Part shown: one piece after another, positions 1 through 64,000 of the stretch | Numbering within the stretch: position 1 is the stretch's first letter | How the letters are laid out: each line of letters opens with the position of its first letter | NCBI RefSeq assembly: GCF_056746865.1 | Contig: NZ_CM163382.1 | DNA: 64,000 bases | Strand: one strand, 5' to 3' | Translations under genes and position numbers: made by a program | The notes under the pieces: generated by a model | The model's input: the letters and a program-made list of their open reading frames with translations, nothing else | Database searches by the model: none | What the model was told of the DNA's origin: nothing

Positions 1-619
1 TGAGTACAGCTGTGACAAAGGGATGCCAGCGTTTTTCAAACAGAATATGAGCGATCCCGGCTCGGCGCGGCGGTAAGGTCGCGACTTTGAGTTTTGGCTT
101 CTTCAACTCTTTCATCACCACCCAGAGCGTTATCACCAGCAAAACGGCAACCAACGGCCACACAGACAAATTAAAAGTATCAGCAATAGAGTTATGTTCA
201 GTAGTGTAGTGCTGCAAGGTTTGATTTAAACCACTGGCGTGTGGAGAACGCATCACCGCACTCATCACCATATAAGTGAAAAGCGCGATCCAACTGCCGA
301 TCAATCCCTCACCCGCGCGATACCAGGTCCCGGTGGCACATCCACCCGCCAGAACAATTCCCAGCCCGAAAAGATACCCACCTATAACAGTACCAAGCCA
401 CGGGAACGCCCCGGCTTCGTAAGTCAGTAGGCCCGCCTGAATTAACGCAAAAACCCCCACGCTTTGTACCGAAATTGCAATCAGCAAGGCGTAAAACATG
501 CGATTATTTTTCGCGATATACATATCGCGAAAACCACCTGTCAGGCAAAAACGCCCACGCTGCATGACAAATCCCAGCAGAGCACCACAAATTAGCCCGC
601 TTAATATCATTGAAAACAT
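1..619 (-). CDS. yeeE: YeeE/YedE-family inner-membrane transporter (thiosulfate uptake), N-terminal part; C-terminus lies beyond the window edge
   Basis: Minus-strand ORF starting at the ATG at 619 (MFSMILSGLICGALLGFVMQRGRFCLTGG...) and running open to position 1; matches the YeeE N-terminus and sits in the expected position next to plaP. Confidence 0.8.
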   Translation of the reverse strand, partial: MFSMILSGLICGALLGFVMQRGRFCLTGGFRDMYIAKNNRMFYALLIAISVQSVGVFALIQAGLLTYEAGAFPWLGTVIGGYLFGLGIVLAGGCATGTWYRAGEGLIGSWIALFTYMVMSAVMRSPHASGLNQTLQHYTTEHNSIADTFNLSVWPLVAVLLVITLWVVMKELKKPKLKVATLPPRRAGIAHILFEKRWHPFVTAVL

Positions 620-797
620 AAATTAATTAACCAGATGAATGTTAATGAGGAAATTATTCATGACTGGTGGAATGCAGACCAATAACCAAATTCTCTAAAT
701 TAGAACAAATGGTTATTAATGAGGATTTCGATAAAAAAGAATAAAAAAACCGGAGCCAAATATTCATTCGACTCCGGTTGATTATTAGAAAAGATGA

Positions 798-2156
798 TTA
801 TGCTACGTCTTCGTACTGCGGAACCGGGTTACGGAAGCTCTTGGTGACGCAAGCCAGGTAAATCAGACCGATAGCAGCCCAGATCAGACCCAGAACCATT
901 GAGCTTTCTTCCAGGTTAACCCACAGCGCACCAACGGTCAGCGCACCACACATCGGCAGGAACAGATACTGGAAGTGATCTTTCAGCGTCTTGTTACGCT
1001 TCTCACGGATCCAGAACTGCGAGATGACCGACAGGTTAACGAAGGTGAACGCCACCAACGCACCAAAGTTGATCAGCGCCGTAGCCATTACCAGGTCGAA
1101 GTTGATTGCCAGCAGGGCAATCGCGCCAACCAGGATGATGTTCATTGCCGGAGTACGCCATTTCGGGTGAACATAACCGAAGAAGCTTTTCGGGAATACG
1201 CCGTCACGACCCATTACGTACATCAGTCGCGCAACGCCTGCGTGCGCCGCCATACCAGACGCCAGTACGGTAATGGTGGAGAAGATCAGCGCACCAACCT
1301 GGAATGCTTTACCTGCAACATACAGCATGATTTCAGGCTGTGACGCATCCGGATCTTTAAAGCGAGAGATATCCGGGAAGTACAGCTGCAGGAAGTAAGT
1401 TGCAAAGATGAAGATCATGCCGCCAATCAGCGCGGTCAGGAAAATCGCACGCGGGATCACGCGCTCTGCATCTTTGGTTTCTTCCGACAGGTTGCTGATG
1501 CCGTCAAAGCCGGTAAAGGAGAAGCACAGGATTGTCGCCCCGGTAATCATCGGGATAACATGCGCATCGCCAGACCAGAACGGACGAGTGCTCGCCAGCG
1601 TACCAGCGCCTTCACCTTCAAATACGCCATAAACAACCATGCCCAGAATCACCGCGATCAGCACTACCTGCAACACGACGATTACAGTGTTGAAGTTCGC
1701 TACGGATTTCAGACTACGCAGGTTAAAGGCGGTCATAAAGGCCACCAGCGCCACCACAAACATCCACGATGGGATGGAAGGCACCAGAGCTTCAAAATAG
1801 ATTTTCGCCAGCAGAATGTTGATCATCGGCGCGAACAGATAGTCGAGCAGAGAAGACCAACCCACCATAAAGCCGACAGTCGGGCTAATGGATTTCTGGG
1901 CGTAAGTGTATGCAGAGCCAGCAGAAGGATAGCGGCGAACCAGTTTCCCGTAGCTCAGAGCCGTAAACAGGATCGCAATCAATGCGAACGCATAGGCTGT
2001 CGGCACATGACCATCCGTGAGGCCTGAAACGATACCAAAAGTATCAAACAGCGTCATCGGCTGCATATAGGCAAGACCCATCATTACAACCGGAACTAAC
2101 GTAAGCGTTTTACGCAATTCCACGCGAGAGGTGTTTGGAGTAACGTTATGCGACAT
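798..2156 (-). CDS. plaP: Putrescine importer, APC-family amino acid/polyamine permease
   Basis: ORF-track 454 aa protein; I place the start at [16 protein letters not shown] (ATG at 2156). Multi-pass membrane protein matching PlaP/YeeF. Confidence 0.85.
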
Positions 2157-2422
2157 GGTCATTCTCCTTTACGGTGATAACCGTCGCGTAAGCAAAAAAT
2201 TGCCCCATTTTTTTGGATTCCTCAGCGACAACAACTGTCGATTTTTAGTAAATATCTATCCGGTACGAAGCCCGGCCTCTTGGTATGAATGATTGGTTTG
2301 AAGCAAAAAATAACCGACGCTGATGAAACGTCGGTTTTTAGTCATTTTTTGACAGCGGCGCATTGTGCCTAAATGGGGGGGAAATGACAAGAGAATGAGA
2401 GGCTTGTCATAATAATTTTTCT

Positions 2423-3352
2423 TTAAATGGCTGATTTTCCGTCATCAGATTTTGCATAAACACCGGCGATCGCACTATTTGCTAAAATTTCATCCCGCCA
2501 CCAGCCGCTGGCAAGCCCTGCGGTCTGTTCGTTCCAGCCAATCCAGACGGGTTCAAAGAGAGTTTGGGCGACCACTTTCTTCTCGATTAACGCGCCACTA
2601 TCGAGAAAACGTTGTGCCAGATAACGGGGTAAATAGCCGCAGCCGAGGCCGCTAATTTGCAGCTCCAGCTTGGTTTTAAAATCGAAAACGGTAATGGCTT
2701 CTTGTTCGTCGAGAAGTTGTGAGGCCGTAGAAGCGCCTGCCTGCGCAGTATCCCCCACCACAATCGCCCGATATCGCTTAATAATACGACGGTTTAACGG
2801 CTCTTCTTCCAGGGCTAACGGATGATGAGGCGCGACCGCAAAGACTTGTTCCAGATCGCCCAACCGTGAAAAACCAAACTCACTGGAAGATGGTGGCTCA
2901 TGCATCGCGCCAACAATAATATCCGCTCGCCCCTGAGTCAGGGCATCCCAGGAACCACCGAGTACGCCATTGATAAACTTCAGGCGCGTCACGCTATGAT
3001 GTTGATAAAAAGCTTCAATCAGTGGCGCAAGCAGAGAAAAAGGAAACGTGTCGTCCACGCCAATCACCAGCTCGTTTTCCCAGCCTTCATGCAGTTTGAT
3101 CGCCTGCTTTTCCAGTTCTCGCACGGTATGCAGAACTTCCCGCCCTTTCTCTAATAACATTTTTCCGGTACGGGTGAATTTAGCGCGGTGACCGCTACGA
3201 TCAAGCAATTGAATATTAAGGTCGCTTTCCAGCTTGTGAACGGTGTAACTCAGAGCGGACGGCGTCTTATAGAGTTTGGCCGACGCCGCCGCAAAACTGC
3301 CTTCTTTTTCTAAGGCATCGAGGATCATCAACACATCCAGCAGTGGTTTCAT
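2423..3352 (-). CDS. yeeY: LysR-family transcriptional regulator
   Basis: N-terminal helix-turn-helix (MKPLLDVLMILDALEKEGSFAAASAKLYKTPSALSYTVHKLE) with a LysR substrate-binding domain; start trimmed to MKPLL. Confidence 0.8.
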   Translation of the reverse strand: MKPLLDVLMILDALEKEGSFAAASAKLYKTPSALSYTVHKLESDLNIQLLDRSGHRAKFTRTGKMLLEKGREVLHTVRELEKQAIKLHEGWENELVIGVDDTFPFSLLAPLIEAFYQHHSVTRLKFINGVLGGSWDALTQGRADIIVGAMHEPPSSSEFGFSRLGDLEQVFAVAPHHPLALEEEPLNRRIIKRYRAIVVGDTAQAGASTASQLLDEQEAITVFDFKTKLELQISGLGCGYLPRYLAQRFLDSGALIEKKVVAQTLFEPVWIGWNEQTAGLASGWWRDEILANSAIAGVYAKSDDGKSAI

Positions 3353-3397
3353 ACACGCCCCCTTGCAGTGCATGCGGCGTCCTGCTGGCGTGATCGT

Positions 3398-4222
3398 TTA
3401 CTCCAGCGGCATTACCAGCGGATCGGGATACTGGTATTCAAATCCCAGTTCATTACAAATCCGACTGCCATCAATAATCTTACCTTTGCCGCTGTCCAGA
3501 CTATTTCTGAACTGCGGAGGCTCCAGCCCCAGTAAACGGGCCATCTGCGGATAGAAAACATTACGCGCAGGGTGAGCTGGCGCACATATATTATAGATGT
3601 GTCCGCCTTTAGGTGCCTGTAACAACAGAGTGATAGCGCCAATAACATCTTCTAAATGGACTAAATTAACACCATGTTCACCATCAGGCGCGGTTTTTCC
3701 GGCAAAGAAGCGTCCGGGATGACGTCCCGGTCCGACCAGCCCCGCAAGACGCAGAATATCGACCGAAGTACCGGGTAAATTGTGCAGCCAGTCTTCGAGT
3801 TCTTCTAATACTCGTCCACTGTTGGTTACCGGATTACGCGGGGTAGTTTCTTTCACCGTGCCTTGCGCGTCGCCATAGACAGATGTTGAGCTGGTAAAAA
3901 TAATGCGGGGAATACGATGGGCCAGCGCGCTATCCACTAACTCTTGTACCGCTTGTAAATAGAACTCATCGCCGGGGCCGCTACGACGTGCCGGAAGCGT
4001 AATGACCAGCGCATCGACATCCATCAGGGCATCCAGATCGTCAGAATCGCAAACTAACTCAGGCTCCATGCGAAGCAGATAGCTATCAATGCCACTCATT
4101 CGGGCCGCTTCGACACCATCTTGTGTGGTTTTACTCCCGGTGACTTGCCAGCCTCGCGCTGAAAGTGACATCGCCAGCGGCATGCCTAACCACCCTAACC
4201 CGACAATTGCGACCTTTTTCAT
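3398..4222 (-). CDS. yeeZ: NAD(P)-binding Rossmann-fold epimerase/dehydratase-like protein
   Basis: 274 aa ORF with N-terminal GxxGxxG motif (MKKVAIVGLGWLGMPLA); position between yeeY and yoeB. Confidence 0.8.
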   Translation of the reverse strand: MKKVAIVGLGWLGMPLAMSLSARGWQVTGSKTTQDGVEAARMSGIDSYLLRMEPELVCDSDDLDALMDVDALVITLPARRSGPGDEFYLQAVQELVDSALAHRIPRIIFTSSTSVYGDAQGTVKETTPRNPVTNSGRVLEELEDWLHNLPGTSVDILRLAGLVGPGRHPGRFFAGKTAPDGEHGVNLVHLEDVIGAITLLLQAPKGGHIYNICAPAHPARNVFYPQMARLLGLEPPQFRNSLDSGKGKIIDGSRICNELGFEYQYPDPLVMPLE

Positions 4223-4304
4223 CCGTTATCTCCTGATACACCTTAGATCTATAAGGCTACGCTAGCGTATCAAAACTGACAATTCATTCTATGAATGAAT
4301 CTGT

Positions 4305-4559
4305 TCAATAATGATAACGACATGCTGCAATGAGCAGTGAATCGTCGGTAACCGCGTATACCAGACGGTGCTCCTCTGTAATGCGTCGGGACCAGAAACC
4401 TGACAAATTATGTTTCAGGGGTTCTGGCTTCCCCTTACATTCAAATGGCGTTCTGCGGGTATCTTTGATAAGTTCATTGATCTTTTTAACAATTCGCTTA
4501 TCTGTTTCCTGCCAGTACAGATAATCATCCCATGATTCCTCAGACCAGATTAGTTTCAC
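4305..4559 (-). CDS. yoeB: Type II toxin YoeB (ribosome-dependent mRNA interferase)
   Basis: 84 aa ORF ([61 protein letters not shown]...); overlaps the upstream antitoxin gene by 4 nt. Confidence 0.9.
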
Positions 4560-4807
4560 TCAATAATGTCCTTTTCTGTTCCTTTGCCTGATTTCAGGCT
4601 ATCGATTGAGTCCATCAATCTCCGGGCGTTAGCGGGGGAGCGCAGTAGATAAGCCGTCTCTTCCAGCGAGTTGTATTCTTCGAGTGACATCAGAACACAA
4701 GCCTCTCCATTCTGACGAGTAATAAGGATCGGGGCATGATCTTCAACGGCTTTCATCATTGTTGCCGACAAATTCTGACGCGCTTCGCTGTAGCTAATTG
4801 TACGCAT
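4556..4807 (-). CDS. yefM: Type II antitoxin YefM
   Basis: Start placed at [31 protein letters not shown] (ATG at 4807), giving the 83 aa YefM; the track's N-terminal extension is rejected. Confidence 0.9.
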
Positions 4808-4822
4808 GTCAATCTCCTCTTT

Positions 4823-4840
4823 TGTACAGTTCATTGTACA
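4823..4840 (-). promoter_or_regulatory. yefM-yoeB operator palindrome (TGTACA-N6-TGTACA) just upstream of the yefM start
   Basis: Sequence tgtacagttcattgtaca read directly at 4823-4840, immediately 5' of yefM on the minus strand; YefM-YoeB is known to autorepress at TGTACA repeats. Confidence 0.6.
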
Positions 4841-5089
4841 ATGATGGGCGTTAATTAACTATTTATTAATTAGTTTGTAGATCAAGGTATTGTCAGTGAG
4901 ACGAAAATCCAGGCTTCGCTATTTTTGGTGCCGTCAGCTTAGAGGACAGTCCTCTTAGCCCCCTCCTTTCCCCGCTCATTCATTAAACAAATCCATTGCC
5001 ATAAAATATATAAAAAAGCCCTTGCTTTCTAACGTGAAAGTGGTTTAGGTTAAAAGACATCAGTTGAATAAAAATTCACAGAGACTTTT

Positions 5090-5140
5090 ATGACACGCGT
5101 TCAATTTAAACACCACCATCATCACCATCATCCTGACTAG
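5090..5140 (+). CDS. hisL: his operon leader peptide
   Basis: ATG ACA CGC GTT CAA TTT AAA CAC CAC CAT CAT CAC CAT CAT CCT GAC TAG = MTRVQFKHHHHHHHPD, with seven consecutive His codons. Confidence 0.95.
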   Translation: MTRVQFKHHHHHHHPD

Positions 5141-5200
5141 TCTTTCAGGCGATGTGTGCTGGAAGACATTCAGATCTTCCAGTGGTACATGAACGCATGA

Positions 5201-5238
5201 GAAAGCCCCCGGAAGATCACCTTCCGGGGGCTTTTTTA
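5201..5238 (+). terminator. his attenuator (leader Rho-independent terminator)
   Basis: GC-rich inverted repeat agcccccggaag...cttccgggggct followed by a T run (ttttttatt), between hisL and hisG. Confidence 0.85.
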
Positions 5239-5285
5239 TTGCGCGGTTGATAACGGTTCAGACAGGTTTAAAGAGGAATAAGAAA

Positions 5286-6185
5286 ATGACAGACAACACT
5301 CGTTTACGCATAGCTATGCAGAAATCCGGCCGTTTAAGTGATGACTCACGTGAATTGCTGGCGCGCTGTGGCATTAAAATCAATCTTCACACCCAGCGCC
5401 TGATCGCGATGGCAGAAAACATGCCGATTGATATTCTGCGCGTGCGTGACGACGACATTCCCGGTCTGGTAATGGACGGCGTGGTAGACCTTGGGATTAT
5501 CGGCGAAAACGTGCTGGAAGAAGAGCTGCTTAACCGCCGAGCCCAGGGTGAAGATCCGCGCTACTTTACCCTGCGTCGTCTGGATTTCGGCGGCTGCCGA
5601 CTTTCACTGGCAACGCCGGTTGATGAAGCCTGGGATGGCCCACTCTCCTTAAACGGTAAACGTATCGCCACCTCTTATCCTCACCTGCTCAAGCGTTATC
5701 TCGACCAGAAAGGCATCTCTTTTAAATCCTGCTTACTGAACGGTTCTGTTGAAGTCGCCCCGCGTGCCGGACTGGCGGATGCGATTTGCGATCTGGTTTC
5801 CACCGGTGCCACGCTGGAAGCAAACGGCCTGCGCGAAGTCGAAGTTATCTACCGCTCGAAAGCTTGCCTGATCCAACGCGATGGCGAAATGGAAGAATCC
5901 AAACAGCAACTGATCGACAAACTGCTGACCCGTATTCAGGGCGTGATCCAGGCGCGCGAATCAAAATACATCATGATGCACGCACCGACCGAACGTCTGG
6001 ATGAAGTCATCGCCCTGCTGCCAGGTGCCGAACGCCCAACCATTCTGCCGCTGGCGGGTGACCAACAACGCGTAGCGATGCACATGGTCAGTAGCGAAAC
6101 CCTGTTCTGGGAAACGATGGAAAAACTGAAAGCGCTGGGTGCCAGTTCAATCCTGGTCCTGCCGATTGAGAAGATGATGGAGTGA
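5286..6185 (+). CDS. hisG: ATP phosphoribosyltransferase
   Basis: Start trimmed to [20 protein letters not shown] (ATG at 5286), 299 aa; first structural gene after the attenuator. Confidence 0.95.
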
Positions 6186-6190
6186 TCGCC

Positions 6191-8561
<2,371 letters not shown>

Positions 8562-8562
<1 letters not shown>

Positions 8563-9628
8563 TGAGTCAGAAGTATCTTTTTATCGATCGCGATGGAACC
8601 CTGATTAGCGAACCGCCGAGTGATTTTCAGGTGGACCGTTTTGACAAACTCGCCTTTGAACCAGACGTGATCCCGGAACTGCTGAAGCTGCAAAAAGCGG
8701 GCTATAAACTGGTGATGATCACCAACCAGGATGGTCTGGGGACGCAAAGTTTCCCGCAGGCGAATTTCGATGGCCCGCACAACCTGATGATGCAGATCTT
8801 CACCTCGCAAGGCGTGCAGTTTGATGAAGTGCTGATTTGTCCGCACCTGCCCGCAGATGAGTGCGACTGCCGTAAACCGAAAGTAAAACTGGTGGAGCGT
8901 TATCTGGCTGAGCAAGCGATGGATCGTGCCAATAGTTATGTGATTGGCGATCGCGCGACCGACATTCAACTGGCGGAAAACATGGGCATTAATGGTTTAC
9001 GCTACAACCGCGAAACCCTGAACTGGCCGATGATTGGCGAGCAACTCACTAAACGAGACCGTTACGCCCATGTAGTGCGCAACACCAAAGAGACGCAAAT
9101 TGACGTTCAGGTGTGGCTGGATCGCGAAGGTGGCAGCAAGATTAACACCGGCGTTGGCTTCTTTGATCACATGCTGGATCAGATCGCCACCCACGGCGGT
9201 TTCCGTATGGAAATCAACGTCAAAGGCGATCTCTATATCGACGATCACCACACCGTCGAAGATACCGGCCTGGCGCTGGGCGAAGCGTTAAAAATTGCCC
9301 TCGGCGACAAACGCGGTATTTGCCGCTTTGGTTTTGTGCTGCCGATGGACGAATGCCTTGCCCGCTGCGCGCTGGATATCTCTGGTCGCCCGCACCTGGA
9401 ATATAAAGCTGAGTTTACCTACCAGCGCGTGGGCGATCTCAGCACCGAGATGATCGAGCACTTCTTCCGTTCGCTCTCTTACACCATGGGCGTGACGTTG
9501 CACCTGAAAACCAAAGGTAAAAACGATCATCACCGTGTAGAGAGCCTGTTCAAAGCCTTTGGTCGCACCCTGCGCCAGGCCATCCGCGTGGAAGGCGATA
9601 CCCTGCCCTCGTCGAAAGGAGTGCTGTA

Positions 9629-9629
<1 letters not shown>
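8562..9629 (+). CDS. hisB: Bifunctional histidinol-phosphatase / imidazoleglycerol-phosphate dehydratase
   Basis: Start at [15 protein letters not shown] (ATG at 8562), a HAD phosphatase N-terminus followed by the IGPD domain; 355 aa. Confidence 0.95.
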
Positions 9630-11707
<2,078 letters not shown>

Positions 11708-11714
<7 letters not shown>

Positions 11715-12319
11715 CAGAACAACAACGTCGCGAACTGGACTGGGAAAAAACCGACGGACTTATGCCGGTGATTGTGCAACACGCGGTATCTGGCGAAGTG
11801 TTAATGCTGGGCTATATGAACCCGGAAGCCTTAGACAAAACCATCGAAAGCGGCAAAGTCACCTTCTTCTCGCGCACTAAACAGCGACTATGGACCAAAG
11901 GCGAAACGTCGGGCAATTTCCTCAACGTAGTAAATATTGCGCCGGACTGCGACAACGACACGCTACTGGTACTGGCGAATCCTATCGGACCAACCTGCCA
12001 CAAAGGCACCAGCAGCTGCTTCGGCGACACCGCTCACCAATGGCTGTTCCTGTATCAACTGGAACAACTGCTCGCCGAACGCAAATCTGCCGACCCGGAA
12101 ACCTCCTATACCGCCAAACTGTATGCCAGCGGCACCAAACGCATTGCGCAGAAAGTGGGCGAAGAAGGCGTAGAAACCGCACTGGCAGCGACGGTACATG
12201 ACCGCTTTGAGCTGACCAACGAGGCATCTGACTTGATGTATCACCTGCTGGTGTTGTTGCAGGATCAGGATCTGGATTTAACAACGGTGATTGAGAACCT
12301 GCGTAAACGTCATCAGTGA
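11708..12319 (+). CDS. hisI: Bifunctional phosphoribosyl-AMP cyclohydrolase / phosphoribosyl-ATP pyrophosphatase
   Basis: 203 aa ORF ([25 protein letters not shown]...); last gene of the operon. Confidence 0.95.
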
Positions 12320-12329
12320 GTTGCGGGGT

Positions 12330-12403
12330 AAGCGGATGCGATGTTGTCGTCGCATCCGGCAAAAAAAACGGGCAAGGTGTCACCACCCTGCCCATTTTCT
12401 TTA
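12330..12403. terminator. Terminator region between convergent hisI and wzzB, with two hairpins and flanking A/T runs
   Basis: Inverted repeats ggatgcgatg...gtcgcatcc and gggcaaggtg...caccctgccc, flanked by aaaaaaaa on one side and ttttctttaaaa on the other; could terminate both convergent transcripts. Confidence 0.6.
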
Positions 12404-12415
12404 AAACCGAAAAGA

Positions 12416-13396
12416 TTACTTCGCGTTGTAATTACGCAGAGCATTACGCCCCAACACAATCCCCGCGCCAACCATGCCGCCCAGCAGCACCGCCAGAATC
12501 AAGGTGATTGCCTTTTTCGGACTATCGCGACGAATAGGTAACGTCGGTTTCATCACATAACGGTAAGCATGAATATCAAGATCATCAACTTTTAAGCTTT
12601 CGATATCCAGCAGGTTTTGACGTGTCTGATAGTAGTTTGGTGAGAACACCAACGGACGGGTCGCCTCGTGCTTAATCATCGACTCCAGCGCTTCGCTCCC
12701 CAAAAGGAACAACGTATCTTGCGTGATATCTTCGCCAGTCTGTTGAATTTGCGGTTTTGTCACCTGCGCCTGATTCGCATACTGCAACACTTCCTGAATC
12801 TGACGGATACGCAGATCTTTCTGCTCTTGCGCGACTACTTCCTGAGTTCTTAAAGAGTCCCGCAAGTTTTTCCGTCCCAGAGCAATGTTGTCTTTTAGAT
12901 CCTTTTCTAGCTCTTGATTCACTTTATCATCAACTTGCTGAATGTATTGGGCCAACTTCATTTGTGCGCCCTCTGCTGTTTGCCCAACATAAGAAACAGT
13001 CAATGGTAATTGCTGGTTCTTAACAGAAGGTTCGATGGTAAGTTTTTCTGGTTCTTCCTGATTATCCAGCGTTTCTGCTAATGCAGAGAAGGCAGAACTG
13101 AAGCGACCAATTAACGTCTCCTGTAAATCCGATACTTTCGGCGCAGCCTGACCATAGATAACATTCATGGCATTGTTATAGCCAGCAATTTGCCCCACGT
13201 CGGGCTGAGTGATAATTGCTGTTGACGTCCATTTCTCCTTCGCTACTGCCAAATAACCAATAGCCAGGGCAATAGCCACAATGACGGAAATGATGATTGT
13301 CATCTTGCCACGCCACAACTGCACTAGTAAATCAATCAAATCAATCTGTTCCGGGTCATGGTTTTGCCCAGAAACATTATTATTTTCTACTCTCAT
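12416..13396 (-). CDS. wzzB: O-antigen chain-length determinant (polysaccharide co-polymerase, PCP-1)
   Basis: Start trimmed to MRVENNNVSGQNHDPEQIDLIDLL (ATG at 13396), 326 aa; two transmembrane segments flanking a large coiled periplasmic domain. Confidence 0.9.
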   Translation of the reverse strand: MRVENNNVSGQNHDPEQIDLIDLLVQLWRGKMTIIISVIVAIALAIGYLAVAKEKWTSTAIITQPDVGQIAGYNNAMNVIYGQAAPKVSDLQETLIGRFSSAFSALAETLDNQEEPEKLTIEPSVKNQQLPLTVSYVGQTAEGAQMKLAQYIQQVDDKVNQELEKDLKDNIALGRKNLRDSLRTQEVVAQEQKDLRIRQIQEVLQYANQAQVTKPQIQQTGEDITQDTLFLLGSEALESMIKHEATRPLVFSPNYYQTRQNLLDIESLKVDDLDIHAYRYVMKPTLPIRRDSPKKAITLILAVLLGGMVGAGIVLGRNALRNYNAK

Positions 13397-13541
13397 CATT
13401 ACCCTAAGTGACGGAAATTTCCAAGTCCGCATAGTTTAGCGATAATCCTCGTGAATGCTATAGGATAAGTGATAAAAATAATGAATTGTTGCGTAAGTAA
13501 CAAAAGACAATCAGGGCGTAAATAGCCCTGATAACAAGATG

Positions 13542-14717
<1,176 letters not shown>

Positions 14718-14898
14718 TCAGAATTAACTTAACTGTGAATCATGATGTTTTTAGCATCCTGATAAGAGCTAAAAGTTTTAACGCTACGTTGTTCGATGGT
14801 CAACGCAACGAAAAACAATTCAGATTTTCTTTATAAGAATAGCTGATATTTATTAAGTTAATATTAAGCAGTGAAATTTAGTCTATAAGATAATTGGC

Positions 14899-14931
14899 AA
14901 AAAAAAGCCCGGTGCAATATACGCCGGGCCT
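14899..14931 (-). terminator. Rho-independent terminator downstream of gnd
   Basis: On the minus strand: hairpin ggcccggcg...caccgggc followed by tttttttt, located just 3' of the gnd stop. Confidence 0.7.
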
Positions 14932-14956
14932 CAATTTTATTGTTGGTTAAATCAGA

Positions 14957-16363
14957 TTAATCCAGCCATTCAGTATGGAACACACCTTCTTTATCAATGC
15001 GCTTATAAGTATGCGCACCGAAATAGTCACGCTGTGCCTGGATCAGGTTCGCAGGCAGAACAGCGGCACGGTAGCTATCGTAATAGGCAACCGCAGCGGC
15101 GAAGGTCGGAACCGGGATACCGTTCTGTACTGCATATGCGACGACATCACGCAGCGCCTGCTGGTAGTCATCGGCAATTTGCTTGAAGTACGGAGCCAGC
15201 AGCAGGTTAGCGATCTGCGGATTTTCGGCATAAGCATCGGTGATTTTCTGCAGGAACTGCGCACGGATGATGCAGCCAGCACGGAAAATCTTCGCGATTT
15301 CGCCGTAGTTCAGAGCCCAGTTGTATTCTTCAGACGCAGCACGCAGCTGAGAGAAGCCCTGAGCGTAAGAAACGATTTTGCCAAGATACAGCGCACGGCG
15401 AACTTTTTCGATGAACTCAGCCTTGTCGCCTGCTGGCTGTCCTTGCGGGCCAGAGAGAACTTTAGATGCGGCAACACGCTGATCTTTCAGAGAAGAGATA
15501 TAACGTGCAAACACAGACTCGGTAATCAGCGACAGCGGTTCGCCGAGATCTAGCGCACTCTGGCTGGTCCATTTGCCTGTACCTTTGTTTGCTGCTTCAT
15601 CCAAAATCACATCAACCAGGTAGTTACCGTCTTCATCTTTTTTGGTGAAGATATCTTTGGTGATGTCGATCAGGTAGCTGCTTAGTTCACCGTTATTCCA
15701 CTCGGTAAAGGTCTGAGCCAGTTCTTCGTTGGTGAGGCTCAGGCCACCTTTAAGCAGTGAATAGGCTTCAGCAATCAGCTGCATATCGCCGTATTCAATA
15801 CCGTTATGAACCATCTTCACATAGTGACCAGCACCATCGGCACCAATATAGGTAACGCATGGCTCGCCGTCTTCAGCAACGGCGGCGATTTTGGTCAGGA
15901 TCGGCGCAACCAGTTCATAGGCTTCTTTCTGCCCACCAGGCATAATGGAAGGGCCTTTCAGCGCACCTTCTTCACCACCGGAAACACCGGTACCAATGAA
16001 GTTAAAGCCTTCGGCAGAAAGCTCGCGGTTACGACGAATGGTGTCCTGGAAGAAGGTATTACCACCATCAATGATGATGTCACCTTTATCGAGGTATGGC
16101 TTGAGGGAATCAATAGCAGCATCCGTGCCTGCACCTGCTTTCACCATTAACAGGATGCGACGAGGCGTTTCCAGAGATTCAACAAACTCTTTCACCGTAT
16201 AGTAAGGAACCAGTTTCTTGCCTGGATTTTCGGCAATCACTTCTTCCGTCTTTTCACGGGAACGGTTGAAAATAGAGACGGTATAACCACGGCTTTCGAT
16301 GTTGAGCGCAAGGTTGCGTCCCATCACTGCCATACCGACGACGCCGATCTGTTGCTTTGACAT
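14957..16363 (-). CDS. gnd: 6-phosphogluconate dehydrogenase (decarboxylating)
   Basis: 468 aa ORF ([30 protein letters not shown]...). Confidence 0.95.
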
Positions 16364-16474
16364 TGTTTACTCCTGTCAGGGGTGGTCACCGCGGGGTTGC
16401 GCGGCTTGAAGAAGCTAAGATGGTAACCCAGCATGTATAGAATAAGATAGAAGAATAAACGGTGGTATATCGCT

Positions 16475-16882
16475 TTATAACCACTTAGAAAAAGCCTTAG
16501 CTTTCAGTGGGTCAAATGGCCCCTCCTTTATCTCCAACATAAGGGCTTTTGGTGACAAGCATTTGACACTATGTATATCTCCTGGGGAAAATTCCACGAC
16601 GCTTATTCCCGTACCGTCTCCAACCACAAACTGTTTTTGGATCTCACCATTTTGCTCATACAAGCAAACTTCTAATTGCCCTTGCATGACGACAAACATT
16701 TCCCACTGATGCGGTAACTCATGCCAATGGGGTTCAACATAGCTGTCGCGGACAAATGCAATAAGTAAACGTTGAACCTTCTCCTGATGAGATGCGTGCA
16801 ATAAATAATGAGCGCGCAAACGTTCAGAATTTGCTGCAGTGCGAAAAAGTTCATCCAGAATATTGTCATCAACTAAACGCAT
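16475..16882 (-). CDS. wbuC: Small cupin-like protein of the type found at the end of fnl-containing O-antigen clusters (WbuC-like)
   Basis: 135 aa ORF immediately downstream of a WbuB-like glycosyltransferase with a 10-nt overlap; assignment is by size, position and resemblance, not a verified function. Confidence 0.6.
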   Translation of the reverse strand: MRLVDDNILDELFRTAANSERLRAHYLLHASHQEKVQRLLIAFVRDSYVEPHWHELPHQWEMFVVMQGQLEVCLYEQNGEIQKQFVVGDGTGISVVEFSPGDIHSVKCLSPKALMLEIKEGPFDPLKAKAFSKWL

Positions 16883-18081
16883 TCTCCTGCCTCCAGTCGG
16901 ACTTCGATAATATGTGCCGCCGATTCAACCGAAAATTGAGACTTTAACAACACATTAGCGTTCTGACCTAACTGCTTTCTTAAAGCTGAATCACTAAGAA
17001 GCAATTGTGCAGATTTAAACAGTTTATCATCTTCACCATTAACATGAATGAAACCGGCCCTGTGCTTATTAATTACATCCATTAAATCATTGCCGCCATT
17101 CACACTCCCAAGGATCGGGATTGATTGAACCATATACCCTAGTAATTTCCCAGGGAAATTATGTGAAGAATGGCGAGATGAAAGGGAGAACAGGCCGACA
17201 TCAACTTCAGATAAAATTAATTTAAACTCTTCCTGGTTCACTGAAGGTAGGTGAGTGAAATTAGTTAAATTCCATTCTGCAGCAAGAGATTTTATCAGGT
17301 CAACTTCATCACCCTGCCCTATAAACAGGAAATGAGCATCATGATAACGCATCATATTACGCGCAAGGCGCATTAAGTTCGCCATATCCTGAGCATGCCC
17401 AATATTACCGCCATAGAAAAAAATGACTTTATCTTTTAGATCGTATTTTTGACGAAGTGAATGATAATCATCGCTGGCAGACACAGGAGTCATTGAGGCC
17501 CAATTACGTAAAACTTCACACGGATAACCTTTATTGGTCTGACGAAATATCTCAAGATTCTTATCAGACATTACCCCTATCCGGTCAGCCTGCTGATATG
17601 ATTTTTTTTCAAAATACCTGAAATATTTTTCAATTGGCGAACCGGCTTTCAACATACCTGCATCAATGACCCACTGTGGAAACATATCCCTTAGGACCAG
17701 GTAGCTTGGGCACTGGCATCGCTGCTTTATTTTTTTAACCAAGTCGCCCCAAAAAATAGAGGGGGAATAATAAACGATACCATCAAATGTATCATGTTGA
17801 ATGAGGTGCTTAAATGCGCGCCATGCACGAAAAGATAAAAGAGTTTCATTTATGGCACGCTTAGCCTTACCTACATCCTTTAAAGGTCCACTTTTGAAAC
17901 GCCAAACCTTTATACCATCAATCATACTAACAGAATAGATTGCTTGTAATGTGATGTCAGGCGTAATTACAGTTACATCATGGCCTCTGCTCAACAATTC
18001 AAGGCCTAACTCATGAAACATTTTAGCCCCAACACGTGTGCTATGGGGCAAATAATCATCAATGATTAATGCAAGTTTCAT
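16873..18081 (-). CDS. wbuB: GT4-family glycosyltransferase, probable L-FucNAc transferase (WbuB-like)
   Basis: 402 aa ORF directly downstream of fnlABC; in known clusters this position holds the transferase that uses the UDP-L-FucNAc made by FnlABC. Confidence 0.7.
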   Translation of the reverse strand: MKLALIIDDYLPHSTRVGAKMFHELGLELLSRGHDVTVITPDITLQAIYSVSMIDGIKVWRFKSGPLKDVGKAKRAINETLLSFRAWRAFKHLIQHDTFDGIVYYSPSIFWGDLVKKIKQRCQCPSYLVLRDMFPQWVIDAGMLKAGSPIEKYFRYFEKKSYQQADRIGVMSDKNLEIFRQTNKGYPCEVLRNWASMTPVSASDDYHSLRQKYDLKDKVIFFYGGNIGHAQDMANLMRLARNMMRYHDAHFLFIGQGDEVDLIKSLAAEWNLTNFTHLPSVNQEEFKLILSEVDVGLFSLSSRHSSHNFPGKLLGYMVQSIPILGSVNGGNDLMDVINKHRAGFIHVNGEDDKLFKSAQLLLSDSALRKQLGQNANVLLKSQFSVESAAHIIEVRLEAGECV

Positions 18082-19211
18082 TAGTATTGTTTCCAGACAA
18101 CCCGTTTAACGTAGTCAGTATATGAATGGATAATACGCACAACTTTATCTGAAACATTGGGCATGCTATAGTCACTGACCTGACGAAGTAAGCGTACTTC
18201 TCCACGAGGCTGTGTTGCAATAATTTCTAATGCCTGTAAAACGCGCTCAGATTCAAGACCGACCATCATTACTGCCCCTTCTTCGAAGCCTTCCGGGCGT
18301 TCGTGCGCTTCTCGTATATTGAGTGCAGGGAAGTTCATAATGGAGGACTCTTCTGTAATAGTCCCACTATCCGATAAAACAGCACGTGCATTTTTTTGCA
18401 GATGGTTGTAATCGTGAAATCCTAATGGCTTAAGAAGCAAGATATTTTTATGGAATTGAATACCGTTTTCATTGATGCGGTTACGAGTGCGAGGATGAGT
18501 AGAAACAACTACCGGGACATCATATTTTTCAGCCACGGTATTAAGTATATTCGCCAGTTTCGCAAGCTGTTTAGGGGTATCAACATTTTCTTCTCTGTGG
18601 GCACTTACCACAAAGAAATTCCCAGGTGTTAAATTCAGGCGAGAAAGTACATCGGAACCATCAATCTGCGGCATATAATGAGTGAGTACTTCAAACATTG
18701 GGCTACCGGTTTTAATAATTCTATCGGCTGGTACACCTTCAGCCAGAAGATATTCACGAGCGATATCGCTATATGTCATATTGATATCAGCAGTGTGGTC
18801 AACTATTTTTCTGTTAGTTTCTTCCGGTACGCGTTGGTCAAAACAACGATTCCCCGCTTCCATATGGAAGATCGGAATTTTTCGACGCTTTGCTGGTATT
18901 GCTGAAATACAGGAGTTAGTATCGCCAAGAACTAACATAGCTTCTGGTTTTTCCTGTTCAAGGACATCATCAACTTTAATGATAACTTGTCCAATAGTCT
19001 CTGCTGCATTTTTACCTGCGGCATTAAGAAAATAATCTGGTTTGCGAACACCCAAATCTTTGAAAAAAACTTCATTCAATTCATAATCGTAGTTTTGGCC
19101 AGTATGAATAATAAGGTGGTCACAATATTCATCTAATTTTGCAAGGACACGCGAGAGTCGAATAATTTCTGGACGAGTCCCAACAACCGACATGACTTTC
19201 AATTTTTTCAC
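18081..19211 (-). CDS. fnlC: UDP-N-acetylglucosamine 2-epimerase (non-hydrolysing), FnlC/Cap5G-like
   Basis: 376 aa ORF ([29 protein letters not shown]...) of the WecB/Cap5G epimerase type; third gene of the UDP-L-FucNAc pathway. Confidence 0.85.
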
Positions 19212-20314
19212 GATAAAACTCTCGCTATAGTATCTGGTTCAGAACGATTAAATATTTCATTTGCCCAAAGCATAACAACTAGCTCATCCGAGCCATTATT
19301 AGTGATGTCATGCGTCCACCCCGGAACTGTTTCAACAATTTTAAAATCATCTGAGGAGACATTAAATTCATATCGCTCACCCGTGACAATATTTTCAAAT
19401 TTGAAACAAGCACTTCCTCGGATGACAATAAATTTCTCATTTTTGGAATGATGATAATGTCCCCCCCGAGTAATTCCTGGATGCGCAGTAAAGAACGAAA
19501 ACTGGCCCGCGTTTTTCGTTTTCAATACTTCACAGAATACCCCTCTATCATCACTATAAGAAGGAACCGTATACGCAAACTGTTCAGGAGACAGATAACT
19601 TAACCATGTTGAGTACAATGCACGTGTAAATCCATTACCTACATCTTCGGTGATTAATGTTTGGCGACTTTCTTTAAATCGGTAAATTAATTGCGCCACT
19701 TCACCAACAGTAACAGAATAAATTGGACCGAATGTCCTGTAACCAGTTTCGTTCGCTCCTTCCAATAGCTTTAATATGTCAGAACAAAAGTCATCTATAT
19801 ACACCAGATCAACAACTGCTGAAGGATCATTAATTGTAATAGTTTCATCATTTGCAATGCGATGGCAGAAAGTTGCTATAAAGGAGTTATAATTTGGGCG
19901 ACACCACTTACCGAATACATTCGGCAAGCGATAAATATAATATTTGGCATTTGTCGTTTCCCCATACTGCTGAATGATTTTCTCCGCAGTCGCTTTACTC
20001 TTTCCATAAGCGTTATCACATTCAGCCTGGATGGAAGAACTCAGCATGATAGGAGTATTTTTATTATTTTTTTTCAGAACATCAACAATCTGTTGAGTTA
20101 CGTTGCTATTTCCCTCTTCAAATTCACTCTCCTTCACAGGACGATTTACTCCTGCAAGGTGAAAAATGAAATCTGCCTGCTTAAGTCCCTGCTCTAAATC
20201 CGCCAAAGAAGAGTTACGATCTATCGTAATAAGTTCGTTATAACCAGCCTCCTTAAGGCGGAAAACCAAATTACGGCCGATAAACCCTGAAGCACCAGTA
20301 ACTAAAATTTTCAT
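19208..20314 (-). CDS. fnlB: UDP-L-FucNAc pathway reductase/epimerase, FnlB/Cap5F-like
   Basis: ORF with short-chain dehydrogenase N-terminus ([17 protein letters not shown]); start placed at the ATG at 20314, but 20332 or 20341 are also possible. Confidence 0.8.
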
Positions 20315-20315
20315 A

Positions 20316-21350
20316 TTATGAATCCAACTCATAATCTTCACCAGAACGAATTGCCCGGATAAAAGGAAGTTTTAGCAGTAATTTTTTCATACCCTCAACA
20401 TCTAATCTCTCAGTATTATGAGAGTTATAATCTTCCACTTCCGAGATACGACGGTCACCATGTTCCACATATTTACCATAGTTCAAATCGCGGAGATCTG
20501 GTGGAACACGATAATAATCACCCATATCTTCCGCTGCTATCATTTCCTCTCGGCTCAATAACGCTTCGTAAAGTTTTTCCCCGTGTCGAGTTCCAATAAT
20601 ATTGATTGGATGTTCATGGGCATTTAGCAATTCCTTAAGTGCAATGGCTAATGTTTGAATTGTTGCCGCAGGAGCTTTCTGAACGAAAATATCACCGTTA
20701 TTTCCATGCTCGAAGGCATAAAGGACCAGATCAACAGCATCCTCAAGCGTCATCATGAAACGAGTCATATTGGGATCGGTAATGGTCAATGGTTTACCAG
20801 ATTTGATTAGATCAACAAACAATGGGATGACCGATCCACGTGAAGCCATTACATTCCCATAACGTGTTCCGCAGATAACTGTTTTTGAACTATCAAGATT
20901 ACGTGATTTTGCAACAATGACTTTTTCCATCATTGCTTTAGATATGCCCATTGCATTAATAGGATATACGGCTTTATCTGTACTCAGACATACAATTCGC
21001 CTAACGCGATTAGCTATTGCAGCTTCTAGAACGTTTTCAGTACCTAAAATATTCGTTTTTACAGCTTCCATGGGGTGGAATTCGCAGGAAGGCACTTGCT
21101 TCAGGGCTGCAGCATGATAAATAAAATCAACACCTCGAGAAGCATTGAGAATACTCGAATAATCGCGAACATCACCTATATAGAACTTAAGCTTCTGATT
21201 ATTATATTTTTTCCTCATGTCATCTTGTTTTTTTTCATCCCGGGAAAAAATACGTATTTCTTTGATATCTGTATCAAGAAAACGTCTTAGAACAGCATTA
21301 CCGAAAGACCCCGTACCACCAGTAATTAACAATATTTTACCATTAAACAT
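20316..21350 (-). CDS. fnlA: UDP-GlcNAc 4,6-dehydratase/5-epimerase, FnlA/Cap5E-like
   Basis: Start trimmed to MFNGKILLITGGTGSFGNAVLRRFLD (ATG at 21350), 344 aa. Confidence 0.85.
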   Translation of the reverse strand: MFNGKILLITGGTGSFGNAVLRRFLDTDIKEIRIFSRDEKKQDDMRKKYNNQKLKFYIGDVRDYSSILNASRGVDFIYHAAALKQVPSCEFHPMEAVKTNILGTENVLEAAIANRVRRIVCLSTDKAVYPINAMGISKAMMEKVIVAKSRNLDSSKTVICGTRYGNVMASRGSVIPLFVDLIKSGKPLTITDPNMTRFMMTLEDAVDLVLYAFEHGNNGDIFVQKAPAATIQTLAIALKELLNAHEHPINIIGTRHGEKLYEALLSREEMIAAEDMGDYYRVPPDLRDLNYGKYVEHGDRRISEVEDYNSHNTERLDVEGMKKLLLKLPFIRAIRSGEDYELDS

Positions 21351-21358
21351 AATACACC

Positions 21359-22462
21359 TTATTTTAAAATAGAGAAGAACTGTGGCCAAGATGAACGACT
21401 ATCTTTTTCATAAGGCCTAAAATTGAGCTTCGAATTGCCATTTAAAACATTAAACAACGCCCTAGCCCAGCCATCTTCATCATTGTAAATTACAAAATCT
21501 ACGCCGCTATAATTCTTTAAAACATCACGGGCATAAGGAAGATCACTACTAATGATTTTTTTTCCTAAACTAGCAGCTTCGATGAGTGGTAACCCATATG
21601 ATTCTATATAGCTAGGAAAAACAATAAAAGATGCCGCCATATATTTTTTTTGCAATTTCGAGTATGAAAGAACACCGAGATAATCAATGTTTTTGCTTAG
21701 GTTATTTAATTGCACAAACTTATCAAAATTTTTGTACCTATTCTTTTCAAAAGTCACTTGGAATTTCAGATCATCTATAAAATACTTTTGCTTTAAAATA
21801 ACCAACGCCTTCAGAATGACCAAATGATTTTTATAGGTAAGTGGTGTCGCTGGATATAAGAGTGTTTTAACAGATACATCCTTATCTACATCAAATTTAG
21901 TATTATTAAATGTTTTGATATCAGGTTTTATAACAAGGACCCTTTCGGAACTAATCTTATCACATTGATCCAACACTCCTTTTTTCATCCAATTCGTTTG
22001 CACTACGATGGTTGTATTTGCATTCACATATTTAAATATAAAATAGGAATAAAAATTTTTATATAAAAAAAGTTTTACGTTATCGAACGTGATATCATTT
22101 AAAAAAGAATCAACTTTACTGAAAGGAATTGGCTGGTGCAAGTAAATAATCTGCTCATAAGGAACATTCAAACTGGAATTTTGTAGAGAAATTACTTTCT
22201 TAACGTTAATCTTATGTTCAGAGATAAACTTTCGACAACCGAACCAATCCCAATATATTCTTTTCAACCATCCTTTTGGTGTGTTTTCTATGTAAATGAT
22301 GTTATCACAGACCGGCAACTCTAATCCCGCAGATACAAACATAATATAGTCATTTGAATTTTGTGATGCATGTTTTATAAATTGCTTTAATATAGTTAAT
22401 GCACCTCCGGAGGCCAGCGCCGTCGCACTTACAACAATATAACTTTTGGACAAATCAAACAT
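21359..22462 (-). CDS. GT4-family glycosyltransferase of the O-antigen cluster
   Basis: 367 aa ORF with the C-terminal GT4 motif (FPSYIESYGLPLIEAASLGKKII); AT-rich codon usage like its neighbours. Confidence 0.7.
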   Translation of the reverse strand: MFDLSKSYIVVSATALASGGALTILKQFIKHASQNSNDYIMFVSAGLELPVCDNIIYIENTPKGWLKRIYWDWFGCRKFISEHKINVKKVISLQNSSLNVPYEQIIYLHQPIPFSKVDSFLNDITFDNVKLFLYKNFYSYFIFKYVNANTTIVVQTNWMKKGVLDQCDKISSERVLVIKPDIKTFNNTKFDVDKDVSVKTLLYPATPLTYKNHLVILKALVILKQKYFIDDLKFQVTFEKNRYKNFDKFVQLNNLSKNIDYLGVLSYSKLQKKYMAASFIVFPSYIESYGLPLIEAASLGKKIISSDLPYARDVLKNYSGVDFVIYNDEDGWARALFNVLNGNSKLNFRPYEKDSRSSWPQFFSILK

Positions 22463-22738
22463 ACAGTTCCTAAGTGGTTATCTAAAGCTTCTTATTAACA
22501 TAAATTTTCAACAAATGAAAACAGACAGAGCAAAGTACACTTCCATAGGAAGTTATCCGAATGAATGCAGGATATTATATACTACATAAGAAGCCATATC
22601 CTATCTTTCCCAAATCGAAACATTTTCTGTTCTTGCCCTCTTATTTCCAGACAGGGATTGTATCTTAAGTTAGATATATGTCCAAGCCTACCTCTTATTT
22701 TAAGATACATCTACTGTCTGGTGTTTTCGGGGGTCAAC

Positions 22739-23229
22739 TCAGATCACATTATTAAGAATCTCACCACACACAACACTATTTGCGCCAATAACTACACCAT
22801 TACCTATACACGCACCTGGTAATATTGTCACGTTTTCACCAATCCACACACGCTCTTCAATATACACAGGTGCAGATTCAAGAGACCTAGATGAAGGAAT
22901 AATAGTTGGTGAACTATGGATATCAGATTTAGAAAAAATACCATGATTATGATCACTAATAAATACTTTACTTGCTATTAATGTATCTCTACCAATAATG
23001 GCATTATTAATAGCCGCGATGTGGAACATAATCATTAATTTGAACATTTTCTCCAATAGACACTATAGCATCCATAAATGTATCACCTCCTAATACTACA
23101 CCTGATGTAAACCCTTTTCCAAAACTAACACTTCCATCTTTTCTAAGATAACATGAAAATCTAATAACCCTAACATTTGAACAAAATAAAACTTTTGTTA
23201 AGAATAATCTTTAAGAAGCCTAAGACCAC
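22739..23229 (-). pseudogene. Degraded hexapeptide-repeat acetyltransferase gene
   Basis: The only intact ORF (22739..23056) encodes hexapeptide-repeat sequence (HIAAINNAIIGRDTLIASKVFISDHNHG...IGENVTILPGACIGNGVVIGANSVV). The N-terminal part (...GKGFTSGVVLGGDTFMDAIVSIGENVQINDYV) lies upstream in a different frame, consistent with a 1-nt insertion near 23005, and has no in-frame start codon. Confidence 0.65.
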
Positions 23230-23332
23230 CATAAAGGCCATATCGTTTAATTAACTTAATTTTTTATGCACATTATTTATGCCCTGGTTAGAATATATGT
23301 TATTTACGTATTAATGATAACATAATCTACTA

Positions 23333-24562
23333 TTATATAGCCATTTTGACATTAGATTTCATCAAGATAATTTTAGCATGATATTTGCATAAAAATATTG
23401 ATGAAAATAACATAAACACATAGGGATTTATATAGCCAGCACCACGTATAAAAAGGGGGATGAAGAAACACATATAGAAACTATATGCTAAAATATACTG
23501 CGGTGGATATCTCTTATTTTTTTTGAAACGCAGATAAAATCGAAAAAAAATAAAAAGATAGAAAATGCACATTATTGCACCAATAAACCCAAACTCAGAT
23601 ATTAACTTCGAAGAAATAAATGAGCCATCGTATATATTTAACATAGGGGCATCAAGATCAGCTAAAATTTGTTGATACACTCCTACCTCCCCATTCACGC
23701 CCATTTGTTGAAAACCAATACCAAGACCATAACTTGTAATAAAATTCAAGAAAGCTCTTTCAATTCCTGAAAGATATACAAGCACTGATAAGTTCGTAGT
23801 ATTTTTAAAATCAAGCCGCGATGTATAGTAAGAAATGTCTAAATCACTTAATATCATGGAAAAAATCCATGCCCCTAAAAATATAACAATAGTTTGCCTT
23901 ATTGTTATTTTTTTCATCACAAAAACACTAATCACAATGCCTACTAACATCGTTAAGTTCTGGATACCTAACGCAATACCCAAAGATAATATATAGAGCA
24001 ATAGTACCCCCCCCCCCCTTGTATAGTATAAACAAAATGAAAAGATAGGTATGAAAACCAATGCAAATGCTGATGGTTCAGGAAAAAGAATCATACTTTT
24101 ATCATGTATAATCTCAGTTTTCTGTAAAAGAATACTTATAATGCCAATAAGGCAAAGAAATGCGAACAAATAAAAGACGGATCTCTTAAGTATTTCTTCA
24201 GAACATAACCACAAAGTCTGTGCATAACAAGAGGAGACGTATGCCATTATTAAGATGCTATACATTGAAAGTACAATTTTAAATGATAAAACCTGTTCAA
24301 TATTAAATAGCATACTTAACAGACAGTTAAAACACAACAATATGAATAATACTACTATTATTAGCAAATTATCTTTGCAAGTGTTTTTAGCCCTTAAAAA
24401 AACAAAAAGCAATATAATGGAGATTATCGTTGAAATGCTAAAATTATCAATCCCTAATGTATAAAACAAAAAATCAGGAAAAACAAGGAAAAGTAAAAAT
24501 AAAAATATAATTCTTTTTGTGCTATTTGGTTCTTCTATTCTTATGCTCATACATAATCTCAA
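23333..24562 (-). CDS. wzy: O-antigen polymerase
   Basis: 409 aa highly hydrophobic, AT-rich ORF with many predicted transmembrane segments, between glycosyltransferase genes; contains a G12 tract on the coding strand. Start uncertain (24562 or 24550). Confidence 0.7.
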   Translation of the reverse strand: MRLCMSIRIEEPNSTKRIIFLFLLFLVFPDFLFYTLGIDNFSISTIISIILLFVFLRAKNTCKDNLLIIVVLFILLCFNCLLSMLFNIEQVLSFKIVLSMYSILIMAYVSSCYAQTLWLCSEEILKRSVFYLFAFLCLIGIISILLQKTEIIHDKSMILFPEPSAFALVFIPIFSFCLYYTRGGGVLLLYILSLGIALGIQNLTMLVGIVISVFVMKKITIRQTIVIFLGAWIFSMILSDLDISYYTSRLDFKNTTNLSVLVYLSGIERAFLNFITSYGLGIGFQQMGVNGEVGVYQQILADLDAPMLNIYDGSFISSKLISEFGFIGAIMCIFYLFIFFRFYLRFKKNKRYPPQYILAYSFYMCFFIPLFIRGAGYINPYVFMLFSSIFLCKYHAKIILMKSNVKMAI

Positions 24563-25670
24563 TTATCTTTTTTGCCCAATTGTCCCAATGCAATATTTTA
24601 TTATATCTAACTCTTGCGTTTTGGGAGTAGTTTTGATAAGTCTCTACGGAGCTAATTATTTTATGAATTGCATTTCCAAAGTGCTTATAGTCTGACGAGT
24701 CTTTAATTAATATCCCCGTCCTTTCGTTGATAACTATAGAACTAATTCCACCTGTATCTGTGGCGACAACTGGCAATCCATAAGCTGCAGCTTCACAAAA
24801 TACCATTCCGTAACATTCAGCAATGGTTGGTAAAAGAAGTATATCAGCGTTAGATAACACATCGATGAATTTCTGATATTCTTCAACGTTATTTTTATTT
24901 ATTTTATCAATTAATTCAACCCAAGCAGGTAAAATCTCTTGATTCGGAGTACATCCACAAATTTTTAGTCTAACATCGATCCCATATAACTCTCTTACAT
25001 ATTCAATTGCTTTCAATGCTGTTTTACCACCTTTTCTTTCCCAATCGACCCCCAAGAAAAGACAAGTATAACTAATCTTTTGAATTATAGTTTTATTAGC
25101 AAAATGAATATCTTCAAATAAATTAGCCCCCCATGGTATTTCAACTAATTTATCAGAATCCAATCTGTAATAGTCCTTGCAAAAATCCATTGCCCATTTA
25201 GATGGGAAAGATACGACTGTTGCTTTTTCAATAGCCTTGCGTTCGATTAAACTTGCATCCTCATCATTTATAATTGTTTTTTTATTTAAATTCGGATAAT
25301 AGTTTTTTAATTGATCATATGTTGTATCCGATAGATATATTATTGGTATATTTGTTTCTAAAAAAGCAATTTGTGAAGAACCTGCAGGTGCAATAATAAA
25401 ATCCAAACCATCAATTTTTTTTAATTTTCTCTCAAATATTCTACCGTAATACTTGGAAAGCAACTTCGAACGACTATAATCATATTCCTTTCCGAAACAC
25501 CTTAATATTAATTTATATGCTTTTAACATGTATACCATATAGCTATTTACCGGTCCTAATATTTCAATGGAAATATTTCTCTTCGATAATGCCTTTAGCA
25601 TATAATAAGGTGTGCCAGACCAACTGGATGTAGATAGTGGATCATAAGCAGATAAAAAAGCCACTTTCAT
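24522..25670 (-). CDS. GT4-family glycosyltransferase of the O-antigen cluster
   Basis: 382 aa ORF with GT4 motif (LPTIAECYGMVFCEAAAYGLPVVATDTGGISSIV). Confidence 0.7.
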   Translation of the reverse strand: MKVAFLSAYDPLSTSSWSGTPYYMLKALSKRNISIEILGPVNSYMVYMLKAYKLILRCFGKEYDYSRSKLLSKYYGRIFERKLKKIDGLDFIIAPAGSSQIAFLETNIPIIYLSDTTYDQLKNYYPNLNKKTIINDEDASLIERKAIEKATVVSFPSKWAMDFCKDYYRLDSDKLVEIPWGANLFEDIHFANKTIIQKISYTCLFLGVDWERKGGKTALKAIEYVRELYGIDVRLKICGCTPNQEILPAWVELIDKINKNNVEEYQKFIDVLSNADILLLPTIAECYGMVFCEAAAYGLPVVATDTGGISSIVINERTGILIKDSSDYKHFGNAIHKIISSVETYQNYSQNARVRYNKILHWDNWAKKIIEIMYEHKNRRTK

Positions 25671-25736
25671 TAAATACCCTTTAATAACATATCAAACTAT
25701 ACATTTATTTAATAACACCATCATTAAATGCATATT

Positions 25737-26702
25737 CTAATGGCATTTGCTACCTTTATTTCGTTTGAAGTTAAACATAACATTCAAACATCTTTTCATC
25801 TTATTAAACTCACCTCTTCTAGCACGGTTAAATGCTACAACAAAGAGTGACAACCATACCGTCCAATAATATTGTGGATAAAACTTTTCTGTAATGACCA
25901 GCCTATTTTTTATTGAACAAAGGTCAGCTATCATACTCTTTCCCCCATCAGTACTTGCACCTATCTTATGATAAACCAAACTATCTGAGCAAATACCTAA
26001 TTTAAAGTTCTTTGCTTTTGCTCTGAGGCAAATATCTAACTCTTCATAGTATAAAAAATATTCTTCATTCATCAATCCAACTGTTTCCAAACATTCTCTA
26101 GAGAAAAACATTGATGCGCCAATTATATAATCTATATTATTGCTAATGACTTCATCATCATATTTTTTGGAAACTAATCTTCCCATCTCATAATTTTTTG
26201 TAGTGCATAACCATCTGTAATGTACCCCACCCAGTCCTTGCTGCATCTCTCTATCGGTAAAATAGACTAAACGAGAACCGCAAATCCCTATATTTTTATC
26301 TGAATCACATTTACTAATTAAATGAGTTAAAGCCTCTTTATCCACTTCAGTATCATTATTCAGAACCCAGACGTATTTCATATCCTCCTGATTAAGTGCG
26401 AGCTCTATTCCAATGTTATTACCACTTGCGTACCCATTATTTTTCGGAGATTGTATTAATATGATTTTATCGTTTTCTAATGTTTGATATTTACTTCTAT
26501 CCTCATACTTCACCTCAATGAAACTTTTACCAGTAATATATAATGCATTAAGATTTTCTTTTATAGAATCATATGAGTTATCCGTAGAACAGTTATCAAC
26601 AACGATAATTTTATAATCATCATAATTTAAATTCATTAAACTTTTAACACAATTAATGGTATCTATAGCCCCATTCCAATTTAACACTACAATATATATC
26701 AT
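25737..26702 (-). CDS. GT2-family glycosyltransferase, possibly a rhamnosyltransferase
   Basis: 321 aa ORF with GT2 N-terminus (MIYIVVLNWNGAIDTINCVKSL...VVDNCSTDNS); the sugar specificity is inferred only from the neighbouring rml genes. Confidence 0.7.
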   Translation of the reverse strand: MIYIVVLNWNGAIDTINCVKSLMNLNYDDYKIIVVDNCSTDNSYDSIKENLNALYITGKSFIEVKYEDRSKYQTLENDKIILIQSPKNNGYASGNNIGIELALNQEDMKYVWVLNNDTEVDKEALTHLISKCDSDKNIGICGSRLVYFTDREMQQGLGGVHYRWLCTTKNYEMGRLVSKKYDDEVISNNIDYIIGASMFFSRECLETVGLMNEEYFLYYEELDICLRAKAKNFKLGICSDSLVYHKIGASTDGGKSMIADLCSIKNRLVITEKFYPQYYWTVWLSLFVVAFNRARRGEFNKMKRCLNVMFNFKRNKGSKCH

Positions 26703-27979
26703 CAGGCTACCCTTTTTTTCATAAGATTATTACAACGATAACTCATATAAAAAAGCATCAAAAAATCAATTATCACTCGAATTGTCCATAACCACGCCAC
26801 ACCAATAACCCCACATTCCTTTGAAATTATATATAACATTATCAAATAAGGAATAAATTCCATCATATGGATGTATGCAGTGTATTTTGCTTTTCCAAAT
26901 GCCTGTATATTGGCAAAAGAGATTTGTGAATAACAGTTAAAGATATACCCTATAAGCATAATCCGTAATATTTCGACTGAAATCCCTGCATACTCAGCCC
27001 CCATCCACAATGTTAAAATAAACTTTGCGTAGTAATATATAAATAAAACCAAAGGCAATACAATGACAGTCATTAATATATACGCTTTTTTTTGTTCTGC
27101 ATATGACGCTGTAAAACTACTTGCATGGCTTAATTTTGGAAAAACAGCTTTCCCAAGAGAGCCTGGAACTATTCCAAGCCTAGTTACCAGCTCATTAGGG
27201 ACTGTATAGAATGATATTTTTGATGCTCCCTGGATATGAGATAGAATAAATCTATCCATACTCGCTAATATAGGAGATATTATGTTACTTATAGTTACCC
27301 ACCCGCCATATCTAAATAACCGTTTTAAAACAGTTATTGAAAAAAATGAAATATCGATAGTTATTCTTTTCCTGCTCATAATGTAGCTTAACCACAAGCA
27401 TATAACTCTTGCAATAGCTACACCAATAATTGCAGAAAAAAGTGTTTGATTAATTAAAACAAATAATGCAGGCAACCCTGCAATTAAAGAATTCCCTAAA
27501 CTTTTTTGTATATTTAGGATTCCAAAATATTCCCGCCCCTCAAGCTCTGCTAATAGTATTTGCGTGACTAAGAATACAGGTATCAGAGATGATAATAATA
27601 TTAGAGACTTTATCGCATCGACGTAGTATATTGGTGACATATTTAACAGTTCAATAATATGGTCTTTAAGCAGAAACACTCCCCCGCCTCCGATACCCCC
27701 TAAAAATACCACAGCAATAATAGAAGTTACTATTATCGTATTACAATCGTCCAGTCTGTTTTTTAGTAATGCTATTTCGCGTACTACAGCTCTTGTTAAC
27801 CCAGCATCAAATATACTAGCATACCCTATAAAAATCATTGATAAAGTATACAAACCAAATAGTTCTACACCAATTTCCCTTGCAATTAATCCAAACGCTG
27901 GGATTGCAATTAATGTTGGTATAAAGTAGCCCGCAACATTCCATATACTATGTTTTAAGAGAGACATTTCAATACTCAC
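26702..27979 (-). CDS. wzx: O-antigen flippase
   Basis: 425 aa polytopic membrane protein; its stop overlaps the downstream glycosyltransferase start (ATGA). Confidence 0.75.
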   Translation of the reverse strand: MSIEMSLLKHSIWNVAGYFIPTLIAIPAFGLIAREIGVELFGLYTLSMIFIGYASIFDAGLTRAVVREIALLKNRLDDCNTIIVTSIIAVVFLGGIGGGGVFLLKDHIIELLNMSPIYYVDAIKSLILLSSLIPVFLVTQILLAELEGREYFGILNIQKSLGNSLIAGLPALFVLINQTLFSAIIGVAIARVICLWLSYIMSRKRITIDISFFSITVLKRLFRYGGWVTISNIISPILASMDRFILSHIQGASKISFYTVPNELVTRLGIVPGSLGKAVFPKLSHASSFTASYAEQKKAYILMTVIVLPLVLFIYYYAKFILTLWMGAEYAGISVEILRIMLIGYIFNCYSQISFANIQAFGKAKYTAYIHMMEFIPYLIMLYIISKECGVIGVAWLWTIRVIIDFLMLFYMSYRCNNLMKKRVA

Positions 27980-28511
27980 TTAGTTCTAATTTTTCCCCAT
28001 TTGCATCCTTATCAGACAGAGTAATCAGTGCTGTCCTTGGCCATTTAATATTAAGCAAGGGGTCATTCCAGATAATATTTCGTTCATGTGATGGAGCATA
28101 ATATTGATTCGTTTTATATAAAACTTCTGCTAAATCACTAAGTACCAAAAATCCATGAGCAAATCCTTCAGGTATCCACAACTGACGCTTGTTCTCAGCA
28201 GACAAATTCACCCCAACCCATTTCCCAAATGTACCTGACGATTTACGAATATCAACTGCTACATCAAAAACCTCACCGACCACACAACGAACTAATTTAC
28301 CTTGAGCATAAGGTTCCAGCTGATAGTGCAATCCGCGTAATACACCCTTAATTGATTTAGAATGGTTATCCTGAACAAATTCAACCTTACGCCCTACAGC
28401 CTCTTCGAAAACTTTCTGATTAAAGCTTTCCATAAAAAAACCGCGCTCATCACCAAAAACTTCCGGTTCCAAAATTAATACATCAGGAATTTCAGTTTTA
28501 ATTACATTCAT
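27969..28511 (-). CDS. rmlC: dTDP-4-dehydrorhamnose 3,5-epimerase
   Basis: 180 aa ORF (MNVIKTEIPDVLILEPEVFGDERGFFMESF...). Confidence 0.9.
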   Translation of the reverse strand: MNVIKTEIPDVLILEPEVFGDERGFFMESFNQKVFEEAVGRKVEFVQDNHSKSIKGVLRGLHYQLEPYAQGKLVRCVVGEVFDVAVDIRKSSGTFGKWVGVNLSAENKRQLWIPEGFAHGFLVLSDLAEVLYKTNQYYAPSHERNIIWNDPLLNIKWPRTALITLSDKDANGEKLELSEY

Positions 28512-28513
28512 TT

Positions 28514-29392
28514 TTAGTAACCTTTAATCATTTTTAGCAGATACTGACCATAAGCATTTTTCTTTAGTGGTTCTGCTAATACATTAACCTGCTCAGCGTC
28601 AATAAAGCCTTTACGATAAGCAATTTCTTCCGGGCAAGATACCTTTAAACCTTGTCGCTCTTCAATTGTTGCAATGAAGTTACTTGCTTCAATCAGACTT
28701 TGATGTGTCCCCGTGTCTAACCATGCATAACCACGGCCCATCATGGCAACAGATAAACGCCCCTGTTCCATATAGACACGGTTAATATCGGTAATTTCCA
28801 GTTCACCACGGGCAGAAGGCTTAAGGTTTTTCGCCATTTCCACAACGTCGTTATCATAGAAATAAAGCCCGGTTACCGCATAATTACTTTTTGGTTGTAA
28901 CGGTTTTTCTTCCAAGCTGATTGCAGTACCGTTTTTATCAAACTCAACGACACCATAGCGTTCAGGATCATTTACGTGATAGGCAAATACCGTTGCACCA
29001 CTTTCTTTGTTAACAGCGGCATCCATTAACCTCGGCAGATCGTGACCGTAAAAGATATTATCACCAAGAATCAAAGCACAATCATCACCACCAATAAACT
29101 CTTCACCGATAATAAATGCCTGCGCAAGCCCATCTGGAGTCAGTTGCACTTTGTACTGAAGATTTAGCCCCCACTGGCTACCGTCACCCAGCAGTTGTTG
29201 AAAACGAGGAGTATCCTGTGGCGTACTAATAATCAAAATATCGCGAATACCCGCCAACATCAGTGTAGAGAGCGGGTAATAGATCATCGGTTTATCATAA
29301 ATCGGTAATAGCTGTTTACTGACTGCCATAGTCACAGGATAAAGACGAGTACCAGAACCACCCGCTAAAATAATACCCTTACGCGTTTTCAT
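28514..29392 (-). CDS. rmlA: Glucose-1-phosphate thymidylyltransferase
   Basis: 292 aa ORF ([40 protein letters not shown]...). Confidence 0.95.
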
Positions 29393-29449
29393 TTCATCAT
29401 TCCTTTTAATTCATCTTGCTCCATCATCACGAACAAGATGCAAAAACTA

Positions 29450-30349
29450 TTAAATTGCTGTAGTCGTAAATAATTCGTTGAGCATGCGTTTCACACCAAC
29501 CTGCCAGTCAGGCAAGACAAGCGCAAAATTCTGCCGAAATTTTTCTGTATTAAGTCGAGAGTTATGTGGACGACAAGCTGGTGTAGGATAGGCTGTCGTT
29601 GGTACCGCATTGAGTTTGTTGAGTGCGAGGGGAATATCTGCTTTGCGCGCCTCTTCAAAAACCAGCGCAGCATAATCGTACCAGGTCGTGGTACCACTGG
29701 CTACCAGATGGTACAAGCCTGCGACATCCGGTTTATTCAGTGCGACACGAATGGCATGTGCTGTACAATCGGCCAGAAGCTCAGCACCCGTTGGTGCGCC
29801 AAATTGATCGTTTATCACAGCCAACTCTTCGCGTTCTTTTGCCAGACGCAACATCGTTTTGGCAAAATTATTTCCTTTACCAGCGTATACCCAGCTGGTA
29901 CGGAAAATAAGATGCTTTGCGCAATGTTCTTGTAACGCTTTTTCCCCAGCTAGCTTAGTTTCACCGTAAACATTTAGCGGCGCTGTTGCATCCGTTTCCA
30001 GCCATGGCCTGTCACCACTGCCAGGGAAAACATAATCGGTGGAGTAGTGTATAACCCAAGCTCCAACTTCATTTGCTGCTTTCGCAATCGCTTCGACACT
30101 TGTTGCGTTAAGTAATTGTGCAAACTCCGGTTCTGATTCTGCTTTGTCTACTGCGGTGTGAGCGGCTGCGTTGACAATAATATCAGGCCGAATGCTTCTT
30201 ACGGTTTCAGCTACACCTTCAGGATTACTAAAATCACCACAGTAATCAGTGGAGTGAACATCAAGAGCAATCAAATTACCCAAAGGTGCCAGAGCACGCT
30301 GTAGTTCCCAACCTACCTGCCCTGTTTTGCCGAATAGGAGGATATTCAT
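29450..30349 (-). CDS. rmlD: dTDP-4-dehydrorhamnose reductase
   Basis: 299 aa ORF ([30 protein letters not shown]...). Confidence 0.95.
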   Translation of the reverse strand: MNILLFGKTGQVGWELQRALAPLGNLIALDVHSTDYCGDFSNPEGVAETVRSIRPDIIVNAAAHTAVDKAESEPEFAQLLNATSVEAIAKAANEVGAWVIHYSTDYVFPGSGDRPWLETDATAPLNVYGETKLAGEKALQEHCAKHLIFRTSWVYAGKGNNFAKTMLRLAKEREELAVINDQFGAPTGAELLADCTAHAIRVALNKPDVAGLYHLVASGTTTWYDYAALVFEEARKADIPLALNKLNAVPTTAYPTPACRPHNSRLNTEKFRQNFALVLPDWQVGVKRMLNELFTTTAI

Positions 30350-31434
30350 TACTGGCGGCCCTCATAGTTCTGTTCAATCCACGATTGATAGGCGCCACTT
30401 TTCACATTATCAACCCATTTTGTATTGGACAGGTACCATTCCACCGTCTTTCGAATCCCGCTCTCAAACGTTTCTTGCGGTTTCCAGCCCAATTCACGGC
30501 TAATTTTATCGGCATCGATCGCATAACGGCGATCATGCCCTGGGCGATCAGCAACATAAGTAATTTGCTCACGATAAGATTTCTCTTTCGGTACAATCTC
30601 ATCCAGCAAATTACAAATAGTGAGCACTACATCAATGTTTTTCTTTTCGTTGTGCCCACCAATGTTATAAGTTTCACCCGCTTTACCTTCGGTTACGACG
30701 GTATATAATGCACGCGCATGATCTTCAACATACAGCCAATCACGAATTTGATCCCCTTTGCCATAAATAGGTAATGCCTTACCTTCCAGAGCATTAAGAA
30801 TTACTAGTGGAATCAATTTTTCCGGAAAGTGATAAGGACCGTAGTTATTCGAACAGTTAGTCACAATGGTCGGTAAACCATAGGTACGTTTCCACGCGCG
30901 GACTAAATGATCGCTGGATGCTTTGGATGCGGAATAAGGGCTGCTTGGTGCGTAAGCTGTTGTCTCAATAAATAAGGGTAATTTTTCTTTATTATTTACT
31001 TCGTCAGGATGAGGCAAATCACCATAGACTTCGTCAGTAGAAATATGATGAAAACGGAAGCTATTTTTCTTGTCGCTATCAAGAGCAGACCAGTAATTGC
31101 GAGCAGCTTCCAAAAGGACATAAGTACCAACAATATTGGTTTCAATAAATGCCGCAGGGCCTGTAATTGAACGGTCAACATGGCTTTCAGCAGCCAGGTG
31201 CATCACTGCATCCGGCTGATGCTGAGAAAAAATTCGCGCCATTGCAGCAGCATCGCAAATATCCGCATGTTCAAAAACATAGCGTTCAGAATCAGAAACA
31301 TCAGCAAGTGATTCCAGGTTTCCGGCGTACGTTAATTTATCGACATTAACAACACTATCCTGCGTATTATTTATAATGTGACGAACTATAGCAGAACCAA
31401 TAAATCCTGCGCCACCAGTAACAAGTATCTTCAC
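30349..31434 (-). CDS. rmlB: dTDP-glucose 4,6-dehydratase
   Basis: 361 aa ORF ([39 protein letters not shown]...); first gene of the O-antigen cluster. Confidence 0.95.
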
Positions 31435-31508
31435 TTATTTATTCCATATAACTTCAGAGCATGCTGTGAAATAAGCGGCTCTTAGGTTGATTAATAGAGG
31501 TGTTAATG

Positions 31509-31548
31509 CACGCTACCGCCCCTGGCTTTACAGCTACCAGAGCACTAC
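31509..31548 (-). promoter_or_regulatory. JUMPstart element with ops site upstream of the O-antigen cluster
   Basis: Plus strand reads cacgctaccgcccctggctttacagctaccagagcactac; its reverse complement contains GGCGGTAGCGTG, the ops motif, oriented with the minus-strand rmlB operon. Confidence 0.85.
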
Positions 31549-31805
31549 ATGCATGTCTACGATGTGACGAGCGTTACCCACTCGCGCTAAACCCGAAAAA
31601 TTCAAACGCTAATTGTCTTACCAATCCGCTCTGGAAACAAGGAAAATCCTGGAAAACTTTGACTAAAATCCTATTGCTAAGTCGTTGTTATTCTGATTGT
31701 TTATATAAAACAACGGCAGGAAAATTCGCAACAAATTACTTTCGCCGCTAATCTTCACTGCCGTTATAATTTTCTTATCAACCGTTACATCCGGTCAGAT
31801 TTTCA

Positions 31806-32699
31806 TTATTCGCTTAACAGCTTCTCAATCCCTTTACGGAACTTCGCCCCTTCTTTGAGGTTGCGTAGTCCATACTTCACGAACGCTTGCATATAACCCA
31901 TTTTTTTACCGCAGTCGTAGCTGTCGCCGGTCATCAGCATGGCATCAACGGACTGTTTTTTCGCCAGTTCGGCAATGGCATCAGTCAGCTGAATACGTCC
32001 CCATGCACCAGGCTGAGTGCGTTCCAGTTCCGGCCAAATATCGGCAGAAAGCACATAGCGACCAACGGCCATGATGTCTGAGTCCAGCGTCTGCGGCTGA
32101 TCCGGTTTTTCGATGAATTCAACAATGCGGCTGACTTTACCTTCGCGGTCCAGCGGCTCTTTGGTCTGGATGACAGAGTATTCAGAGAGGTCACCCGGCA
32201 TACGTTTTGCCAGCACCTGGCTGCGGCCCGTTTCGTTGAAGCGCGCAATCATGGCAGCAAGGTTGTAGCGCAGCGGGTCGGCGCTGGCGTCGTCGATCAC
32301 AACGTCTGGCAGCACCACGACAAATGGATTGTCACCAATGGCAGGTCGTGCACATAAAATGGAGTGGCCCAAACCTAAAGGTTCGCCCTGACGCACGTTC
32401 ATAATTGTCACGCCCGGCGGGCAAATGGACTGTACTTCCGCCAGCAGTTGACGCTTCACGCGCTGTTCAAGGAGAGATTCTAATTCATAAGAGGTGTCGA
32501 AGTGGTTTTCGACCGCGTTCTTGGAAGCGTGAGTTACCAGGAGGATTTCTTTGATCCCTGCAGCCACAATCTCGTCAACGATGTACTGAATCATTGGCTT
32601 GTCGACGATCGGTAGCATCTCTTTGGGAATCGCCTTAGTGGCAGGCAACATATGCATCCCAAGACCCGCTACAGGAATAACTGCTTTTAAATTCGTCAT
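31806..32699 (-). CDS. galF: UTP-glucose-1-phosphate uridylyltransferase paralogue
   Basis: Start trimmed to [39 protein letters not shown] (ATG at 32699), 297 aa. Confidence 0.9.
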
Positions 32700-32873
32700 T
32701 ATTTCATCCACCTGTAAAATGGTTGCTGAATTATAGCTTGTTCGATTTTTTTCGCCAGCATCAATTACCCTGAATTGATTACTGAATTACTTGTGATGTT
32801 ACGCCGCTTCGTTGTGGATTGCAGTAGCATTGTTCCTAAGTATGGCTCCATTTTTCCAGGAATGGTCGCAAAT

Positions 32874-34268
32874 CTACTCTCTCCGTTCCGGCAATCTAAA
32901 GTTAATCTTTTCCACATTAACAATATGGTGATTAATCCTGTCGATATCGACGGAGCTTTGCCCTCTTTCATTCACCGCATGAACATTTGCAAGAGACAGC
33001 AGTGTTTCTTTTTTCGCCATAAACACGCCGCGAACGTCTTTGCGCATGTCGAAGTTCATGCTCAATGCGGGTCCAACTGAGGATTCCTGCATCACATTGA
33101 TATTACGCATAAAAAGATGTTGCGGTTTGTTGTGTAACTCCAGCGACGCACGCTTCATCTCAATGTTAGTCAGCGCCACAAAGGAGACAGCATTCCCGGC
33201 GGAGATTTGAATGCCGCGCAATTTATAAGCAAGATGAGTATTATCCAGTTGAATATTATTCACCCGGAAATTCTGCGGTATCGAGAGATATTTGCCTTTA
33301 ATTACCCCATAGCCGATTAACATCCCGGCACTATTAATCATTTCAATATTATCAATCACAAAGTTGTCACAACCATAAATAGCAACTGTGGCGTTATCAA
33401 TACCTGCTTTCTTACTGAAATCCGGCGTGATATTACGGGCTTTGATATTACGAATAACAAAATGTTTACCATTTTCAACATGGATCAGTTGCCGACAATC
33501 CGATCCCGTGATATTCGCCACGACAAAGTTTTTCACTGCCTGGTCTTCCGGGTAGTTGTTATCATAAGTGCTTCCCGCAAGACCTATGCCAATGCCCCAG
33601 TTGATTTTGCCGTTAGTACAGTTGATGCGCTCGATGACATGGTCAGATATCAAAATATCACGGTCGTTAATCGCCACGTTCCATTCAATAGCGTCGCCCT
33701 GTAAGTCACTGAACTTACAGTTGGTGATGTTGGCACCGATAATCTGATTATGAAATCCCTGGCGTAAGATGGCGTAATTAGCGTGGCTGACAGTGAGGTT
33801 ATCGATGGTCAGGTTGCGCATGACCCGTTTGTTTTTGCCGCCGATATAAATCTGCGTTACCGGATCAAAGCCGCTCATCGCCAGCCCTTTGATGGTGCAG
33901 TCAGAGCCGCGCACATCCAGGGTGATGTTATGCATACTGCCGCCCTCCTCCCCTGTCACCTGGCTGCCGTCCTGTAAGACAAATCGCCCTCTGCCGTTGC
34001 CGCGCAAGCTTCCAAGAATGTGTAACGTTTTACCGGGAGGGATAAAGATGCCGGTGTTGATATTGTCACAAACCAATCCGCCAGGCACGACAACCGTTTG
34101 CCCTTCGCTGAAGGCTTGTTTAAATGAGGCGATCCAGTCGTGAGGGTTGTAGTCGTTAATGTTTACGCTTTGTCGGGCGGATAGTGCACGAGCGAAAGGG
34201 GTATGGAGGAAGGCAAGCGCCGAGCTTGCCGTCAGGAAGGTGCGTCGGGAGAGTTTTTTAAATGGCAT
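32874..34268 (-). CDS. wcaM: Colanic acid biosynthesis protein WcaM
   Basis: 464 aa ORF with N-terminal signal-like sequence ([28 protein letters not shown]); last gene of the colanic acid operon. Confidence 0.85.
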
Positions 34269-34278
34269 GCGTTCTCCT

Positions 34279-35499
34279 CTATAAAGCCTGCAGCAAGCTG
34301 GCGAGTTCTCGGTTAATCACCTGTTGGTTAAAATCGTGTTCGACTTTTTCGCGCGCACGTTTGACGACCGGCGCCAGTTCGTCGGTGTCCAGTTGGCTAA
34401 ACGCCGCCAGTCGTTGCGCCAGTGCGCGAGCATCGTTCTCAGGCACCAGCCAGCCGGATTTGTCGGCCTCAACCAGTTCTGGTATTCCGCTATGCAGAGT
34501 TGAAACAACCGGAATGCCGACCGCCATTGCTTCCATTAGTGCCACCGGAATGCCTTCCATATCACCATCCGCACCTGTAACCGATGGCAACAGGAAGACA
34601 TCCGCGTCGTCGAGCATCGCTTTCACTTCGTGGCTCGGTTTAAAGCCCGGCATCTCTACCACATCTTCCAGTTGATATTGTTCGATGAGGGTGCGCAGGC
34701 GTCGTTCCCACGGGCCAATGCCGAGGATGCGATAGCGAAATGCCACGCCCTGCTCTTTCAACTGACGGCAGGCTTCGATCGCCACATGCAGGCCTTTTTT
34801 CTCGGTTAAGCGTGCGACGGAAATGATTTCCAGCGGCGTTGCGGGCGCTTTCACCGGACGCGGGCTAAAACGCGTCATGTCCACGCCCATGCGCGATACG
34901 GCGATTTTTTCCCTCGGGCAGCCCATTTTTTGCAGCCTTCCGGCCCACAGATTGCTTATTGGTAACATCAGGTCGCCACGGCGAAACAGTTGTTGATATT
35001 CGGGAGTGTAGTGGTTGAGCACTTCCCGACTGGAGATATCAATACCGTGGAAGATAGTGGCAATTTTGCCGCGAATGACACCCAGTTCGCGTAGTTTTGC
35101 CGCGGTTACCCCAGCAGGGCCAAAATGAGCGATAAACACATCGGCATGAAACGGTGTTGCGACCTGGCCGCAAATGGCAGACAAAATCAGGTTCCGCGAC
35201 TCGGCACCATAGCGTTTGAGGTTAAGCGCCTGCCAGGTATTTTTACGATGAATGCCGCGTAAGGTCTGACTGGCTCGGTGGCGCAGTTTCGCCACTTTGC
35301 CCGTAGGTTCGTCCTGTAACCAGCGGGTTCTGGCGGCAAGGTTGTATTTCGTCCATGCCGCGTGGGTGTTCTGGGTGTCGCCTTTTTGCAGCGCGACAAT
35401 CTCCACCTCAAAGCCCATATCAATAAACGCGGTAATTTGATTGAGGATGAAGGTTTCTGACGACAGCGGAAATTTCAATAAGAAGAAGCCGACCTTCAT
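34279..35499 (-). CDS. wcaL: Colanic acid glycosyltransferase WcaL
   Basis: 406 aa GT4-type ORF in the conserved position. Confidence 0.85.
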
Positions 35500-36776
35500 T
35501 TCGCCTCCCCGATGCGCTCAAGCACAGATTGCACCATCTGCATTCCTGTCTGACGCTCACGACTGACGGCTTCGTTAAGTCGTGTATTCAGCGCAGGAAG
35601 CTGGCCTAAGGTATCCGCAACCATCGCTTGCAGGCTGCCGTCTAATAAATGACGGATATCAATTGCCATCTCTGGTAGCCCCAGTTGTTGCATAATCCCG
35701 GCGGATTTATGTTCATAGTTGATGGCAATCGCCGGAGTGGCAAAGTTCATCGAGATAATGGCAGAGTGCAAGCGCGTACCGACGGTGAGTTCACAGGCCG
35801 CCAGAATTTTGCCCATTTCCAGATCGTTGAGTTCATCCATCACTACGTGATAACGGGCAGGATCGCTGATGTGCTGGCGCAGGTTGAGCGCCACCATGCG
35901 GTCGTCTTTGTTATAGCTGTCGATGCCCGTACAGGTGGAGAGCGCAATCACCTGATACCCTTCGTCGAGAATGCGATTGACCACCCCGGCAAAGGCTTTT
36001 TCATACGCTTGTTGAGTGGTGCCGAGACGTTTGTCGAACGGTGCCAGTTCGCGCAGGGTAATTGCCACCGTTTTCTGTTGTGCGGCAACGTCCAGCCAGT
36101 GTTGAACGGCATAGCTGGCGGTGAAGTCTTCTGTGTGGTGATCGACCAGCCACGCGGTATCGACGCCATGTTCCACTTTTGCAGTGGTGATATTGCTGCG
36201 TTTCATTAGATCGAGGCTAACCGACTCGCGCAGGATCAGCGCGTCACAGTGACCAAAAACGTAGTTCGCCAGTTGGTTAAATTGCTCATCCTGGAACGGG
36301 CCGACGCTGTGACCAATCATAAACAGCGGCTTTTTCGCCATAAATGTGCAAAGCGCATGTTCAAACTGCGGCACACCGTAGAGATCGACAAAAAACGATC
36401 CGCCGACCTGAATAATGGCGTCGTAACCTGACAGCAGGCGCACGAAGTCGGTGAATCCCTGGGCGATGGCGATATTACGCAGCTTGCCAGTGTCGGTGAC
36501 GCGTGAGAGCAATACCTGATGCTGGTAGCGGCGACGGAGGACTTTTTTAACGCGCCCGACAACGCCCGCCGCGCTGTTGTGTTGTTTCATTTGCAGGAAC
36601 AGCGGATCGCCCATTACCGGGCGGTTGAGCAGCCAGGAAGAACTGACCGGATAGCGGCTCATCACGTCCACTTCGGCGTGTGGATTGAGGATGTTGATGG
36701 CATCAAGTAAGCCGCGCAAGATGGCGCTGTCGCCGCGATTGCCGCAAGTGTGGTTGCCCAGAATCAGTAATTTCAT
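35496..36776 (-). CDS. wcaK: Colanic acid pyruvyltransferase WcaK
   Basis: Start trimmed to MKLLILGNHTCGNRGDSAILRGLLD (ATG at 36776), 426 aa. Confidence 0.85.
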   Translation of the reverse strand: MKLLILGNHTCGNRGDSAILRGLLDAINILNPHAEVDVMSRYPVSSSWLLNRPVMGDPLFLQMKQHNSAAGVVGRVKKVLRRRYQHQVLLSRVTDTGKLRNIAIAQGFTDFVRLLSGYDAIIQVGGSFFVDLYGVPQFEHALCTFMAKKPLFMIGHSVGPFQDEQFNQLANYVFGHCDALILRESVSLDLMKRSNITTAKVEHGVDTAWLVDHHTEDFTASYAVQHWLDVAAQQKTVAITLRELAPFDKRLGTTQQAYEKAFAGVVNRILDEGYQVIALSTCTGIDSYNKDDRMVALNLRQHISDPARYHVVMDELNDLEMGKILAACELTVGTRLHSAIISMNFATPAIAINYEHKSAGIMQQLGLPEMAIDIRHLLDGSLQAMVADTLGQLPALNTRLNEAVSRERQTGMQMVQSVLERIGEAK

Positions 36777-36848
36777 TTTTTCCTCATAAATTTGATGCCA
36801 GGTGAGGCTATGTTTGTTGTGTTCGTTGCCGGAACCGAAAACAGCCAT

Positions 36849-38327
36849 TCACCCCGCCCGTAAAAGCATTTTCATTTTTTCGCTGCGACAAAACTGACGC
36901 TTCACTTCCACTACCAGCGGATGGCGTGACAGCACAATCATCACCACAAACGCCAGCACGCCTGCGGCTATTTGCACCGCCAGCAGCATCCCCAGCGCCA
37001 GTTGCCCTTTCAGCACAATGCCCAGCGCATAACTGACCGCCAGCGTCGGCAGCGAGAGATAAAACGGCAGCCATAAACTCAGGATGTATTGGCGATAACT
37101 GGAACCGAGCACCGGTTTAATCATCACGAAATAGCTCAGAATGGTGTTGATAATCTGCACCAGCAGGAAGCCAAGCGTGACGCCGATTGCGCCCGCCATC
37201 TGCCCACCAATAACAATCGCCGGAATAAACAGAAAGGTTTTGAATACGTTGAATTTAAAGCTGATATCGACCCGCGCTTTCGCCATCAGCAGCGAACCAA
37301 TCGGGTTCCCCACTGAGCGCAGCAGCCCCACCACACACAGCAATTGCAGCACCGGAATAATGCTGTTCCACTTCTCACCAAAGACCAGCGGTACAAAGTT
37401 ATTCGACACCACCATCAGCGCCAGCAGCGCCGGAAAGTTGATAATCCCCACTACCGACAGCAGCTTGTAGAAGTTAACGCGCAGCTTTTCGGTGTCGTCC
37501 TGAATTTTGGCAAATGCCGGAAACAACACGCGGGTGATGATTGGGTTCAGCTTCATCGGCGGCACAACGGCCACGTTGTACGCCAGGTTGTATCCCCCTG
37601 CTACGCCCGCGCCGAGAATACGCGCCAGCACCAGCGTTGAAAGGTTGGTGTTGAGATAGTTGATGATGCTGTCCGCCGTCAGCCAGGCACCAAAACGTAA
37701 GTTTGGTGCCACCGACGCCAGCGAGAAATGAAGACCGGGGCGATAAATTTTTCGACCAAAGTAGCCAAACAGCAGCGTTCTTACCGCACTATTGACCAGA
37801 TAACCGAGGATCGCGGTCATCGCCAGCGGCCAGAAATGGGCGCTAACCACCGTAAAAGTGAAGCCCGCCAGCACCGCGCTGGTTTCGATCATGCCGATTT
37901 TGTTGAACTCCAGCTCTTTTTGCATCAACGCGCGGAACTGCTGCCCGTGGGGGATCACCACAAACGCCAGCGACAATGTTTTAATCAACGGTGCCAGGTC
38001 CGGGTTATTCAGCACGTCGCCGATGAGATCACTCAACAAAAACACCGCCACACACACCACAAGCCCCAGCCCAACGTTCAGCCAGTACAGCGTGGTGAGT
38101 TCAAGGTGGCTGATTTCTTTTCGCTGAATAATCGAGTTAGCGATACCGAAGTCAGAAAGCGTATCTGCCAGCGCGATGATCACCAGCGACACGGTAAGCA
38201 AACCGAACTGGTGGTTGTCGATAATCCGCGCCAGCACGGTCATCTGCACCAGCCCGAGGCCGATGATGATCACCGTGGCAATCGCCGACCACTTCGCGCC
38301 GCTGATGGTTTTTTCACGTAAGCTCAT
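36849..38327 (-). CDS. wzxC: Colanic acid repeat-unit flippase
   Basis: 492 aa polytopic membrane protein (MSLREKTISGAKWSAIATVIIIGLGL...). Confidence 0.85.
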   Translation of the reverse strand: MSLREKTISGAKWSAIATVIIIGLGLVQMTVLARIIDNHQFGLLTVSLVIIALADTLSDFGIANSIIQRKEISHLELTTLYWLNVGLGLVVCVAVFLLSDLIGDVLNNPDLAPLIKTLSLAFVVIPHGQQFRALMQKELEFNKIGMIETSAVLAGFTFTVVSAHFWPLAMTAILGYLVNSAVRTLLFGYFGRKIYRPGLHFSLASVAPNLRFGAWLTADSIINYLNTNLSTLVLARILGAGVAGGYNLAYNVAVVPPMKLNPIITRVLFPAFAKIQDDTEKLRVNFYKLLSVVGIINFPALLALMVVSNNFVPLVFGEKWNSIIPVLQLLCVVGLLRSVGNPIGSLLMAKARVDISFKFNVFKTFLFIPAIVIGGQMAGAIGVTLGFLLVQIINTILSYFVMIKPVLGSSYRQYILSLWLPFYLSLPTLAVSYALGIVLKGQLALGMLLAVQIAAGVLAFVVMIVLSRHPLVVEVKRQFCRSEKMKMLLRAG

Positions 38328-38328
38328 A

Positions 38329-39723
38329 TCAATATGCCGCTTTGTTAACGAAGCCTTTGAATACCGTCAGGAAAACGATTTTGATATCGAACCAGACGCT
38401 CCATTCGCGGATGTACTCAAGGTCGAACTCGACGCGTTTTTCCATTTTCTCCAGCGTGTCGGTTTCGCCGCGCCAGCCGTTAATCTGCGCCCAGCCGGTA
38501 ATGCCCGGTTTCACCTTATGGCGCAGCATGTAGCCTTCAATGAGCTGTCGATACTGTTCGTTATGCGCCACCGCGTGTGGACGTGGCCCGACAATCGACA
38601 TCCCGCCAGTCAGCACATTGATAAACTGCGGCAATTCGTCCAGCGAGGTGCGGCGCAGAAAGTTCCCCACTTTGGTGACGCGCGGATCGTTCTGCGTCGC
38701 CTGGGTCACCACTTTGTCGTTCTCCATCACTTTCATCGAACGGAACTTCCACACTTTGATCGGCTTGCCATCCATGCCATAGCGAGTCTGGCGGAAAATA
38801 ACCGGTCCTGGTGAACTGAGTTTTACCGCCAGCGCAATACAGCACAGCACCGGGGAGATCAGCAGCAGGATAAGCGTTGCCAGCACAATGTCTTCTGCAC
38901 GTTTTATCAGGCGGTTAACCCCGGAAAGCGGCGTGTCATACAGCGGCACCACCGGTACGCCGTTCATCTCTTCGATACGTGAATGGAGAATGTTGAAGGT
39001 AAAGACGTCGGGGATCAGCAGCACCGAACAGGTGGTGTCCGCCAATTGATGGACCAGTTTTTTCACTCGCGCGCCGTCGCACATTTGCATCGCGATATAG
39101 ACGTTATGAATCTTGCCCGCTTTTGCATCCTCTACCAGCTGTTGCAGATTGCCCGCCCAGTCGTTAGAAACGCCGCCCGGTTTTGGGTCGTGGTATACGC
39201 CCACCACTTCAAACCCTAACCACGGCTGATTACGGAAGCTCTCCATCAGCATTTGTCCGGCGGCTAAATCCCCCGCTACGGCGACCATGCGCTTGTTATA
39301 GCCATGATTACGCAGCCAGCCCGCCCCAATGCGAATACATGAACGGCAAACCACCAGTCCGATACTGGTCAGCCCATACCACGCCAGCCAGATTTTCAGT
39401 TGCGTGTCGAAATCATTGTTGAACGCCACCAGTCCGGCGCTGAAAATCACGCTTAAGGTCCAGTTTTGTAGCAGCAGGGCAAATTCTGTCGCTGCCCGAA
39501 CACCGCGCCATGAGCGATAAAAATCGGTGATGCCGCCCAACATCTGGAACACCACCAGCGTAATCAGCGCCACCAACAGGTGCATGTAGAGGAATGACAG
39601 TCCGCTCACTTCGCAAACCAGCCATAGTCCGGCAAACATGATGGTGATATCTGAAAAGCGTTGCACCATAGAGATTAACGATGCATTGGTTTTCGCTCGC
39701 TCGCGCTTTTTTAGATTTGTCAT
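38329..39723 (-). CDS. wcaJ: Undecaprenyl-phosphate glucose-1-phosphate transferase (colanic acid initiating enzyme)
   Basis: 464 aa ORF with the C-terminal bacterial sugar transferase domain (PGITGWAQINGWRGETD). Confidence 0.9.
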   Translation of the reverse strand: MTNLKKRERAKTNASLISMVQRFSDITIMFAGLWLVCEVSGLSFLYMHLLVALITLVVFQMLGGITDFYRSWRGVRAATEFALLLQNWTLSVIFSAGLVAFNNDFDTQLKIWLAWYGLTSIGLVVCRSCIRIGAGWLRNHGYNKRMVAVAGDLAAGQMLMESFRNQPWLGFEVVGVYHDPKPGGVSNDWAGNLQQLVEDAKAGKIHNVYIAMQMCDGARVKKLVHQLADTTCSVLLIPDVFTFNILHSRIEEMNGVPVVPLYDTPLSGVNRLIKRAEDIVLATLILLLISPVLCCIALAVKLSSPGPVIFRQTRYGMDGKPIKVWKFRSMKVMENDKVVTQATQNDPRVTKVGNFLRRTSLDELPQFINVLTGGMSIVGPRPHAVAHNEQYRQLIEGYMLRHKVKPGITGWAQINGWRGETDTLEKMEKRVEFDLEYIREWSVWFDIKIVFLTVFKGFVNKAAY

Positions 39724-39777
39724 CGTTGTTCCTGTTATTAGCCCCTTACCCGTAATGGGGTAAGGGAAGATCCGACA

Positions 39778-41148
39778 TTACTCGTTCAGCAACGTCAGCA
39801 GAGTTCGCGTTCGCGCTTCCATCAGCGGCACATCACCGCGTGATTCCACATTCAACCGCACCACCGGCTCGGTGTTGGAGGAGCGCAGATTAAAGCGCCA
39901 GTCGGCAAAGGTCATGCTGATGCCATCGGTGCGATCCACCGCCAGCGCCTCGCGGCTAAAGTGCTGTTCCACGCGGTTAATCGCCTCAACGGGTTGTGCC
40001 AGTTTGCTGTTGATCTCACCGCTTGCCGGAAACGCCGCCATCCGGTCGCGCACCAGTTCGCCCAGCGTTTTTCCTTTCAGGCACACCAGTTCGGCGACCA
40101 GCAGCCACGGGATCATGCCGCTGTCGCAGTAAGCGAAATCACGGAAGTAATGGTGGGCGCTCATTTCGCCACCGTAGATAGCGTCTTCCTTGCGCATACG
40201 TTCTTTAATAAAGGCGTGTCCGGTTTTCGACATTACCGGGGTGCCGCCTGCGGCAGTCACCACATCAACGGTGTTCCAGGAGAGACGTGGATCGTGGATG
40301 ATCTTCGCGCCGGGATTTTTTTCGAGGAATGCTTCTGCCAGCAGGCCGACAATGTAGTAGCCCTCAATAAACTGCCCTTTTTCGTCAAACAGGAAACAGC
40401 GGTCAAAATCGCCATCAAAGGCAATGCCCATATCCGCGCCGTGTTTGATGACCGCATTACGGGTGTCGTCGCGGCATTCCGGCAGCAACGGGTTAGGAAT
40501 ACCGTTGGGGAAATTGCCGTCCGGCGTGTTGTGCACTTTGATTAATTCCACTGGTGCGCCGAGGGCTTTAAAGCGGGCTTCAATGGCGTCCACCACCGGA
40601 CCCGCTGCGCCGTTCCCGGAGTTGATCACCAGCTTGAGCGGCGTGAGGTTTTTGACATTGATATAACCGAACAGGTGATCAACGTAAGCGTCACGCAGGT
40701 TGATTTGCCGATAGCGACCGCGTTTGGTTTCATCGACGGGAGGAAAGTCGTTGGCTTCAGCCAGACGCTGGACGTCGCGCAGTCCGGTATCACCGCTGAT
40801 CGGGCGAGCCCCCTCGCGCACCAGCTTCATGCCGTTATAATCCATCGGATTATGGCTGGCGGTAACTTCAATGCCGCCATCCACGCCGAGATGGAACGTG
40901 GCGAAATAGATCTCTTCGGTGCCGGACATGCCGATATCCAGCACATCGACGCCCGCATCCTGTAAACCTCTCGCCAGCGCCAGTTTTAAGGTTTCGCTGG
41001 TGAGGCGGACATCACCGCCTAACACAATGGTTTTCGGTTTGAGAAATTCGCCATAAGCGCGACCAATGCGCCAGGCAATATCTTCATTCAGTTCTTCGCC
41101 TAATTTCCCGCGAATATCATAGGCTTTAAAGCAGGTTAATTTTTTCAT
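39778..41148 (-). CDS. cpsG: Phosphomannomutase
   Basis: Start trimmed to [25 protein letters not shown] (ATG at 41148), 456 aa; contains the phosphoserine-site motif TASHNP. Confidence 0.9.
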
Positions 41149-41254
41149 ATCGTTACCCTTTTTCAGGCAATAGTTGGCCCTGACCGAAGCGGCCAATTTT
41201 GTTTTTGTCGTTATTTACACCGCGGTTTCGCATTCATTGCCTGATGCGACGCTG

Positions 41255-41340
<86 letters not shown>

Positions 41341-42777
41341 TTACACCCGTCCGTAGCGATCCGCGAAACGCACCACATCATCCTCTTCGAGATAAGAGCC
41401 GGAGCGCACTTCAATTAAATCGAGCGGAATTTTCCCCGGGTTTTCCAGGCAGTGCGTCGCCCCCAGCGGAATATAAATCGACTCGTTTTCACCAAGCAGT
41501 TTGATATCACCGTCGATAGTGACTTTTGCCGTTCCCGCGACCACTACCCAGTGTTCCGCGCGATGATGATGCATCTGTACCGACAAGCCTTCGCCCGGTT
41601 TCACGGTGATGCGTTTCACCTGGTAGCGGTCGCCCGCGTCGATAGAGTCATATTTGCCCCACGGGCGATAGACTTCGCGATGCACCCGATGCTCATGGCG
41701 ACCATCGGCTTTGATCTGCTCGACCACTTTTTTCACATCCTGCACCGCGTTACGGTCGGCAATCAGCACCGCATCTTTGGTCTGCACCACCACCAGATCT
41801 TTCACCCCGACGGTGGTGACCAGGCCAGATTCGGCGTACACATAGCTGTTTTCAGTTTTGTGATTAATCACATCGCCGTGGCAAACGTTGCCTTCCGCGG
41901 TGTGGGCGCTGATCTCCCATAAAGAGGACCAGGAACCGACATCGCTCCAGCCCGCATCCATCGGCACCACAACGGCATCTGCCGTACGTTCCATGACCGC
42001 GTAATCCACCGACTCTTCCGGGCAGGCCAGAAACGCTTCTTCATCCACGCGAATAAAATCGAGATCCGGATCGACGGCGCTCATCGCTTTTTCACAGGCG
42101 TCGAGAATATCCGGGCGATATTTTTTCAGTTCTTCGAGATAGCGTCCGGCGCGGAACAGGAACATACCGCTGTTCCAGTAATATTCGCCGCTTGCCACAT
42201 AGGCCTGAGCGGTTTCCAGATTCGGTTTTTCGACAAACTGCGCCACTTCAAAGGCCACCGTATCCTGCTCACCCGCCGACACTTCACCGCGACGAATATA
42301 GCCATAACCGGTTTCAGGTAGATCCGGCACAATGCCGAAGGTCACCAGCTTGCCCGCTTCGGCATATGGCATGGCATTACGCACGGCGGCACGGAACGCG
42401 TCTTCATCGGCAATCACATGATCCGCCGCCAGCACCAGCATTAACGGGTCGCTCTCCGGACTATGACGTGTTGCCGCCAGCGCCGCCAGCGCAATGGCTG
42501 GTGCAGTGTTACGCCCTGCCGGTTCGAGAATAATGTTCTCGGTGAGTTTGTTCAGTTGGCGCAGCTGTTCCGCGACAATAAAGCGGTGCTGCTCATTGCA
42601 AATCACCACCGGGCTTTCGCACTCTACGCCTTTCAGGCGGCAGATGGTGGTTTGCAGCATGGTGAGATCGCCTTTCAGGCATAAAAACTGCTTGGGGTAA
42701 AGTACGCGGGAAAGCGGCCATAAGCGGCTACCGGAGCCACCTGCCATCACAACTGGATAGAGTTTCGACTGCGCCAT
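41341..42777 (-). CDS. cpsB: Mannose-1-phosphate guanylyltransferase
   Basis: 478 aa ORF ([32 protein letters not shown]...). Confidence 0.9.
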
Positions 42778-42779
42778 AA

Positions 42780-44003
42780 TTATCCCCGAATATCATTTAT
42801 AAATTGACGTAACACGTTCTCTTTATCGAGCGTGCGTTCGGCATATTCACGTGCCACCGTGTTGTGTTTGGGCAGCAGGAGCGCCTGACGAATCCCCGCC
42901 ACCAGCGCCTCGACCGATTCCGGTTCAACGCAAACCGCAATGCCCGGAAAGGTTTCGCAAAGCTGTCCCAGTTCTGTGTGGGCTTCTGCAGTAATCACCG
43001 CGTTACCGCCTACCGCCAGAATATTGGTCAGTTTCGACGGCAATACGGCATCTGCCGCGCCGCGTTTTTGCACCACCAGATGGCAATCCCCCATCTTCAG
43101 CAGTGCGGGTAAAGCGTCATACGATTGCAGCGGGAAGAATTGCATGTTGTGCAGTCCACGCTGCTGCGCCATTTTTTCCAGCCGCGCTTTGCCGCCGCCC
43201 TGCCCGACAATGGCAAAAATCAGCGGTTCATCACGCAGGCGTTCGGCAGCTTCAATAACGTTTTCCAGCCCCTGCTTTTCACCAATATTGCCGGAGTAAA
43301 GAATGATTTTTTTGTTATCCGGCAGGCCAAGCTGGTTACGAAGTGCATCAACATCGGCGTCTGCAACATGCTGAAAACGGGCGATTTCCGACCAGTTGGG
43401 GAAGAAGATGACGTTTTCCGCCGCCACGCCTTTATCGATGGCTTTATTCATCATCGAACGCGAAATCGTGGAGACGTTATCGACGTTATGCAGTCCGCTA
43501 CGTTCGAACGCCGTCGCCAGCTGTGCCACTTTGCCGCCTTTGCCTTTTCCGGCAAGGCCCAGCCCCAGCATGGCATCTACTTCGTAATCCTGAATATGCA
43601 GCACGGTACGCGCACCAGAGAGTTTCGCCAGCAGGCGCATTCCCGGCGTGCAAAACAGCGTTGGCACCACGCCGATAATGCGATCCGGCTTCCAGCGACG
43701 TTGCGCCATCAGAGGAAAGAAACTGCTGACGGCAAAACTGCCGAGATGTAACAGACGTTTCAGGGTGCTCGGCTGTTTTGGCACGTACAGCGGGCAGCGC
43801 CACACCGTGGCGGCCCCCTCTTCTCGTTTGTACCGCCAGGCGGAATAGTTCTCGCCCACCTGCCATTGCGGGTAGTAAGGCGGTGCGGTAATAACCCGCA
43901 CCTCATGACCTTGTGCCGCCAGCCATTCCACCATCTCTCCGGTGTATTTGCCGATGCCGGTTAACTCCGGCGAGTAGTTAATGCCGTAGACCAGTATTTT
44001 CAT
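42780..44003 (-). CDS. wcaI: Colanic acid glycosyltransferase WcaI
   Basis: 407 aa GT4-type ORF ([24 protein letters not shown]...). Confidence 0.85.
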
Positions 44004-44479
44004 AATCCGGGTACTCCGGCACGCTTCTCAGCGAGAAAATAGGCGCGGCTGTTAGCGTGAACATTGTCACTGGCGAGCAGTGCGTCCGGCGTCAGCCAGC
44101 GGTAATCGTCATGCTGCTCATCCGGCAGTAACAGCTCTTCTTCCGCTACTCTGAAGCGAAAACCGAGCACCACATAGTGAGTGGTGAAATCCTTGCCGGA
44201 GAAGTTATCGTCATAAAAGTGCTGCCAGACACCGTAGAACTGGCCTGCTGTTATCGGCAGACGCAGCCCCAGTTCCGCCATCGTCAGCCGCTCAAATGCG
44301 GCTTCCAGCGTTTCATCTTTCTGCACGCGCCCTCCCGGCACAAACCAGTAACCCTGCGCCGGGCGGTTGGTTCTTTTGCCAAGCAGAAACTCGCCGCGAC
44401 TGTTCTCGACAATAAAGTCGAGAGAGACAAGCGGTGTGGAGTGCACTACCGTGGCAAAGTCTTCCTGACGTAAAAACAT
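44000..44479 (-). CDS. gmm: GDP-mannose mannosyl hydrolase (Nudix)
   Basis: 159 aa ORF from [12 protein letters not shown] with a Nudix-type motif. Confidence 0.85.
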
Positions 44480-44481
44480 CA

Positions 44482-45447
44482 TTACCCCCGAAAGCGGTCT
44501 TGATTCTCAAGGAACCACTGGTAAGTGCTGGCAAGCCCCGCTTCCAGTGAGATTTCGTGATACCAGCCAAGCTGATGCAGGCGCGTCACATCCAGCAGTT
44601 TGCGCGGCGTACCATCCGGTTTGCTGGCATCAAAAACCACCCGACCTTTGTAACCCACCACTTTGGCGATGGTTTGCGCCAGCTCGCGGATAGTGCAGTC
44701 AACGCCCGTGCCGACGTTAATGTGCGACAGCATCGGTTGGGTGTTCTCCAGCCAGACTTCGTGCGCCAGCTCCATCACATGAATGCTTGCCGCCGCCATA
44801 TCATCGACGTGCAGAAATTCACGCATCGGTGTACCGCTGCCCCATACCACCACGTCCGGCGCATTCTGTGCCGTCGCCTCGTGGAAGCGACGCAGCAATG
44901 CTGGGATCACATGCGAATTACTCGGGTGGAAGTTGTCATGCGGCCCGTACAGGTTGGTCGGCATGACCGAGCGGTAATCGCGTCCGTACTGACGGTTGTA
45001 AGATTCGCACAGTTTGATCCCGGCGATTTTGGCAATGGCGTAAGGCTCGTTGGTCGGCTCCAGCGTGCCCTGCAATAACTCGCTTTCTGCCATCGGCTGT
45101 TTTGCCAGTTTCGGGTAGATGCAGGACGATCCAAGAAACAGCAGTTTGTTCACGTCGTTCTGATGCGCGGCGTGAATGATGTTGCTCTCAATCATCATGT
45201 TCTGGTAGATGAAATCCGCCGGATAGGTGTTGTTGGCAACAATGCCGCCCACTTTCGCCGCCGCCAGATAGACCTGGTCAATGCGTTCGCTGGCAAAGAA
45301 ATCATGCACCGCGCGGCTGTCCAGCAGGTTCAGTTCATCGCGGGTACGTAATACCAGCTCCACATCACCGCGCTGTTCGAGCTGCCGCTTGATGGCAGAA
45401 CCGACCATCCCGCGATGGCCAGCGATAAAAATGCGTTGTTTACTCAT
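44482..45447 (-). CDS. fcl: GDP-L-fucose synthase
   Basis: 321 aa ORF ([32 protein letters not shown]...). Confidence 0.95.
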
Positions 45448-45449
45448 GC

Positions 45450-46571
45450 TTATGACTCCAGCGCGATCGCCACGTCGTAGCCGTGAGATTTCAGCAGAGA
45501 GTGTTTTTTCGCCGCTTCGAGGTCATTAGCCACCATTTCAGACACCATCTCTCTGAGGGTGATTTCCGGTTTCCAGCCCAGTTTTTCGTGCGCTTTGGTC
45601 GGGTCGCCGAGCAGCGTTTCAACTTCTGCCGGACGGAAGTAACGCGGGTCAACGGCGATAATCACATCGCCCGGTTTAACGCCCGGCGCGTCATGCCCGG
45701 TGACGGAAACCACAATGCCCTTCTCTTCAACACCCGTGCCTTCAAAGCGCAGTTTGATGCCCAGCTGTGCTGCCGCCATTTCCACGAACTGACGTACGGA
45801 GTACTGAACGCCGGTCGCGATAACGAAATCTTCCGGCTGTTCCTGTTGCAGCATCATCCACTGCATTTTTACGTAGTCTTTGGCATGGCCCCAGTCACGC
45901 AGGGAATCCATATTGCCGAGGTACAGGCACGATTCCAGCCCCTGGGCGATGTTGGCGATTGCGCGGGTGATTTTGCGGGTAACGAAGGTTTCGCCGCGGC
46001 GCGGGGATTCATGGTTGAAGAGAATACCGTTACAGGCGTACATGCCGTAGGATTCGCGGTAGTTAACGGTGATCCAGTAGGCGTACAGTTTGGCGACAGC
46101 ATACGGAGAGCGTGGGTAGAACGGCGTGGTTTCTTTCTGCGGAATTTCCTGCACCAGACCGTACAGTTCAGAAGTGGAAGCCTGATAGAAACGAGTTTTC
46201 TTTTCCAGACCGAGGAAGCGGATCGCCTCGAGCAGGCGCAGCGTACCCATCGCATCAACGTCTGCGGTATATTCCGGTGACTCAAAAGAGACCGCAACGT
46301 GGCTCATTGCGCCCAGGTTATACACTTCATCCGGCTGCACTTCACGCAAAATGCGTGTCAGGTTGGAGGTATCACTCAGGTCGCCATAATGCAGATGGAA
46401 TTTCGGGTTGCAGGTGTGCGGATCCTGATAAATGTGATCCACGCGCTCGGTGTTGAATGACGATGCACGACGCTTAATACCATGCACCTCGTAACCTTTT
46501 TCCAGCAGAAACTCTGCCAGGTAAGAACCGTCTTGTCCGGTTACACCGGTGATGAGAGCGACTTTTGACAT
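45450..46571 (-). CDS. gmd: GDP-mannose 4,6-dehydratase
   Basis: 373 aa ORF ([35 protein letters not shown]...). Confidence 0.95.
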
Positions 46572-46596
46572 GTCTTATTCCTCTGTATTTTTGAAT

Positions 46597-47145
46597 TTAT
46601 TCAGTTTCAACGCGTTCGCGTATCACCACTGCGGGATTCCCCCGGCAAACCACATTTGCCGGAAGCGATTTAAAAACACTGCTTCGTGCACCCACGACGG
46701 TGCCGTCGCCGATTGTGACGCCTGGGGCAACAAAGACATCGGTTGCCAGCCAGCATTTCTCGCCAATCACAATAGGCGTGGCGTTAATGGTGAAATGTTG
46801 ACTTGCATGGTCGTGGCTACCGGTGCATAAATAACTTTTTTGCGATATCACCGAATGTGCGCCAATGGTTATTTCACCGAGGGTATATAAATTGACGTCA
46901 TCGCCGACCCACGCGTAATCACCTAAGGTTAATTTCCACGGATAGGTAATTTTTACTGACGGACGAATAACTACGTTTTTTCCTATTTTTGCGCCGAATA
47001 AACGTAATAAAAAAGCCCGCCAGCGATACAATACTTGTGGCGACCAGGCAAATATTGTTGCCTGTACTGCCCACCATAATTGCACTTTAATAGCGTTGCC
47101 GCCCCGGAACCCTTTCGGCACCGAGAAACCGCTTAAATCCTGCAT
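46597..47145 (-). CDS. wcaF: Colanic acid acetyltransferase WcaF (hexapeptide repeat)
   Basis: 182 aa ORF with left-handed beta-helix repeats. Confidence 0.85.
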   Translation of the reverse strand: MQDLSGFSVPKGFRGGNAIKVQLWWAVQATIFAWSPQVLYRWRAFLLRLFGAKIGKNVVIRPSVKITYPWKLTLGDYAWVGDDVNLYTLGEITIGAHSVISQKSYLCTGSHDHASQHFTINATPIVIGEKCWLATDVFVAPGVTIGDGTVVGARSSVFKSLPANVVCRGNPAVVIRERVETE

Positions 47146-47160
47146 CGTTTTCCCTTATAT

Positions 47161-47907
47161 TCAGCTTTTGTTATATAAGGCTTTCGTCTTTGAGGTAGTA
47201 CGTTGGCGTAAATGCCAGGATAATTCTGCCCAGAAGCCAGGCACATGTAATATCTGCCGTTGGACTTTTTTGGCGTCAGCACACAATTCCATATTATTGG
47301 TGGTTGATACCCCACCCATGGAAAATTCAGACACCAGGCCATTGAGTTTTTTAAATGCATAACCTGCTTTATACATTTTAGCTGCCAGCGCGTAATCAGA
47401 AGAAACTTTATATTCCAGGTCATAACGCCATTTTTTCAAACCGGATACCGGGAAAAATATCGCCTGATGGCTGGCGGGCAGGCTGTGATAAATATACCAA
47501 CCCGGTTTAGCACTACGCTTAATTTTATGCCCGTCGCCAAAATCCAGCAGCGCATCGCCGGTGATCATCATGTTATCTTTTTGCATTTTTAACTTACGGA
47601 CAAAATTTGCGGCATCCTGATGAAAAATATCGCCCGAATTGAGAAACAACGCGAACTTGCCTTGTGCCATCGCAATGCCCTTGTTCATGGCGTCGTAGAT
47701 ACCGTTATCTGGCTCGCTGACAAAGCGTAGGTTATAGATACTATTGAGATTTTCCAGATACTCACGGGTACCGTCGTTGGAACCGCCATCGACAACAATC
47801 CATTCGAAGCTGATATCGTCCGCCTGCGCCAGATGCGCCAGCGAGGCATGTGTTTTGACTATCCCTTCGAGGTTACGAAACGCGACAGTGATTATGCTAA
47901 GCAACAT
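47161..47907 (-). CDS. wcaE: Colanic acid GT2-family glycosyltransferase WcaE
   Basis: 248 aa ORF ([23 protein letters not shown]...[10 protein letters not shown]). Confidence 0.85.
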
Positions 47908-47917
47908 GTTCTTATTC

Positions 47918-49135
47918 TTACCTCGTAATATTTAACGCTTTTCGCAAAATAAACGGACAGACGATTAAAAATGCATATTCCGGGCTAAATATCGAACCGG
48001 TAAAAAACAGCGATACCGGAGTAAAAAGATATAATTGCACGCGAAAATTGCGGTTATCACCAAAAGCGTTGATCATCATTTTTATCACTTTCCCCATGTA
48101 CCACAGCGATAAAAACACCGCGAACCAGGAAAAATAAATAATCAGCAGATACAAACCATTGTCTATGGTTTTTCCGACATCCGCACCGTTAAATATTCCG
48201 AATGATGCGACATATTCATAAAGTGAGCCAAATCTGACTACACCGTCAATATGGGTCAAAGAATAACCGACCATCACCAGCGGACCGACAATACGATAAT
48301 ACGATGACGATCCTTCCGTACCTAAATCGCCCAGACGGGTGGAAATATAAGGAAACGCGATTACCACACCAACCAGGAATACAGCCAGAGAAATCAATGC
48401 TAACGGTAACTTTTTCTTAATCGCCTCTTTATTCAGATATTGAAATGCCCACTCCAGCAAATAAAACAGGATAAAGGTCATAACCCCTGAAAACGATCCG
48501 GATAATATTATCCCTGCGAGAATCATAGCATCGGTTTTAGGCGTTTTGATACCAAACTGTTTGATGCTGAGCCAAATTGAGATTAATGCCAGAGCGAAAA
48601 ATGCCGGTTCGAAATAAAGTGCTGTCGTGCGCTTGCCGCCGAATTTAATGAAATTCAGCACATAGCTGTTGCTGTAAATCAGATATTTCGAAATCGACTC
48701 CATAATACTGCTGCCACCGGTGAGGATAATTTGCGCCATCTCCACCGCCGCCAGCGCCACCACCAGCCCGACCACCAGATAAAAGAAACGTAATATCTTG
48801 CGATGGTTGTGTGGCGAAATCGTTTTAAAGCGAATACTCCACACCATGCCAATAATGATCACAATATAGACAAACAGCATGGTTGATGTGACGTATTTAC
48901 TGGCATCCAGCGACTGACCAAACAGATAGTTAAACGCCGTGAGTCCCGCACCAATCCCTAAGGCAATCATCAATTTTTTAACGCTGATGCGTTCTAAAAA
49001 CAGCAGTAACAAGACAGGTAAAAAAGTGACGATGGTGATGGGGAAACTTTCGCCAAGCTGGGCGATTTTGACGTTAACCAGCAGGTAAATCAGCGGCAGC
49101 AACAGGTAGCTACAGATTCTGATAGAAGTTGACAT
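47918..49135 (-). CDS. wcaD: Colanic acid polymerase WcaD
   Basis: Start trimmed to [26 protein letters not shown] (ATG at 49135), 405 aa polytopic membrane protein. Confidence 0.85.
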
Positions 49136-50327
49136 ACTCCTCCAGCATCTGTTGTCCACTGTAGGCGGCGCGGCTGCGTTGGCTGAACTCAGCCAGCGTG
49201 GTACCAAATATCGCCTGCGCGATTTCCGGTTTGCTTAACTGCACCAGTTGCAGCACGTCTTCTTCGCTGACGGTTTTACCGCCGGATTTTTGCAACACTT
49301 CCCGCGCCGCATCGCTATGGGTGGCAATCACCGGCACGCCAATCGATAGCGCCTCACACAAAATCAGCGGGTAGTTATCGACGCGAGAACTGAACACCAG
49401 CGCATCCATCTGATTGAGCGCGCTCATCAGCTTACGTTTGTCGGTTTCAAAGCCGTGATTAACCACGTTGCCAGCGGTGAACGGCGAAAACTTACCAAAG
49501 GTATGCAGTTCGATTTTGTCGCCCAGCGCCATCATCTCGCGTACCAGTTGCTGGTTAGTTTTGCCGTCGTAACGCAGATCATGCGCCACCACCGCGATTT
49601 TCGGCTTGCCCTGGGTTTCGCGCACCGGAGGCAAGTCCGCCAGAATTGCTTCGGTTGCCATATCAATACCATTATTGATAATCCGGCAACGCCCTGGCCC
49701 GTACAGACTATTGAAAGCGTCAGCCACATGCTGGCTGGGGGAAATAAACTGACAGCCCAGCGCCAGCATCTCGCGGAATAACTGGCGTTTACCCGCCACC
49801 AGCTGGTGCGCGCGATCAATCTTCACCGGCGGATAGTTATTTAAGGTCGGGCATTTCTGGCAGCCCGTTTTCCAGCCTTCACAACCGTCAGTAAAGGCGC
49901 AGCGCCCGGTAACGCTCCAGTGGTCGTGCAGCGTCCAGACCAGAGTGACATCCGGTTTGTGGTTTTTCACCTTTTCGCAAAAGCGCACCACGCTCTTGAG
50001 ATTCAACCAGTAGCTGTGCAGCACATGAAAATGCAGGACCACCGGACCCGGTGTGCGAGTAATGGTGCGATATAACTCATTGAAATTGCCAAACAGATCG
50101 CGATTAAACAGACGAAACAGTGCAATGTTCGCCATCGCGGTCATCCGCGGCGTATGTTTGATGACCTGCGGATAGTTCTGATGGCTGACGCTCTCTTTGC
50201 CGCCTTTGCCGTAACCGTAGACAAAATGTGACGCCAGCCCCTGTTGCAGCGCACGCTGGTGGAGATCTAACGCCACACCTGCTGCCCCGCCTTCCGCCAG
50301 TCGCACATTAAATTGCAGAATATTCAT
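49110..50327 (-). CDS. wcaC: Colanic acid glycosyltransferase WcaC
   Basis: 405 aa GT4-type ORF (MNILQFNVRLAEGGAAGVALDLHQRALQQG...). Confidence 0.85.
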   Translation of the reverse strand: MNILQFNVRLAEGGAAGVALDLHQRALQQGLASHFVYGYGKGGKESVSHQNYPQVIKHTPRMTAMANIALFRLFNRDLFGNFNELYRTITRTPGPVVLHFHVLHSYWLNLKSVVRFCEKVKNHKPDVTLVWTLHDHWSVTGRCAFTDGCEGWKTGCQKCPTLNNYPPVKIDRAHQLVAGKRQLFREMLALGCQFISPSQHVADAFNSLYGPGRCRIINNGIDMATEAILADLPPVRETQGKPKIAVVAHDLRYDGKTNQQLVREMMALGDKIELHTFGKFSPFTAGNVVNHGFETDKRKLMSALNQMDALVFSSRVDNYPLILCEALSIGVPVIATHSDAAREVLQKSGGKTVSEEDVLQLVQLSKPEIAQAIFGTTLAEFSQRSRAAYSGQQMLEEYVNFYQNL

Positions 50328-50812
50328 TTAATTACCTTCACTCGCGCTTTTTCTCCCACCACCAGCGCGTTGTCCGGGACAGAGTCGAGCACCACGCTGC
50401 CCGCGCCCACGGTGACGTTGTTACCAATCGTGATATCACCAAGAATAATGACGTTGGCACCGAGTTCGACGCCGTTGCCAATGTGTGGACATGCCATGTT
50501 ATCGGCACCACGATTGCCGATAGTGACGCCGTGGCGAATGGTAAAATCATCCCCCGCTACCACGTTTTTATTGATCACTACGGCGTAACCGTGATGGATA
50601 GTAAAGCGGCGGCCAATGGTCGCGGCAGCCTGGATTTCATAACCGAAAAAGCATTCGGTGATAATGCGATACAGCACCAGCAGCGGGGCCGCCCAAAGAT
50701 TGTTGAGGACGTTCTTTTTGCGCCACACCGAACAAAAATGAGCAACGCGATAGGCAAGAACCATGCAGCACGGGCGTAAACTCCAGCTGTTGGCGCGCAG
50801 ATCTTCCAGCAT
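50324..50812 (-). CDS. wcaB: Colanic acid acetyltransferase WcaB (serine-acetyltransferase-like)
   Basis: 162 aa hexapeptide-repeat ORF. Confidence 0.85.
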   Translation of the reverse strand: MLEDLRANSWSLRPCCMVLAYRVAHFCSVWRKKNVLNNLWAAPLLVLYRIITECFFGYEIQAAATIGRRFTIHHGYAVVINKNVVAGDDFTIRHGVTIGNRGADNMACPHIGNGVELGANVIILGDITIGNNVTVGAGSVVLDSVPDNALVVGEKARVKVIK

Positions 50813-50814
50813 CT

Positions 50815-51654
50815 TTAGCGCCCCCGAATACCATCAGCCAGACGTTTGCCGTTACGCACCGACAGCAGCGTCAGCAAAGTGCGCCAGGTCATACGTTTAT
50901 TGCGGATCTGGTAGAGGGTAAACAGCTGATATTTTTTGCTGGCGCGGTCGAATTTGTCTTTGTGCTTGCGGTAAAAGTGGAAGTATCCGGAGAATTTTTT
51001 CGGTGACGAGGTGATCTGCATTTCACCGTGATTGATATGCAGGATCTGCGTCGCCTCTTCCACTTTCCACGGTTCGCCATACTCCACCACCATCCGCAGG
51101 AAGATGTCGTAATCCTGTGCCGCTTTCAGTTCGGTATCGAACAAACACTCTTTGAAACGCCACGCCCAGGTAAAGACCTGATTGCCAATGATATTGCGTT
51201 TATAGAACAGGCGGCGTGAATACGGCGATTTGGGATATAGCGGCAAACTTGCTGGTTGGGAATAGACTTCGCCCTGGCAAACGTAGTCGTTAGCGTACAA
51301 AAAGGCGTGAGTGACCAGTTGCTGTTTATGGGCGAGGAAGACGCTCAGACGGTTGGGTGTCCATTCATCATCATCATCGATCCCGGTGATGTATTCCCCT
51401 TGCGCCAGCATAATCGCCTGGTTACGTACCGCGCACGCCCCGCTGTTAATGTCGTTGTGAATGTAGGTAATACGCGGATCGTTGAGGGCGGTGACGTACT
51501 GTTGCAGTTGTTCCCAGGAGGTGGAGCAATCATCCACGATGATCATCTCCCAGTTGCTGTAGTCCTGGCGCAAGACCGATTTTATTGCCCGAATCGCCAG
51601 TTGTTGGCGGTTCCAGGTTGGCATATAGATTGAGATCAGCGGATTGTCTTTCAT
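50815..51654 (-). CDS. wcaA: Colanic acid GT2-family glycosyltransferase WcaA
   Basis: 279 aa ORF (MKDNPLISIYMPTWNRQQLAIRAIKSVLRQDY...). Confidence 0.85.
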   Translation of the reverse strand: MKDNPLISIYMPTWNRQQLAIRAIKSVLRQDYSNWEMIIVDDCSTSWEQLQQYVTALNDPRITYIHNDINSGACAVRNQAIMLAQGEYITGIDDDDEWTPNRLSVFLAHKQQLVTHAFLYANDYVCQGEVYSQPASLPLYPKSPYSRRLFYKRNIIGNQVFTWAWRFKECLFDTELKAAQDYDIFLRMVVEYGEPWKVEEATQILHINHGEMQITSSPKKFSGYFHFYRKHKDKFDRASKKYQLFTLYQIRNKRMTWRTLLTLLSVRNGKRLADGIRGR

Positions 51655-51687
51655 AGGTTGTTCTCCCGGCTTATGAGCTTGTTTGCT

Positions 51688-51722
51688 TGCCGGATGCGGC
51701 GTGAGCGCCTTATCCGGCCTAC
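51688..51722. repeat. REP element between wcaA and wzc
   Basis: Palindromic gccggatgcggcgtgagcgccttatccggcctac read directly in the intergenic region. Confidence 0.7.
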
Positions 51723-51746
51723 GGGGCGGTGCGAATGCAGGTGTCG

Positions 51747-53909
51747 TTATTTCGCATCCGACTTATATTCGTATTCGTAATAGCCATAATCCTGATACGC
51801 GCTGGCGCGGCGGAAGATGGAGTTCAGAATCACCCCTTTCACCGGAATACCATTTTGCTCAAAGCGGCTCAGACTGGTTTCCACTTCTTTCAATGTGTTG
51901 ACCGCATAACGCGCCACCATTAATGTGGTTCCGACATGACGACCAACAATTGCCGCATCGGTCACTGCCAGAATCGGCGGCGTATCAATCAACACCAGGT
52001 CATAGTTTTTACTCGCCCAGTTCACCAGTTCGGCAAAGCGTTCGCTCATCAACAGTTCAGAAGGATTTGGCGGTACCTGACCGCGCGGGATCAGGTCAAA
52101 TTTGGCAATAGAGGTCGGTTTAGCAGCGGTAGTAATATCGCCCTGACCAATCAGAATTTCCGACAGGCCATTGACGTTATTAGTGCCCAACAGCTCGTGG
52201 GTGTAGCCTTTGCGCATATCGCAGTCGATCAACAACACCCGTTTATTGGTCTGGCTGATCACCGCCGCCAGGTTGGCGCAGACAAAGGTTTTACCAATTG
52301 ACGGGCTAACCCCGGTCATCATCAACACATTGTTCTGTGCCTGCATCATCGCGAAGTGCAAACTGGTACGCAGACTACGGATGGCTTCAATCGCCAGATC
52401 GGTTGGATTCCCCACCGCCAGTAGCAGGCTCTGTTTATAGCGTTTAATCCCTTTGATGGTTTTGACGCTATCACGCGCTTTCTGCCATTCCGACAGCGGG
52501 ATGCTGGCATAGACGCTAATACCGTGTTCTTCCAGTACTTGCGGGCTTTCAATGCCGCGATTAAACAACGAGCGCAGCAGCACACCCACGATAGAAAGCA
52601 TCAGGCCAAGGATAATCGCGCCGAGGATAATCAGCCCTTTCTTCGGTTTCAGCACGCCAGGCTGAGTGATTGCCGGGTCAACAATGCGCACATCGCCGAC
52701 GGTGCTGGCCTCGGTGATTTTCAGCTCCTGCTCTTTATTCAGCAGTTGCATATAGACCTGCTGACCAGACTCGACATCGCGGGTCAGACGGACAATCTCC
52801 TGCTGGGTTTTCGGCATCGCCGTTACGCGACCGTTAAGTTTGGCTTTTTCGTCTTCCAGCGCCTGACGTTTCTCCAGCAGCGTGCGGTACGCCGGGTGAA
52901 CTTTGGTGTACAGCTTGGAGATTTCCGCCTCTTTAAAGGTCAGTTCGTTCAACTGGGCGTCGATGTTCACCATCGAATCGAGCACCGCTTTCGCTTCCAG
53001 CGGCAGATCAACAGAATCTTTATCCTGACGGAAGGCATTCAGTTTGTTTTCGGCAACATCCAAGCGGCTACGTACTTCCGGTAACTGTTGCGCGAGGAAG
53101 GCGAGGCTTTTCGACGCTTCCGCCGATTTGCGCTCAATATTTTGTTCCTGATAGTTACGGGCGATGCTGTTAAGAATGTCGCGGATCTGTTCACGATCTT
53201 CACCGGTATAAGTCAGGCTCAAAACGCCAGCGTCTTTGCCGTTCTCCGTTACCGTCAGGCTGTTTTGCAGTTGGTTGATCATCCCCAGCGTGGAGTATTT
53301 GGTGACGGCAAACTCACTGCCCGGGCTGGCGTGAATGGCTTCAACCATCAGCGTGACGCCTTCTTTTTTCAGCATCTGGCCCGCTTGCCCCCGGGCGCTA
53401 AAGCCGCCGTCGCTGCTCAGGGTGTAGTTTTTGTTGTCCAGCACATTAAGCGTAAACACCTGATCCGCCATCTCTTTCGGGCGGTTAAAGGTGGTCACTT
53501 TCACCGTCTCGTTCTGACGTCCCATCAGGCGATCCCAGCCCGCACCGAAAATCGGGAACGTGTTTTTGCTCACTGCAATATCGAGGTCGAGATCGTCCAC
53601 CGTTTTACCAAGCACCAGACGCGAACGAATCAACTGGATCTCGGCGTCCGATGCAGGCGGTTTGTTGGCTAATGCCGAACCAATGTCCTGCACTAACGAA
53701 TTGCCGCTGTTTTGCTCGATTTGTACCAGTGCGTCGGCACTATAAATCGGCGTGGCGAAGAAGGTGTAAACCACGGCACAGAGGGCGAATACGGTGGTGA
53801 TGCCAATCACCCACCAGCGCGCTTCAATGACGGTGCCGACCAGGCGACCAATATCGATTTCATCACTGCCCGTTACCGGAGCGGCATGTTGTTTTACTTT
53901 TTCTGTCAT
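51747..53909 (-). CDS. wzc: Tyrosine autokinase / polysaccharide co-polymerase (PCP-2a)
   Basis: Start trimmed to MTEKVKQHAAPVTGSDEIDIGRLVG (ATG at 53909), 720 aa; Walker A motif (GVSPSIGKT) and C-terminal tyrosine-rich tail (YQDYGYYEYEYKSDAK). Confidence 0.95.
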   Translation of the reverse strand: MTEKVKQHAAPVTGSDEIDIGRLVGTVIEARWWVIGITTVFALCAVVYTFFATPIYSADALVQIEQNSGNSLVQDIGSALANKPPASDAEIQLIRSRLVLGKTVDDLDLDIAVSKNTFPIFGAGWDRLMGRQNETVKVTTFNRPKEMADQVFTLNVLDNKNYTLSSDGGFSARGQAGQMLKKEGVTLMVEAIHASPGSEFAVTKYSTLGMINQLQNSLTVTENGKDAGVLSLTYTGEDREQIRDILNSIARNYQEQNIERKSAEASKSLAFLAQQLPEVRSRLDVAENKLNAFRQDKDSVDLPLEAKAVLDSMVNIDAQLNELTFKEAEISKLYTKVHPAYRTLLEKRQALEDEKAKLNGRVTAMPKTQQEIVRLTRDVESGQQVYMQLLNKEQELKITEASTVGDVRIVDPAITQPGVLKPKKGLIILGAIILGLMLSIVGVLLRSLFNRGIESPQVLEEHGISVYASIPLSEWQKARDSVKTIKGIKRYKQSLLLAVGNPTDLAIEAIRSLRTSLHFAMMQAQNNVLMMTGVSPSIGKTFVCANLAAVISQTNKRVLLIDCDMRKGYTHELLGTNNVNGLSEILIGQGDITTAAKPTSIAKFDLIPRGQVPPNPSELLMSERFAELVNWASKNYDLVLIDTPPILAVTDAAIVGRHVGTTLMVARYAVNTLKEVETSLSRFEQNGIPVKGVILNSIFRRASAYQDYGYYEYEYKSDAK

Positions 53910-53911
53910 TC

Positions 53912-54355
53912 TTATACCTGCTCTGCGTTCAATGCCTGCGCCCACTGGCGGGCAGACCGTTCAAGTAATGTGTACACCGCTGCAAACGTTTCCCGGCTTT
54001 TGCGATACGGATCGGGGATTTCACATTCGTTATCCCAGTGACCAAACAGCATCACTTTGCCGCGCATCTCGGGTGCCATCTCGCATAAGCGTTCGATATG
54101 GCGCTTTTCCATGGTCAAAATCAGGTCGTAGTTGCGACACAGACGGCGGCTGATTTGTCGTGCACAGTGGCCTTCCAGAGACAGTTGATGTTCTGCGGCG
54201 ACGCTGATAGCAGTAGGGTCAGCGCCCTTACCGACCAGCGCGCCGAGTCCAGCGGACTCCACTTTCAGCTCCGGGTGATAACGTTGCAGTAAGCGTTCCG
54301 CCGTCGGGGAGCGGCAAATATTGCCGACACAGACAACTAAGATGTTGTTAAACAT
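53912..54355 (-). CDS. wzb: Low-molecular-weight protein-tyrosine phosphatase
   Basis: 147 aa ORF with the CX5R active-site motif (VCVGNICRSPTAE). Confidence 0.95.
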   Translation of the reverse strand: MFNNILVVCVGNICRSPTAERLLQRYHPELKVESAGLGALVGKGADPTAISVAAEHQLSLEGHCARQISRRLCRNYDLILTMEKRHIERLCEMAPEMRGKVMLFGHWDNECEIPDPYRKSRETFAAVYTLLERSARQWAQALNAEQV

Positions 54356-54360
54356 GACGA

Positions 54361-55500
54361 TTACCAGTTATGAATGTCGCTGGCTGTATCCGTCATGTAA
54401 CGGACACCGCTAATAGTTGGCAGCAACTGATTGATCAGACGGTTCCAGCGGGAAACCGGGGCGGTGGTGACATACACCACGTCATAAGGTTGCAGGCGGA
54501 ATTCTGTCGCCATCACCAGCGACGTCGCATCGGACATATCCAGCTGGTAGATATTGGCAATCTTGCCGTTACGCCCGCCCTCGCCTTTCAACGGACGAAT
54601 GACAAAGATGCCGCTGGCGTTGGAGGTGGTCATGTCGATGCCTTCGGCATTGCCCAGAGCTTCAGTCAGGGTCATGCCGCTAAAGTCCATTTTCAGGGTG
54701 CTCTGTTTCTTCACTTCACCCATCACAAATACTTTCAGATCATCATTACGCGGCACGTAGAGAATATCGCCGGGATAAAGCAGTCGGTTCTGATTGAGGT
54801 CGCCGTTTTGCATCAGCGCCTGCAAAGAAATGCGTTCTTCACGACCATTGTGTGTTAGCACCACGTTGCGCCAGTCAGCGGTGTCGGTCAGACCACCTGC
54901 GGCGTTGATGGCGTCGAGAATGGTCAGTGGTACGTTGGTGATCGCCTGTTGACCGGATTTATTCACCTGACCTGAGATATAGGCCTTTTGCGAGCGGAAG
55001 GCGGCGATATTAACGTCCACCTGCGGGTCAGCGATGTACGTCGCTAAGCGCCCGGTAATATCACTGCGGATTTCAGCGAGCGTTTTCCCGACTACGTGGA
55101 CCTTGCCGATATACGGGTAAAACATAGTGCCGTCAGGCTGTACCCAGTTGCCGGTGTCGCTGGAGCTGCGGTACTGACCGGCTGGCGTGGTGAGTTCCGG
55201 GTGATCCCAGACGGTGACATTAAGAACGTCCCCCGGCCCGACGCGATACTGGTAATTCGCGATCTCACTTTCCAGCGTCATATTGGGGCGCGCTACATTC
55301 GGGCGTGGGCGTAATTGGTCAATCAGGCGCGGGGTCAGCGGATAAACATTCACCATTTTGTCGAGATCGAAATCAGCGTCCTGCTGTTTGATGACGTCTT
55401 TGCCCATCGTCGACATATTGCTGCCCGGAAGTACTGTGCAACCGCTTATCAAGGTTACTGACACCAATAATGGCATCAATTTCATTTTGGATTTCATCAT
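54361..55500 (-). CDS. wza: Outer-membrane polysaccharide export lipoprotein (OPX)
   Basis: 379 aa ORF with lipoprotein signal ([21 protein letters not shown]); first gene of the colanic acid operon. Confidence 0.95.
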
Positions 55501-55678
55501 TGTTTATTTATCACTTTGGCAGAGTAATTATCCTGTGCACTATTAATAGCAATGTCGCCATGCACATTTACCTTGCAGTTAATTGAATAAAAATTTAACT
55601 GGCATCAGTCCTAAAAAAATTGATTTCATCCGCAGGCTATTGACAGAATAATTCAGACTGGTCTTTCAGGCATCCAGA

Positions 55679-55712
55679 CACGCTACCGCCCCTGGCTTTT
55701 TAGCTACCAATA
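55679..55712 (-). promoter_or_regulatory. JUMPstart element with ops site in the colanic acid operon leader
   Basis: Plus strand reads cacgctaccgcccctggctttttagctaccaa; the reverse complement carries GGCGGTAGCGTG upstream of wza. Near-identical to the element at 31509. Confidence 0.85.
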
Positions 55713-56158
55713 CACTGATTTAGTTTAATTTTTCACACCCTCTCAGCATGCAGTCGTTGATGAGAAAGGGTTATTACGGAAATTAACTTCCGAATATAAG
55801 GTGACATTATGGTAATTGAATATTGGCTTTCCAATAATGCAGGAGGAAGTGTTACAGCTAACGGAATAGCAGGCAAGGTAACAATTCGGCAATTGGCTAT
55901 TTTTAAGAATTATATTAAGTGTCATTCAATATGGTTTTTAGGAGTTTCTTTAGGTTGACAATATTTAATATTGCGCCTCCACATGCGATATTTCTTAAAT
56001 AATGTTTTATTATTACCACTTTTAATTCAGGGATAATGTGAGGTTATTACCCTCAAATAATATGAGATAAATAGTGCTGCAACATTGCATTTTTGCCCCG
56101 ATTTATCCATGATCGAATTGTGACATTTGTCATACAACGAATAGGTTTTGTACTTACT

Positions 56159-57742
56159 ATGGAATGGATTGCCGATCCGTCTATCTGGGCCGGGTTAATC
56201 ACGCTGATTGTGATCGAACTGGTCCTCGGCATTGATAACCTGGTCTTTATTGCCATCCTCGCCGAAAAACTACCGCCGAAGCAGCGCGACCGCGCACGGG
56301 TTACCGGGCTGCTGCTGGCGATGTTAATGCGCCTGTTACTGCTGGCGTCAATCTCCTGGCTGGTCACCCTGACTCAACCGCTGTTCAGCTTCCGCTCGTT
56401 TACCTTTAGCGCCCGCGACTTAATCATGCTGTTTGGTGGTTTCTTCCTGTTGTTCAAAGCCACGATGGAGCTGAACGAACGGCTGGAAGGGAAAGACAGC
56501 AATAATCCCACACAACGCAAAGGTGCGAAGTTCTGGGGCGTGGTGACGCAAATTGTGGTACTGGACGCCATTTTCTCACTCGACTCAGTGATTACCGCCG
56601 TCGGGATGGTCGACCATTTACTGGTCATGATGGCCGCCGTGGTTATCGCTATCAGCCTGATGTTGATGGCCAGCAAGCCGTTAACGCAATTTGTTAACAG
56701 TCACCCGACCATCGTTATTCTCTGCTTAAGCTTCCTGTTGATGATTGGCTTTAGCCTGGTGGCAGAAGGTTTCGGCTTCGTCATTCCGAAAGGCTACCTG
56801 TACGCTGCCATTGGTTTCTCGGTGATGATCGAGGCGCTCAATCAGTTGGCTATCTTTAACCGGCGACGTTTTCTTTCCGCTAACCAGACGCTGCGCCAGC
56901 GGACTACCGAAGCGGTAATGCGCCTGCTTAGCGGGCAAAAAGAAGATGCGGAACTGGACGCCGAAACCGCGTCCATGCTGGTGGATCATGGTAACCAGCA
57001 GATCTTTAATCCGCAGGAACGGCGGATGATTGAGCGGGTACTAAATCTTAACCAGCGTACCGTCAGCAGCATTATGACGTCGCGCCACGATATTGAGCAT
57101 ATCGATCTCAACGCGCCGGAAGACGAGATCCGCCAGTTGCTGGAGCGAAATCAGCATACGCGGCTGGTGGTTACCGACGGTGATGACGCAGAAGATTTGC
57201 TCGGTGTTGTTCACGTTATCGACCTGCTACAACAGTCTCTGCGCGGCGAACCGCTCAACCTGCGGGTGTTGATTCGCCAGCCGCTGGTGTTCCCGGAAAC
57301 CTTGCCGTTGTTACCTGCCCTGGAGCAGTTCCGTAATGCCCGCACGCACTTTGCTTTTGTGGTGGATGAGTTTGGCTCGGTGGAAGGGATTGTGACATTA
57401 AGTGACGTCACTGAAACCATTGCCGGTAACTTACCGAACGAAGTGGAAGAGATCGACGCCCGCCATGATATTCAGAAGAATGCGGACGGTTCCTGGACGG
57501 CGAATGGTCATATGCCGCTGGAGGATCTGGTGCAATATGTGCCGCTGCCGCTGGATGAAAAACGTGAATATCACACCATTGCCGGGCTGTTGATGGAGTA
57601 TTTGCAGCGTATTCCAAAACCTGGCGAAGAAGTTCAGGTGGGGGATTATTTGCTTAAAACGTTGCAGGTAGAAAGCCATCGCGTGCAGAAGGTGCAGATT
57701 ATTCCGCTGCGTAAGGATGGCGAGATGGAGTACGAGGTGTGA
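56159..57742 (+). CDS. yegH: TerC-family inner-membrane protein with C-terminal CBS and CorC/HlyC transporter-associated domains
   Basis: Start trimmed to [34 protein letters not shown] (ATG at 56159), 527 aa. Confidence 0.85.
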
Positions 57743-57749
57743 TAAAACA

Positions 57750-57780
57750 TCAAATGCGCAGGTTCAAACTGCGCATTTGA
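57750..57780 (+). terminator. Hairpin terminator downstream of yegH
   Basis: Perfect inverted repeat caaatgcgcagg-ttcaaa-ctgcgcatttg followed by a T-rich stretch; sits just upstream of the toxin gene's -10 box. Confidence 0.6.
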
Positions 57781-57816
57781 TTTATACAAAATTTAGTATA
57801 ATCTAAGGATGGAGTA

Positions 57817-58155
57817 ATGAGAAAAAAGCTGGCTTTTCTTGATACCAGTCTTGACGATTTACGCGCATTTCCAGAATCGTCTCGACAGGAAATTGGCTAT
57901 CAACTCGACAGGATCCAACAAGGGTTAAACCCATACGACTGGAAACCTTTTTCAACTATCGGCCCTGGTGTGCGAGAGATTCGTACTCGCGATGCTGATG
58001 GGATCTATCGCGTCATGTATGTCGCAAAATTTGAAGAAGCGGTTTACGTATTGCATTGTTTTCAAAAGAAAACACAGACTACCAGTCAATCGGATATTGA
58101 TTTAGCCAAACGACGCTATAAAGAACTTGTTCAGGAGCGGAAAAATGAAAATTGA
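57817..58155 (+). CDS. RelE/HigB-like type II toxin (phage Gp49-like fold), putative
   Basis: 112 aa ORF preceded by RBS aaggatggag and a TATAAT box at 57797-57802; small, basic, upstream-toxin arrangement overlapping a downstream HTH gene. Family assignment is by resemblance only. Confidence 0.6.
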   Translation: MRKKLAFLDTSLDDLRAFPESSRQEIGYQLDRIQQGLNPYDWKPFSTIGPGVREIRTRDADGIYRVMYVAKFEEAVYVLHCFQKKTQTTSQSDIDLAKRRYKELVQERKNEN

Positions 58156-58435
58156 AACCTTTGATAGTGTGTGGGATGCGGTGAGTGACACCCCTGAACA
58201 AGCGGAAAATATGCGGATCCGTGCCGAACTTGTTACGATCATTAATAACTGGATTGAACAACAAGGGTTTAGCCAGGCTCAGGCAGCGTCTGCTTTAGGG
58301 GTCACTCAACCTCGCATATCTGAACTTGCCAGAGGTAAAATCCAGATCTTTAGTATCGATAAATTGATCACCATGATGGCTCATGCAGGGTTGCATATTC
58401 AACGTATTGAAGTTCAATATCCACATGCTGCTTAG
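58145..58435 (+). CDS. XRE-family helix-turn-helix antitoxin (HigA-like), putative
   Basis: Start placed at MKIETFDSVWDAVSDT (ATG at 58145), overlapping the toxin stop by 11 nt; contains a typical XRE HTH (QAQAASALGVTQPRISELARGK). Confidence 0.6.
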   Translation: MKIETFDSVWDAVSDTPEQAENMRIRAELVTIINNWIEQQGFSQAQAASALGVTQPRISELARGKIQIFSIDKLITMMAHAGLHIQRIEVQYPHAA

Positions 58436-58487
58436 TGCTATAAATACAGATGGCGACAAATTGACGCCGCCATCTGCATAACTTGTC

Positions 58488-60341
58488 TTACATCTTCTCC
58501 AGCAACTTCTTCACATCTTTGCCATTGCGGGAATCTTTATTCCGCTCGGCCCAGTCATTCAGGCGACGTTTCGCTTCGTCCTGTAGATGTTTGCGTAGCA
58601 GCTGGTCCACTTGCAGGCTGTAATTAAGTTGCTGCCAGTTGCCATAAACCCGCAGCGGTACTGGCGTTTCTTTGAGGAAATCAATCAGTTTGCTTTCCCC
58701 GTTCCAGCCCCCCACGACCCGAATATCAAACTGGGTGTCACAGGTTTGCTCCGCCAGATTCAACGTACCAGCCCCGGAAAGCGCCAGCATGGGCGATTGA
58801 CCTTGCATGTCGTTTAACGTCACGACGCCATCCTTCAACGTCAAATCGGTGGTAAAGCGGTCAAGACGCGTTACGTTATCGAAGTTTTCAGCGGCCTTCA
58901 CATCACCACCATTACGTTCTACCGCTTGCTGAATCATCTGCTGGAAGTTCATCCCTTCCATGCGCGTGTCGGTCATTTCGACATGTGCCTGTCCTTGCCA
59001 GTTATGGCGGAATGCGTCGGCATCTATGTCAGCACCGGAGAAATCACCAGCCAGTGACATCTTTCCGGTCAACGAAATCGGATAGTTAAACGCCTTCAGA
59101 ATGGTACCAATCTCAACGTTTTCCAGCCGTGGCTGGAAGTTTATCCGCGGATTTATTGATGTCGCGTCCAGCGTGCCCGGCAGTGAAACCTGTCCACCGT
59201 TAAGTTTGCCCTGCAGTTGAGTAATTTCCAGCAAACCCGACTTGTTGGTCATTTGCGTGGCAACATCTGTAAAATTCATTCCGCGCCAGCGCACGTTACT
59301 GGCCTGCAACAAAATATCAGCCGTAAAGCCTTGCAGTCCCTGATAGGCCGGTTCATCAATACGCGAAGAAATGACCGGGCGCGGCAACGTTGATTGGCTC
59401 TGCCCCTGCTGCGCGGCACCGTTTTCACCGTTCGCTGTTTCATTAAGCGGGATGAGGTTGTCAAGATTCAGTTGCGGGAATTGCAGTCTCAGCTGCCATT
59501 CCGGTTTCTCTGTCAACGTGACCTGTGCTTGCCCGCTCAGCGTACTGTCATTGGCGGTCAAACTAATTTGGTTAAATGAAAGGCGTTTATGTGACTCCTG
59601 CCACTGGGCCTGGAAACTCCCCTGCCCCTGAATACCTTGTTTTGGTAAATCTGCACCCTGCAACTGCCAGTTAACTTGTTCAATAGCCGCCGTTAAATCA
59701 TGCGGATAATCAGAAGCATCTACCGTACCGTTAAGGGATATCGTGAGATCGCGCTGATCGCGATTAACCCGCCCGGAGAACTCAAATGAACCACGATGTT
59801 GGGGATCTTGTTCCATTTGCAGGCGAATATTGCGGATTGTCACCTGCTCGTCATCTTCATGCTGGAACACCAGCACGCTGTCCGCCACCTTAAGACTGGA
59901 TATATCAAACGACCATCCGCGATCGTCTGACAGATCCGGCAAGGTATTGTCGCGTGGTGCAACCGGGGCATCTTCACTGCGTACCGCTTCCGTCTGCGGC
60001 GTCAGTTGGATCACTGCCCCTTTTAGCATCACCTGCTTAACGCTCAGTTGATGACTCAGCAGTGGTAAAAGCGCCACGTCCAGACGCATGTTGTCTGCGC
60101 GAACCAGTGGCTGGCTCGCGCCCTGGGCAGTGAGAGACATTCGCCCGGAGAGGATACTAAGTTGCGGCCAGACGTGCCAACGCAGTGGCCCGTCGAGCTG
60201 CAATTGATAACCGCTACGTGCAGCAACTTGCTTGACCATATAGTCGCGGAAATCATTCGGATTCACCAGCAACACTAACGCAGATAACCCGGCCACCAGC
60301 ACGACCAGGAGTATCATCAGCGTCGTCAGAAATCGTCTCAT
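58488..60341 (-). CDS. asmA: AsmA outer-membrane-assembly protein (AsmA-like family)
   Basis: 617 aa ORF with N-terminal signal anchor (MRRFLTTLMILLVVLVAGLSALVLLVNPNDF). Confidence 0.9.
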   Translation of the reverse strand: MRRFLTTLMILLVVLVAGLSALVLLVNPNDFRDYMVKQVAARSGYQLQLDGPLRWHVWPQLSILSGRMSLTAQGASQPLVRADNMRLDVALLPLLSHQLSVKQVMLKGAVIQLTPQTEAVRSEDAPVAPRDNTLPDLSDDRGWSFDISSLKVADSVLVFQHEDDEQVTIRNIRLQMEQDPQHRGSFEFSGRVNRDQRDLTISLNGTVDASDYPHDLTAAIEQVNWQLQGADLPKQGIQGQGSFQAQWQESHKRLSFNQISLTANDSTLSGQAQVTLTEKPEWQLRLQFPQLNLDNLIPLNETANGENGAAQQGQSQSTLPRPVISSRIDEPAYQGLQGFTADILLQASNVRWRGMNFTDVATQMTNKSGLLEITQLQGKLNGGQVSLPGTLDATSINPRINFQPRLENVEIGTILKAFNYPISLTGKMSLAGDFSGADIDADAFRHNWQGQAHVEMTDTRMEGMNFQQMIQQAVERNGGDVKAAENFDNVTRLDRFTTDLTLKDGVVTLNDMQGQSPMLALSGAGTLNLAEQTCDTQFDIRVVGGWNGESKLIDFLKETPVPLRVYGNWQQLNYSLQVDQLLRKHLQDEAKRRLNDWAERNKDSRNGKDVKKLLEKM

Positions 60342-60362
60342 GGTATCCTCAATGGGCCTGAA

Positions 60363-60944
60363 TTAGTCTTTATCGATTCGGCTGGCTACCGCGCCCTGCT
60401 GGTTGCGATATTTCGCATCTTCACGGCGGTTGTAAGGTCGCGCCGCCGGGCCGGAAAGCGGCTCAAAGCTCAGCGCACCAATTAACATGCCCGGACGCAG
60501 CGCCAGCGGCAGCTTACCGGAGTTGTAGAACTCCAGCACAATACAGCCAGACCAGCCCGGATCGATACGGTGCGCGGTGACGTGCACCATAAGCCCCAGA
60601 CGCGCCAGTGAGGAACGACCGTCCAGCCAGCCCACCAGATCGGCTGGCAGCGTCACCGACTCCAGCGTCACCGCCAGCGCCAGCTCTCCTGGGTGAAGAT
60701 AAAACGCCTCGCTTTCATCGAGTACGATCTCATCGCTCATCACGCGGTCAAGCGCGGCGCTCACTTCATCTTTGGGACCGCTCAGATCGATAAACGCTGC
60801 CGTGTGACCACGGAAGGTACGAAATTTATTGCCCAGGCGCACATCCACCGTCGCGCCATTAATACGCTCCACTGGCGGACGTGGGTTGATCGACAAACGG
60901 CCTTCATCAAGCCAGGCTTCAATATCTCGGTCACACAGACGCAT
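60363..60944 (-). CDS. dcd: dCTP deaminase
   Basis: 193 aa ORF ([41 protein letters not shown]...). Confidence 0.95.
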
Positions 60945-61035
60945 GGCATTTTCTCCTTTCGTGCATCACTCCCTTAACGCCAATTACGTCAAGGGCATAC
61001 CAGGTTATCACTGAACGGTACACAATTTATCAAGC

Positions 61036-61677
61036 TTATTCAAAGAACTGACTTATTTTCGCTTTCAATATATCGATGGCGATGCGGTTTTTCCCGCCGC
61101 GCGGCACGATAATGTCCGCATATTGTTTAGAAGGCTCAATGAATTGCAGGAACATCGGACGCACGGTTTTTTGATATTGCGCCATCACTGAATCCATTGA
61201 ACGCCCACGCTCGTTAACGTCACGCTTGATGCGGCGCATCAGGCAGATATCCAGCGGGGTATCAACGAAAATTGAGAAGTTAAGTTCGTCACGCAAACGC
61301 GCATCCGTTAGCAGCAAAATGCCTTCGAGAATGATGACTTTCTTCGGCTCAACCGTCACCGTTTCTTTCATACGCGTATGTTCAACATAGCTGTAAACCG
61401 GCAGGTCAATGGCCGAGCCGCGTTTCAACGCTTGTAAATGCTCAAGCAACAGGCTGTGATCCATCGCGCTGGGATGGTCGTAGTTGGTCTTAACGCGTTC
61501 TTCCATCGACAGATGGCTTTGATCTTTGTAATAGCAGTCTTCGGGAATTACGCCGATGTGTTCATCACCGACTTGCTCACGTAATTCACGATAAAGGGTA
61601 CTGGCAATAAGACTCTTGCCGGAAGCCGATGCGCCAGCGATACCGATAATGACGCACTGATGAGACTGATCAGTCAT
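61036..61677 (-). CDS. udk: Uridine/cytidine kinase
   Basis: Start trimmed to [22 protein letters not shown] (ATG at 61677), 213 aa with a P-loop. Confidence 0.95.
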
Positions 61678-61994
61678 ATATTTAGCGACCTGATTAACCT
61701 GGATGTTAGGAAGGGGGCGACGAAGCGCCAAACGCGGCAATTATAGGGATTTCATCCGCCTGATACCAGTCGAATAGCGTTGCCGCGCGCTCAGAGTAAT
61801 TGTTGACGAATAATTCCCGGTGGCAAATTACGTTGTTCAGTTTTAATGCAAGGTAAAAATTGTTATACGAAGTTGCGCAAATTATCCGCCTTTACGTCAC
61901 TTTATGAGCAATTCGCATATAAAATGTAAAACTTTTGTACTAGCATAAACACAGAAACGAATACTGGCGACCTGGTCTTGCGGATAAAGCGGTA

Positions 61995-64000
61995 ATGAGC
62001 AAACAATCACAGCATGTATTAATTGCCCTGCCCCACCCGCTGCTTCACCTGGTCAGTTTAGGTTTAGTCTCGTTTATCTTTACCCTTTTCTCGCTTGAGC
62101 TTTCGCAGTTTGGCACCCAACTCGCCCCACTGTGGTTCCCGACGTCCATCATGATGGTGGCGTTTTATCGCCATGCCGGGCGTATGTGGCCGGGGATTGC
62201 GCTGAGCTGCTCACTGGGAAATATCGCCGCATCCATCCTGCTTTTTTCCACCAGCTCGCTGAACATGACCTGGACGACCATCAATATTGTTGAAGCCGTG
62301 GTCGGGGCAGTGCTACTGCGTAAATTGCTGCCGTGGTATAACCCATTGCAAAATCTGGCTGACTGGCTGCGTCTGGCACTCGGCAGCGCCATTGTTCCGC
62401 CTCTGTTGGGGGGTGTTCTGGTTATCCTGCTGACGCCCGGAGACGATCCTCTCAGGGCATTTTTGATATGGGTACTGTCAGAATCCATCGGCGCACTGGC
62501 ACTGGTGCCGCTGGGGTTGTTATTTAAACCACACTATCTGCTGCGCCATCGCAACCCACGGTTGCTTTTTGAGTCGCTGCTCACGTTAGCCATCACACTG
62601 ACGTTAAGCTGGCTTTCGATGCTGTATCTGCCGTGGCCTTTTACTTTCATTATTGTGCTGTTGATGTGGAGCGCCGTGCGCCTGCCACGAATGGAAGCCT
62701 TTTTGATCTTCCTTACCACGGTGATGATGGTGTCACTGATGATGGCCGCGGATCCCTCCCTGCTTGCTACGCCGCGTACATACCTGATGAGCCATATGCC
62801 GTGGCTACCGTTTTTGCTGATCCTGCTGCCCGCCAACATCATGACCATGGTGATGTATGCCTTTCGTGCGGAACGCAAACACATTTCCGAAAGCGAAACC
62901 CGCTTTCGGAACGCGATGGAATATTCCGCTATCGGTATGGCGTTAGTGGGCACCGAGGGACAATGGCTGCAATCCAACAAAGCACTCTGCCAGTTTCTCG
63001 GTTACAGTCAGGAAGAGCTGCGCGGACTCACCTTTCAGCAACTGACCTGGCCGGAGGATCTCAATAAAGATCTGCAACAGGTTGAAAAGCTGATCAGCGG
63101 TGAAATAAACACCTATTCAATGGAAAAACGCTACTACAACCGCAATGGCGATGTTGTCTGGGCGTTGCTTGCCGTCTCACTGGTGCGCCACACGGATGGC
63201 ACGCCGCTCTATTTTATCGCTCAGATTGAAGACATTAACGAGCTAAAACGCACCGAACAGGTGAATCAGCAACTGATGGAGCGCATCACGCTGGCTAACG
63301 AAGCGGGCGGGATTGGCATCTGGGAGTGGGAGCTTAAGCCGAATATTTTTAGCTGGGATAAGCGGATGTTCGAGCTGTATGAAATTCCTCCGCATATCAA
63401 ACCGAACTGGCAGGTGTGGTACGAGTGCGTGCTGCCGGAAGATCGCCAGCATGCCGAAAAAGTGATTCGTGATTCGTTGCAATCACGCTCTCCCTTTAAA
63501 CTGGAATTTCGCATTACCGTGAAAGACGGCATTCGCCATATCCGCGCCCTCGCTAACCGGGTACTGAATAAAGAAGGCGAAGTCGAACGCCTGCTCGGCA
63601 TTAATATGGATATGACCGAGGTAAAACAGCTTAACGAGGCATTGTTTCAGGAAAAAGAGCGCCTGCACATTACGCTGGATTCCATCGGCGAAGCCGTGGT
63701 CTGTATTGATATGGCAATGAAAATTACCTTTATGAATCCGGTGGCGGAGAAGATGAGCGGCTGGACGCAGGAAGAAGCGTTAGGTGTTCCACTCCTGACG
63801 GTGTTGCATATTACTTTTGGCGACAACGGACCATTAATGGAGAACATTTACAGTGCCGACACCTCACGTTCCGCGATTGAACAAGATGTGGTGTTGCACT
63901 GCCGAAGCGGCGGCAGCTACGACGTGCATTACAGTATTACGCCGTTAAGTACTCTGGACGGCAGCAATATTGGTTCGGTTCTGGTGATTCAGGACGTCAC
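61995..64000 (+). CDS. dgcE: Diguanylate cyclase DgcE (YegE), N-terminal membrane sensor and PAS region; runs past the window end
   Basis: ATG at 61995 (MSKQSQHVLIALPHPLLHLVSLGLVSFIFTLFSLELSQFG...) opens a reading frame that, as read by eye in segments, continues to 64000. It is absent from the ORF track because it has no stop in the window. Confidence 0.85.
   Translation, partial: MSKQSQHVLIALPHPLLHLVSLGLVSFIFTLFSLELSQFGTQLAPLWFPTSIMMVAFYRHAGRMWPGIALSCSLGNIAASILLFSTSSLNMTWTTINIVEAVVGAVLLRKLLPWYNPLQNLADWLRLALGSAIVPPLLGGVLVILLTPGDDPLRAFLIWVLSESIGALALVPLGLLFKPHYLLRHRNPRLLFESLLTLAITLTLSWLSMLYLPWPFTFIIVLLMWSAVRLPRMEAFLIFLTTVMMVSLMMAADPSLLATPRTYLMSHMPWLPFLLILLPANIMTMVMYAFRAERKHISESETRFRNAMEYSAIGMALVGTEGQWLQSNKALCQFLGYSQEELRGLTFQQLTWPEDLNKDLQQVEKLISGEINTYSMEKRYYNRNGDVVWALLAVSLVRHTDGTPLYFIAQIEDINELKRTEQVNQQLMERITLANEAGGIGIWEWELKPNIFSWDKRMFELYEIPPHIKPNWQVWYECVLPEDRQHAEKVIRDSLQSRSPFKLEFRITVKDGIRHIRALANRVLNKEGEVERLLGINMDMTEVKQLNEALFQEKERLHITLDSIGEAVVCIDMAMKITFMNPVAEKMSGWTQEEALGVPLLTVLHITFGDNGPLMENIYSADTSRSAIEQDVVLHCRSGGSYDVHYSITPLSTLDGSNIGSVLVIQDV

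Follow-up and report, generated by a model that had tools for sequence, protein, structure and literature searches.

The chromosomal yefM-yoeB toxin-antitoxin operon in a 64-kb stretch of Escherichia coli DNA and its YoeB G41C allele

Gene arrangement

The DNA analysed here, called the window below, is a stretch of 64,000 nucleotides from contig NZ_CM163382.1 (assembly GCF_056746865.1). It carries two small genes, yefM and yoeB, which are both read from the minus strand; the initial annotation of the locus had named no strand. The antitoxin gene yefM (4556..4807) begins with an ATG at 4807, ends with a TGA at 4556-4558 and encodes 83 amino acids. According to the ORF reading the toxin gene yoeB (4305..4559) begins with a GTG at 4559, ends with a TGA at 4305-4307 and encodes 84 amino acids. 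An antitoxin-toxin pair with a 4-nt overlap had been described for this region, and both reading frames are indeed found on the minus strand, where the yoeB start codon and the yefM stop codon share the four nucleotides GTGA (4556-4559), the same as in K-12. This overlap suggests that the translation of the two genes is coupled.

The layout is that of a type II toxin-antitoxin operon, i.e. two small co-oriented genes, antitoxin first, that overlap each other and are preceded by a single mapped promoter. In the window the serial order of the genes is yeeZ, yoeB, yefM, followed by the divergent his operon, which is the same as the K-12 order yeeY, yeeZ, yoeB, yefM, hisL-hisG-hisD.

Promoter and operator

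The minus strand of the promoter region reads ...TAGTTAATTAACGCCCATCATTGTACAATGAACTGTACAAAAGAGGAGATTGACATG. Going upstream from the yefM start codon, the ribosome binding site GAGGAG (4814..4819, minus strand) is located 6 nt before the ATG, which fits the 6-bp window given in PMC1802561. Next comes the short palindrome S, TGTACA (4823..4828), that surrounds the transcription start and is known from DNase I footprinting and mutagenesis (PMC1802561) and from the placement of +1 (PMC7730913). The +1 of the promoter pyy is predicted to be the G at 4827 (minus strand), inside S, on the basis of the primer extension data of PMC1802561 and of PMC7730913. The long palindrome L, TCATTGTACAATGA (4831..4844, core TGTACA at 4835-4840), is the primary YefM site and an exact match to the one in PMC1802561. 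The -10 box TACAAT (4833..4838, minus strand; PMC7730913) lies wholly inside L, and a linker of 17 bp separates it from the -35 box TAGTTA (4856..4861, minus strand), for which PMC7730913 gives TaGttA with the same 17-bp linker.

According to Kedzierska et al. (2007), the operator consists of paired palindromes with a TGTACA core that are 12 bp apart, centre to centre, and lie at most 80 bp from the yefM ATG. Here the centres of S and L are 12 bp apart, L lies over the -10 box and S over +1. The TGTACA-N6-TGTACA operator that had been placed immediately upstream of yefM is thus present, in the form of TGTACAGTTCATTGTACA at 4823-4840, 15 nt upstream of the ATG. It had also been called intact, and this holds to the letter: both palindromes are base-for-base identical to the footprinted K-12 operator, and in a base-by-base alignment with K-12 no substitution falls in either palindrome or in a promoter hexamer. 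We note that the motif by itself is only modestly improbable and not overwhelming evidence. It has a single match in the 64-kb window even if one mismatch is allowed, where 0.09 matches are expected by chance, and at least one match occurred in 9 of 100 shuffled windows. What makes it significant is where it lies, 15 nt ahead of the start codon, together with its identity to the footprinted operator.

One nucleotide of the promoter linker differs from K-12, i.e. position 4847, 3 bp outside L, where the minus strand has C here and T in K-12. Since the 78-bp stretch 4808-4885 occurs exactly (100%) in 1416 genomes, this is a common natural allele. The -35 box TAGTTA is weak, which accounts for the low basal strength of the promoter. 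A generic sigma-70 consensus scan missed pyy because the -35 box agrees with the consensus at 3 of 6 bases only; the one match of the scan, on the plus strand at 4465-4493, was below chance expectation.

A longer yefM reading frame of 92 amino acids, starting with an ATG at 4834, was considered and rejected. It corresponds to the '-7' codon that was ruled out by experiment (PMC1802561): if the ATG at 4807 is numbered +21, +1 corresponds to 4827 and -7 to exactly 4834. The rejected codon precedes the mapped transcription start and is located within the L repeat and the -10 box.

The span first given for the module, 4305-4840, has the final base of the yoeB stop codon at one end and the outer end of the core hexamer of L at the other. 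The complete unit is larger, with the full L palindrome reaching 4844 and the -35 box 4861; in other words, it continues for about 20 bp past the right-hand end of that span.

Flanking sequences and opposite strand

Directly 3' of the stop codon of yoeB, the repeat search detected an 8-bp A/T-rich inverted repeat, ATTCATTC-N3-GAATGAAT (4282..4300), which on the minus strand is followed by TGTCAGTTTTGAT, a short run of T. The predicted fold of 4240-4310 (minus strand) has an energy of -16.1 kcal/mol (z = -2.26), modestly better than that of shuffled sequences. All but the last base of the repeat lie in the conserved flank and are present in genomes without the module as well. A scan for intrinsic terminators after yoeB found no canonical terminator and left this hairpin unflagged. 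We consider it a weak, terminator-like structure. As the hairpin is weak and fails the terminator scan, transcripts may possibly read through from yoeB into yeeZ.

The Rfam scan of 4100-5400 returned the His leader (5116-5239) only, with no RNA family in the module or in the yefM-hisL spacer. Three antisense open reading frames on the plus strand (4330-4524, 4410-4535 and 4736-4858) are short and without supporting evidence, and were taken to be mechanical.

Identity of the proteins

The proposed names were to be checked by alignment to reference YefM and YoeB proteins, a failure of which would have spoken against them; both proteins match. YefM is identical at 83 of 83 positions to chain A of PDB 2A6Q, the crystallised K-12 protein (E = 1.8e-49), and YoeB at 83 of 84 positions to chain E of the same entry (E = 1.9e-55). 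The family models agree with the alignments. YefM reaches 186.6 bits with the NCBIfam equivalog NF008499 (cut-off 121; positions 1-83 of 83), and 96.8 bits, far above the gathering score, with Pfam PF02604 (PhdYeFM_antitox). For YoeB the scores are 130.7 bits with the NCBIfam equivalog TIGR02116 (Txe/YoeB; cut-off 51.8) and 142.2 bits with Pfam PF06769 (YoeB_toxin; cut-off 27; profile positions 1-80 of 80). The translation of yoeB contains all catalytic and substrate-contact residues listed in PMC3814384, i.e. E46, R59, E63, R65, H83 and Y84, as well as the HNLS specificity helix (50-53; PMC7256200).

The pair had also been called complete. This is correct as regards length and the catalytic residues; the toxin, however, departs from the reference protein by a G41C replacement at a glycine that is 94% conserved.

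The same DNA is annotated as yefM/yoeB in RefSeq in 4211 complete E. coli genomes. The view that the reading frames and the palindromes have arisen by chance in an intergenic region, without a functional gene pair, could draw on the modest improbability of the TGTACA-N6-TGTACA motif alone (9 of 100 window shuffles, one mismatch allowed), but it is refuted by the identity to crystallised proteins at E-values of 1e-49 to 1e-55, the curated equivalog models matched by both proteins, the conservation across 4211 genomes and the experimental characterisation of an identical sequence. We are highly confident that the locus is the chromosomal yefM-yoeB type II toxin-antitoxin operon of E. coli, on the minus strand and pointing away from the his operon. 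In the strict sense it belongs to the YefM-YoeB system, and nothing argues against this identification. The module is an ordinary one and already known; it counts among the chromosomal type II toxin-antitoxin systems that have been characterised best.

Comparison with K-12 and with other toxin-antitoxin systems

The K-12 module (yefM b2017/yoeB b4539; PDB 2A6Q, 2A6R, 2A6S, 4V8X and 6OXA) occupies the same position between yeeZ and hisL. YefM, the L and S palindromes, the -10 and -35 boxes, the length of their linker, +1, the ribosome binding site, the GTGA overlap and the catalytic residues are all the same. Over 868 bp the two sequences differ by 8 substitutions. Three are synonymous (4527, 4565 and 4577), one is that in the promoter linker (4847), and three more are in the yefM-hisL intergenic region (4933, 4940 and 5073). 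The lone non-synonymous change is the one that causes YoeB G41C (4439).

The Axe-Txe system of the Enterococcus faecium plasmid pRUM has a homologous Phd/YefM-type antitoxin and a YoeB/Txe-type toxin, and it shares the L and S operator repeats with their TGTACA core and 12-bp spacing (PMC7730913). It differs in the way the repeats are set on the promoter: its L lies in the linker between -35 and -10 and its S covers the -10 box only in part. Moreover, its promoter is strong (-35 TTGCTT) and is repressed incompletely, and a second promoter, pat2, is located upstream (PMC7730913). By comparison, the window has the geometry of K-12 pyy, with L over the -10 box and S over +1, an arrangement that results in steric exclusion of RNA polymerase.

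RelE-superfamily mRNA interferases such as RelE, YafQ and HigB have the same microbial-RNase RelE fold and likewise cleave mRNA in the A site. The respective profiles are weakly similar to the YoeB of the window and score below their cut-offs (TIGR02385, 23.2 bits; TIGR00053, 22.6 bits). Unlike RelE-type toxins, YoeB uses a canonical pair of Glu and His for acid-base catalysis and is weakly active independently of the ribosome as well (PMC3814384), and YefM, unlike RelB, has the Phd/YefM fold instead of a ribbon-helix-helix.

A second toxin-antitoxin module had been reported near asmA, and we find there a Gp49/HigB-like toxin gene (57817-58155) followed by a gene for an HTH_37 protein (58145-58435). 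This module is also of type II, lies in the same window, and its toxin is annotated as a member of the RelE/ParE superfamily. It differs from yefM-yoeB in that the toxin gene comes first, the toxin belongs to PF05973, the antitoxin is of the HTH_37 type and there is no TGTACA operator.

Proposed mode of action

In K-12, the yefM-yoeB mRNA's 5' end has been mapped by primer extension (Kedzierska et al., PMC1802561). YefM dimers occupy L first and then S, YoeB strengthens the repression as a corepressor, and the footprint of the repressor spans the -10 box, which excludes RNA polymerase (PMC1802561). Because L is placed over the -10 box and S over +1, pyy is almost fully repressed (PMC7730913). 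Operator binding and repression of transcription by YefM and by YefM2-YoeB have both been shown in K-12 (PMC1802561, PMC7730913), where YefM and the palindromes are identical to those in the window.

The operon described here would work along the same lines. The weak sigma-70 promoter pyy (-35 TAGTTA, -10 TACAAT, +1 G at 4827) is predicted to drive a bicistronic mRNA, from which yefM would be translated starting at ATG 4807 and yoeB starting at the GTG that overlaps the yefM stop codon. YefM, as the primary autorepressor, would bind as a dimer to the L palindrome over the -10 box and subsequently to S over +1. With YoeB as the corepressor in the YefM2-YoeB complex, access of RNA polymerase would be blocked, i.e. 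the operon would repress itself, and YoeB would be directly neutralised by YefM.

For the toxin, the ribosome-dependent cleavage of mRNA in the A site and the arrest of growth upon overexpression have been shown with wild-type YoeB (PMC3814384, PMC6821326). The free YoeB dimer binds to the ribosomal A site and cuts the A-site codon of the mRNA behind its second nucleotide (PMC3814384, PMC6821326), Glu46 acting as the general base and His83 as the general acid (PMC3814384). Arg65 and Tyr84 stabilise the transition state. Activation of YoeB is described in PMC4554461 as dependent on the Lon protease and as taking place at elevated temperature. According to this scheme, degradation of YefM by Lon, e.g. 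at high temperature, may release a YoeB dimer in the present strain that would enter the ribosomal A site and cleave the mRNA after the second nucleotide of the codon, with Glu46 and His83 as the predicted general base and general acid and with Arg65 and Tyr84 presumably stabilising the transition state. We infer that in the present strain the operon is both expressed and active.

Distribution among E. coli genomes

The initial annotation had referred to a well-described core type II system. Well-described it is, but it is not core: the full locus is present in only 4211 of 5426 complete E. coli genomes (78%). The promoter region was found in 4216 of the 5426, and about 1200 match the left flank only, i.e. 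the first 70 bases of the query.

An alignment with O157:H7 strain ATCC 43890 delimits a presence/absence segment of 652 bp (4300..4951) that comprises the entire module together with its promoter and a further 90 bp upstream. The flanks are shared up to 4299 and again from 4952, and about 210 bp of unrelated DNA lie between them in ATCC 43890, whose yeeZ-hisL spacer is 425 bp long and has no annotated gene. The replacement DNA includes what we take, by resemblance to the REP consensus, to be REP-type palindromic units, e.g. TGCCGGATGCGGCGTGAATGCCTTATCTGGTCTACA on the complementary strand. The left junction of the 652-bp segment is 5 bp past the yoeB stop codon, and the right junction is inside an imperfect palindrome (4937-4959).

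As a separate observation, strain MRY15-131 was the lone 100% match over 671 bp. It is identical to the window at 1944-6703, with flanks at about 97.7% and a different O-antigen cluster.

The G41C allele of YoeB

Codon 41 of yoeB (4437..4439, minus strand) is TGT (Cys) in the window and GGT (Gly) in K-12. The underlying SNP is at 4439, where the plus strand has A here and C in K-12. Its frequency was determined with a 31-mer centred on the SNP, in which every seed of 28 bases necessarily covers the variant position. The variant 31-mer is present in 21 of 5426 complete genomes and the wild-type 31-mer in 2366; about 1800 further genomes with the locus have other differences within the 31-mer.

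Nine carriers were sampled, and every one of them codes for WP_023141665.1. Their sequences match that of the window without a difference from 1924 or earlier to about 5198, and it is only towards the his operon that they depart from it; in three of them (EC0885, FG31-1 and wlxctx60) the identity extends over all of 1924-6954. The same protein is found on at least 1000 contigs in a collection of 15 billion proteins, and RefSeq and UniProt records exist. A single-base difference from K-12 could in principle be a sequencing or assembly error that hides a wild-type toxin, but this explanation is refuted, with next to no probability left to it, by the occurrence of the same SNP in 21 complete genomes that are independent of each other and differ in host and country, the common haplotype of the nine carriers and the contigs and database records just mentioned.

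Genome FDN-11 shares the haplotype of the carriers over 3171-5072 and is wild type at 4439. The pattern points to a single mutational origin of G41C and subsequent recombination nearby. We also considered whether G41C is a recurrent, possibly selected mutation. This was rejected, given that 9 of 9 sampled carriers are on one haplotype and that this haplotype also occurs, in FDN-11, with the wild-type base.

G41C is the commonest non-reference YoeB allele encountered in the analysis. Among 15 listed members of a cluster of 828, the natural alleles (W5S, N28I/D33Y, D33G, T37K, P45S, G54D and D72V) are scattered along the protein, and in this sample a clustering of natural variants in the alpha2-beta2 loop is unsupported.

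Likely effect of the replacement

Residue 41 is part of the alpha2-beta2 loop that docks on the decoding centre, 16S h18 and S12 (PMC3814384, PMC6821326), and is located five positions ahead of the general base Glu46. In the loop motif G-x-G-K-P-E (41-46), G43, K44, P45 and E46 are present and position 41 is Cys. The variability of this position was assessed in representatives of the YoeB family at 50% clustering. Here Gly41 is found in 139 of 148 aligned representatives (94%), compared to 142 of 150 for Glu46 and 142 of 149 for Arg65. Cys is the commonest alternative to Gly. It occurs in four representatives, three of which (P0060, P0111 and P0123) are independent, full-length lineages of about 50% identity that keep Glu46, Arg65, His83 and Tyr84. 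The penalty of G41C in the Pfam profile is 4.1 bits (from 146.3 to 142.2). Cys41 is thus, as far as sequence comparison goes, off the consensus yet within the natural variation of the family. Our literature search for Gly41 of YoeB found no publication or residue-41 experiment, and PMC7256200 covers residues 50-53 only.

These data leave two ways of reading the allele. One is that the module is a decaying copy with an attenuated toxin, where G41C perturbs the docking loop so that YoeB binds poorly to the ribosome or has a less stable fold. It would be in keeping with this that Gly41, in a set of 148 diverse representatives, is conserved on a par with the catalytic residues, and that each of the neighbouring residues 39, 40, 42, 43 and 44 makes contact with the ribosome. 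As seen in the 70S-YoeB structures (PMC3814384, PMC6821326), Phe39 contacts H69 of the 23S rRNA (A1913), Glu40 contacts Thr44 of S12, Lys42 contacts C519 and Leu52 of S12, the backbone N of Gly43 contacts the phosphate of C519, and Lys44 contacts Pro48 of S12 and inserts between G530 and A1492. The toxicity of YoeB can also be shifted by small changes, as is known from four-residue swaps in the helix at 50-53 (PMC7256200). Finally, the allele arose once, sits on one haplotype and occurs in 21 of 5426 complete genomes, as would fit a change that is neutral or mildly deleterious and hitch-hikes in one lineage. On the other hand, Cys is the most frequent substitute for Gly and is found in three independent, otherwise intact lineages, and the reading frame, the catalytic residues and the operator of the module are all intact. 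The nine carriers examined contain no second lesion and encode one protein, and the allele is as widespread as the contig count given above implies. We therefore regard the decay of the module as rather unlikely, and to the same low degree that autorepression by YefM is the main function left to it. Similarly improbable, in our view, is that G41C makes YoeB an attenuated or only conditionally active toxin, be it by weaker A-site binding, by lower thermal stability or by a redox-sensitive thiol.

The other reading, which we prefer, is that the G41C allele is functional, or at least tolerated, and we consider this quite probable. We note that the persistence of the allele does not in itself imply toxin activity, because the loss of a toxin from a chromosomal toxin-antitoxin module is not counter-selected.

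Implications

With respect to the species, yefM-yoeB is a 652-bp presence/absence polymorphism, found in 78% of the complete genomes, and not a core gene pair. If the attenuated reading of G41C were true, a whole sub-lineage of E. coli would have altered toxicity and normal autoregulation. If G41C does alter toxicity, it would be a handy natural variant for studying the part of the loop in ribosome docking, which makes it a subject of modest, specialist interest.

Presence/absence polymorphism of the yefM-yoeB segment

Among complete E. coli genomes, the entire yefM-yoeB module is a presence/absence polymorphism that corresponds to positions 4300-4951 of the window. In about 22% of these genomes, O157:H7 for example, the corresponding place in the yeeZ-hisL spacer is occupied by unrelated DNA of about 210 bp, which we take to be REP-like. 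In the yeeZ-hisL region of O157:H7 (L002), the replacement sequence runs from 2571 to 2780.

The right junction of the segment falls within a palindrome at 4937-4959, GCTTAGAGGAC-N1-GTCCTCTTAGC, the 11-bp arms of which are 91% complementary in the window. K-12 differs from the window around this palindrome at 4933 and 4940 and, as the sequence reads, the K-12 version would have a perfect core with 10-bp arms. Two additional SNPs lie inside the palindrome in SWYH.B349aT (4938 and 4943). Folded as RNA, the palindrome was not more stable than shuffled sequences (z = -0.29).

A third operator-like hexamer

A degenerate operator-like hexamer, CGTACA, which matches at 5 of 6 bases, was found at 4799-4804, i.e. 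in codons 2-3 of yefM, and is unchanged in K-12. Its centre lies 24 bp from that of the S repeat (TGTACA, 4823-4828), and because this distance is twice 12 bp, the hexamer is in helical phase with the L and S repeats. The chance of a match of at least 5 of 6 bases at a single fixed position is about 0.5%. We found no mention of this hexamer in the passages of the operator literature that were consulted.

Variability of YoeB

The E. coli YoeB cluster (P0151/P0152) has 828 members, and allele counts were taken from the 15 members listed. Among these 15, G41C, the allele of the window, is by far the commonest non-reference allele (at least 1000 contigs), followed by T37K (450 contigs) and P45S (60), the remaining alleles occurring in at most 32 contigs each. 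The variant positions in the 15 listed members of the 828 are dispersed along the protein.

Mosaic structure of the window

Compared with MRY15-131 (NZ_AP017620.1), which is its best local match, the window (1-64000) is a recombination mosaic. Identity between the two is 100% over 1944-6703, falls to about 97.7% in the flanks of this stretch and is 95% over 28135-41216; nothing in 16393-28135 aligns to MRY15-131. In the window, the reading frame of the TerC family gene yegH (56093-57742, plus strand) is unbroken, but its MRY15-131 counterpart (11269-12851 of region L004) is annotated as frameshifted, i.e. as a pseudogene.

The interval between yegH and asmA holds a second type II toxin-antitoxin module (57817-58435, plus strand). 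The toxin gene comes first and encodes a Gp49/HigB-like protein of 112 aa (PF05973, 105.8 bits); the antitoxin gene overlaps it and encodes a 96-aa protein with an HTH_37 domain (78.1 bits). Neither protein reached the cut-off of the NCBIfam models searched. In RefSeq, the homologous pair of MRY15-131 is labelled as a RelE/ParE-family toxin and an HTH protein.

The O-antigen cluster (15500-29000) belongs to the O25 family, its wzx being annotated as 'O25 family O-antigen flippase', and is 100% identical to that of several genomes, ABU 83972 and an O25:H1 strain among them. The matches listed include 25 O25 genomes, and none of these is one of the 21 G41C carriers; therefore, O-antigen type and YoeB allele have been reassorted.

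Follow-up and report, generated by a model that had tools for sequence, protein, structure and literature searches.

Positions 5090-5238 of the window (the whole stretch of DNA analysed, 64,000 nt of contig NZ_CM163382.1 from RefSeq assembly GCF_056746865.1) almost certainly contain the ordinary, intact leader (hisL) and attenuator of the Escherichia coli his operon, which works by ribosome-mediated transcription attenuation. The Rfam family His_leader (RF00514) matches 5116-5239 over its full length (model positions 1-126 of 126) with 131.7 bits and E = 1.3e-21, compared with a gathering score of 49 bits, consistent with the statement in the first-pass annotation that the attenuation region is intact. 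This is the sole above-threshold match in a low-threshold Rfam scan of 4600-5400. Sub-threshold matches to the Spot_42, NsiR1, Thr leader, Phe leader and miRNA models in the same interval were driven by the terminator and were rejected as chance (for example, Thr_leader scored 23.6 bits and Phe_leader 21.2 bits, with a cut-off of 55). All sequence-level defining features of the His_leader family are present in the window, and the leader is placed immediately 5' of the his biosynthesis operon and co-oriented with it (plus strand). The 456 nt at 4835-5290 have exact (100%) matches in many RefSeq E. coli chromosomes, in which they are annotated as hisL, 'His leader region' and hisG; thousands of E. 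coli genomes carry the leader annotation on this DNA, and a match to this segment is present in 5423 of 5426 complete genomes in the RefSeq E. coli comparison. K-12 MG1655 differs from the window by six substitutions in these 456 nt, and its hisL DNA is identical (0/51 nt differ). Two of the changes relative to K-12 fall in the transcribed region: the window has A at 5074 (C in K-12), within the 5' UTR, and A at 5187 (G in K-12), between segments D and E, the latter being the single substitution 3' of the hisL start codon; neither affects any pair of the A:B, B:C, C:D, D:E or E:F hairpins. Judged by this identity, the his attenuator here is in all probability one that is already known, an allele of the enterobacterial his attenuator with essentially the K-12 sequence. 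The his attenuator switch was described in the 1970s and is among the founding examples of transcription attenuation.

The leader peptide gene hisL occupies 5090-5140 on the plus strand and comprises 16 codons plus TAG (translation MTRVQFKHHHHHHHPD followed by the stop), and is annotated as hisL in identical RefSeq DNA. It reads ATG ACA CGC GTT CAA TTT AAA (CAC CAC CAT CAT CAC CAT CAT) CCT GAC TAG. The seven consecutive His codons reported in the first-pass annotation are thus found in full, at 5111-5131 on the plus strand (CACCACCATCATCACCATCAT), and would serve as the sensor for charged tRNA-His. A pattern of seven CAY codons has this one match on either strand of the 64-kb window and none in 100 dinucleotide-preserving shuffles of the sequence. 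Segment A spans the last three His codons (5-7) and the Pro and Asp codons that follow them, the stop codon TAG lies at 5138-5140 and segment B runs from 5140. The Shine-Dalgarno-like motif upstream of hisL, AGAG, is weak. A putative his promoter can be read from the sequence at 5022-5051 (plus strand), with a -35 hexamer TTGCTT at 5022-5027, an 18-nt spacer and a -10 hexamer TAGGTT at 5046-5051, which we take to be the his promoter of Salmonella and E. coli. A consensus promoter scan of 4700-5400 returned no site, as is expected because the his -10 element is weak, with 3/6 matches to consensus. We infer a transcription start near 5059, which gives a 180-nt leader RNA ending at the attenuator, the length reported for this RNA (PMC10989985). 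This start is supported by the published residue numbering, in which U49, G127, U128 and G129 fall on T5107, G5185, T5186 and position 5187 (G in K-12), respectively (PMC10989985). The his promoter is the reported target of ppGpp control, in an operon regulated primarily by attenuation (PMC10989985).

The terminator hairpin and T run had been placed 60 bp downstream of hisL, and the stem begins 61-64 nt past the last base of the stop codon. This E:F intrinsic terminator, that is, the attenuator, spans 5202-5237 on the plus strand and consists of a 14-bp stem (5202-5215:5221-5234), the loop AUCAC (5216-5220) and a U run (5232-5237). In the DNA, the six-T run TTTTTT at 5232-5237 begins within the terminator 3' arm. 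The hairpin is seen as an inverted repeat (5197-5215 and 5221-5239, with a 5-nt spacer) with a G+C-rich core (5205-5215:5221-5231), has a folding energy of -32.8 kcal/mol in isolation, corresponds to the third helix of the Rfam consensus structure and lies 50 nt upstream of hisG (start 5286). The published attenuator has a 14-bp stem, a 5-nt loop and a U run (PMC10989985), a description that E:F in the window fits. A consensus-based terminator scan of 4700-5400 found nothing. We infer that this miss is an artefact of the scanning rule, because greedy stem extension via A-U and G-U pairs would consume the T run, which the rule expects to find 3' of the stem.

The leader RNA (5090-5240, 151 nt) folds at -65.4 kcal/mol, compared with -33.8 +/- 3.7 kcal/mol for shuffled sequences (z = -8.6; 0/200 shuffles as good), and its unconstrained MFE structure is A:B plus C:D plus E:F, the same three helices as in the Rfam consensus. 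All hairpins described here are on the plus strand. The A:B hairpin (5123-5158), the first Rfam helix, pairs 5123-5129 and 5132-5136 with 5145-5149 and 5151-5158 in the MFE and has an energy of -11.8 kcal/mol in isolation; the his pause hairpin forms the upper part of A:B (5132-5136:5145-5149) and is found within the MFE folds. The C:D hairpin (5158-5183, pairing 5158-5166:5175-5183) is likewise present in the MFE, forms an inverted repeat, corresponds to the second Rfam helix and has an energy of -12.7 kcal/mol in isolation. The B:C hairpin (5140-5167), the first half of the antiterminator configuration, has 9 pairs (5140-5148:5159-5167) worth -12.1 kcal/mol in isolation and enters the MFE only when a ribosome placed on His codons 3-6 covers segment A. 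The D:E antiterminator (5173-5218) is again an inverted repeat, with pairs 5173-5180:5211-5218 plus 5182:5209 and 5184-5186:5205-5207; it has an energy of -15.4 kcal/mol in isolation and, by its predicted pairing, ties up the terminator 5' arm. B:C is incompatible with A:B and C:D, and D:E is incompatible with C:D and E:F. The check proposed in the first-pass annotation, a structure prediction for alternative antiterminator and terminator pairings, therefore recovered two sets of hairpins, B:C plus D:E on the one side and A:B, C:D and E:F on the other, that exclude each other. A his transcriptional pause site is predicted at 5151-5161 on the plus strand, with G-10 at 5151, Y-1 at 5160 and G+1 at 5161. 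The RNA 3' end would be U5160, 11 nt after the pause hairpin. This placement applies the published description of the pause signal, a hairpin between -30 and -11 with the consensus G-10 Y-1 G+1 (PMC9291695), to a sequence that is identical to K-12 at these positions, and is probable on that identity.

Folding with a ribosome was modelled by masking an assumed 30-nt footprint, extending from -15 to +14 relative to the first base of the A site. In the full-length leader, E:F formed in every state because it is by far the most stable element, so that these folds do not discriminate between states, and transcripts cut before the terminator 3' arm were folded instead (from 5090, or from the putative start at 5059, to 3' ends at 5218-5222). 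With the A site on His codons 3-6, transcripts ending at 5218-5222 adopted B:C (8-9 of 9 pairs) together with D:E (7-8 of 8 pairs). Unmasked RNAs with the same ends adopted A:B and C:D and left E free, with the exception of the unmasked window allele ending at 5222, in which the MFE was A:B plus D:E by 0.3 kcal/mol while C:D still held 94-98% of the ensemble. These folds predict that the leader contains mutually exclusive hairpins and that the position of the ribosome chooses between them. At lengths of 5186-5212, C:D (-12.7 kcal/mol) was slightly ahead of B:C (-12.1 kcal/mol) also when the ribosome was stalled. When the ribosome had reached the stop codon and the length was 5222, D:E beat C:D by 0.9 kcal/mol (-24.9 versus -24.0 kcal/mol), and at lengths of 5226 and beyond E:F was in the MFE for every ribosome position. 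Equilibrium folding alone does not reproduce the decision, so in this model the switch has to be kinetic, depending on the order of synthesis and a short dwell at the U run, and a kinetic switch would agree with the classical model.

The following scheme is proposed for the leader in the window. RNA polymerase would start near 5059, transcribe hisL and pause at U5160 behind the hairpin at 5132-5149, and the loading of a ribosome on hisL would free the paused polymerase, such that translation and transcription proceed in step. If charged tRNA-His is plentiful, the ribosome would reach TAG at 5138-5140 and cover both A and B; C:D would then form once D has been made, E would stay free, and E:F and the U run would end the transcript at about 180 nt. 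If charged tRNA-His is scarce, the ribosome would stall in the seven His codons and cover A only, B:C and D:E would form, and the terminator 5' arm would be occupied as the polymerase crosses the U run, allowing read-through into hisGDCBHAFI. If hisL is not translated, A:B, C:D and E:F would all form, leading to termination. A hairpin model with identical names has been published (PMC4046918, PMC10989985), in which efficient translation leads to E:F, slow translation to B:C plus D:E and no translation to A:B, C:D and E:F. In the Salmonella leader, which has the same leader peptide with seven His codons, read-through rises when charged tRNA-His runs short, and expression depends on leader translation (PMC4046918). 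Pausing, ribosome-polymerase coupling and the response to histidine are carried over from the K-12 and Salmonella literature to the window and are expected here on the strength of the matching sequence.

Both pairing schemes are conserved across Enterobacteriaceae. Leaders were retrieved from species-representative genomes by a DNA pattern scan (seven His codons followed by Pro-Asp-stop), a pattern that biases the set towards close relatives. The scan found 76 loci in Escherichia, Salmonella, Citrobacter, Enterobacter, the Klebsiella group, Kluyvera, Kosakonia, Leclercia, Mangrovibacter and other genera, which reduced to 53 distinct leaders, or 54 including the window. The His run is kept in 54/54 distinct leaders, a count that is partly circular because the retrieval pattern required it. 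The two pairing schemes are 99.5% and 99.6% paired across the 54 leaders; A:B (all 12 pairs), C:D and B:C (9 pairs) are 100% paired and D:E is 99.4% paired. No compensatory change was found in any pair of either conformation among these 54 leaders. Covariation is uninformative here because the stems are nearly invariant, and the comparative support is that of conservation only. Within the non-coding part (5141-5234), 18 of the 24 columns unpaired in both conformations vary, compared with 15 of the 70 paired columns (Fisher P = 4e-6, a value that ignores phylogeny), and variation is concentrated in the loops of C:D and of the terminator and in the D-E spacer. Among the 28 positions used in both conformations, the sole common polymorphism is A/G at 5163 (A in 38 leaders, G in 16). 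Either base allows a standard pair in each helix, with A-U changing to G-U in C:D and U-A to U-G in B:C, a pattern that a dual constraint on overlapping helices would predict. Folding of the untranslated RNA further predicts a candidate long-range helix (5097-5103:5190-5196), with 99% pairing across the 54 leaders and likewise no compensatory change.

The his operon downstream appears intact and functional, as the first-pass annotation had concluded from the attenuator. Eight intact open frames at K-12 length follow on the plus strand (5286-12319), with 0-6 amino-acid differences each from K-12, and near-identical genomes are annotated likewise: hisG (5286-6185), hisD (6191-7495), hisC (7492-8562), hisB (8562-9629), hisH (9629-10219), hisA (10219-10956), hisF (10938-11714) and hisI (11708-12319). 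The junctions are a 5-nt gap at hisG/hisD, ATGA with a 4-nt overlap at hisD/hisC, TGATG with a 1-nt overlap at hisC/hisB, TAATG (1 nt) at hisB/hisH, TGATG with a 1-nt overlap at hisH/hisA, a 19-nt overlap at hisA/hisF and a 7-nt overlap at hisF/hisI. The earlier description of tight coupling is borne out, as is the TGATG type that it gave for hisC/hisB and hisH/hisA; the ATGA type, which it placed at the same two junctions, belongs to hisD/hisC. Gene order is standard for E. coli, with yeeY, yeeZ and yoeB-yefM (divergent from the leader), then hisL-hisGDCBHAFI, wzzB, ugd and gnd, and beyond gnd the O-antigen cluster, galF and the colanic acid cluster. The RefSeq complete genome closest to the window is that of strain F11, at 99.92% identity over 1-57743, and none matches the whole window. 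The wzy gene in the window is one uninterrupted 409-codon ORF. The PGAP 'frameshifted' flag on wzy was considered as a sign of a rough phenotype and rejected, as a serotyped O25:H16 strain has the same flag. As a discovery, this copy of the attenuator matters little. Its practical value is as a landmark for the E. coli chromosome segment from yeeE to dgcE, in which a functional-looking his operon stands beside the O-antigen and colanic acid clusters.

The window carries a rare allele at leader RNA position +129 (A5187, plus strand), where K-12 and all 53 other aligned leaders, which represent other Enterobacteriaceae species and include a second E. coli, have G. The exact 60-nt context of A5187 (5158-5217) is found in 70 of 5408 E. 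coli genomes (about 1.3%). In the K-12 allele, G5187 is predicted to pair with the base that opens the His run (C5111), and this pair is worth -3.0 kcal/mol in the untranslated fold. The helix 5111-5116:5182-5187, which closes the untranslated leader, is lengthened by the C5111-G5187 pair, and A5187 abolishes that pair. With A5187, the ensemble probability of C:D is still 94-98% in the untranslated RNA and the stalled-ribosome folds are unchanged; the effect of the allele on the switch is predicted by these models to be small. The same base change has been engineered, as G129A in the proposed rDnaA box 3 of Yao et al. 2023 (PMC10989985), where it lowered the DnaA RIP signal about 3-fold and left reporter expression without significant change (PMC10989985). 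That A5187 slightly raises basal read-through of the attenuator in the source lineage, and so represents a naturally occurring regulatory variant of a classic switch, is a speculation to which we give little credence. Were it true, the disputed DnaA model could be tested on A5187 as it occurs in nature. Studies of the proposed DnaA role, or of the closing helix of the untranslated RNA, could use the allele as a natural variant that is already to hand.

Yao et al. place a DnaA-dependent riboswitch over the classical switch, in which DnaA bound to boxes on the leader RNA would block the ribosome and D:E and so strengthen attenuation. The proposed rDnaA box 1/2 at about +46-56 corresponds to 5104-5114 of the window and box 3 at +126-134 to 5184-5192 (PMC10989985). 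The published box positions have clear counterparts in the window, the D-E interval hardly varies among the 54 leaders, the leader RNA is enriched in DnaA RIP in vivo, and deletion of box 1/2 raised transcription 5-fold and that of box 3 3-fold (PMC10989985). However, the deletions also take bases of the conserved helices 5097-5103:5190-5196 and 5111-5116:5182-5187, which confounds them with structural effects, and the authors saw no DnaA-RNA binding in vitro and state that there is no conclusive evidence of direct binding (PMC10989985). Relative to the DnaA-box consensus, each box is mismatched at two bases, and box 3 in the window at three, being a natural equivalent of G129A; the roughly 3-fold loss of RIP signal in that mutant, at reporter levels that did not change significantly, argues against an essential role for DnaA here. 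We consider such a layer unlikely.

Two further explanations are, in our view, scarcely credible. A constitutive terminator or insulator, with the His-codon ORF an untranslated coincidence and no switching, would accord with the finding that equilibrium folds of the full-length RNA contain the terminator in every case and with the weakness of AGAG, the only Shine-Dalgarno-like motif before hisL. Such a terminator 50 nt before hisG would, however, silence an intact eight-gene operon, and published genetics for the identical sequence show that expression depends on leader translation (PMC4046918). Seven His codons in a row are, moreover, not expected by chance, and the ORF, the position of its stop and both alternative pairings are conserved across genera. 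The leader could instead sense uncharged tRNA-His or histidine directly, in the manner of a T-box or riboswitch. T-boxes control his genes in Firmicutes and Actinobacteria (PMC9413887), and the literature describes the his leader as resembling tRNA-His (PMC10989985). Against this, no T-box or riboswitch family was detected at E <= 1 in 4600-5400, nor any T-box at gathering score in the window, and such a mechanism would leave the conserved, translated His run without a function.

Ribosome-mediated attenuation at hisL, the reading we prefer, can be compared with several known systems. The T-box leaders of his genes in Firmicutes and Actinobacteria, like the his leader, couple the charging of tRNA-His to a choice between terminator and antiterminator, but T-boxes recognise uncharged tRNA by direct binding and do without a leader peptide; the his leader in the window is unrelated to T-box control. 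The DnaA-dependent riboswitch proposal (Yao et al. 2023, PMC10989985) concerns the same RNA, with A at +129 in box 3 of the window, and its mechanism is unproven. The trp (trpL), Thr, Leu, Phe and Ile-Val leaders follow the same logic as the his leader, with a leader ORF rich in cognate codons, a pause hairpin, mutually exclusive antiterminator and terminator structures and the position of the ribosome as the signal. The trpL leader has four segments (1:2, 2:3 and 3:4) and two Trp codons, whereas the his leader has six segments forming two serial alternative hairpins, and seven His codons. The his operon is not known to have a dedicated repressor. The his leader of E. coli K-12 and Salmonella enterica occupies the same locus, between yefM-yoeB and hisG, encodes an identical leader peptide and has the same segments A-F, the same terminator with a 14-bp stem and 5-nt loop, the same pause hairpin and the same pause consensus as the leader in the window.

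Folding of the untranslated his leader RNA predicts two long-range helices, both of which enclose the attenuator hairpins A:B (5123-5158) and C:D (5158-5183). The outer helix, GCGUUCA:UGAACGC, pairs hisL codons 3-5 (5097-5103) with the spacer between segments D and E (5190-5196), and the inner one, (C)ACCAC:GUGGU(G), pairs His codons 1-2 (5111/5112-5116) with the 3' side of D (5182-5186/5187). The outer helix is paired at 99% across 54 aligned leaders, that is, the window and 53 other distinct Enterobacteriaceae leaders, with no compensatory changes among them. Neither predicted helix is contained in the Rfam His_leader consensus (RF00514), which consists of helices A:B, C:D and E:F.

A rare allele affects the predicted inner helix. 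Position 5187 (+), corresponding to +129 of the leader RNA, is A in the window and G in E. coli K-12 and in all 53 other aligned leaders, and the exact 60-nt context of A5187 occurs in 70 of 5,408 E. coli genomes. In the untranslated fold, A5187 abolishes the predicted C5111-G5187 pair, which is worth -3.0 kcal/mol. A5187 is also the window counterpart of G129A, a change engineered in the proposed rDnaA box 3 (PMC10989985; window 5184-5192).

The same allele is among the differences from E. coli strain F11. Identity to F11 over window 1-57743 is 99.92%, with differences very unevenly spread: 34 mismatches fall within 1-5000, one indel and three mismatches (5187, 5260 and 5282) within 5000-5282, and just 5 differences in the following 52 kb (5283-57743). 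This uneven spread suggests a recombination boundary close to where hisG begins, on the flank of the O-antigen region. The his leader region is 100% identical to a set of genomes other than F11, for example MRY15-131.

The O-antigen gene cluster (16475-31434, minus strand) lies between gnd and galF and belongs to the O25 family. It encodes rfbBDAC, O25 wzx and wzy, the L-FucNAc genes fnlA/wbjC/wecB, and glycosyltransferases. The interval holding it (14000-38000) is covered at >=80% in just 34 complete genomes, including ABU 83972. PGAP tags wzy as 'frameshifted' in DNA identical to the window, and applies the same tag in a serotyped O25:H16 strain; since wzy is a single unbroken ORF of 409 codons in the window (23333-24562), the tag looks like an annotation artefact. 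Between yegH and asmA, 745 nt (57744-58488, plus strand) stand in place of 273 nt in F11, and this segment was found in 910 of 5,426 E. coli genomes. Domain matches identify a small type II toxin-antitoxin pair there (ORFs 57817-58155 and 58127-58435, plus strand), comprising a toxin of the Gp49/RelE-ParE family (PF05973, 1e-30) and an HTH_37 antitoxin of the XRE type (PF13744, 4e-22).

Further Rfam matches lie on the minus strand. Two JUMPstart elements (RF01707) are at their expected positions: the first (31509-31547, 56.8 bits) precedes rfbB, where the O-antigen cluster begins, and the second (55679-55717, 57.3 bits) precedes wza, where the colanic acid cluster begins. An algC RNA motif (RF02929, 77.3 bits) occupies 41153-41202 in the cpsB-cpsG intergenic region, directly upstream of the phosphomannomutase gene cpsG. 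Between yeeY and yoeI, 2303-2377 matches the enterobacterial sRNA STnc240 (RF02074, 68.2 bits versus 55), and the matched stretch finishes with a terminator-like hairpin and U run.

Two repeat features precede the his promoter. Directly upstream of yefM (minus strand), inverted repeats with TGTACA, consisting of TTGTACA...TGTACAA and the palindrome TCATTGTACAATGA (4822-4844), are what we take to be, probably, the yefM-yoeB operator. The other feature is a near-perfect 23-bp palindrome, GCTTAGAGGAC-A-GTCCTCTTAGC (4937-4959), which separates yefM from the his promoter, lies roughly 100-120 bp before the point where his transcription begins and, to our knowledge, has been assigned no function. 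Its arms are complementary at 10 of 11 positions in the window, compared with 11 of 11 in K-12.

Follow-up and report, generated by a model that had tools for sequence, protein, structure and literature searches.

An Escherichia coli O25a O-antigen gene cluster with a mosaic structure joined at an IS3-family remnant

The analyzed window, 64,000 nucleotides of contig NZ_CM163382.1, very probably carries between gnd and galF the O-antigen genes of E. coli O25 in its O25a subtype, the classical FucNAc-containing form. The cluster appears intact and is predicted to act through the Wzx/Wzy-dependent pathway. The O25a cluster, its genes, and the structure of its antigen are already known and published. 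Judged by homology, the cluster is a hybrid, in which the part from rmlB to a wbbJ remnant seems to come from an O25b-like cluster and the part from wbuH to wbuC from an O4-like cluster.

Gene content and composition of the locus

The locus occupies positions 16475-31434 on the minus strand (Table 1), with wzzB, ugd, and the his operon on its left and the colanic acid cluster on its right. As in an O25a cluster, the genes lie between galF and gnd and follow a JUMPstart/ops leader. According to the ORF listing, 14 full-length minus-strand ORFs and one decayed gene fill the interval. An earlier note, made from the sequence of this DNA, had described a 15-gene cluster at the gnd-galF O-antigen hotspot; the location and the 14 genes named there are confirmed, whereas the fifteenth ORF turns out to be a wbbJ pseudogene.

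Table 1 Coordinates of the cluster genes, junction features, leader elements, and flanking genes in the window.
Feature	Position	Strand	Description	Match or remark
gnd	14957-16363	-		Flank of cluster
wbuC	16475-16882	-	Cupin-fold protein, 135 aa	TIGR04366, 154 bits
wbuB	16873-18081	-	GT4 L-FucNAc transferase, 402 aa	GT4 model matches
fnlC	18081-19211	-	wecB-type UDP-sugar 2-epimerase, 376 aa	TIGR00236, 235 bits
fnlB (wbjC)	19208-20314	-	UDP-2-acetamido-2,6-dideoxy-beta-L-arabino-hexul-4-ose reductase, 368 aa	NF047837, 542 bits (cutoff 500)
fnlA	20316-21350	-	UDP-GlcNAc 4,6-dehydratase/5-epimerase, 344 aa, intact	TIGR04130, 767 bits (cutoff 730)
wbuH-type gene	21359-22462	-	GT4 glycosyltransferase, 367 aa	Pfam Glycos_transf_1, E = 2.6e-15
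3' end of O4-type wzy	22575-22627	-	Last ~18 codons and stop	Homology to O4 cluster L005
IS3-family element	22628-22741	-	114 bp, internally deleted, both termini (TG...CA)	At junction of the two modules
wbbJ pseudogene	22742-23278	-	O-acetyltransferase remnant	Surviving 105-aa ORF at 22739-23056
wzy	23333-24550	-	O25-type O-antigen polymerase, uninterrupted 405-aa ORF	RefSeq 'O25 family O-antigen polymerase'
wekB	24522-25670	-	GT4 glycosyltransferase, 382 aa	GT4 model matches
wekA	25737-26702	-	GT2 glycosyltransferase, 321 aa	TIGR01556, 73 bits (below cutoff); PgaC; WcaA
wzx	26702-27967	-	O25-type O-unit flippase, 421 aa	Pfam Polysacc_synt, E = 4e-20
rmlC (rfbC)	27969-28511	-	dTDP-4-dehydrorhamnose 3,5-epimerase, 180 aa	TIGR01221, 280 bits
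rmlA (rfbA)	28514-29392	-	Glucose-1-phosphate thymidylyltransferase, 292 aa	NF012024, 669 bits
rmlD (rfbD)	29450-30349	-	dTDP-4-dehydrorhamnose reductase, 299 aa	NF007440, 648 bits
rmlB (rfbB)	30349-31434	-	dTDP-glucose 4,6-dehydratase, 361 aa	NF007490, 794 bits (cutoff 649)
JUMPstart element	31509-31547	-	Leader upstream of rmlB	Rfam RF01707, 56.8 bits (gathering score 35)
ops site GGCGGTAGCGT	31510-31520	-	Inside JUMPstart	Exact match
galF	31806-32711	-		Flank of cluster

The GC content of the cluster is 0.368, as against 0.503-0.536 in 15-kb windows outside it (n = 96 sampled, all 96 within this range). It amounts to 0.30-0.33 in the central genes wbuH, wzy, wekB, wekA, and wzx, 0.39-0.41 in the fnl genes, and 0.37-0.47 in the rml genes. 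At third codon positions, the cluster genes have a GC content of 0.25-0.40, compared with 0.52-0.70 in the his, gnd, galF, and colanic acid genes. The windowed measurement that the earlier note had proposed thus bears out its claim that the cluster is more AT-rich than its flanks.

The products of rmlB, rmlD, rmlA, and rmlC all score above their own curated cutoffs, as do the pathway enzymes as a whole; rfbB is the RefSeq name of the matching gene in the closely related record L001. RefSeq labels an identical wzx as 'O25 family O-antigen flippase'. The model that WekA matches below cutoff, TIGR01556, is a rhamnosyltransferase model, and the name wekA follows Table 3 of PMC3789825. The EC958 orthologue of WekB is 93% identical to that of E47a (PMC3789825). 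In the profile search, the wzy product has no Pfam or NCBIfam match, as is usual for Wzy; its hydropathy profile shows ~10 hydrophobic segments, none of them at residues 234-315. A MOP-family flippase (Polysacc_synt) together with a multi-spanning polymerase points to the Wzx/Wzy pathway. ABC transporter genes (wzm/wzt) are absent among the cluster ORFs, every one of which is accounted for. The profile matches and the RefSeq wzy label therefore agree with the gene content that the earlier note had read, namely the dTDP-L-Rha and UDP-L-FucNAc pathways, WbuB and three further transferases (one GT2 and two GT4), Wzx, Wzy, and WbuC.

Assignment to O25a

Over the serogroup-specific segment 21300-28000, where RefSeq names the genes O25 family wzx and wzy, the window matches ABU 83972 and the O25:H1 strain CU39ES-1 at 100% identity and O25:H16 F5505-C1 and ATCC 43886 at 99.9%, so that wzx and wzy match O25:H1-labelled genomes at 100% and O25:H16-labelled genomes at 99.9%. 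ABU 83972, of serotype O25:H1:K5 (PMC8281228), differs over the cluster region by two SNPs and one indel and nothing more. The O25 reference strain E47a carries fnlABC, wekA, wekB, wzx, and wzy (PMC3789825), and the same set is found here. The O25a identity is accordingly proposed from O25-labelled complete genomes and the published gene list (PMC3789825).

The subtype is indicated by fnlABC and wbuB, which lie downstream of wzy here; fnlABC is present in E47a and absent from EC958 (PMC3789825). The earlier note had named O25, O4, and O26 as look-alikes and assigned no serogroup; O25 was the right one among them, and the subtype follows from wzx/wzy combined with fnl-wbuB. Its proposed check, a match of wzx and wzy, does return O25 but is ambiguous, because the wzx/wzy genes of the FucNAc-free O25b are ~95% identical and a match gives "O25" for both subtypes. 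Among 5,426 complete E. coli genomes, 34 carry the O25a cluster at an identity of at least 99%, and ~426 carry O25b (~94% match), a set separate from the 34.

Intactness of the cluster

The cluster might alternatively be an O25 locus in decay that no longer functions (rough), a state that its nearest relative ABU 83972 may share. RefSeq flags both fnlA and wzy of ABU 83972 as frameshifted, strain 83972 was presumably typed O-rough historically, and pseudogene debris lies between 22463 and 23332 inside the present cluster. However, the 1-nt fnlA deletion of ABU 83972 does not occur in the window, where FnlA is full length, and in the assessment of this alternative all 14 genes were counted as covering their family profiles end to end. 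The wzy flag is found in every O25 genome examined, including those of ST131, a clone that is a major O25b antigen producer. Since the 405-aa ORF is uninterrupted both here and in the ST131 O25b locus (L004), and equals the EC958 Wzy in length (405 aa; PMC3789825), we judge the flag to be an annotation artefact. A decayed locus thus appears unlikely, and an intact O25a cluster is preferred.

The junction between the two modules

Between wzy and the wbuH-type gene lies a scar composed of a wbbJ remnant, an IS3-family element, and the end of a foreign wzy. Alignment of the remnant with the intact 606-nt wbbJ of O25b reveals three indels and a lost 3' end: 5 nt are deleted right behind the ATG, 1 nt is deleted near 23206, 1 nt is inserted near 23024, and the final 69 nt are missing. 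The surviving ORF could be taken for a working small O-acetyltransferase, since RefSeq annotates a 102-aa 'O-acetyltransferase' (WP_014639634.1) at this place and several hexapeptide repeats are kept. We regard this reading as very improbable. The ORF covers only positions 78-172 of the 192 in the WbbJ profile NF007240, its score of 126 bits falls short of the cutoff (243), it ends with a stop codon that the IS terminus provides, and the portion upstream of it is broken by the three indels. The annotation of ATCC 43886 treats the wbbJ region as an incomplete pseudogene, and O25A carries no O-acetyl group (PMC8260533). A dead wbbJ, which we prefer, fits this absence.

Within the IS3-family element, 22669-22741 corresponds to the left end and 22628-22672 to the right end of a full-length 1336-bp copy in locus L007, and the element also matches L006. 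It contains an internal inverted repeat with arms at 22647-22668 and 22700-22721. Its termini adjoin both module breakpoints exactly, and its flanks show no target-site duplication. On the other side, gap-free homology with the O4 cluster L005 runs from gnd to the wzy tail and covers the annotated end of the O4 wzy (...RKCFDLGKIGYGFLCSI, followed by the stop codon). The same scar is present in the O25a loci L001-L003 and in two records with at least 99% identity and full coverage among the matches listed.

Distinction from O25b and O4

The locus could also be read as the O25b cluster of pandemic ST131, in which Rha2Ac replaces FucNAc in the O unit. The wzx-wzy segment is ~95% identical to the ST131 loci, and typing by wzx/wzy alone yields O25 for either subtype. 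The homology to O25b, which amounts to 92.6% identity over 22742-32800, nevertheless ends at 22742. The intact wbbJ and the two downstream glycosyltransferases of O25b are missing; wbbJ is truncated and frameshifted, and wbuH, fnlABC, wbuB, and wbuC occupy the place of the O25b genes. With the 34 genomes at an identity of at least 99% distinct from the ~426 O25b genomes at ~94%, the chance of an O25b identity is close to nil, and it is refuted by the presence of fnlABC-wbuB. An identity as an O4 or O26-type cluster, two types that likewise carry FucNAc genes, is just as implausible and is refuted by the O25-type wzx and wzy: although the 3' 6.2 kb (wbuC-wbuH) is 95.9% identical to O4 loci and wbuC-fnlA ~94.5% identical to a large genome group presumed O26-type from strain names, the wzx, GT2, and wzy of O4 have no counterpart here except the 50-odd-nt wzy tail.

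Predicted repeat unit and pathway

The O25A repeat unit is composed of Glc, GlcNAc, FucNAc, and Rha, the alpha-FucNAc being 3-linked (PMC8260533). Production of this pentasaccharide (Glc2, Rha, FucNAc, GlcNAc) is predicted for the cluster, and the four transferases and the dead wbbJ are consistent with it. The pentasaccharide built on GlcNAc with L-FucNAc and L-Rha that the earlier note had foreseen agrees with the published unit (PMC8260533).

In the proposed pathway, RmlBDAC would make dTDP-L-rhamnose, and FnlABC would convert UDP-GlcNAc to UDP-L-FucNAc. WecA, encoded elsewhere, would start the unit by placing GlcNAc-P on undecaprenyl phosphate. WbuB would then add alpha-L-FucNAc to O3 of GlcNAc, in line with the reported linkage alpha-L-FucNAc-(1->3)-D-GlcNAc (PMC7685785). 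The WbuH-type GT4 may add alpha-D-Glc to O3 of FucNAc, the linkage assignment of the O4 WbuH being that of Table 3 in PMC3789825. WekA (GT2) and WekB (GT4) would attach the L-Rha and Glc side branches to the central Glc, probably one each. The pentasaccharide would be flipped by Wzx and polymerised by Wzy, with the chain length set by the neighbouring WzzB. The operon is presumably transcribed from a promoter upstream of JUMPstart/ops and, by analogy with similar operons, may depend on RfaH. Gene identities, intact ORFs, and near-identity to named O25 strains are read from the sequence, and the sugars and structure of O25A are taken from the literature; the assignment of linkages to transferases and expression of the antigen in the strain are inferred. 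Expression also requires wecA, waaL, and rfaH, all located outside the window.

Hybrid origin

Since the 5' half is ~93-95% identical to ST131 O25b and the 3' half ~96% identical to O4, the cluster appears to be a hybrid, the two modules of which would have been joined at the 114-bp IS3-family element. Region 14901-22632 aligns with the O4 locus at 95.9% identity with no gaps. The wbuH-type gene shares ~96% nucleotide identity with its O4 counterpart, and wbuB ~98% with the O4 gene and ~94.5% with the presumed O26-type gene; in the genome comparison, the complete 3' module including wbuH is common to O4 only. The earlier note had taken the AT-rich region for horizontally acquired DNA; the AT-richness holds, but the region is a two-part mosaic and not one uniform acquired block.

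The break of wbbJ at the IS terminus, the deleted element lacking a target duplication, and the O4 wzy tail suggest recombination through a shared IS between an O25b-like and an O4-like cluster. Each parental cluster would have carried a copy of the same IS, and the event would have exchanged the backbone sugar Rha2Ac for FucNAc while retaining flippase and polymerase. O25a is therefore, in our estimate, somewhat likely to be a derived form and not the ancestor of ST131 O25b. No statement of this polarity was found in the literature searched; one may stand in closed-access O-antigen papers or GenBank annotation.

Implications

O25a is a known and fairly rare serogroup variant, and the present locus matters little beyond correct annotation. 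Typing by wzx/wzy alone does not separate O25a from the vaccine-relevant O25b; for that, either the fnl-wbuB module or the junction scar serves. Loss of the O antigen should not be concluded from the 'frameshifted' flag that RefSeq puts on wzy in O25 genomes. If the hybrid origin holds, it would represent a module swap that alters one backbone sugar with Wzx and Wzy kept, which bears on the substrate tolerance of these two proteins.

Comparison with known O-antigen clusters

In gene order and content, the locus is alike to the E. coli O25a cluster of E47a (GU014554), ABU 83972, and ATCC 43886, from which essentially nothing differs. In ABU 83972, fnlA is frameshifted by the 1-nt deletion, unlike the intact fnlA here, and two SNPs are seen besides. 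The O4 cluster (strain MS 16-3, L005) shares wbuH-fnlABC-wbuB-wbuC, the intergenic region, and the wzy tail without gaps at 95.9%, whereas its wzx, GT2, and wzy are unrelated to the genes here. The O4 and O25a antigens have a common alpha-Glc-(1->3)-alpha-L-FucNAc-(1->3)-GlcNAc backbone. The O25b cluster (ST131; for example EC958 and Ecol_AZ161) has homologues of rmlBDAC, wzx, wekA, wekB, wzy, and the 5' 537 nt of wbbJ, with identities of ~93-97% for the central genes and 85-94% for the rml genes. In O25b, unlike in O25a, wbbJ is intact, two additional glycosyltransferase genes lie next to gnd, and fnlABC, wbuB, and wbuC are lacking. The two repeat units have the same branched Glc core, and Rha2Ac in O25b takes the position of the FucNAc of O25a (PMC8260533).

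Assignment of the cluster to serogroup O25a

The region between gnd and galF is filled by end-to-end minus-strand open reading frames (ORFs), 14 of which are full-length. The earlier note had counted 15 genes in this AT-rich cluster; 14 of them stand, and the fifteenth is only a 105-aa fragment within an 870-bp gap that separates wzy from a glycosyltransferase gene and is otherwise non-coding. When GC content was calculated in sliding 15-kb windows, the drop that the note had described was clearly present, with 0.368 in the cluster compared to 0.503-0.536 in all 96 other windows sampled outside it, and values down to 0.30-0.33 in the central genes. GC at the third codon position is 0.25-0.40 in the cluster and 0.52-0.70 in the his, gnd, galF, and colanic acid genes.

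The serogroup-specific part (21300-28000) was searched by megablast against 5,426 complete E. coli genomes, of which 34 match at ≥99% identity with full coverage. This part is 100% identical in ABU 83972, an O25:H1:K5 strain of ST73 (PMC8281228), and in the O25:H1 strain CU39ES-1, and 99.9% identical in the O25:H16 strain F5505-C1 and ATCC 43886. RefSeq labels in the matching genomes read "O25 family O-antigen flippase" and "polymerase". In gene content, the cluster agrees fully with the published description of the O25 reference strain E47a, in which fnlABC is present, while fnlABC is absent from the ST131 O25b strain EC958 (PMC3789825). Since the genome identities, the O25 gene names, and the E47a-like gene set with fnlABC agree, the cluster is, judged from its sequence, serogroup O25, subtype O25a. 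The cluster itself is already known, and the interpretation of the earlier note, which left the serogroup unassigned, is supported and completed by this assignment.

Features of the window and assignment of the cluster genes
Feature	Position	Strand	Evidence or remark
sRNA STnc240	2303-2377	-	Rfam score above gathering
His operon leader	5116-5239	+	Rfam score above gathering
gnd	14957-16363		Brackets the cluster
O-antigen cluster	16475-31434	-	
Glycosyltransferase gene	21359-22462		
Gap	22463-23332		
IS3-family remnant	22628-22741		114 bp, internally deleted
ORF no. 15	22739-23056		
wzy	23333-24550		
galF	31806-32711		Brackets the cluster
JUMPstart of the cluster	75-113 nt 5' of rmlB		Exact ops site; Rfam RF01707, 56.8 bits
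algC RNA motif	41153-41202	-	Within colanic acid region; Rfam score above gathering
Second JUMPstart	55679-55717	-	Head of colanic acid operon, upstream of wza; Rfam, above gathering score
Third ops-like match	56267-56277	-	GGCGGTAGTTT; no JUMPstart call
RmlB, RmlD, RmlA, RmlC			NCBIfam, each exceeds curated cutoff
Wzx			MOP/Polysacc_synt family
WekA			GT2
WekB			GT4
WbuH type			Third glycosyltransferase; Glycos_transf_1 domain
FnlA			TIGR04130, 767 bits
FnlB			NF047837, 542 bits
FnlC			wecB-type epimerase, 235 bits
WbuB type			GT4
WbuC			TIGR04366, 154 bits

Gene content and sugar chain

NCBIfam and Pfam searches reproduced the gene list of the note. Wzy gave no family match in either search, which is uninformative since Wzy proteins are too divergent. 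The identity of this 405-aa protein, for which hydropathy predicts about 10 hydrophobic segments, rests on that profile and on near-identity to named O25 genes.

The predicted pentasaccharide with L-FucNAc and L-Rha is borne out by the published chemistry of O25A, whose sugars are Glc, GlcNAc, FucNAc, and Rha (PMC8260533). Four transferases beyond WecA and one pathway each for FucNAc and Rha fit this chemistry. In the O25A repeat unit, 3-linked α-FucNAc replaces the 3-linked α-Rha2Ac of the O25B pentasaccharide, for which linkage analysis gave terminal Rha, 3-linked Rha, terminal Glc, 3,4,6-linked Glc, and 3-linked GlcNAc (PMC8260533). The α-L-FucNAc-(1->3)-GlcNAc linkage is the product of WbuB (PMC7685785), and α-Glc-(1->3)-FucNAc is assigned to the WbuH-type enzyme by analogy with O4 (PMC3789825 Table 3). 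Rha and the branch Glc would be added by WekA and WekB, any pairing of enzyme and sugar being putative.

Regulatory elements

The third ops-like match, about 0.6 kb upstream of the colanic acid JUMPstart and overlapping a plus-strand ORF, is probably a chance match. In the cluster, neither sigma-70 promoter-like sites (63 compared to 58.8 ± 8 in shuffled sequence) nor terminator-like sites (6 compared to 10.1) were in excess.

Functionality of wzy and fnlA

RefSeq/PGAP tags wzy as 'frameshifted' in all O25a and O25b genomes examined (L001-L004). Since an uninterrupted 405-aa wzy ORF is present in both the window and the ST131 locus, and the alignment of the EC958 Wzy (405 aa) to the E47a Wzy spans only 346 residues (Phan et al., PMC3789825), the flag is probably caused by the short reference protein (E47a ADI43263, 354 aa), which would end in another frame past the T9/A8 runs near 23520-23550.

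While fnlA is intact in the window, the asymptomatic-bacteriuria strain ABU 83972 carries a 1-nt deletion in this gene (window position 21245), which would abolish UDP-L-FucNAc synthesis there. ABU 83972 was historically typed as O-rough, and the deletion may explain such a phenotype. In the window strain, each of the 14 genes spans the whole of its profile, and smooth O25a lipopolysaccharide would be expected.

Lineage of the cluster

The window is not ABU 83972 itself, as 150 mismatches over 28.7 kb, mostly in hisA-gnd, and the intact fnlA rule this out. The two differ at 147 positions from hisA to gnd (10297-16000) and at just 8 more from about 16 kb to 39 kb (3 within the cluster and 5 to its right). 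This uneven spread points to a recombination breakpoint within gnd or close to it, and to the O25a cluster having moved laterally from lineage to lineage along with the first part of the colanic acid region. The his-gnd flank of the window is a 100% match to strains HCM-24C-3, F11 (CP184143), and EcE.ESBL.COL.

Junction between O25b-like and O4-like halves

Three remnants lie between the 5' module (rmlB to wbbJ) and the 3' module (wbuH to wbuC). The first is the acetyltransferase gene wbbJ, which is 606 nt long and intact in O25b. Relative to that copy, wbbJ in the window lacks 5 nt directly behind the start codon as well as the last 69 nt, and it also carries two single-nucleotide indels, one a deletion and the other an insertion. 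Of the 192 positions in the WbbJ profile, the ORF that is left spans just 78-172. A non-functional wbbJ is in keeping with the lack of an O-acetyl group in O25A (PMC8260533). The second is the IS3-family remnant, located exactly between the two halves. Its own halves match opposite ends of a complete 1336-bp element from other E. coli loci, and its TG...CA termini are kept and directly adjoin both breakpoints; no target-site duplication was found at its flanks. The 1336-bp copies and other fragments are present in many E. coli genomes, at up to 26 places per genome. The third consists of the final 50-odd nucleotides of an O4-type wzy.

Since each of the three remnants is a non-functional piece of a gene that other clusters carry intact, we lean toward O25a being the derived arrangement, in which an O4-like 3' module was joined to an O25b-like 5' module. 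As the IS remnant has chimeric flanks, the junction may have arisen when two IS copies recombined, with an internal deletion afterwards. Our literature search, which extended to sources other than the per-serogroup anomaly tables of PMC7685785, found no statement on the evolutionary direction between O25a and O25b, and we claim no novelty for a hybrid origin. The scar is a neat yet minor piece of molecular archaeology.

The two halves resemble different known loci. Window positions 22742-32800 align with the ST131 O25b locus at 92.6%, the central genes being about 93-97% identical and the rml genes lower, and positions 14901-22632 align with the O4 locus of strain MS 16-3 at 95.9% with zero gaps. 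Identity falls locally to 85% against O4 in fnlA (20401-20900) and to 85-87% against O25b in parts of rmlA, rmlD, and rmlB (28242-28741 and 29742-31741), which points to additional, smaller tracts of recombination inside the modules that are shared. A larger group of genomes has wbuC-fnlA alone in common with the window (about 94.5%), while the complete 3' module including wbuH is common only to O25a (34 genomes) and O4-type loci (about 36 genomes, about 95.9%).

Follow-up and report, generated by a model that had tools for sequence, protein, structure and literature searches.

The window analyzed here, a stretch of 64,000 nt from contig NZ_CM163382.1 of assembly GCF_056746865.1, carries the O25 (O25a) O-antigen gene cluster of E. 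coli on its minus strand. Read along that strand, the order is rmlBDAC, wzx, two glycosyltransferase genes, wzy, a gap of 870 bp, a GT4 glycosyltransferase gene that resembles wbuH, fnlA, fnlB, fnlC, wbuB, wbuC, and gnd, with the run from fnlA to wbuC extending down to 16475. In a comparison set of 5426 complete E. coli genomes, the segment 22300–23500 has 34 matches of at least 99.6% identity, of which strain ABU 83972 and eleven others are 100% identical; the neighboring gene is annotated as “O25 family O-antigen polymerase” in all 34. The gap lies between the stop of wzy (23333) and the start of the glycosyltransferase gene (22462), and its coding-strand ORFs reach 105 aa at most. It is a composite: 532 bp of wbbJ remnant, a ~114-bp stub of an insertion sequence (IS), 58 bp from the end of an O4-type wzy, and 112 bp of O4-type spacer. 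From wzy to the first intact gene beyond the gap, the features are as follows, with coordinates in the comparison loci given in brackets (L004, O25b; L005, O4).

23333–24550, minus strand: wzy (405 aa), the last intact gene of the O25-type module common to O25b; 95.2% nucleotide identity, gap-free, to a 405-aa O25b ORF, dN/dS 0.24
22742–23273, minus strand: wbbJ pseudogene, codons 1–179 of a 201-codon LPS O-acetyltransferase gene, in two reading frames and four segments; 93.5% nucleotide identity to O25b wbbJ (L004 7018–7554)
22628–22741, minus strand: IS2-group (IS3 family) stub of ~114 bp; both element ends match, transposase deleted
22575–22632, minus strand: O4-type wzy remnant, the last 58 bp including the TAA; aligns to the end of the annotated O4 family O-antigen polymerase (L005 5001–5058)
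22463–22574, minus strand: spacer upstream of the wbuH-like gene, which came with the O4-type module according to the O4 alignment
21359–22462, minus strand: wbuH-like GT4 glycosyltransferase gene, the first intact gene of the O4-type module; 95–96% nucleotide identity to O4 clusters

Three-frame translation of the gap reveals WbbJ-type sequence that changes between two frames. The DNA alignment to the intact 606-bp wbbJ of 426 O25b/ST131-type genomes covers 549 of 552 bases and shows 93.5% identity. The product of that gene, WP_001296213.1 (EC958_2373), has 201 aa and is annotated either as WbbJ or as “LPS biosynthesis protein.” In O25b:H4-ST131 strains the gene likewise follows directly after an O25-type wzy, and the DNA identity extends over codons 1–179; there, however, it is intact, whereas in the window it carries three frameshifts and 15 amino-acid replacements and lacks codons 180–201. 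Once the frame is repaired, the 179-aa translation is 89% identical to O25b WbbJ and matches the NCBIfam equivalog model for WbbJ, NF007240, over profile positions 1–172 of 192 (E = 8e-67, 224.5 bits), a match that takes in both the N-terminal region and the hexapeptide coils of the family. The repaired translation falls below the curated cutoff of 243 bits because its C-terminus is missing. Unrepaired, the window holds no single ORF of ~196–201 codons that exceeds the cutoff: the frame of the original start stops at codon 6, and the longest ORF, of 105 aa, scores 126 bits. Homology stops after codon 179 (NNVI), before the strand that closes the beta-helix (AGVPAKI-KKY). This AGVPAKIVK strand, absent from the remnant, is conserved in O25b WbbJ, in K-12 WbbJ, and in LacA (1kqa).

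K-12 (O16) WbbJ, LacA (1kqa), and maltose O-acetyltransferase are enzymes of the same kind, trimeric left-handed beta-helix O-acetyltransferases. K-12 WbbJ has ~67–68% protein identity to O25b WbbJ, and its gene is a distant allele with only 66% DNA identity. In an HMMER alignment to 1kqa, the second His of the DHNHG motif, H112, aligns with His115 of LacA, the catalytic residue of that enzyme; the motif is unchanged in the remnant, and by alignment an equivalent of the catalytic His is thus retained. Even so, a WbbJ-type enzyme cannot be made from the window copy, because of its three frameshifts and the loss of its last 22 codons. By its sequence, the stretch reads as a nonfunctional relic of wbbJ, a pseudogene of the ordinary kind that implies no new biochemistry, and RefSeq already annotates the remnant as a partial acetyltransferase.

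Base-by-base alignment to O25b wbbJ places four lesions. Three are frameshifts, listed here together with the ORF that remains downstream of them.

23260–23265, minus strand: first lesion, an A6 tract after codon 3 where O25b has T-A9-C, a net change of −5 nt
23206–23207, minus strand: second lesion, a 1-nt deletion (AAAGAT-TATTC, against AAAGATATATTC in O25b)
23023–23024, minus strand: third lesion, a 1-nt insertion of an extra C (TATGTTCCACATC, against TATGTT-CACATC in O25b)
22739–23056, minus strand: residual ORF of 105 aa (102 aa if counted from the ATG at 23047) that spans WbbJ codons ~83–179; WP_014639634.1, “O-acetyltransferase” in some RefSeq records and a partial pseudogene in others

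The fourth lesion is the absence of the last 22 codons, with O25b homology ending after codon 179 at 22742. The start ATG of wbbJ is kept (23273–23271), and its frame reads MCIKN before a TAA at 23258–23256, which is codon 6. These results refine an earlier reading of this DNA that was made from the sequence alone. Its description of a gap of about 870 bp with no long ORF and an acetyltransferase in pieces is borne out, well above anything chance would give, by the longest coding-strand ORF of 105 aa, the 93.5% nucleotide identity, and the E value of 8e-67. The acetyltransferase had been assigned the whole of 22463–23332; this holds for the 532 bp at 22742–23273, the rest being the IS stub, the O4 wzy tail, and the O4 spacer. 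A single extra C had been placed near 23005; the extra C exists, at 23024/23023, as one of the four lesions that the O25b alignment reveals. The N-terminal piece had been said to have no in-frame start, which is mistaken given the preserved ATG. Finally, the early end at 22739, within what was described as a GT-rich stretch, is indeed where the ORF stops; this end is not a product of decay, since the TGA opens the terminal repeat of the IS.

The −1 deletion, the extra C, and all three junctions are exactly alike in the window and in eight independently sequenced O25a genomes (9/9), the latter with human sources in several countries plus a chicken and a frog, spread over several continents. All 34 O25a genomes match end to end over 1201 or 1202 bp, with at most one indel. 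The homology, the lesions, and the junctions are thus fixed in O25a strains, and because they are common to the window and eight independent genomes, the lesions are older than the spread of the O25a cluster. At the tract of the first lesion, A7 is found in other O25a strains (net −4 nt), which is likewise out of frame. In O25b, codons 4–6 of wbbJ (L004 7027–7035) consist of a slippage-prone run of nine A, the run that is A6 or A7 in O25a strains. Upstream of the gene, the spacer between wzy and wbbJ (23274–23332) is 11 bp shorter than its O25b counterpart, and the ribosome-binding site that is AGGA in O25b is GGGC in the window.

Divergence from O25b gives a similar value for every serotype-specific gene on this side of the cluster: dS is ~0.11 for wbbJ, equal to that of wzx, wekA, wekB, and wzy. 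Since dS is uniform and the genes are collinear, wbbJ shares the history of the other O25 genes, and the common ancestor had wbbJ adjoining wzy. The dN/dS ratio of wbbJ against O25b is 0.35, compared with 0.18–0.29 for neighboring genes, a modest rise in a figure derived from 27 substitutions. With K-12 WbbJ as the outgroup, 12 of the 15 amino-acid replacements are derived in O25a and one in O25b, two being ambiguous; those at residues common to O25b and K-12 WbbJ are P42S, G62V, R64G, G141E, and P175L. Together, these figures point modestly to relaxed constraint on the remnant.

Several side observations concern the flanking genes. In every O25a and O25b genome inspected, wzy is flagged as “frameshifted” by PGAP (1060–1063 nt, end ~23488). 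The gene is nonetheless an intact, gap-free ORF of 405 aa in both O25a and O25b, with dN/dS of 0.24 between the two, and the Wzy of EC958 has been published as 405 aa (PMC3789825). The flag is probably an artefact of annotation against a shorter reference protein; in an NCBIfam HMM search, no NCBIfam model matched O25 Wzy. Farther upstream, the synonymous divergence between O25a and O25b is 0.46–0.62 for rfbC and rfbA (27969–29392), compared with only ~0.11 from wzx to wbbJ, so the history of the rml genes differs from that of the serotype-specific genes. On the other side of the gap, fnlA is frameshifted (1034 nt) in the RefSeq record of ABU 83972, NC_017631.1 (5151–6184 of that comparison locus, L001), and is an intact ORF of 1035 nt in the window (20316–21350); over 7.2 kb, the two sequences show a single mismatch and a single gap. 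Therefore, either the window belongs to a record other than NC_017631.1 or NC_017631.1 carries a 1-nt error.

What lies at the truncated end of wbbJ? The stop codon of the residual ORF, the TGA at 22741–22739, coincides with the opening three bases of TGAGTTGACCCCCGAAAACACCAGACAG..., which is the terminal repeat of an IS2-group element in the IS3 family, and the sequence across the junction between wbbJ and the stub (22742|22741) is AATGTGATCTGAGTTGACCCCC. Over the 68 bp at 22736–22669, identity to the left end of an IS3-family element in strain PU-1 (2498–2565 of comparison locus L006) is 91%, and more than 400 E. coli records contain similar ends. The next ~36 bp, 22672–22637, match the right end of the PU-1 element (L006 3784–3821) at ~75% similarity. 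The left end (22741–22669) is thus joined to the right end (22672–~22628) at a TAAC that both share, with ~1.2 kb of the interior missing. The two arms of the stub form an inverted repeat that is 82% complementary over 22 nt. The complete PU-1 element (L006 2496–3821, about 1.33 kb) has ends that are inverted repeats of each other, and both of its termini match the stub; by comparison, the stub is only ~114 bp long and lacks the orfA/orfB transposase and a target-site duplication. No such duplication was found around the stub, the flanks being GTGATC on the wbbJ side and GAAAAT on the O4 wzy side; its absence is expected if the two flanks stem from different loci. Assignment of the stub goes to the level of the IS2 group, since its ends are only ~91% (left) and ~75% (right) similar to the sampled copies.

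A promoter-like pair of hexamers, TGGACA and TACAAT with a 16-nt spacing (22684–22657, minus strand, 10/12 matches), lies across the fusion of the IS ends and points toward the wbuH-like gene. It is offered as a lead only. Promoter-like sites in the gap are not above chance (6, versus 7.4 expected from shuffled sequences); the gap holds no terminator-like site, and no structured RNA in it matches Rfam at E ≤ 1.

On either side of the stub, the cluster resembles two different O-antigen clusters. Homology to O25b is continuous from rfbD to 22742 and ends there. Homology to O4 (loci L005 and L015), at 95–96%, starts at 22632, inside the tail of O4 wzy, and runs through wbuC, gnd, ugd, wzz, and his. 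Among the 5426 genomes, the wbuH-like glycosyltransferase gene and the segment upstream of it occur only in the 34 O25a genomes and in 36 O4 genomes, and the enzyme is 29% identical to the O25b glycosyltransferase encoded at the same position. That O25b gene, the one after wbbJ, encodes a protein 55% identical to K-12 WbbK. A recent origin of the O25b 3′ genes from O16 was considered and is not supported: with 66% DNA identity for wbbJ and only 55–68% protein identity between the O25b 3′ genes and their O16 counterparts, there is no recent O16 donor. Within fnlA, the identity of O25a to O4 drops to 83.6% in one 500-bp bin (20500–20999), compared with 95–98% on either side, suggestive of a short recombinant segment that derives from a different fnlA allele.

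There are several ways in which the fragmented gene might be explained other than as a relic. One is that the frameshifts are sequencing or assembly errors and that the acetyltransferase gene of the strain is intact. Homopolymer lengths are indeed error-prone, and the A-tract is A6 or A7 across records; both lengths are out of frame, however, and the last 22 codons are physically absent. The −1 deletion, the extra C, the IS junction, and the IS/O4 junction are also the same in 9/9 sequences from independent projects, and the end-to-end alignments of 34/34 O25a genomes contain at most one indel. With the same lesions and junctions present in eight other genomes, sequencing error is effectively excluded, and resequencing, through which the sequence-only reading had allowed that one continuous ORF might be restored, is not expected to restore it. 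The variable tract could also suggest that wbbJ is a phase-variable contingency gene that is switched by poly-A slippage, with A6 and A7 among O25a strains and A9 in the intact O25b gene. There is hardly any chance of this either, since two further frameshifts and the 3′ truncation stay whatever the tract length. Tract length alone does not toggle an otherwise intact ORF here, and the sampled O25b genomes all encode full-length WP_001296213.1, despite differing product names.

Another possibility is that the residual ORF encodes a working short acetyltransferase or a regulatory protein of 102–105 aa. The ORF retains the DHNHG motif, with its second His aligned to LacA His115, as well as several hexapeptide turns, and a GGAG is found 3 nt upstream of the ATG at 23047. 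Annotation is divided: some PGAP runs call a CDS, which is named “O-acetyltransferase” in ABU 83972, whereas most call a partial pseudogene. The protein would nevertheless lack ~82 N-terminal residues and the conserved C-terminal strand, and its score of 126 bits is far from the WbbJ cutoff of 243. It would also carry O25a-specific changes at conserved residues (G141E and P175L, plus R171C in the window strain), and no O-acetyl is detectable on O25A (PMC8260533). Intact homologues are 196–201 aa long, which answers the possibility, raised in the sequence-only reading, that the intact protein is naturally about 105 aa. Judged from its sequence, a function for the residual ORF is very unlikely. 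The gene is very probably a nonfunctional relic, truncated at an IS joint between an O25b-like and an O4-like cluster.

How might such a joint have arisen? The ancestor would have had the O25b gene order, wzx, wekA, wekB, wzy, wbbJ, a wbbK-like glycosyltransferase gene, and wbbL, and this order would have built Glc-(1->3)-L-Rha2Ac-(1->3)-GlcNAc at the reducing end of the repeat unit. The joint would then have been provided by an IS2-like element, which connected codon 179 of wbbJ to a point 58 bp before the end of an O4-like wzy. A role for the IS in making the joint is suggested because a single stub, lacking a target duplication, lies between two truncated genes of two clusters. The likeliest route would be recombination between two IS copies, or an IS-mediated rearrangement together with a second crossover downstream, in or beyond gnd. 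By this event, the 3′ end of wbbJ, the wbbK-like gene, and wbbL would have been exchanged for wbuH-fnlABC-wbuB-wbuC, and the main-chain L-Rha2Ac for L-FucNAc. The truncated wbbJ, its acceptor sugar gone, may then have drifted, acquiring three frameshifts, a weaker ribosome-binding site, and mostly O25a-specific replacements, and the IS would have lost its transposase through an internal deletion at the TAAC microhomology. Today, the region would be a transcribed spacer in the O25a operon. We infer this order of events, and the recombination between two IS copies as the maker of the joint, from the present arrangement. No intermediate, whether with the IS at the joint still full-length or with an O25-type wzy and intact wbbJ followed by the fnl module, was found among the 5426 complete E. 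coli genomes, and the extant O25b and O4 representatives are cousins of the parents rather than the parents themselves, because they are 4–6% diverged from O25a.

The direction of change could in principle be the reverse: an O25a-like cluster may be ancestral, with O25b having arisen by import of an O16-like wbbJ-wbbK-wbbL segment and the O25a remnant being an unrelated older scar. After all, it was O25b that received the name of a variant, and its 3′ genes are similar to their O16 counterparts (PMC3789825, Table 3). This course of events is improbable on several grounds. The resemblance to O16 amounts to only 55–68% protein identity, whereas the 3′ module of O25a is 95–96% identical to O4 in DNA and brought a piece of O4 wzy with it. 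The wbbJ remnant of O25a is, moreover, collinear with O25b wbbJ and has diverged from it as much as the shared upstream genes have, which is not what an unrelated scar would predict. Derivation of O25a from an O25b-type order remains the preferred direction because it is O25a that has a recognizable recent donor (O4, at 95–96% DNA identity and with the wzy piece) and the scars of the exchange. Thus, classical O25a is likely the derived form, a chimera with an O25b-like left half, an O4-like right half, and an IS as the joint between them, and the gene order of ST131 O25b is likely the older one.

The chemistry of the two O antigens fits this proposal. Going by the O16 and O4 structures, the wbbJ/wbbK-like/wbbL module would build Glc-Rha2Ac-GlcNAc and the wbuH/fnlABC/wbuB module Glc-FucNAc-GlcNAc. 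The assignment of modules to structures also leans on published predictions (PMC3789825). O25A has L-FucNAc where O25B has L-Rha that is 2-O-acetylated, a difference of 1 Da at this second sugar of the repeat unit (PMC8260533). The O-acetyl content of O25A is below the detection limit, compared with 98% per repeat unit for O25B, at C-2 of the 3-linked rhamnose (PMC8260533). This agrees with the expectation in the sequence-only reading that the O-unit is probably not O-acetylated by this enzyme. Because the main-chain L-Rha acceptor has been replaced by L-FucNAc, acetylation would have been lost along with its substrate, beyond the decay of the gene for the enzyme. The earlier interpretation is therefore supported, yet incomplete: it missed both the IS junction that marks the module swap and the loss of the acceptor sugar. 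The replacement of L-Rha2Ac by L-FucNAc would also explain the cross-reaction between the two forms. A persisting “O25” cross-reaction would follow because both sugars are 6-deoxy-L-hexoses with an acetyl group at position 2, 1 Da apart.

The structural and genetic difference between O25A and O25B has already been published (PMC8260533; PMC3789825). Neither the IS joint of O25a nor its remnants of wbbJ and O4 wzy appeared in any paper found by full-text literature search, outside Szijarto et al. 2014 and the supplement of the review by Liu et al., and no priority is claimed. Gene remnants and IS fragments at module boundaries are an already recognized feature of E. coli O-antigen clusters (PMC7685785). 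Across 178 serogroups, that 2020 review by Liu et al. listed gene remnants in 9 clusters and mobile elements in 23, and took such features as signs of relatively recent assembly (PMC7685785). The O25a cluster is like those clusters in having a remnant gene and an IS fragment where modules of different origin meet. It differs in that both parental modules can be named, as O25b-like and O4-like, and in that both truncated genes are kept around one IS stub.

What are the implications of the remnant? Its main value is as an evolutionary breakpoint marker. The stumps of an O25b-type wbbJ and an O4-type wzy around the IS stub pinpoint the breakpoint of the swap from Rha2Ac to FucNAc, and the junctions at 22742|22741 and ~22628 are O25a-specific markers. 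The remnant also bears on annotation. RefSeq labels for the region are inconsistent, including “O-acetyltransferase,” “transferase,” “hypothetical protein,” “DapH/DapD/GlmU-related protein,” and partial pseudogene, and the acetyltransferase labels are no evidence that O25a strains O-acetylate their O antigen. Lastly, the O antigen of the pandemic ST131 clone is O25b, which is also included in ExPEC conjugate vaccines; the relation between O25a and O25b, with the O25b gene order likely the older of the two, therefore bears on serotyping and on vaccine coverage.

Follow-up and report, generated by a model that had tools for sequence, protein, structure and literature searches.

The intergenic region between galF and the O-antigen genes of Escherichia coli raises two linked questions: what does the short conserved element within it do, and where does that element lie with respect to the start of O-antigen transcription? 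The window analysed here (the whole stretch of DNA, 64 kb in length) comes from E. coli, with 100% identity to strain F11 (NZ_CP184143) over 19.5 kb and 99.7% identity to strain ABU 83972. Gene calls were taken from the RefSeq annotation of these two strains, whose loci are identical or nearly identical to that of the window, together with the list of open reading frames, and the features discussed below are collected in Table 1.

The genes on either side of the region are transcribed in the same direction, on the minus strand. Upstream lies galF, a conserved neighbour, and downstream lies the O25 O-antigen operon, which reads, from the rfbB (= rmlB) end, rfbBDAC, wzx, two glycosyltransferase genes, wzy, a glycosyltransferase gene, fnlA, wbjC, wecB, a glycosyltransferase gene and wbuC. 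The ops sequence is therefore followed by a long one-strand operon for a surface structure, about 15 kb in length and AT-rich. The G+C content is 54% in galF and drops to about 30% midway through the O25 cluster, and DNA of about 30% G+C is of the kind that is coated by H-NS. The ops sequence itself lies on the non-template strand, and thus in the sense orientation, within the 371-nt non-coding gap; the GTG start of rfbB is 75 nt further downstream. This GTG is preceded by only a weak GGA, 8 nt upstream, consistent with a review in which the rfb and waaQ leaders are described as having ops and JUMPstart and as being without a ribosome-binding site (PMC6358824). The 64-kb window does not contain rfaH, which is a core E. 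coli gene.

Two open reading frames in this region call for a comment. The O25 wzy gene (23333-24562, minus strand) is annotated by RefSeq as frameshifted in both F11 and ABU 83972; the corresponding reading frame in the window is uninterrupted, with 409 aa and a TTG start, and the frameshift call may be an annotation artefact or may reflect a real lesion relative to the reference Wzy. Indels distinguish the serotypes in the region spanned by an antisense reading frame of 83 aa (31500-31751, plus strand), and this frame was dismissed.

Table 1. Features of the O-antigen control region and of related loci in the window
Feature	Position	Strand	Basis or remark
JUMPstart, 39 nt	31509..31547	-	Rfam RF01707, full-length match
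ops, GGCGGTAGCGTG	31509..31520	-	exact match; pause positions U11 = 31510, C9 = 31512
JUMPstart hairpin	31522..31540	-	CUGGU 31540-31536, 9-nt loop, GCCAG 31526-31522; Rfam consensus structure
Candidate sigma-70 promoter of the O-antigen operon	31612..31640	-	-35 TTGTTT 31640-31635, 17-nt spacer, -10 GACAAT 31617-31612
Untranslated leader, predicted	31435..31607	-	start ~31607-31605 from the conserved -10
Probable galF intrinsic terminator	31700..31767	-	hairpin 31767-31710, then GUUUUAUAUA (31709-31700)
galF, conserved upstream neighbour	31806..32699	-	RefSeq annotation, ORF list
rfbB (= rmlB), first gene of the operon, GTG start	30349..31434	-	annotation, sequence
O25 O-antigen operon body	16475..31434	-	F11 annotation, single strand
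gnd	14957-16363	-	annotation
ugd	13542-14708	-	annotation
wzzB	12416-13396	-	annotation
gnd, ugd and wzzB together	12416..16363	-	possibly reached by RfaH-modified polymerase; CFT073 RfaH peak extends through wzzB
wcaM	32874-34268	-	annotation; colanic-acid cluster runs on beyond wcaM
Second JUMPstart/ops, leader of the colanic-acid operon (wza)	55679..55717	-	Rfam 57.3 bits, identical ops
his leader pause signal	5132-5161	+	5-bp stem, 8-nt loop, 11-nt spacer

The JUMPstart element and its ops sequence

The minus strand reads ...atgTAGTGCTCTGGTAGCTGTAAAGCCAGGGGCGGTAGCGTGcattaa... around the element and, over a longer stretch, ...GCATGTAGTGCTCTGGTAGCTGTAAAGCCAGGGGCGGTAGCGTGCATTAACACC..., and ops forms the 3' end of the JUMPstart sequence. 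A preliminary description, made from the letters of this DNA, had placed an ops sequence inside a JUMPstart-like sequence on the reverse complement, between galF and rmlB. This proves accurate: the 12-mer is exact, and the JUMPstart sequence matches Rfam model RF01707 over its full length (model positions 1-38 of 38) with 56.8 bits, where the gathering score is 35, and with an E-value of 2.2e-10 for the whole window or 1.6e-12 locally. The span given there, 31509-31548, is exact at its downstream end and one base too long at its upstream end, since the JUMPstart sequence runs 31547..31509. The 12-nt ops consensus GGCGGTAGnnTG is reproduced exactly, including C3, G4, G5, T6, A7 and G8 as well as T11 and G12. 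Two matches to the degenerate ops pattern GGCGGTAGNNTG are present in the 64-kb window, versus 0.11 expected, and 0 of 100 shuffles reached two or more; ops-like sites with one or two mismatches number 8 in the window, versus 4.2 expected, and show no excess over chance. A near-exact copy of the JUMPstart sequence was found in 2386 genomes, and the 371-nt galF-rfbB intergenic region in 3654 of 5426 complete E. coli genomes. Both in sequence and in location, this is a classic JUMPstart/ops in front of a known serotype cluster, and as such it is already known.

Small sequence differences mark the two ends of the element. At the first base of JUMPstart (31547, minus strand), the O25 lineage has T where most E. 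coli have C (TAGTGC versus CAGTGC); this position falls outside both the hairpin and ops, and most database matches begin at query base 2. At the other end, ops is directly followed by CCTG or TCTG at many gammaproteobacterial sites (GCGTG-YCTG), the sequence at this point being TCTG in the wza copy of the window and CATT in the rfb copy. The CCTG or TCTG is possibly an extension of the ops consensus.

The final base of ops is also a boundary of another kind. Among E. coli serotypes, similarity stops exactly there, at 31509/31508: megablast matches from clusters that do not start with rfbB end at query 297/298, which corresponds to the same window positions, and the alignment shows the same break. 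Downstream of ops, the sequence is common only to clusters that begin with rfbB. Thus, ops is the left junction of the exchangeable O-antigen cassette and marks the exact edge of serotype-shared DNA, and this base-level start of serotype-specific DNA is useful for serotype typing and for the engineering of strains for glycoconjugate vaccines.

The second JUMPstart/ops of the window lies 190 nt upstream of wza, whose promoter is Rcs-dependent. It resembles the rfb copy in having an identical ops, identical hairpin arms and the same spacing, and differs in the loop and the flanks. The wza ops of strain CFT073 is a cryptic site that is bound by RfaH only in an hns stpA mutant (PMC9765446), a result that bears on the second JUMPstart here. 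The 8-mer GGCGGTAG is found at two further places. One is within wcaI (43006-43017, minus strand), where the DNA reads GGCGGTAGGCGG, and the other (56270-56277, minus strand) is antisense within a plus-strand gene beside wza; neither has T11 or G12, and with this and their coding location these sites are not expected to load RfaH. Three other RNA families scored above threshold in the Rfam search of the window: the histidine operon leader (131.7 bits, 5116-5239, plus strand), the sRNA STnc240 (68.2 bits, 2303-2377, minus strand) and the algC RNA motif (77.3 bits, 41153-41202, minus strand), the last being in the cpsB-cpsG gap of the colanic-acid cluster.

Probable terminator, candidate promoter and predicted leader

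Just downstream of galF is a hairpin with a predicted free energy of -30.3 kcal/mol (z -6.7), and none of 200 shuffles was equally stable. The columns of the hairpin arms are invariant in an alignment of eight E. coli serotypes, and a hairpin with a U-tract of different sequence occupies the same position in E. cloacae (z -8.8), Superficieibacter (z -8.9) and E. albertii (z -4.4). This structure is probably the intrinsic terminator of galF, conserved as structure rather than sequence; it carries no RefSeq annotation. Matches to Rfam microRNA families at 31704-31771 were rejected as artefacts of the terminator hairpin.

Between this terminator and JUMPstart, 92-120 nt upstream of ops, lies the sequence TTGTTT-17-GACAAT. 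It forms an invariant island in eight serotypes, even where the intergenic region has otherwise diverged, as in those of O104, O83, O113 and the M1/5 type. In a comparison across genera, in which an upstream galF was confirmed by tblastn, E. albertii, E. cloacae, Superficieibacter and Enterobacter sp. Bisph1 all retain the two hexamers at a distance of exactly 17 nt, while the sequence of the spacer varies. The E. cloacae region has TTGTTT, spacer CTGATGCGATTTAGGAC and GACAAT; that of Superficieibacter has TTGTCT, spacer CTGAGTTAAATTCATAT and AACAAT; and that of Enterobacter sp. Bisph1 has TTGTTT, spacer CCCGATCTATTTCAGCG and GAGAAT. Conserved hexamers at a conserved spacing, with a changing sequence between them, are the signature of a promoter. 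The -35 is weak, with 3 of 6 consensus positions, and for this reason the site was not called by a consensus scanner. The scanner's sole site, TTGAGA-18-GAAAAT (31828-31799), was rejected: it is located ahead of the terminator, it reaches into the end of galF, and one such site was found versus 1.4 expected in shuffles.

The start of O-antigen transcription is thus predicted to be directed by TTGTTT-17-GACAAT, with the exact start estimated from the -10 hexamer at about 31607. Marolda and Valvano reportedly described, in 1998, a leader of 173 nt in the O7 cluster, a length that fits this start. In CFT073, the start of the predicted transcription unit precedes ops by 67 nt, equivalent to window position 31587, and coincides with a sigma-70 peak (PMC9765446). 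A survey of transcription start sites in K-12 lists one start 317 nt upstream of rfbB, corresponding to 31750, with 8 reads (Kim 2012 supplement, PMC3415461). Position 31750 (minus strand) lies within the 5' arm of the terminator hairpin and is without a good -10; given this location and the small number of reads, the K-12 5' end may have arisen by processing. Work on E. coli Ec300 (PMC3101779) offers no information on the promoter. The three sources, namely the -10 hexamer (about 31607), the CFT073 RNA-seq data (about 31587) and the K-12 survey (31750), agree on the side and not on the base, and all of them place the start upstream of ops. The preliminary description had predicted that the promoter lies between 31548 and galF, and both the cross-genus conservation of TTGTTT-17-GACAAT and the CFT073 and K-12 starts support this prediction. 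Its statement that the element marks the 5' end of the transcription unit needs a small correction, since by these estimates the leader would begin about 60-100 nt before the element. The leader RNA as a whole has the stability of shuffled sequence (z -0.08).

The hairpin that adjoins ops

In the JUMPstart sequence, a 5-bp stem with a 9-nt loop is followed by two G residues and then by ops. The hairpin therefore ends 2 nt before ops, with 12 nt separating its 3' end from U11 and 10 nt separating it from C9. The conservation of this layout was analyzed by scanning for GGGGCGGTAGCGTG in one genome per species, which gave 121 sites, and by asking whether the first G of GGGG coincides exactly with the end of a 5-bp stem that has a loop of 3-16 nt. 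A hairpin was found at this register at 17 of 22 sites in Enterobacterales and 25 of 37 in other Gammaproteobacteria, versus 13 of 62 in other phyla, where the sites are chance matches (Gammaproteobacteria versus chance sites, Fisher p = 3e-8). At nine other registers, the counts reached at most 5/22 in Enterobacterales and at most 14/37 in the other Gammaproteobacteria. The stems covary, with arm pairs that include CTGGT/GCCAG, CAGGT/GCCTG, CAGGA/TCCTG, CAAGA/TCTTG, CACTG/CGGTG and CGGGG/CCTCG. The fixed register and the covariation argue that what is conserved is a hairpin at a set distance from ops rather than the upstream sequence. This result agrees with the conserved stem-loop reported by Weinberg et al. 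(PMC2864571). The one mildly new point of the present analysis is that the 5-bp hairpin next to ops covaries across Gammaproteobacteria.

Folding energies tell a different story, in that shuffled sequences are as stable as the 46-nt JUMPstart RNA (z 0.24). The support for an RNA structure thus comes from register and covariation, and thermodynamics alone gives none. As to function, the JUMPstart hairpin could conceivably act in the RNA exit channel, either in the manner of the his leader hairpin or as a clamp that opposes backtracking, and thereby tune the dwell time at ops and hence the efficiency with which the scarce RfaH is loaded. We offer this idea tentatively and give it low weight, because the ops complex is described as distinct from hairpin-stabilised pauses and because the RNA is not unusually stable. 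In vitro studies of ops have, to our knowledge, been carried out with the 12-mer detached from its native hairpin.

Probable RfaH loading at ops and its parallels

Experimental evidence for the function of the element comes from the uropathogenic strain CFT073 (O6), where the identical 12-mer in the orthologous leader downstream of galF recruits RfaH, with a 30-fold peak in ChIP-seq (PMC9765446). The peak covers 15.4 kb, beginning at the 5' end of the first O-antigen gene and extending over gnd, ugd and wzzB, and is gone in an rfaH deletion; without RfaH, distal genes lose most of their RNA polymerase, whose travelling ratios go down to 0.1-0.34 or less of the wild-type values (PMC9765446). 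The same study found ops-like sites in coding regions that are without RfaH binding (PMC9765446). Structural and mutational work has shown that C3-G8 are needed for RfaH recruitment, with the C3:G8 pair closing a hairpin in the non-template DNA and T6 flipping into a pocket of RfaH, and that T11 and G12 are needed for the ops pause (PMC5995543). All of the bases required for recruitment and pausing are present in the ops of the window. The element is very probably the RfaH loading site of the O25 O-antigen operon. The preliminary description had read it as the signal for RfaH-dependent antitermination, and that reading is well supported by the full JUMPstart, the perfect ops, its place on the non-template strand of a non-coding leader and the RfaH binding at the orthologous CFT073 leader. 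By analogy with the orthologous loci, expression of the operon in this strain would likewise be RfaH-dependent.

The features of the hairpin suggest that the element might instead work mainly as RNA, with hairpin and ops acting together in the nascent leader, whether by pausing or preventing backtracking, as a protective 5' structure or as a binder of RfaH in the manner of RirA. Rfam indeed models JUMPstart as a stem-loop RNA, the conserved stem-loop of Weinberg et al. and the fixed register and covarying stems described above point the same way, the geometry is near that of the his pause hairpin of the same window, and the binding of RfaH by RirA, a 73-nt RNA of the waaQ leader, depends on ops (PMC6358824). 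We nevertheless consider a mainly RNA-level function unlikely: contacts with the non-template DNA fully account for RfaH recruitment, as judged by crystal structures, cryo-EM and mutagenesis (PMC5995543), the ops-paused complex is described as biochemically distinct from hairpin-stabilised complexes (PMC11001881; also PMC2034486), and the JUMPstart RNA has the unremarkable stability noted above. JUMPstart would be bypassed, and largely irrelevant here, if the main promoter were downstream of ops. A candidate is TTCACA-18-TGGAAT (about 31472-31443), which is present in the window, is kept in 4 of 4 aligned intergenic regions of clusters that begin with rfbB, and is listed for the rfbB-galF spacer, as the constitutive RpoD promoter of rfbB, in a gSELEX survey of RpoD holoenzyme sites in K-12 (PMC3946193). 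That listing, however, is a sequence prediction tied to a broad binding peak of low resolution, and the sequence ends 8 nt before the GTG, where a start on or beside the GTG would give a leaderless GUG mRNA. Furthermore, the sequence is missing from serotypes whose cluster starts with another gene, transcription start site profiling of K-12 shows no start there (PMC3415461), and RfaH occupies the whole of the K-12 rfb and CFT073 O-antigen units. A main promoter at this place is very improbable.

The sharp end of inter-serotype similarity at the last base of ops allows yet another explanation, in which the element is conserved merely as the edge of a recombination flank used in the exchange of O-antigen clusters and has no regulatory role. 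Conservation of a passive flank would not account for the island of perfect identity that persists in O104, O83 and O113 where the adjacent upstream sequence diverges, nor for the presence of the same motif ahead of unrelated operons (wza, waaQ, hly and kps) and in other genera. With the direct RfaH binding data from CFT073 (PMC9765446), and with ops point mutations shown to affect distal expression in related systems, a purely structural role as a flank appears most improbable. Finally, the 8-mer GGCGGTAG does occur at non-functional places in the window (43010-43017 and 56270-56277), as might be expected if the 12-mer itself were a chance occurrence. The two matches of the degenerate pattern against 0.11 expected, the Rfam E-value of 2e-10 and conservation in thousands of genomes leave coincidence with a negligible probability.

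If ops is the RfaH loading site of the O25 operon, the following sequence of events can be proposed. Transcription would initiate at the weak sigma-70 promoter (31640-31612), just past the galF terminator, and RNA polymerase would transcribe JUMPstart some 85-100 nt after the start. The polymerase would then pause at ops, at C9 (31512) and U11 (31510), because ops matches the consensus pause in having G at -10, U at -1 and G at +1. In the paused complex, GGCGGTAG in the non-template strand would fold into a small hairpin with the C3:G8 pair and with T6 flipped out. The N-terminal domain of RfaH would read this hairpin, and RfaH would open, clamp the polymerase and exclude NusG. The refolded KOW domain would bring a ribosome to rfbB, with its GTG start and poor Shine-Dalgarno sequence. 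The modified polymerase would resist pausing, Rho and H-NS roadblocks over the AT-rich operon of about 15 kb, and would probably continue through gnd, ugd and wzzB. Terminator-like sites in that downstream region are located at 13532-13510 and 12388-12370. The analysis provides a correct annotation of the 5' control region of the O25 operon, which runs from the galF terminator to the promoter, the leader and the RfaH loading site, and this arrangement would explain the dependence on rfaH of O-antigen and, through it, of serum resistance and virulence.

The closest parallels are the K-12 rfb, O7 wb and CFT073 O6 leaders, which have the same locus, 12-mer and hairpin as the window. The 371-nt intergenic region is 95-98% identical to that of K-12 and many other strains, and RfaH binding has been shown for CFT073 (PMC9765446) and is cited for K-12 rfb (PMC5995543). 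The waaQ (rfaQ) leader belongs to another RfaH-dependent operon, for LPS, and has the same GGCGGTAGCGTG in its 5' leader. That leader is shorter, since in CFT073 27 nt separate the start from ops, and has been reported to yield the RirA RNA of 73 nt that titrates RfaH. We know of no RfaH-titrating RNA from the rfb leader.

Pausing at ops can also be compared with the his leader pause within the window. Both have a 5-bp stem, a loop of 8-9 nt, a spacer of 11-12 nt to U followed by G, and G at -10. The his pause is of class I, is hairpin-dependent and serves attenuation, whereas the ops pause is described as pre-translocated or backtracked and serves factor loading. More distant parallels are provided by lambda Q at the late promoter, the Bacteroides UpxY system and the EAR/epsC RNA. 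Although lambda Q needs sigma on a -10-like element, EAR acts as RNA, and all three systems work without the non-template GGCGGTAG hairpin, in each of them a promoter-proximal signal in a long operon's leader makes the polymerase resistant to termination, as ops does.

Follow-up and report, generated by a model that had tools for sequence, protein, structure and literature searches.

The stretch of DNA analysed here (the window) comprises 64,000 nucleotides of contig NZ_CM163382.1 from assembly GCF_056746865.1. According to the RefSeq annotation of matching genomes it covers the his / O25-type rfb / galF / colanic acid (wcaM to wza) / yegH region of E. coli. The element under study is flanked by asmA, yegH, wza, wzb and wzc in the RefSeq annotation of identical E. 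coli sequences, and beyond wzc the annotation continues with wcaA to wcaM, galF, the O25-type rfb cluster, gnd, ugd, wzzB and his. The following genes were placed on the window.

30349-31434, minus strand: rfbB (ORFs)
about 31806-32700, minus strand: galF (ORFs)
32874-34268, minus strand: wcaM (ORFs)
54361-55500, minus strand: wza (ORF and RefSeq)
from 56160, plus strand: start of yegH (ORF and RefSeq)
32874-55500, minus strand: colanic acid (cps/wca) operon, wza to wcaM, 22.6 kb (ORFs and RefSeq annotation of matching genomes)

The 22.6-kb colanic acid operon is the transcription unit served by the ops site described below. The gap between wza and yegH measures 659 nt and has a GC content of 35%. 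On its yegH side there is a palindrome, TGACAAATGTCA, at 56121-56132, 28 nt 5' of the yegH start codon, which is kept as ATGACAATTGTCA in most genera and followed by the conserved sequences GATCATGGATAA and AAATGCAATG; it had no Rfam match and is likely an operator or 5'-UTR element of yegH (TerC family). Two other RNA families, ordinary and expected in this window, were the histidine operon leader (RF00514, 131.7 bits, 5116-5239, plus strand) and the sRNA STnc240 (RF02074, 68.2 bits, 2303-2377, minus strand).

JUMPstart and ops elements of RfaH-dependent operons were reportedly the subject of work by Hobbs and Reeves in 1994 and by Bailey, Hughes and Koronakis in 1997. The window holds two copies, and the features needed to compare them are listed here.

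55679-55690, minus strand (wza-sense, non-template): 12-nt ops sequence GGCGGTAGCGTG, RfaH recruitment and pause site, exact match
55679-55717, minus strand: JUMPstart copy 2, 39 nt, CAGTGTATTGGTAGCTAAAAAGCCAGGGGCGGTAGCGTG, Rfam RF01707
31509-31547, minus strand: JUMPstart copy 1, 39 nt, between galF and rfbB in the RefSeq annotation, within the leader of the O25-type O-antigen operon, Rfam RF01707
51684-51729, minus strand: REP-type GC-rich hairpin in the wzc-wcaA gap, an inverted-repeat arm

The 12-nt ops consensus, GGCGGTAGnnTG, was matched exactly by GGCGGTAGCGTG, which starts 190 nt from the wza ATG at 55500. It lies on the wza strand, upstream of the first gene of the operon and downstream of a conserved promoter block from which transcription would start. 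Copy 2 aligned to positions 1-38 of the 38 positions of the RF01707 model with 57.3 bits (gathering threshold 35, E 1.6e-10), and copy 1 reached 56.8 bits (E 2.2e-10). At E <= 1, JUMPstart alone was matched by Rfam over 55450-55900. A JUMPstart/ops element in the colanic acid operon leader had been proposed in an earlier note made from the sequence, and the proposal agrees with the ops consensus, the strand rule, the Rfam model and the fixed distance to wza. The sequence quoted there was exact as text; it was given on the plus strand, as the reverse complement of the functional minus-strand element.

A search of the whole window for GGCGGTAGCGTG gave exactly two occurrences, one at 31509-31520 and one at 55679-55690, each on the minus strand. 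The chance expectation is 0.31 ops matches if one mismatch is tolerated, and 3 of 100 shuffles contained two or more; chance is not a credible explanation of the ops/JUMPstart pair. The shorter 8-mer GGCGGTAG was observed four times against an expectation of 1.29. The two additional 8-mers are located at 43010-43017 and 56270-56277, both on the minus strand. The first of these, in sense orientation inside the cps operon, reads GGCGGTAGGCGG and is without T11, while the other is antisense within yegH, and both were put down to chance. Published ChIP data show no RfaH at intragenic ops sites.

Pairwise alignment of the copies gave 33 identical positions out of 39, with a 21-nt exact run, CACGCTACCGCCCCTGGCTTT (plus strand), then two mismatches and then AGCTACCA, which is the pattern written in the earlier note together with its distance of about 24 kb. 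All six differing positions fall outside ops. The repeat search paired the copies as a direct repeat of 38 nt, 87% identical, with a spacing of 24,170 nt, and this was the best direct repeat in the window. The pair is not the only evident long-distance repeat, as had been claimed, since REP-type inverted repeats of 46 nt and 87% complementarity are also present at 41279-41324 and 51684-51729. The first REP-type repeat, which pairs with the REP after wzc, adjoins an algC RNA motif (RF02929, 77.3 bits against a gathering threshold of 33.8) at 41153-41202 on the minus strand, in the cpsB-cpsG gap within the colanic acid operon. The two JUMPstart copies have identical ops, GCCAGG and GGTAGCT motifs and the same orientation relative to their own operons. 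They differ in the distance from ops start to gene start, which is 86 nt at rfbB and 190 nt at wza, and in the base composition of what they serve, as copy 1 precedes an AT-rich O-antigen operon (30-39% GC) whereas the wza copy precedes cps with 43-57% GC.

Conservation was followed in a comparison set of 80 wza loci from Enterobacteriaceae, one per species, 79 of which had upstream sequence, and in an alignment of 76 species-level sequences. There were two immediate observations. Firstly, of the 79 loci with upstream sequence, 75 carried the 8-mer GGCGGTAG about 190 nt 5' of wza, and one more had it with a single substitution, GGACGGTAGCGTG. Among 69 loci, 68 had an ops-to-ATG distance between 186 and 199 nt, with a mode of 190. 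The second observation was that most JUMPstart columns of the 76-sequence alignment had an identity of 95% or more, whereas conservation was almost absent from the approximately 130 nt immediately 5' of them. Among the same 76 sequences the first eight bases of ops were invariant and variation was confined to the last four positions, the 12-mer variants being GCGTG (63), GCATG (7), GCCTG (3), GCGTA (2) and GCATA (1). Of the four minority forms, three appear in the CFT073 list of ops sequences bound by RfaH.

The three Pseudescherichia-type loci (L035, L036 and L039) kept the Rcs-like boxes, the promoter block and the 3' part of the leader (in L039 at 1560-1980), and no JUMPstart/ops was found in them anywhere in 2 kb upstream of wza. 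These loci are a natural loss of JUMPstart, so the element is dispensable in at least one lineage. In Citrobacter amalonaticus S646 (L045) an insertion of about 118 nt, at approximately 1790-1910, separates conserved leader blocks, and ops stands 308 nt from the wza ATG. The JUMPstart/ops element before wza is real, conserved and previously described.

The same alignment delimited a promoter and three boxes farther upstream.

55501-55841, minus strand: predicted untranslated cps leader, about 340 nt, from the probable transcription start to the wza ATG
55848-55876, minus strand: putative core promoter recognised by conservation, with -35 TTGCCT (55876-55871), a 17-nt spacer, TG (55856-55855) and -10 AACACT (55853-55848)
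55904-55917, minus strand: Box B, TAATATAATTCTTA (TAAGAATTATATTA on the plus strand), the RcsAB-like segment of the earlier note
55939-55952, minus strand: Box A, TAAAGAAACTCCTA, Rcs-like, same orientation as Box B
55984-55997, minus strand: Box C, TAAGAAATATCGCA, Rcs-like, with the best core-base fit

Two near-invariant blocks, CTTGCCTG and TTAGCTG(C/T)AACA, had a start-to-start offset of 16 nt in all 64 sequences that contain both. We take them as a putative weak extended -10 promoter of the form TTGCCT, 17 nt, TG-n-AACACT; the -10 sequence reads AACACT here and AACAAT in most genera. Transcription would then start near 55841, some 7 nt past the conserved -10 block, which would place ops at about +152 to +163 and the box centres near -70, -105 and -150. 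The distance from the promoter module to ops/JUMPstart varied from 158 to 194 nt, and the stretch was unconserved, which is what a transcribed spacer would look like. The earlier note had treated all of 55501-56158 as leader; the conserved, fixed-geometry promoter block at 55876-55848 argues instead for a start near 55841. This block was not detected by a sigma-70 consensus scan over 55450-56200, and the only hit of the scan, TTGGAA-17-CATAAT at 55834-55806, was rejected, being in DNA that is unconserved across genera. A secondary source states that RegulonDB lists two wza promoters, one sigma-70 and one sigma-E. Inspection of the control region by eye gave no convincing conserved match to sigma-E GGAACTT-N16-TCTGA, the supplement of PMC8117528 contained no wza start-site data, and literature searches with the wza box and promoter sequences returned only irrelevant matches. 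In identical genomes PGAP annotates a 49-aa hypothetical protein at 55809-55958 on the plus strand. This call is probably spurious, because it overlaps the cps promoter and boxes and extends into DNA that is unconserved between genera.

The boxes were compared with the RcsAB box (Wehland and Bernhard, 2000), whose consensus is TaAGaatatTCctA with T1, A3, G4, T10 and C11 as the most conserved bases. No match to this consensus with up to three mismatches was found in the wza-yegH intergenic region, nor did the RcsB pseudo-palindrome TNRGANNNNTCYNA have an exact match there. With one mismatch the window contains 62 copies of the palindrome, where chance predicts 63.6, and motif matching by itself is therefore without discriminating power. 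For the Rcs-like boxes only conservation and geometry carry weight. In the wcaM-galF gap, TAGCATTGTTCCTA at 32825-32838 has one mismatch to the RcsB palindrome; in Klebsiella an RcsAB box lies upstream of galF. The match seen here may be due to chance.

Box B matched TAAGAATATTCCTA at 10 of 14 positions and at four of the five core bases, a fit that does not exceed what chance would give in such AT-rich DNA. Its mean column identity was 0.85, compared with a background of 0.49, and 74 of the 76 sequences contain TCTTAAAA, which precedes the -35 block by 30-31 nt. Box A also matched at 10 of 14 positions and four of five core bases (conservation 0.81), and TCCTAAAA, seen in 63 of the 76, precedes Box B by 34-35 nt. 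Box C matched at 9 of 14 positions yet had all five core bases, T1, A3, G4, T10 and C11 (conservation 0.72); three divergent loci, L023, L024 and L031, have TGAGGATATTCCTA or TGAGGATAATCCTA at the aligned position. The three boxes match the RcsAB consensus at 9-10 positions out of 14 and share one orientation, and all precede the conserved promoter block at fixed distances, with column identities of 0.72-0.85 over the background of 0.49. A functional RcsAB box in Yersinia matches only 9 of 14 positions, and two boxes precede the start of rcsA by about 170 bp. The AT-rich segment for which an RcsAB-like character had been suggested was placed at 55895-55910 in the earlier note, whereas the quoted 'taagaattatattaag' is at 55904-55919. 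The segment is indeed strongly conserved; it is upstream of the promoter rather than in the leader, and is not the best candidate for a canonical RcsAB box. Box B is plausibly a real conserved upstream regulatory site and part of an Rcs-type array, and the region may carry a fixed-geometry array of three Rcs-type boxes instead of a single documented RcsAB box.

A different assignment of the AT-rich sequence at 55904-55917 is that it is not an Rcs site at all but could be a -10 hexamer (TATAAT, 55913-55908), an UP-element or a site for a nucleoid protein. In E. coli a perfect TATAAT does lie inside the box, and if it served as -10 hexamer, Box A would be centred near -44, as a class II activator site. 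The modest RcsAB match and the chance-level count of the palindrome fit this assignment, as do the 35% GC of the intergenic region and the binding of H-NS there in CFT073 (Hustmyer et al., 2022; PMC9765446). However, most other genera read TATTAAT, losing A2 or T6 of the hexamer, and there is no conserved -35 at the proper distance. Boxes A and B, moreover, share an RcsB-type half-site TC(C/T)TA plus AAA, and the spacings from A to B and from B to the promoter block are fixed. We regard the assignment as possible, though doubtful.

The leader itself was examined at the RNA level. A hairpin of 5 bp is possible within the 5' half of JUMPstart, with 55710-55706 pairing to 55696-55692, and RNAalifold on 40 leaders returned this stem and a small stem overlapping ops, and no others. 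Double changes occurred at one pair of the JUMPstart stem only, the outer pair, which was U-A in 20, U-G in 17 and C-G in 2. An RNA-level role of JUMPstart is by these data neither supported nor excluded. The stronger proposition, that JUMPstart acts mainly as RNA, with a hairpin UUGGU...GCCAG and G-rich tail in the nascent transcript binding a protein or stabilising a pause and with the DNA ops secondary, agrees with the classification of JUMPstart by Rfam as a cis-regulatory RNA motif with a stem, with the recovery of that stem and the switching outer pair, and with a 5' half conserved as well as ops, a feature left unexplained if RfaH recognises just the 12-mer. On the other hand, variation is nearly absent from four of the five pairs, so there is almost no covariation (covariation term -0.42 kcal/mol). 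Established biochemistry, as papers citing Artsimovitch and Landick (2002) relate it, puts RfaH recognition on the non-template DNA strand, and the same strand rule holds in CFT073 ChIP, where RfaH binds only non-template ops sites in leaders (PMC9765446). We consider a mainly RNA-based action improbable.

The leader 3' of ops (55501-55653, minus strand) was constrained in sequence as well, with conserved blocks ATTATTCTGTCAATAGCC, TTTTTAGGACTGATGCCAGTTAAATT and GCACAGGATAATTACTCTGCCAAAGTGATAAATAAACA; conserved stretches occupy 55653-55636, 55617-55592 and 55537-55501. This part had no Rfam match and no conserved structure by RNAalifold in the 40 leaders, and the minimum free energy fold of the 348-nt leader was no better than that of shuffles (z = -0.93). 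A canonical Shine-Dalgarno sequence is lacking before wza, where only GUGAU is seen, and literature searches on the wza 5'-UTR or its regulation by sRNA gave nothing relevant. The constrained 3' leader might couple the RfaH-loaded polymerase to the wza translation start, or bind a regulator.

Direct data on RfaH at this element come from CFT073, in which the ops sites were catalogued and ChIP placed RfaH at eight sites in leaders, those of wzx/rfb and wza among them (Hustmyer et al., 2022; PMC9765446). In Data set S2A of that paper the wza ops is GGCGGTAGCGTG at -190 from the first gene, and is occupied by RfaH in an hns stpA double mutant; the signal is absent in an rfaH mutant. The wza ops had no RfaH signal in the wild type in rich medium, where the promoter is silent, in contrast to the rfb ops, which was occupied in the wild type. 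The authors concluded that wza-wcaM is a cryptic RfaH-regulated locus which needs an initiation signal to overcome H-NS silencing. The 12-mer, the strand rule and the -190 position are identical in the window. In E. coli K-12 (Stout, 1996) and CFT073 (Hustmyer et al., 2022) the wza JUMPstart is also upstream of a long polysaccharide operon, and apart from strain background, here with an O25-type rfb neighbour, nothing substantive differs. Navasa (2013) states that genes downstream of wzc require RfaH, and a JACS Au paper from 2023 cites Stout (1996) and Hobbs and Reeves (1994) for the JUMPstart-RfaH mechanism at the colanic acid operon. The claim that both polysaccharide operons of the window are tied to RfaH-type antitermination is thus supported by consensus, by conservation and by CFT073 ChIP at the wza and rfb/wzx ops sites.

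That the wza copy should be a functionless relic, owing its persistence only to a low rate of mutation or to gene conversion with its rfb counterpart while cps is controlled solely through RcsAB-driven initiation, is very hard to sustain, since the Pseudescherichia-type loss with the rest of the control region kept and the missing RfaH signal in wild-type CFT073 have to be set against an element near-invariant in 76 species-level sequences next to almost unconserved DNA, binding of RfaH to the wza ops once the promoter fires (PMC9765446), and differences between the copies that all avoid ops, which fits selection on ops over recent conversion.

We are highly confident in identifying the element as the JUMPstart/ops site of the colanic acid (cps/wca) operon in E. 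coli and as the boarding point of RfaH. Its sequence, strand, position, conservation and membership in the covariance-model family were observed here, and RfaH occupancy and mechanism are taken from the literature. Transcription would begin at a weak, activator-dependent promoter lying, by its conserved blocks, about 150 nt upstream of ops; according to the literature H-NS keeps this promoter silent until it is activated by RcsB/RcsA, which would act at the upstream boxes if these are assigned correctly. RNA polymerase would enter the leader and pause at GGCGGTAGCGTG, and the paused complex would expose the non-template (minus) strand, on which ops would recruit RfaH as established biochemically. 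RfaH would stay on the polymerase, exclude NusG and suppress pausing and Rho- or H-NS-dependent termination, and the modified polymerase could then reach the distal genes of the 22.6-kb operon, past the REP hairpin after wzc. The 96-nt wzc-wcaA gap folds with -29.2 kcal/mol (z = -1.9) and has no U tract. By analogy and from the statement of Navasa (2013), the REP hairpin at 51684-51729 is a candidate internal attenuator that RfaH-modified polymerase would pass. The ops upstream of rfbB would have the same role for the O-antigen operon.

The site marks the handover of colanic acid operon transcription to RfaH, and ops/JUMPstart explains the 39-nt sequence common to the capsule and O-antigen operons; its value is in annotation, and the known mechanism is unchanged. 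For engineering of the cps promoter the corrections made here are useful, i.e., that the minus strand is the functional one, that the leader probably starts from about 55841 and that the boxes are upstream of the promoter. Only tentatively do we suggest that the control region holds undescribed parts, namely the three-box Rcs-type array and the constrained 3' leader; the Pseudescherichia lineage without JUMPstart would act as a natural control. The wza-yegH footprint in 76 Enterobacteriaceae maps the promoter, the boxes and the constrained 3' leader in a form that can be tested.
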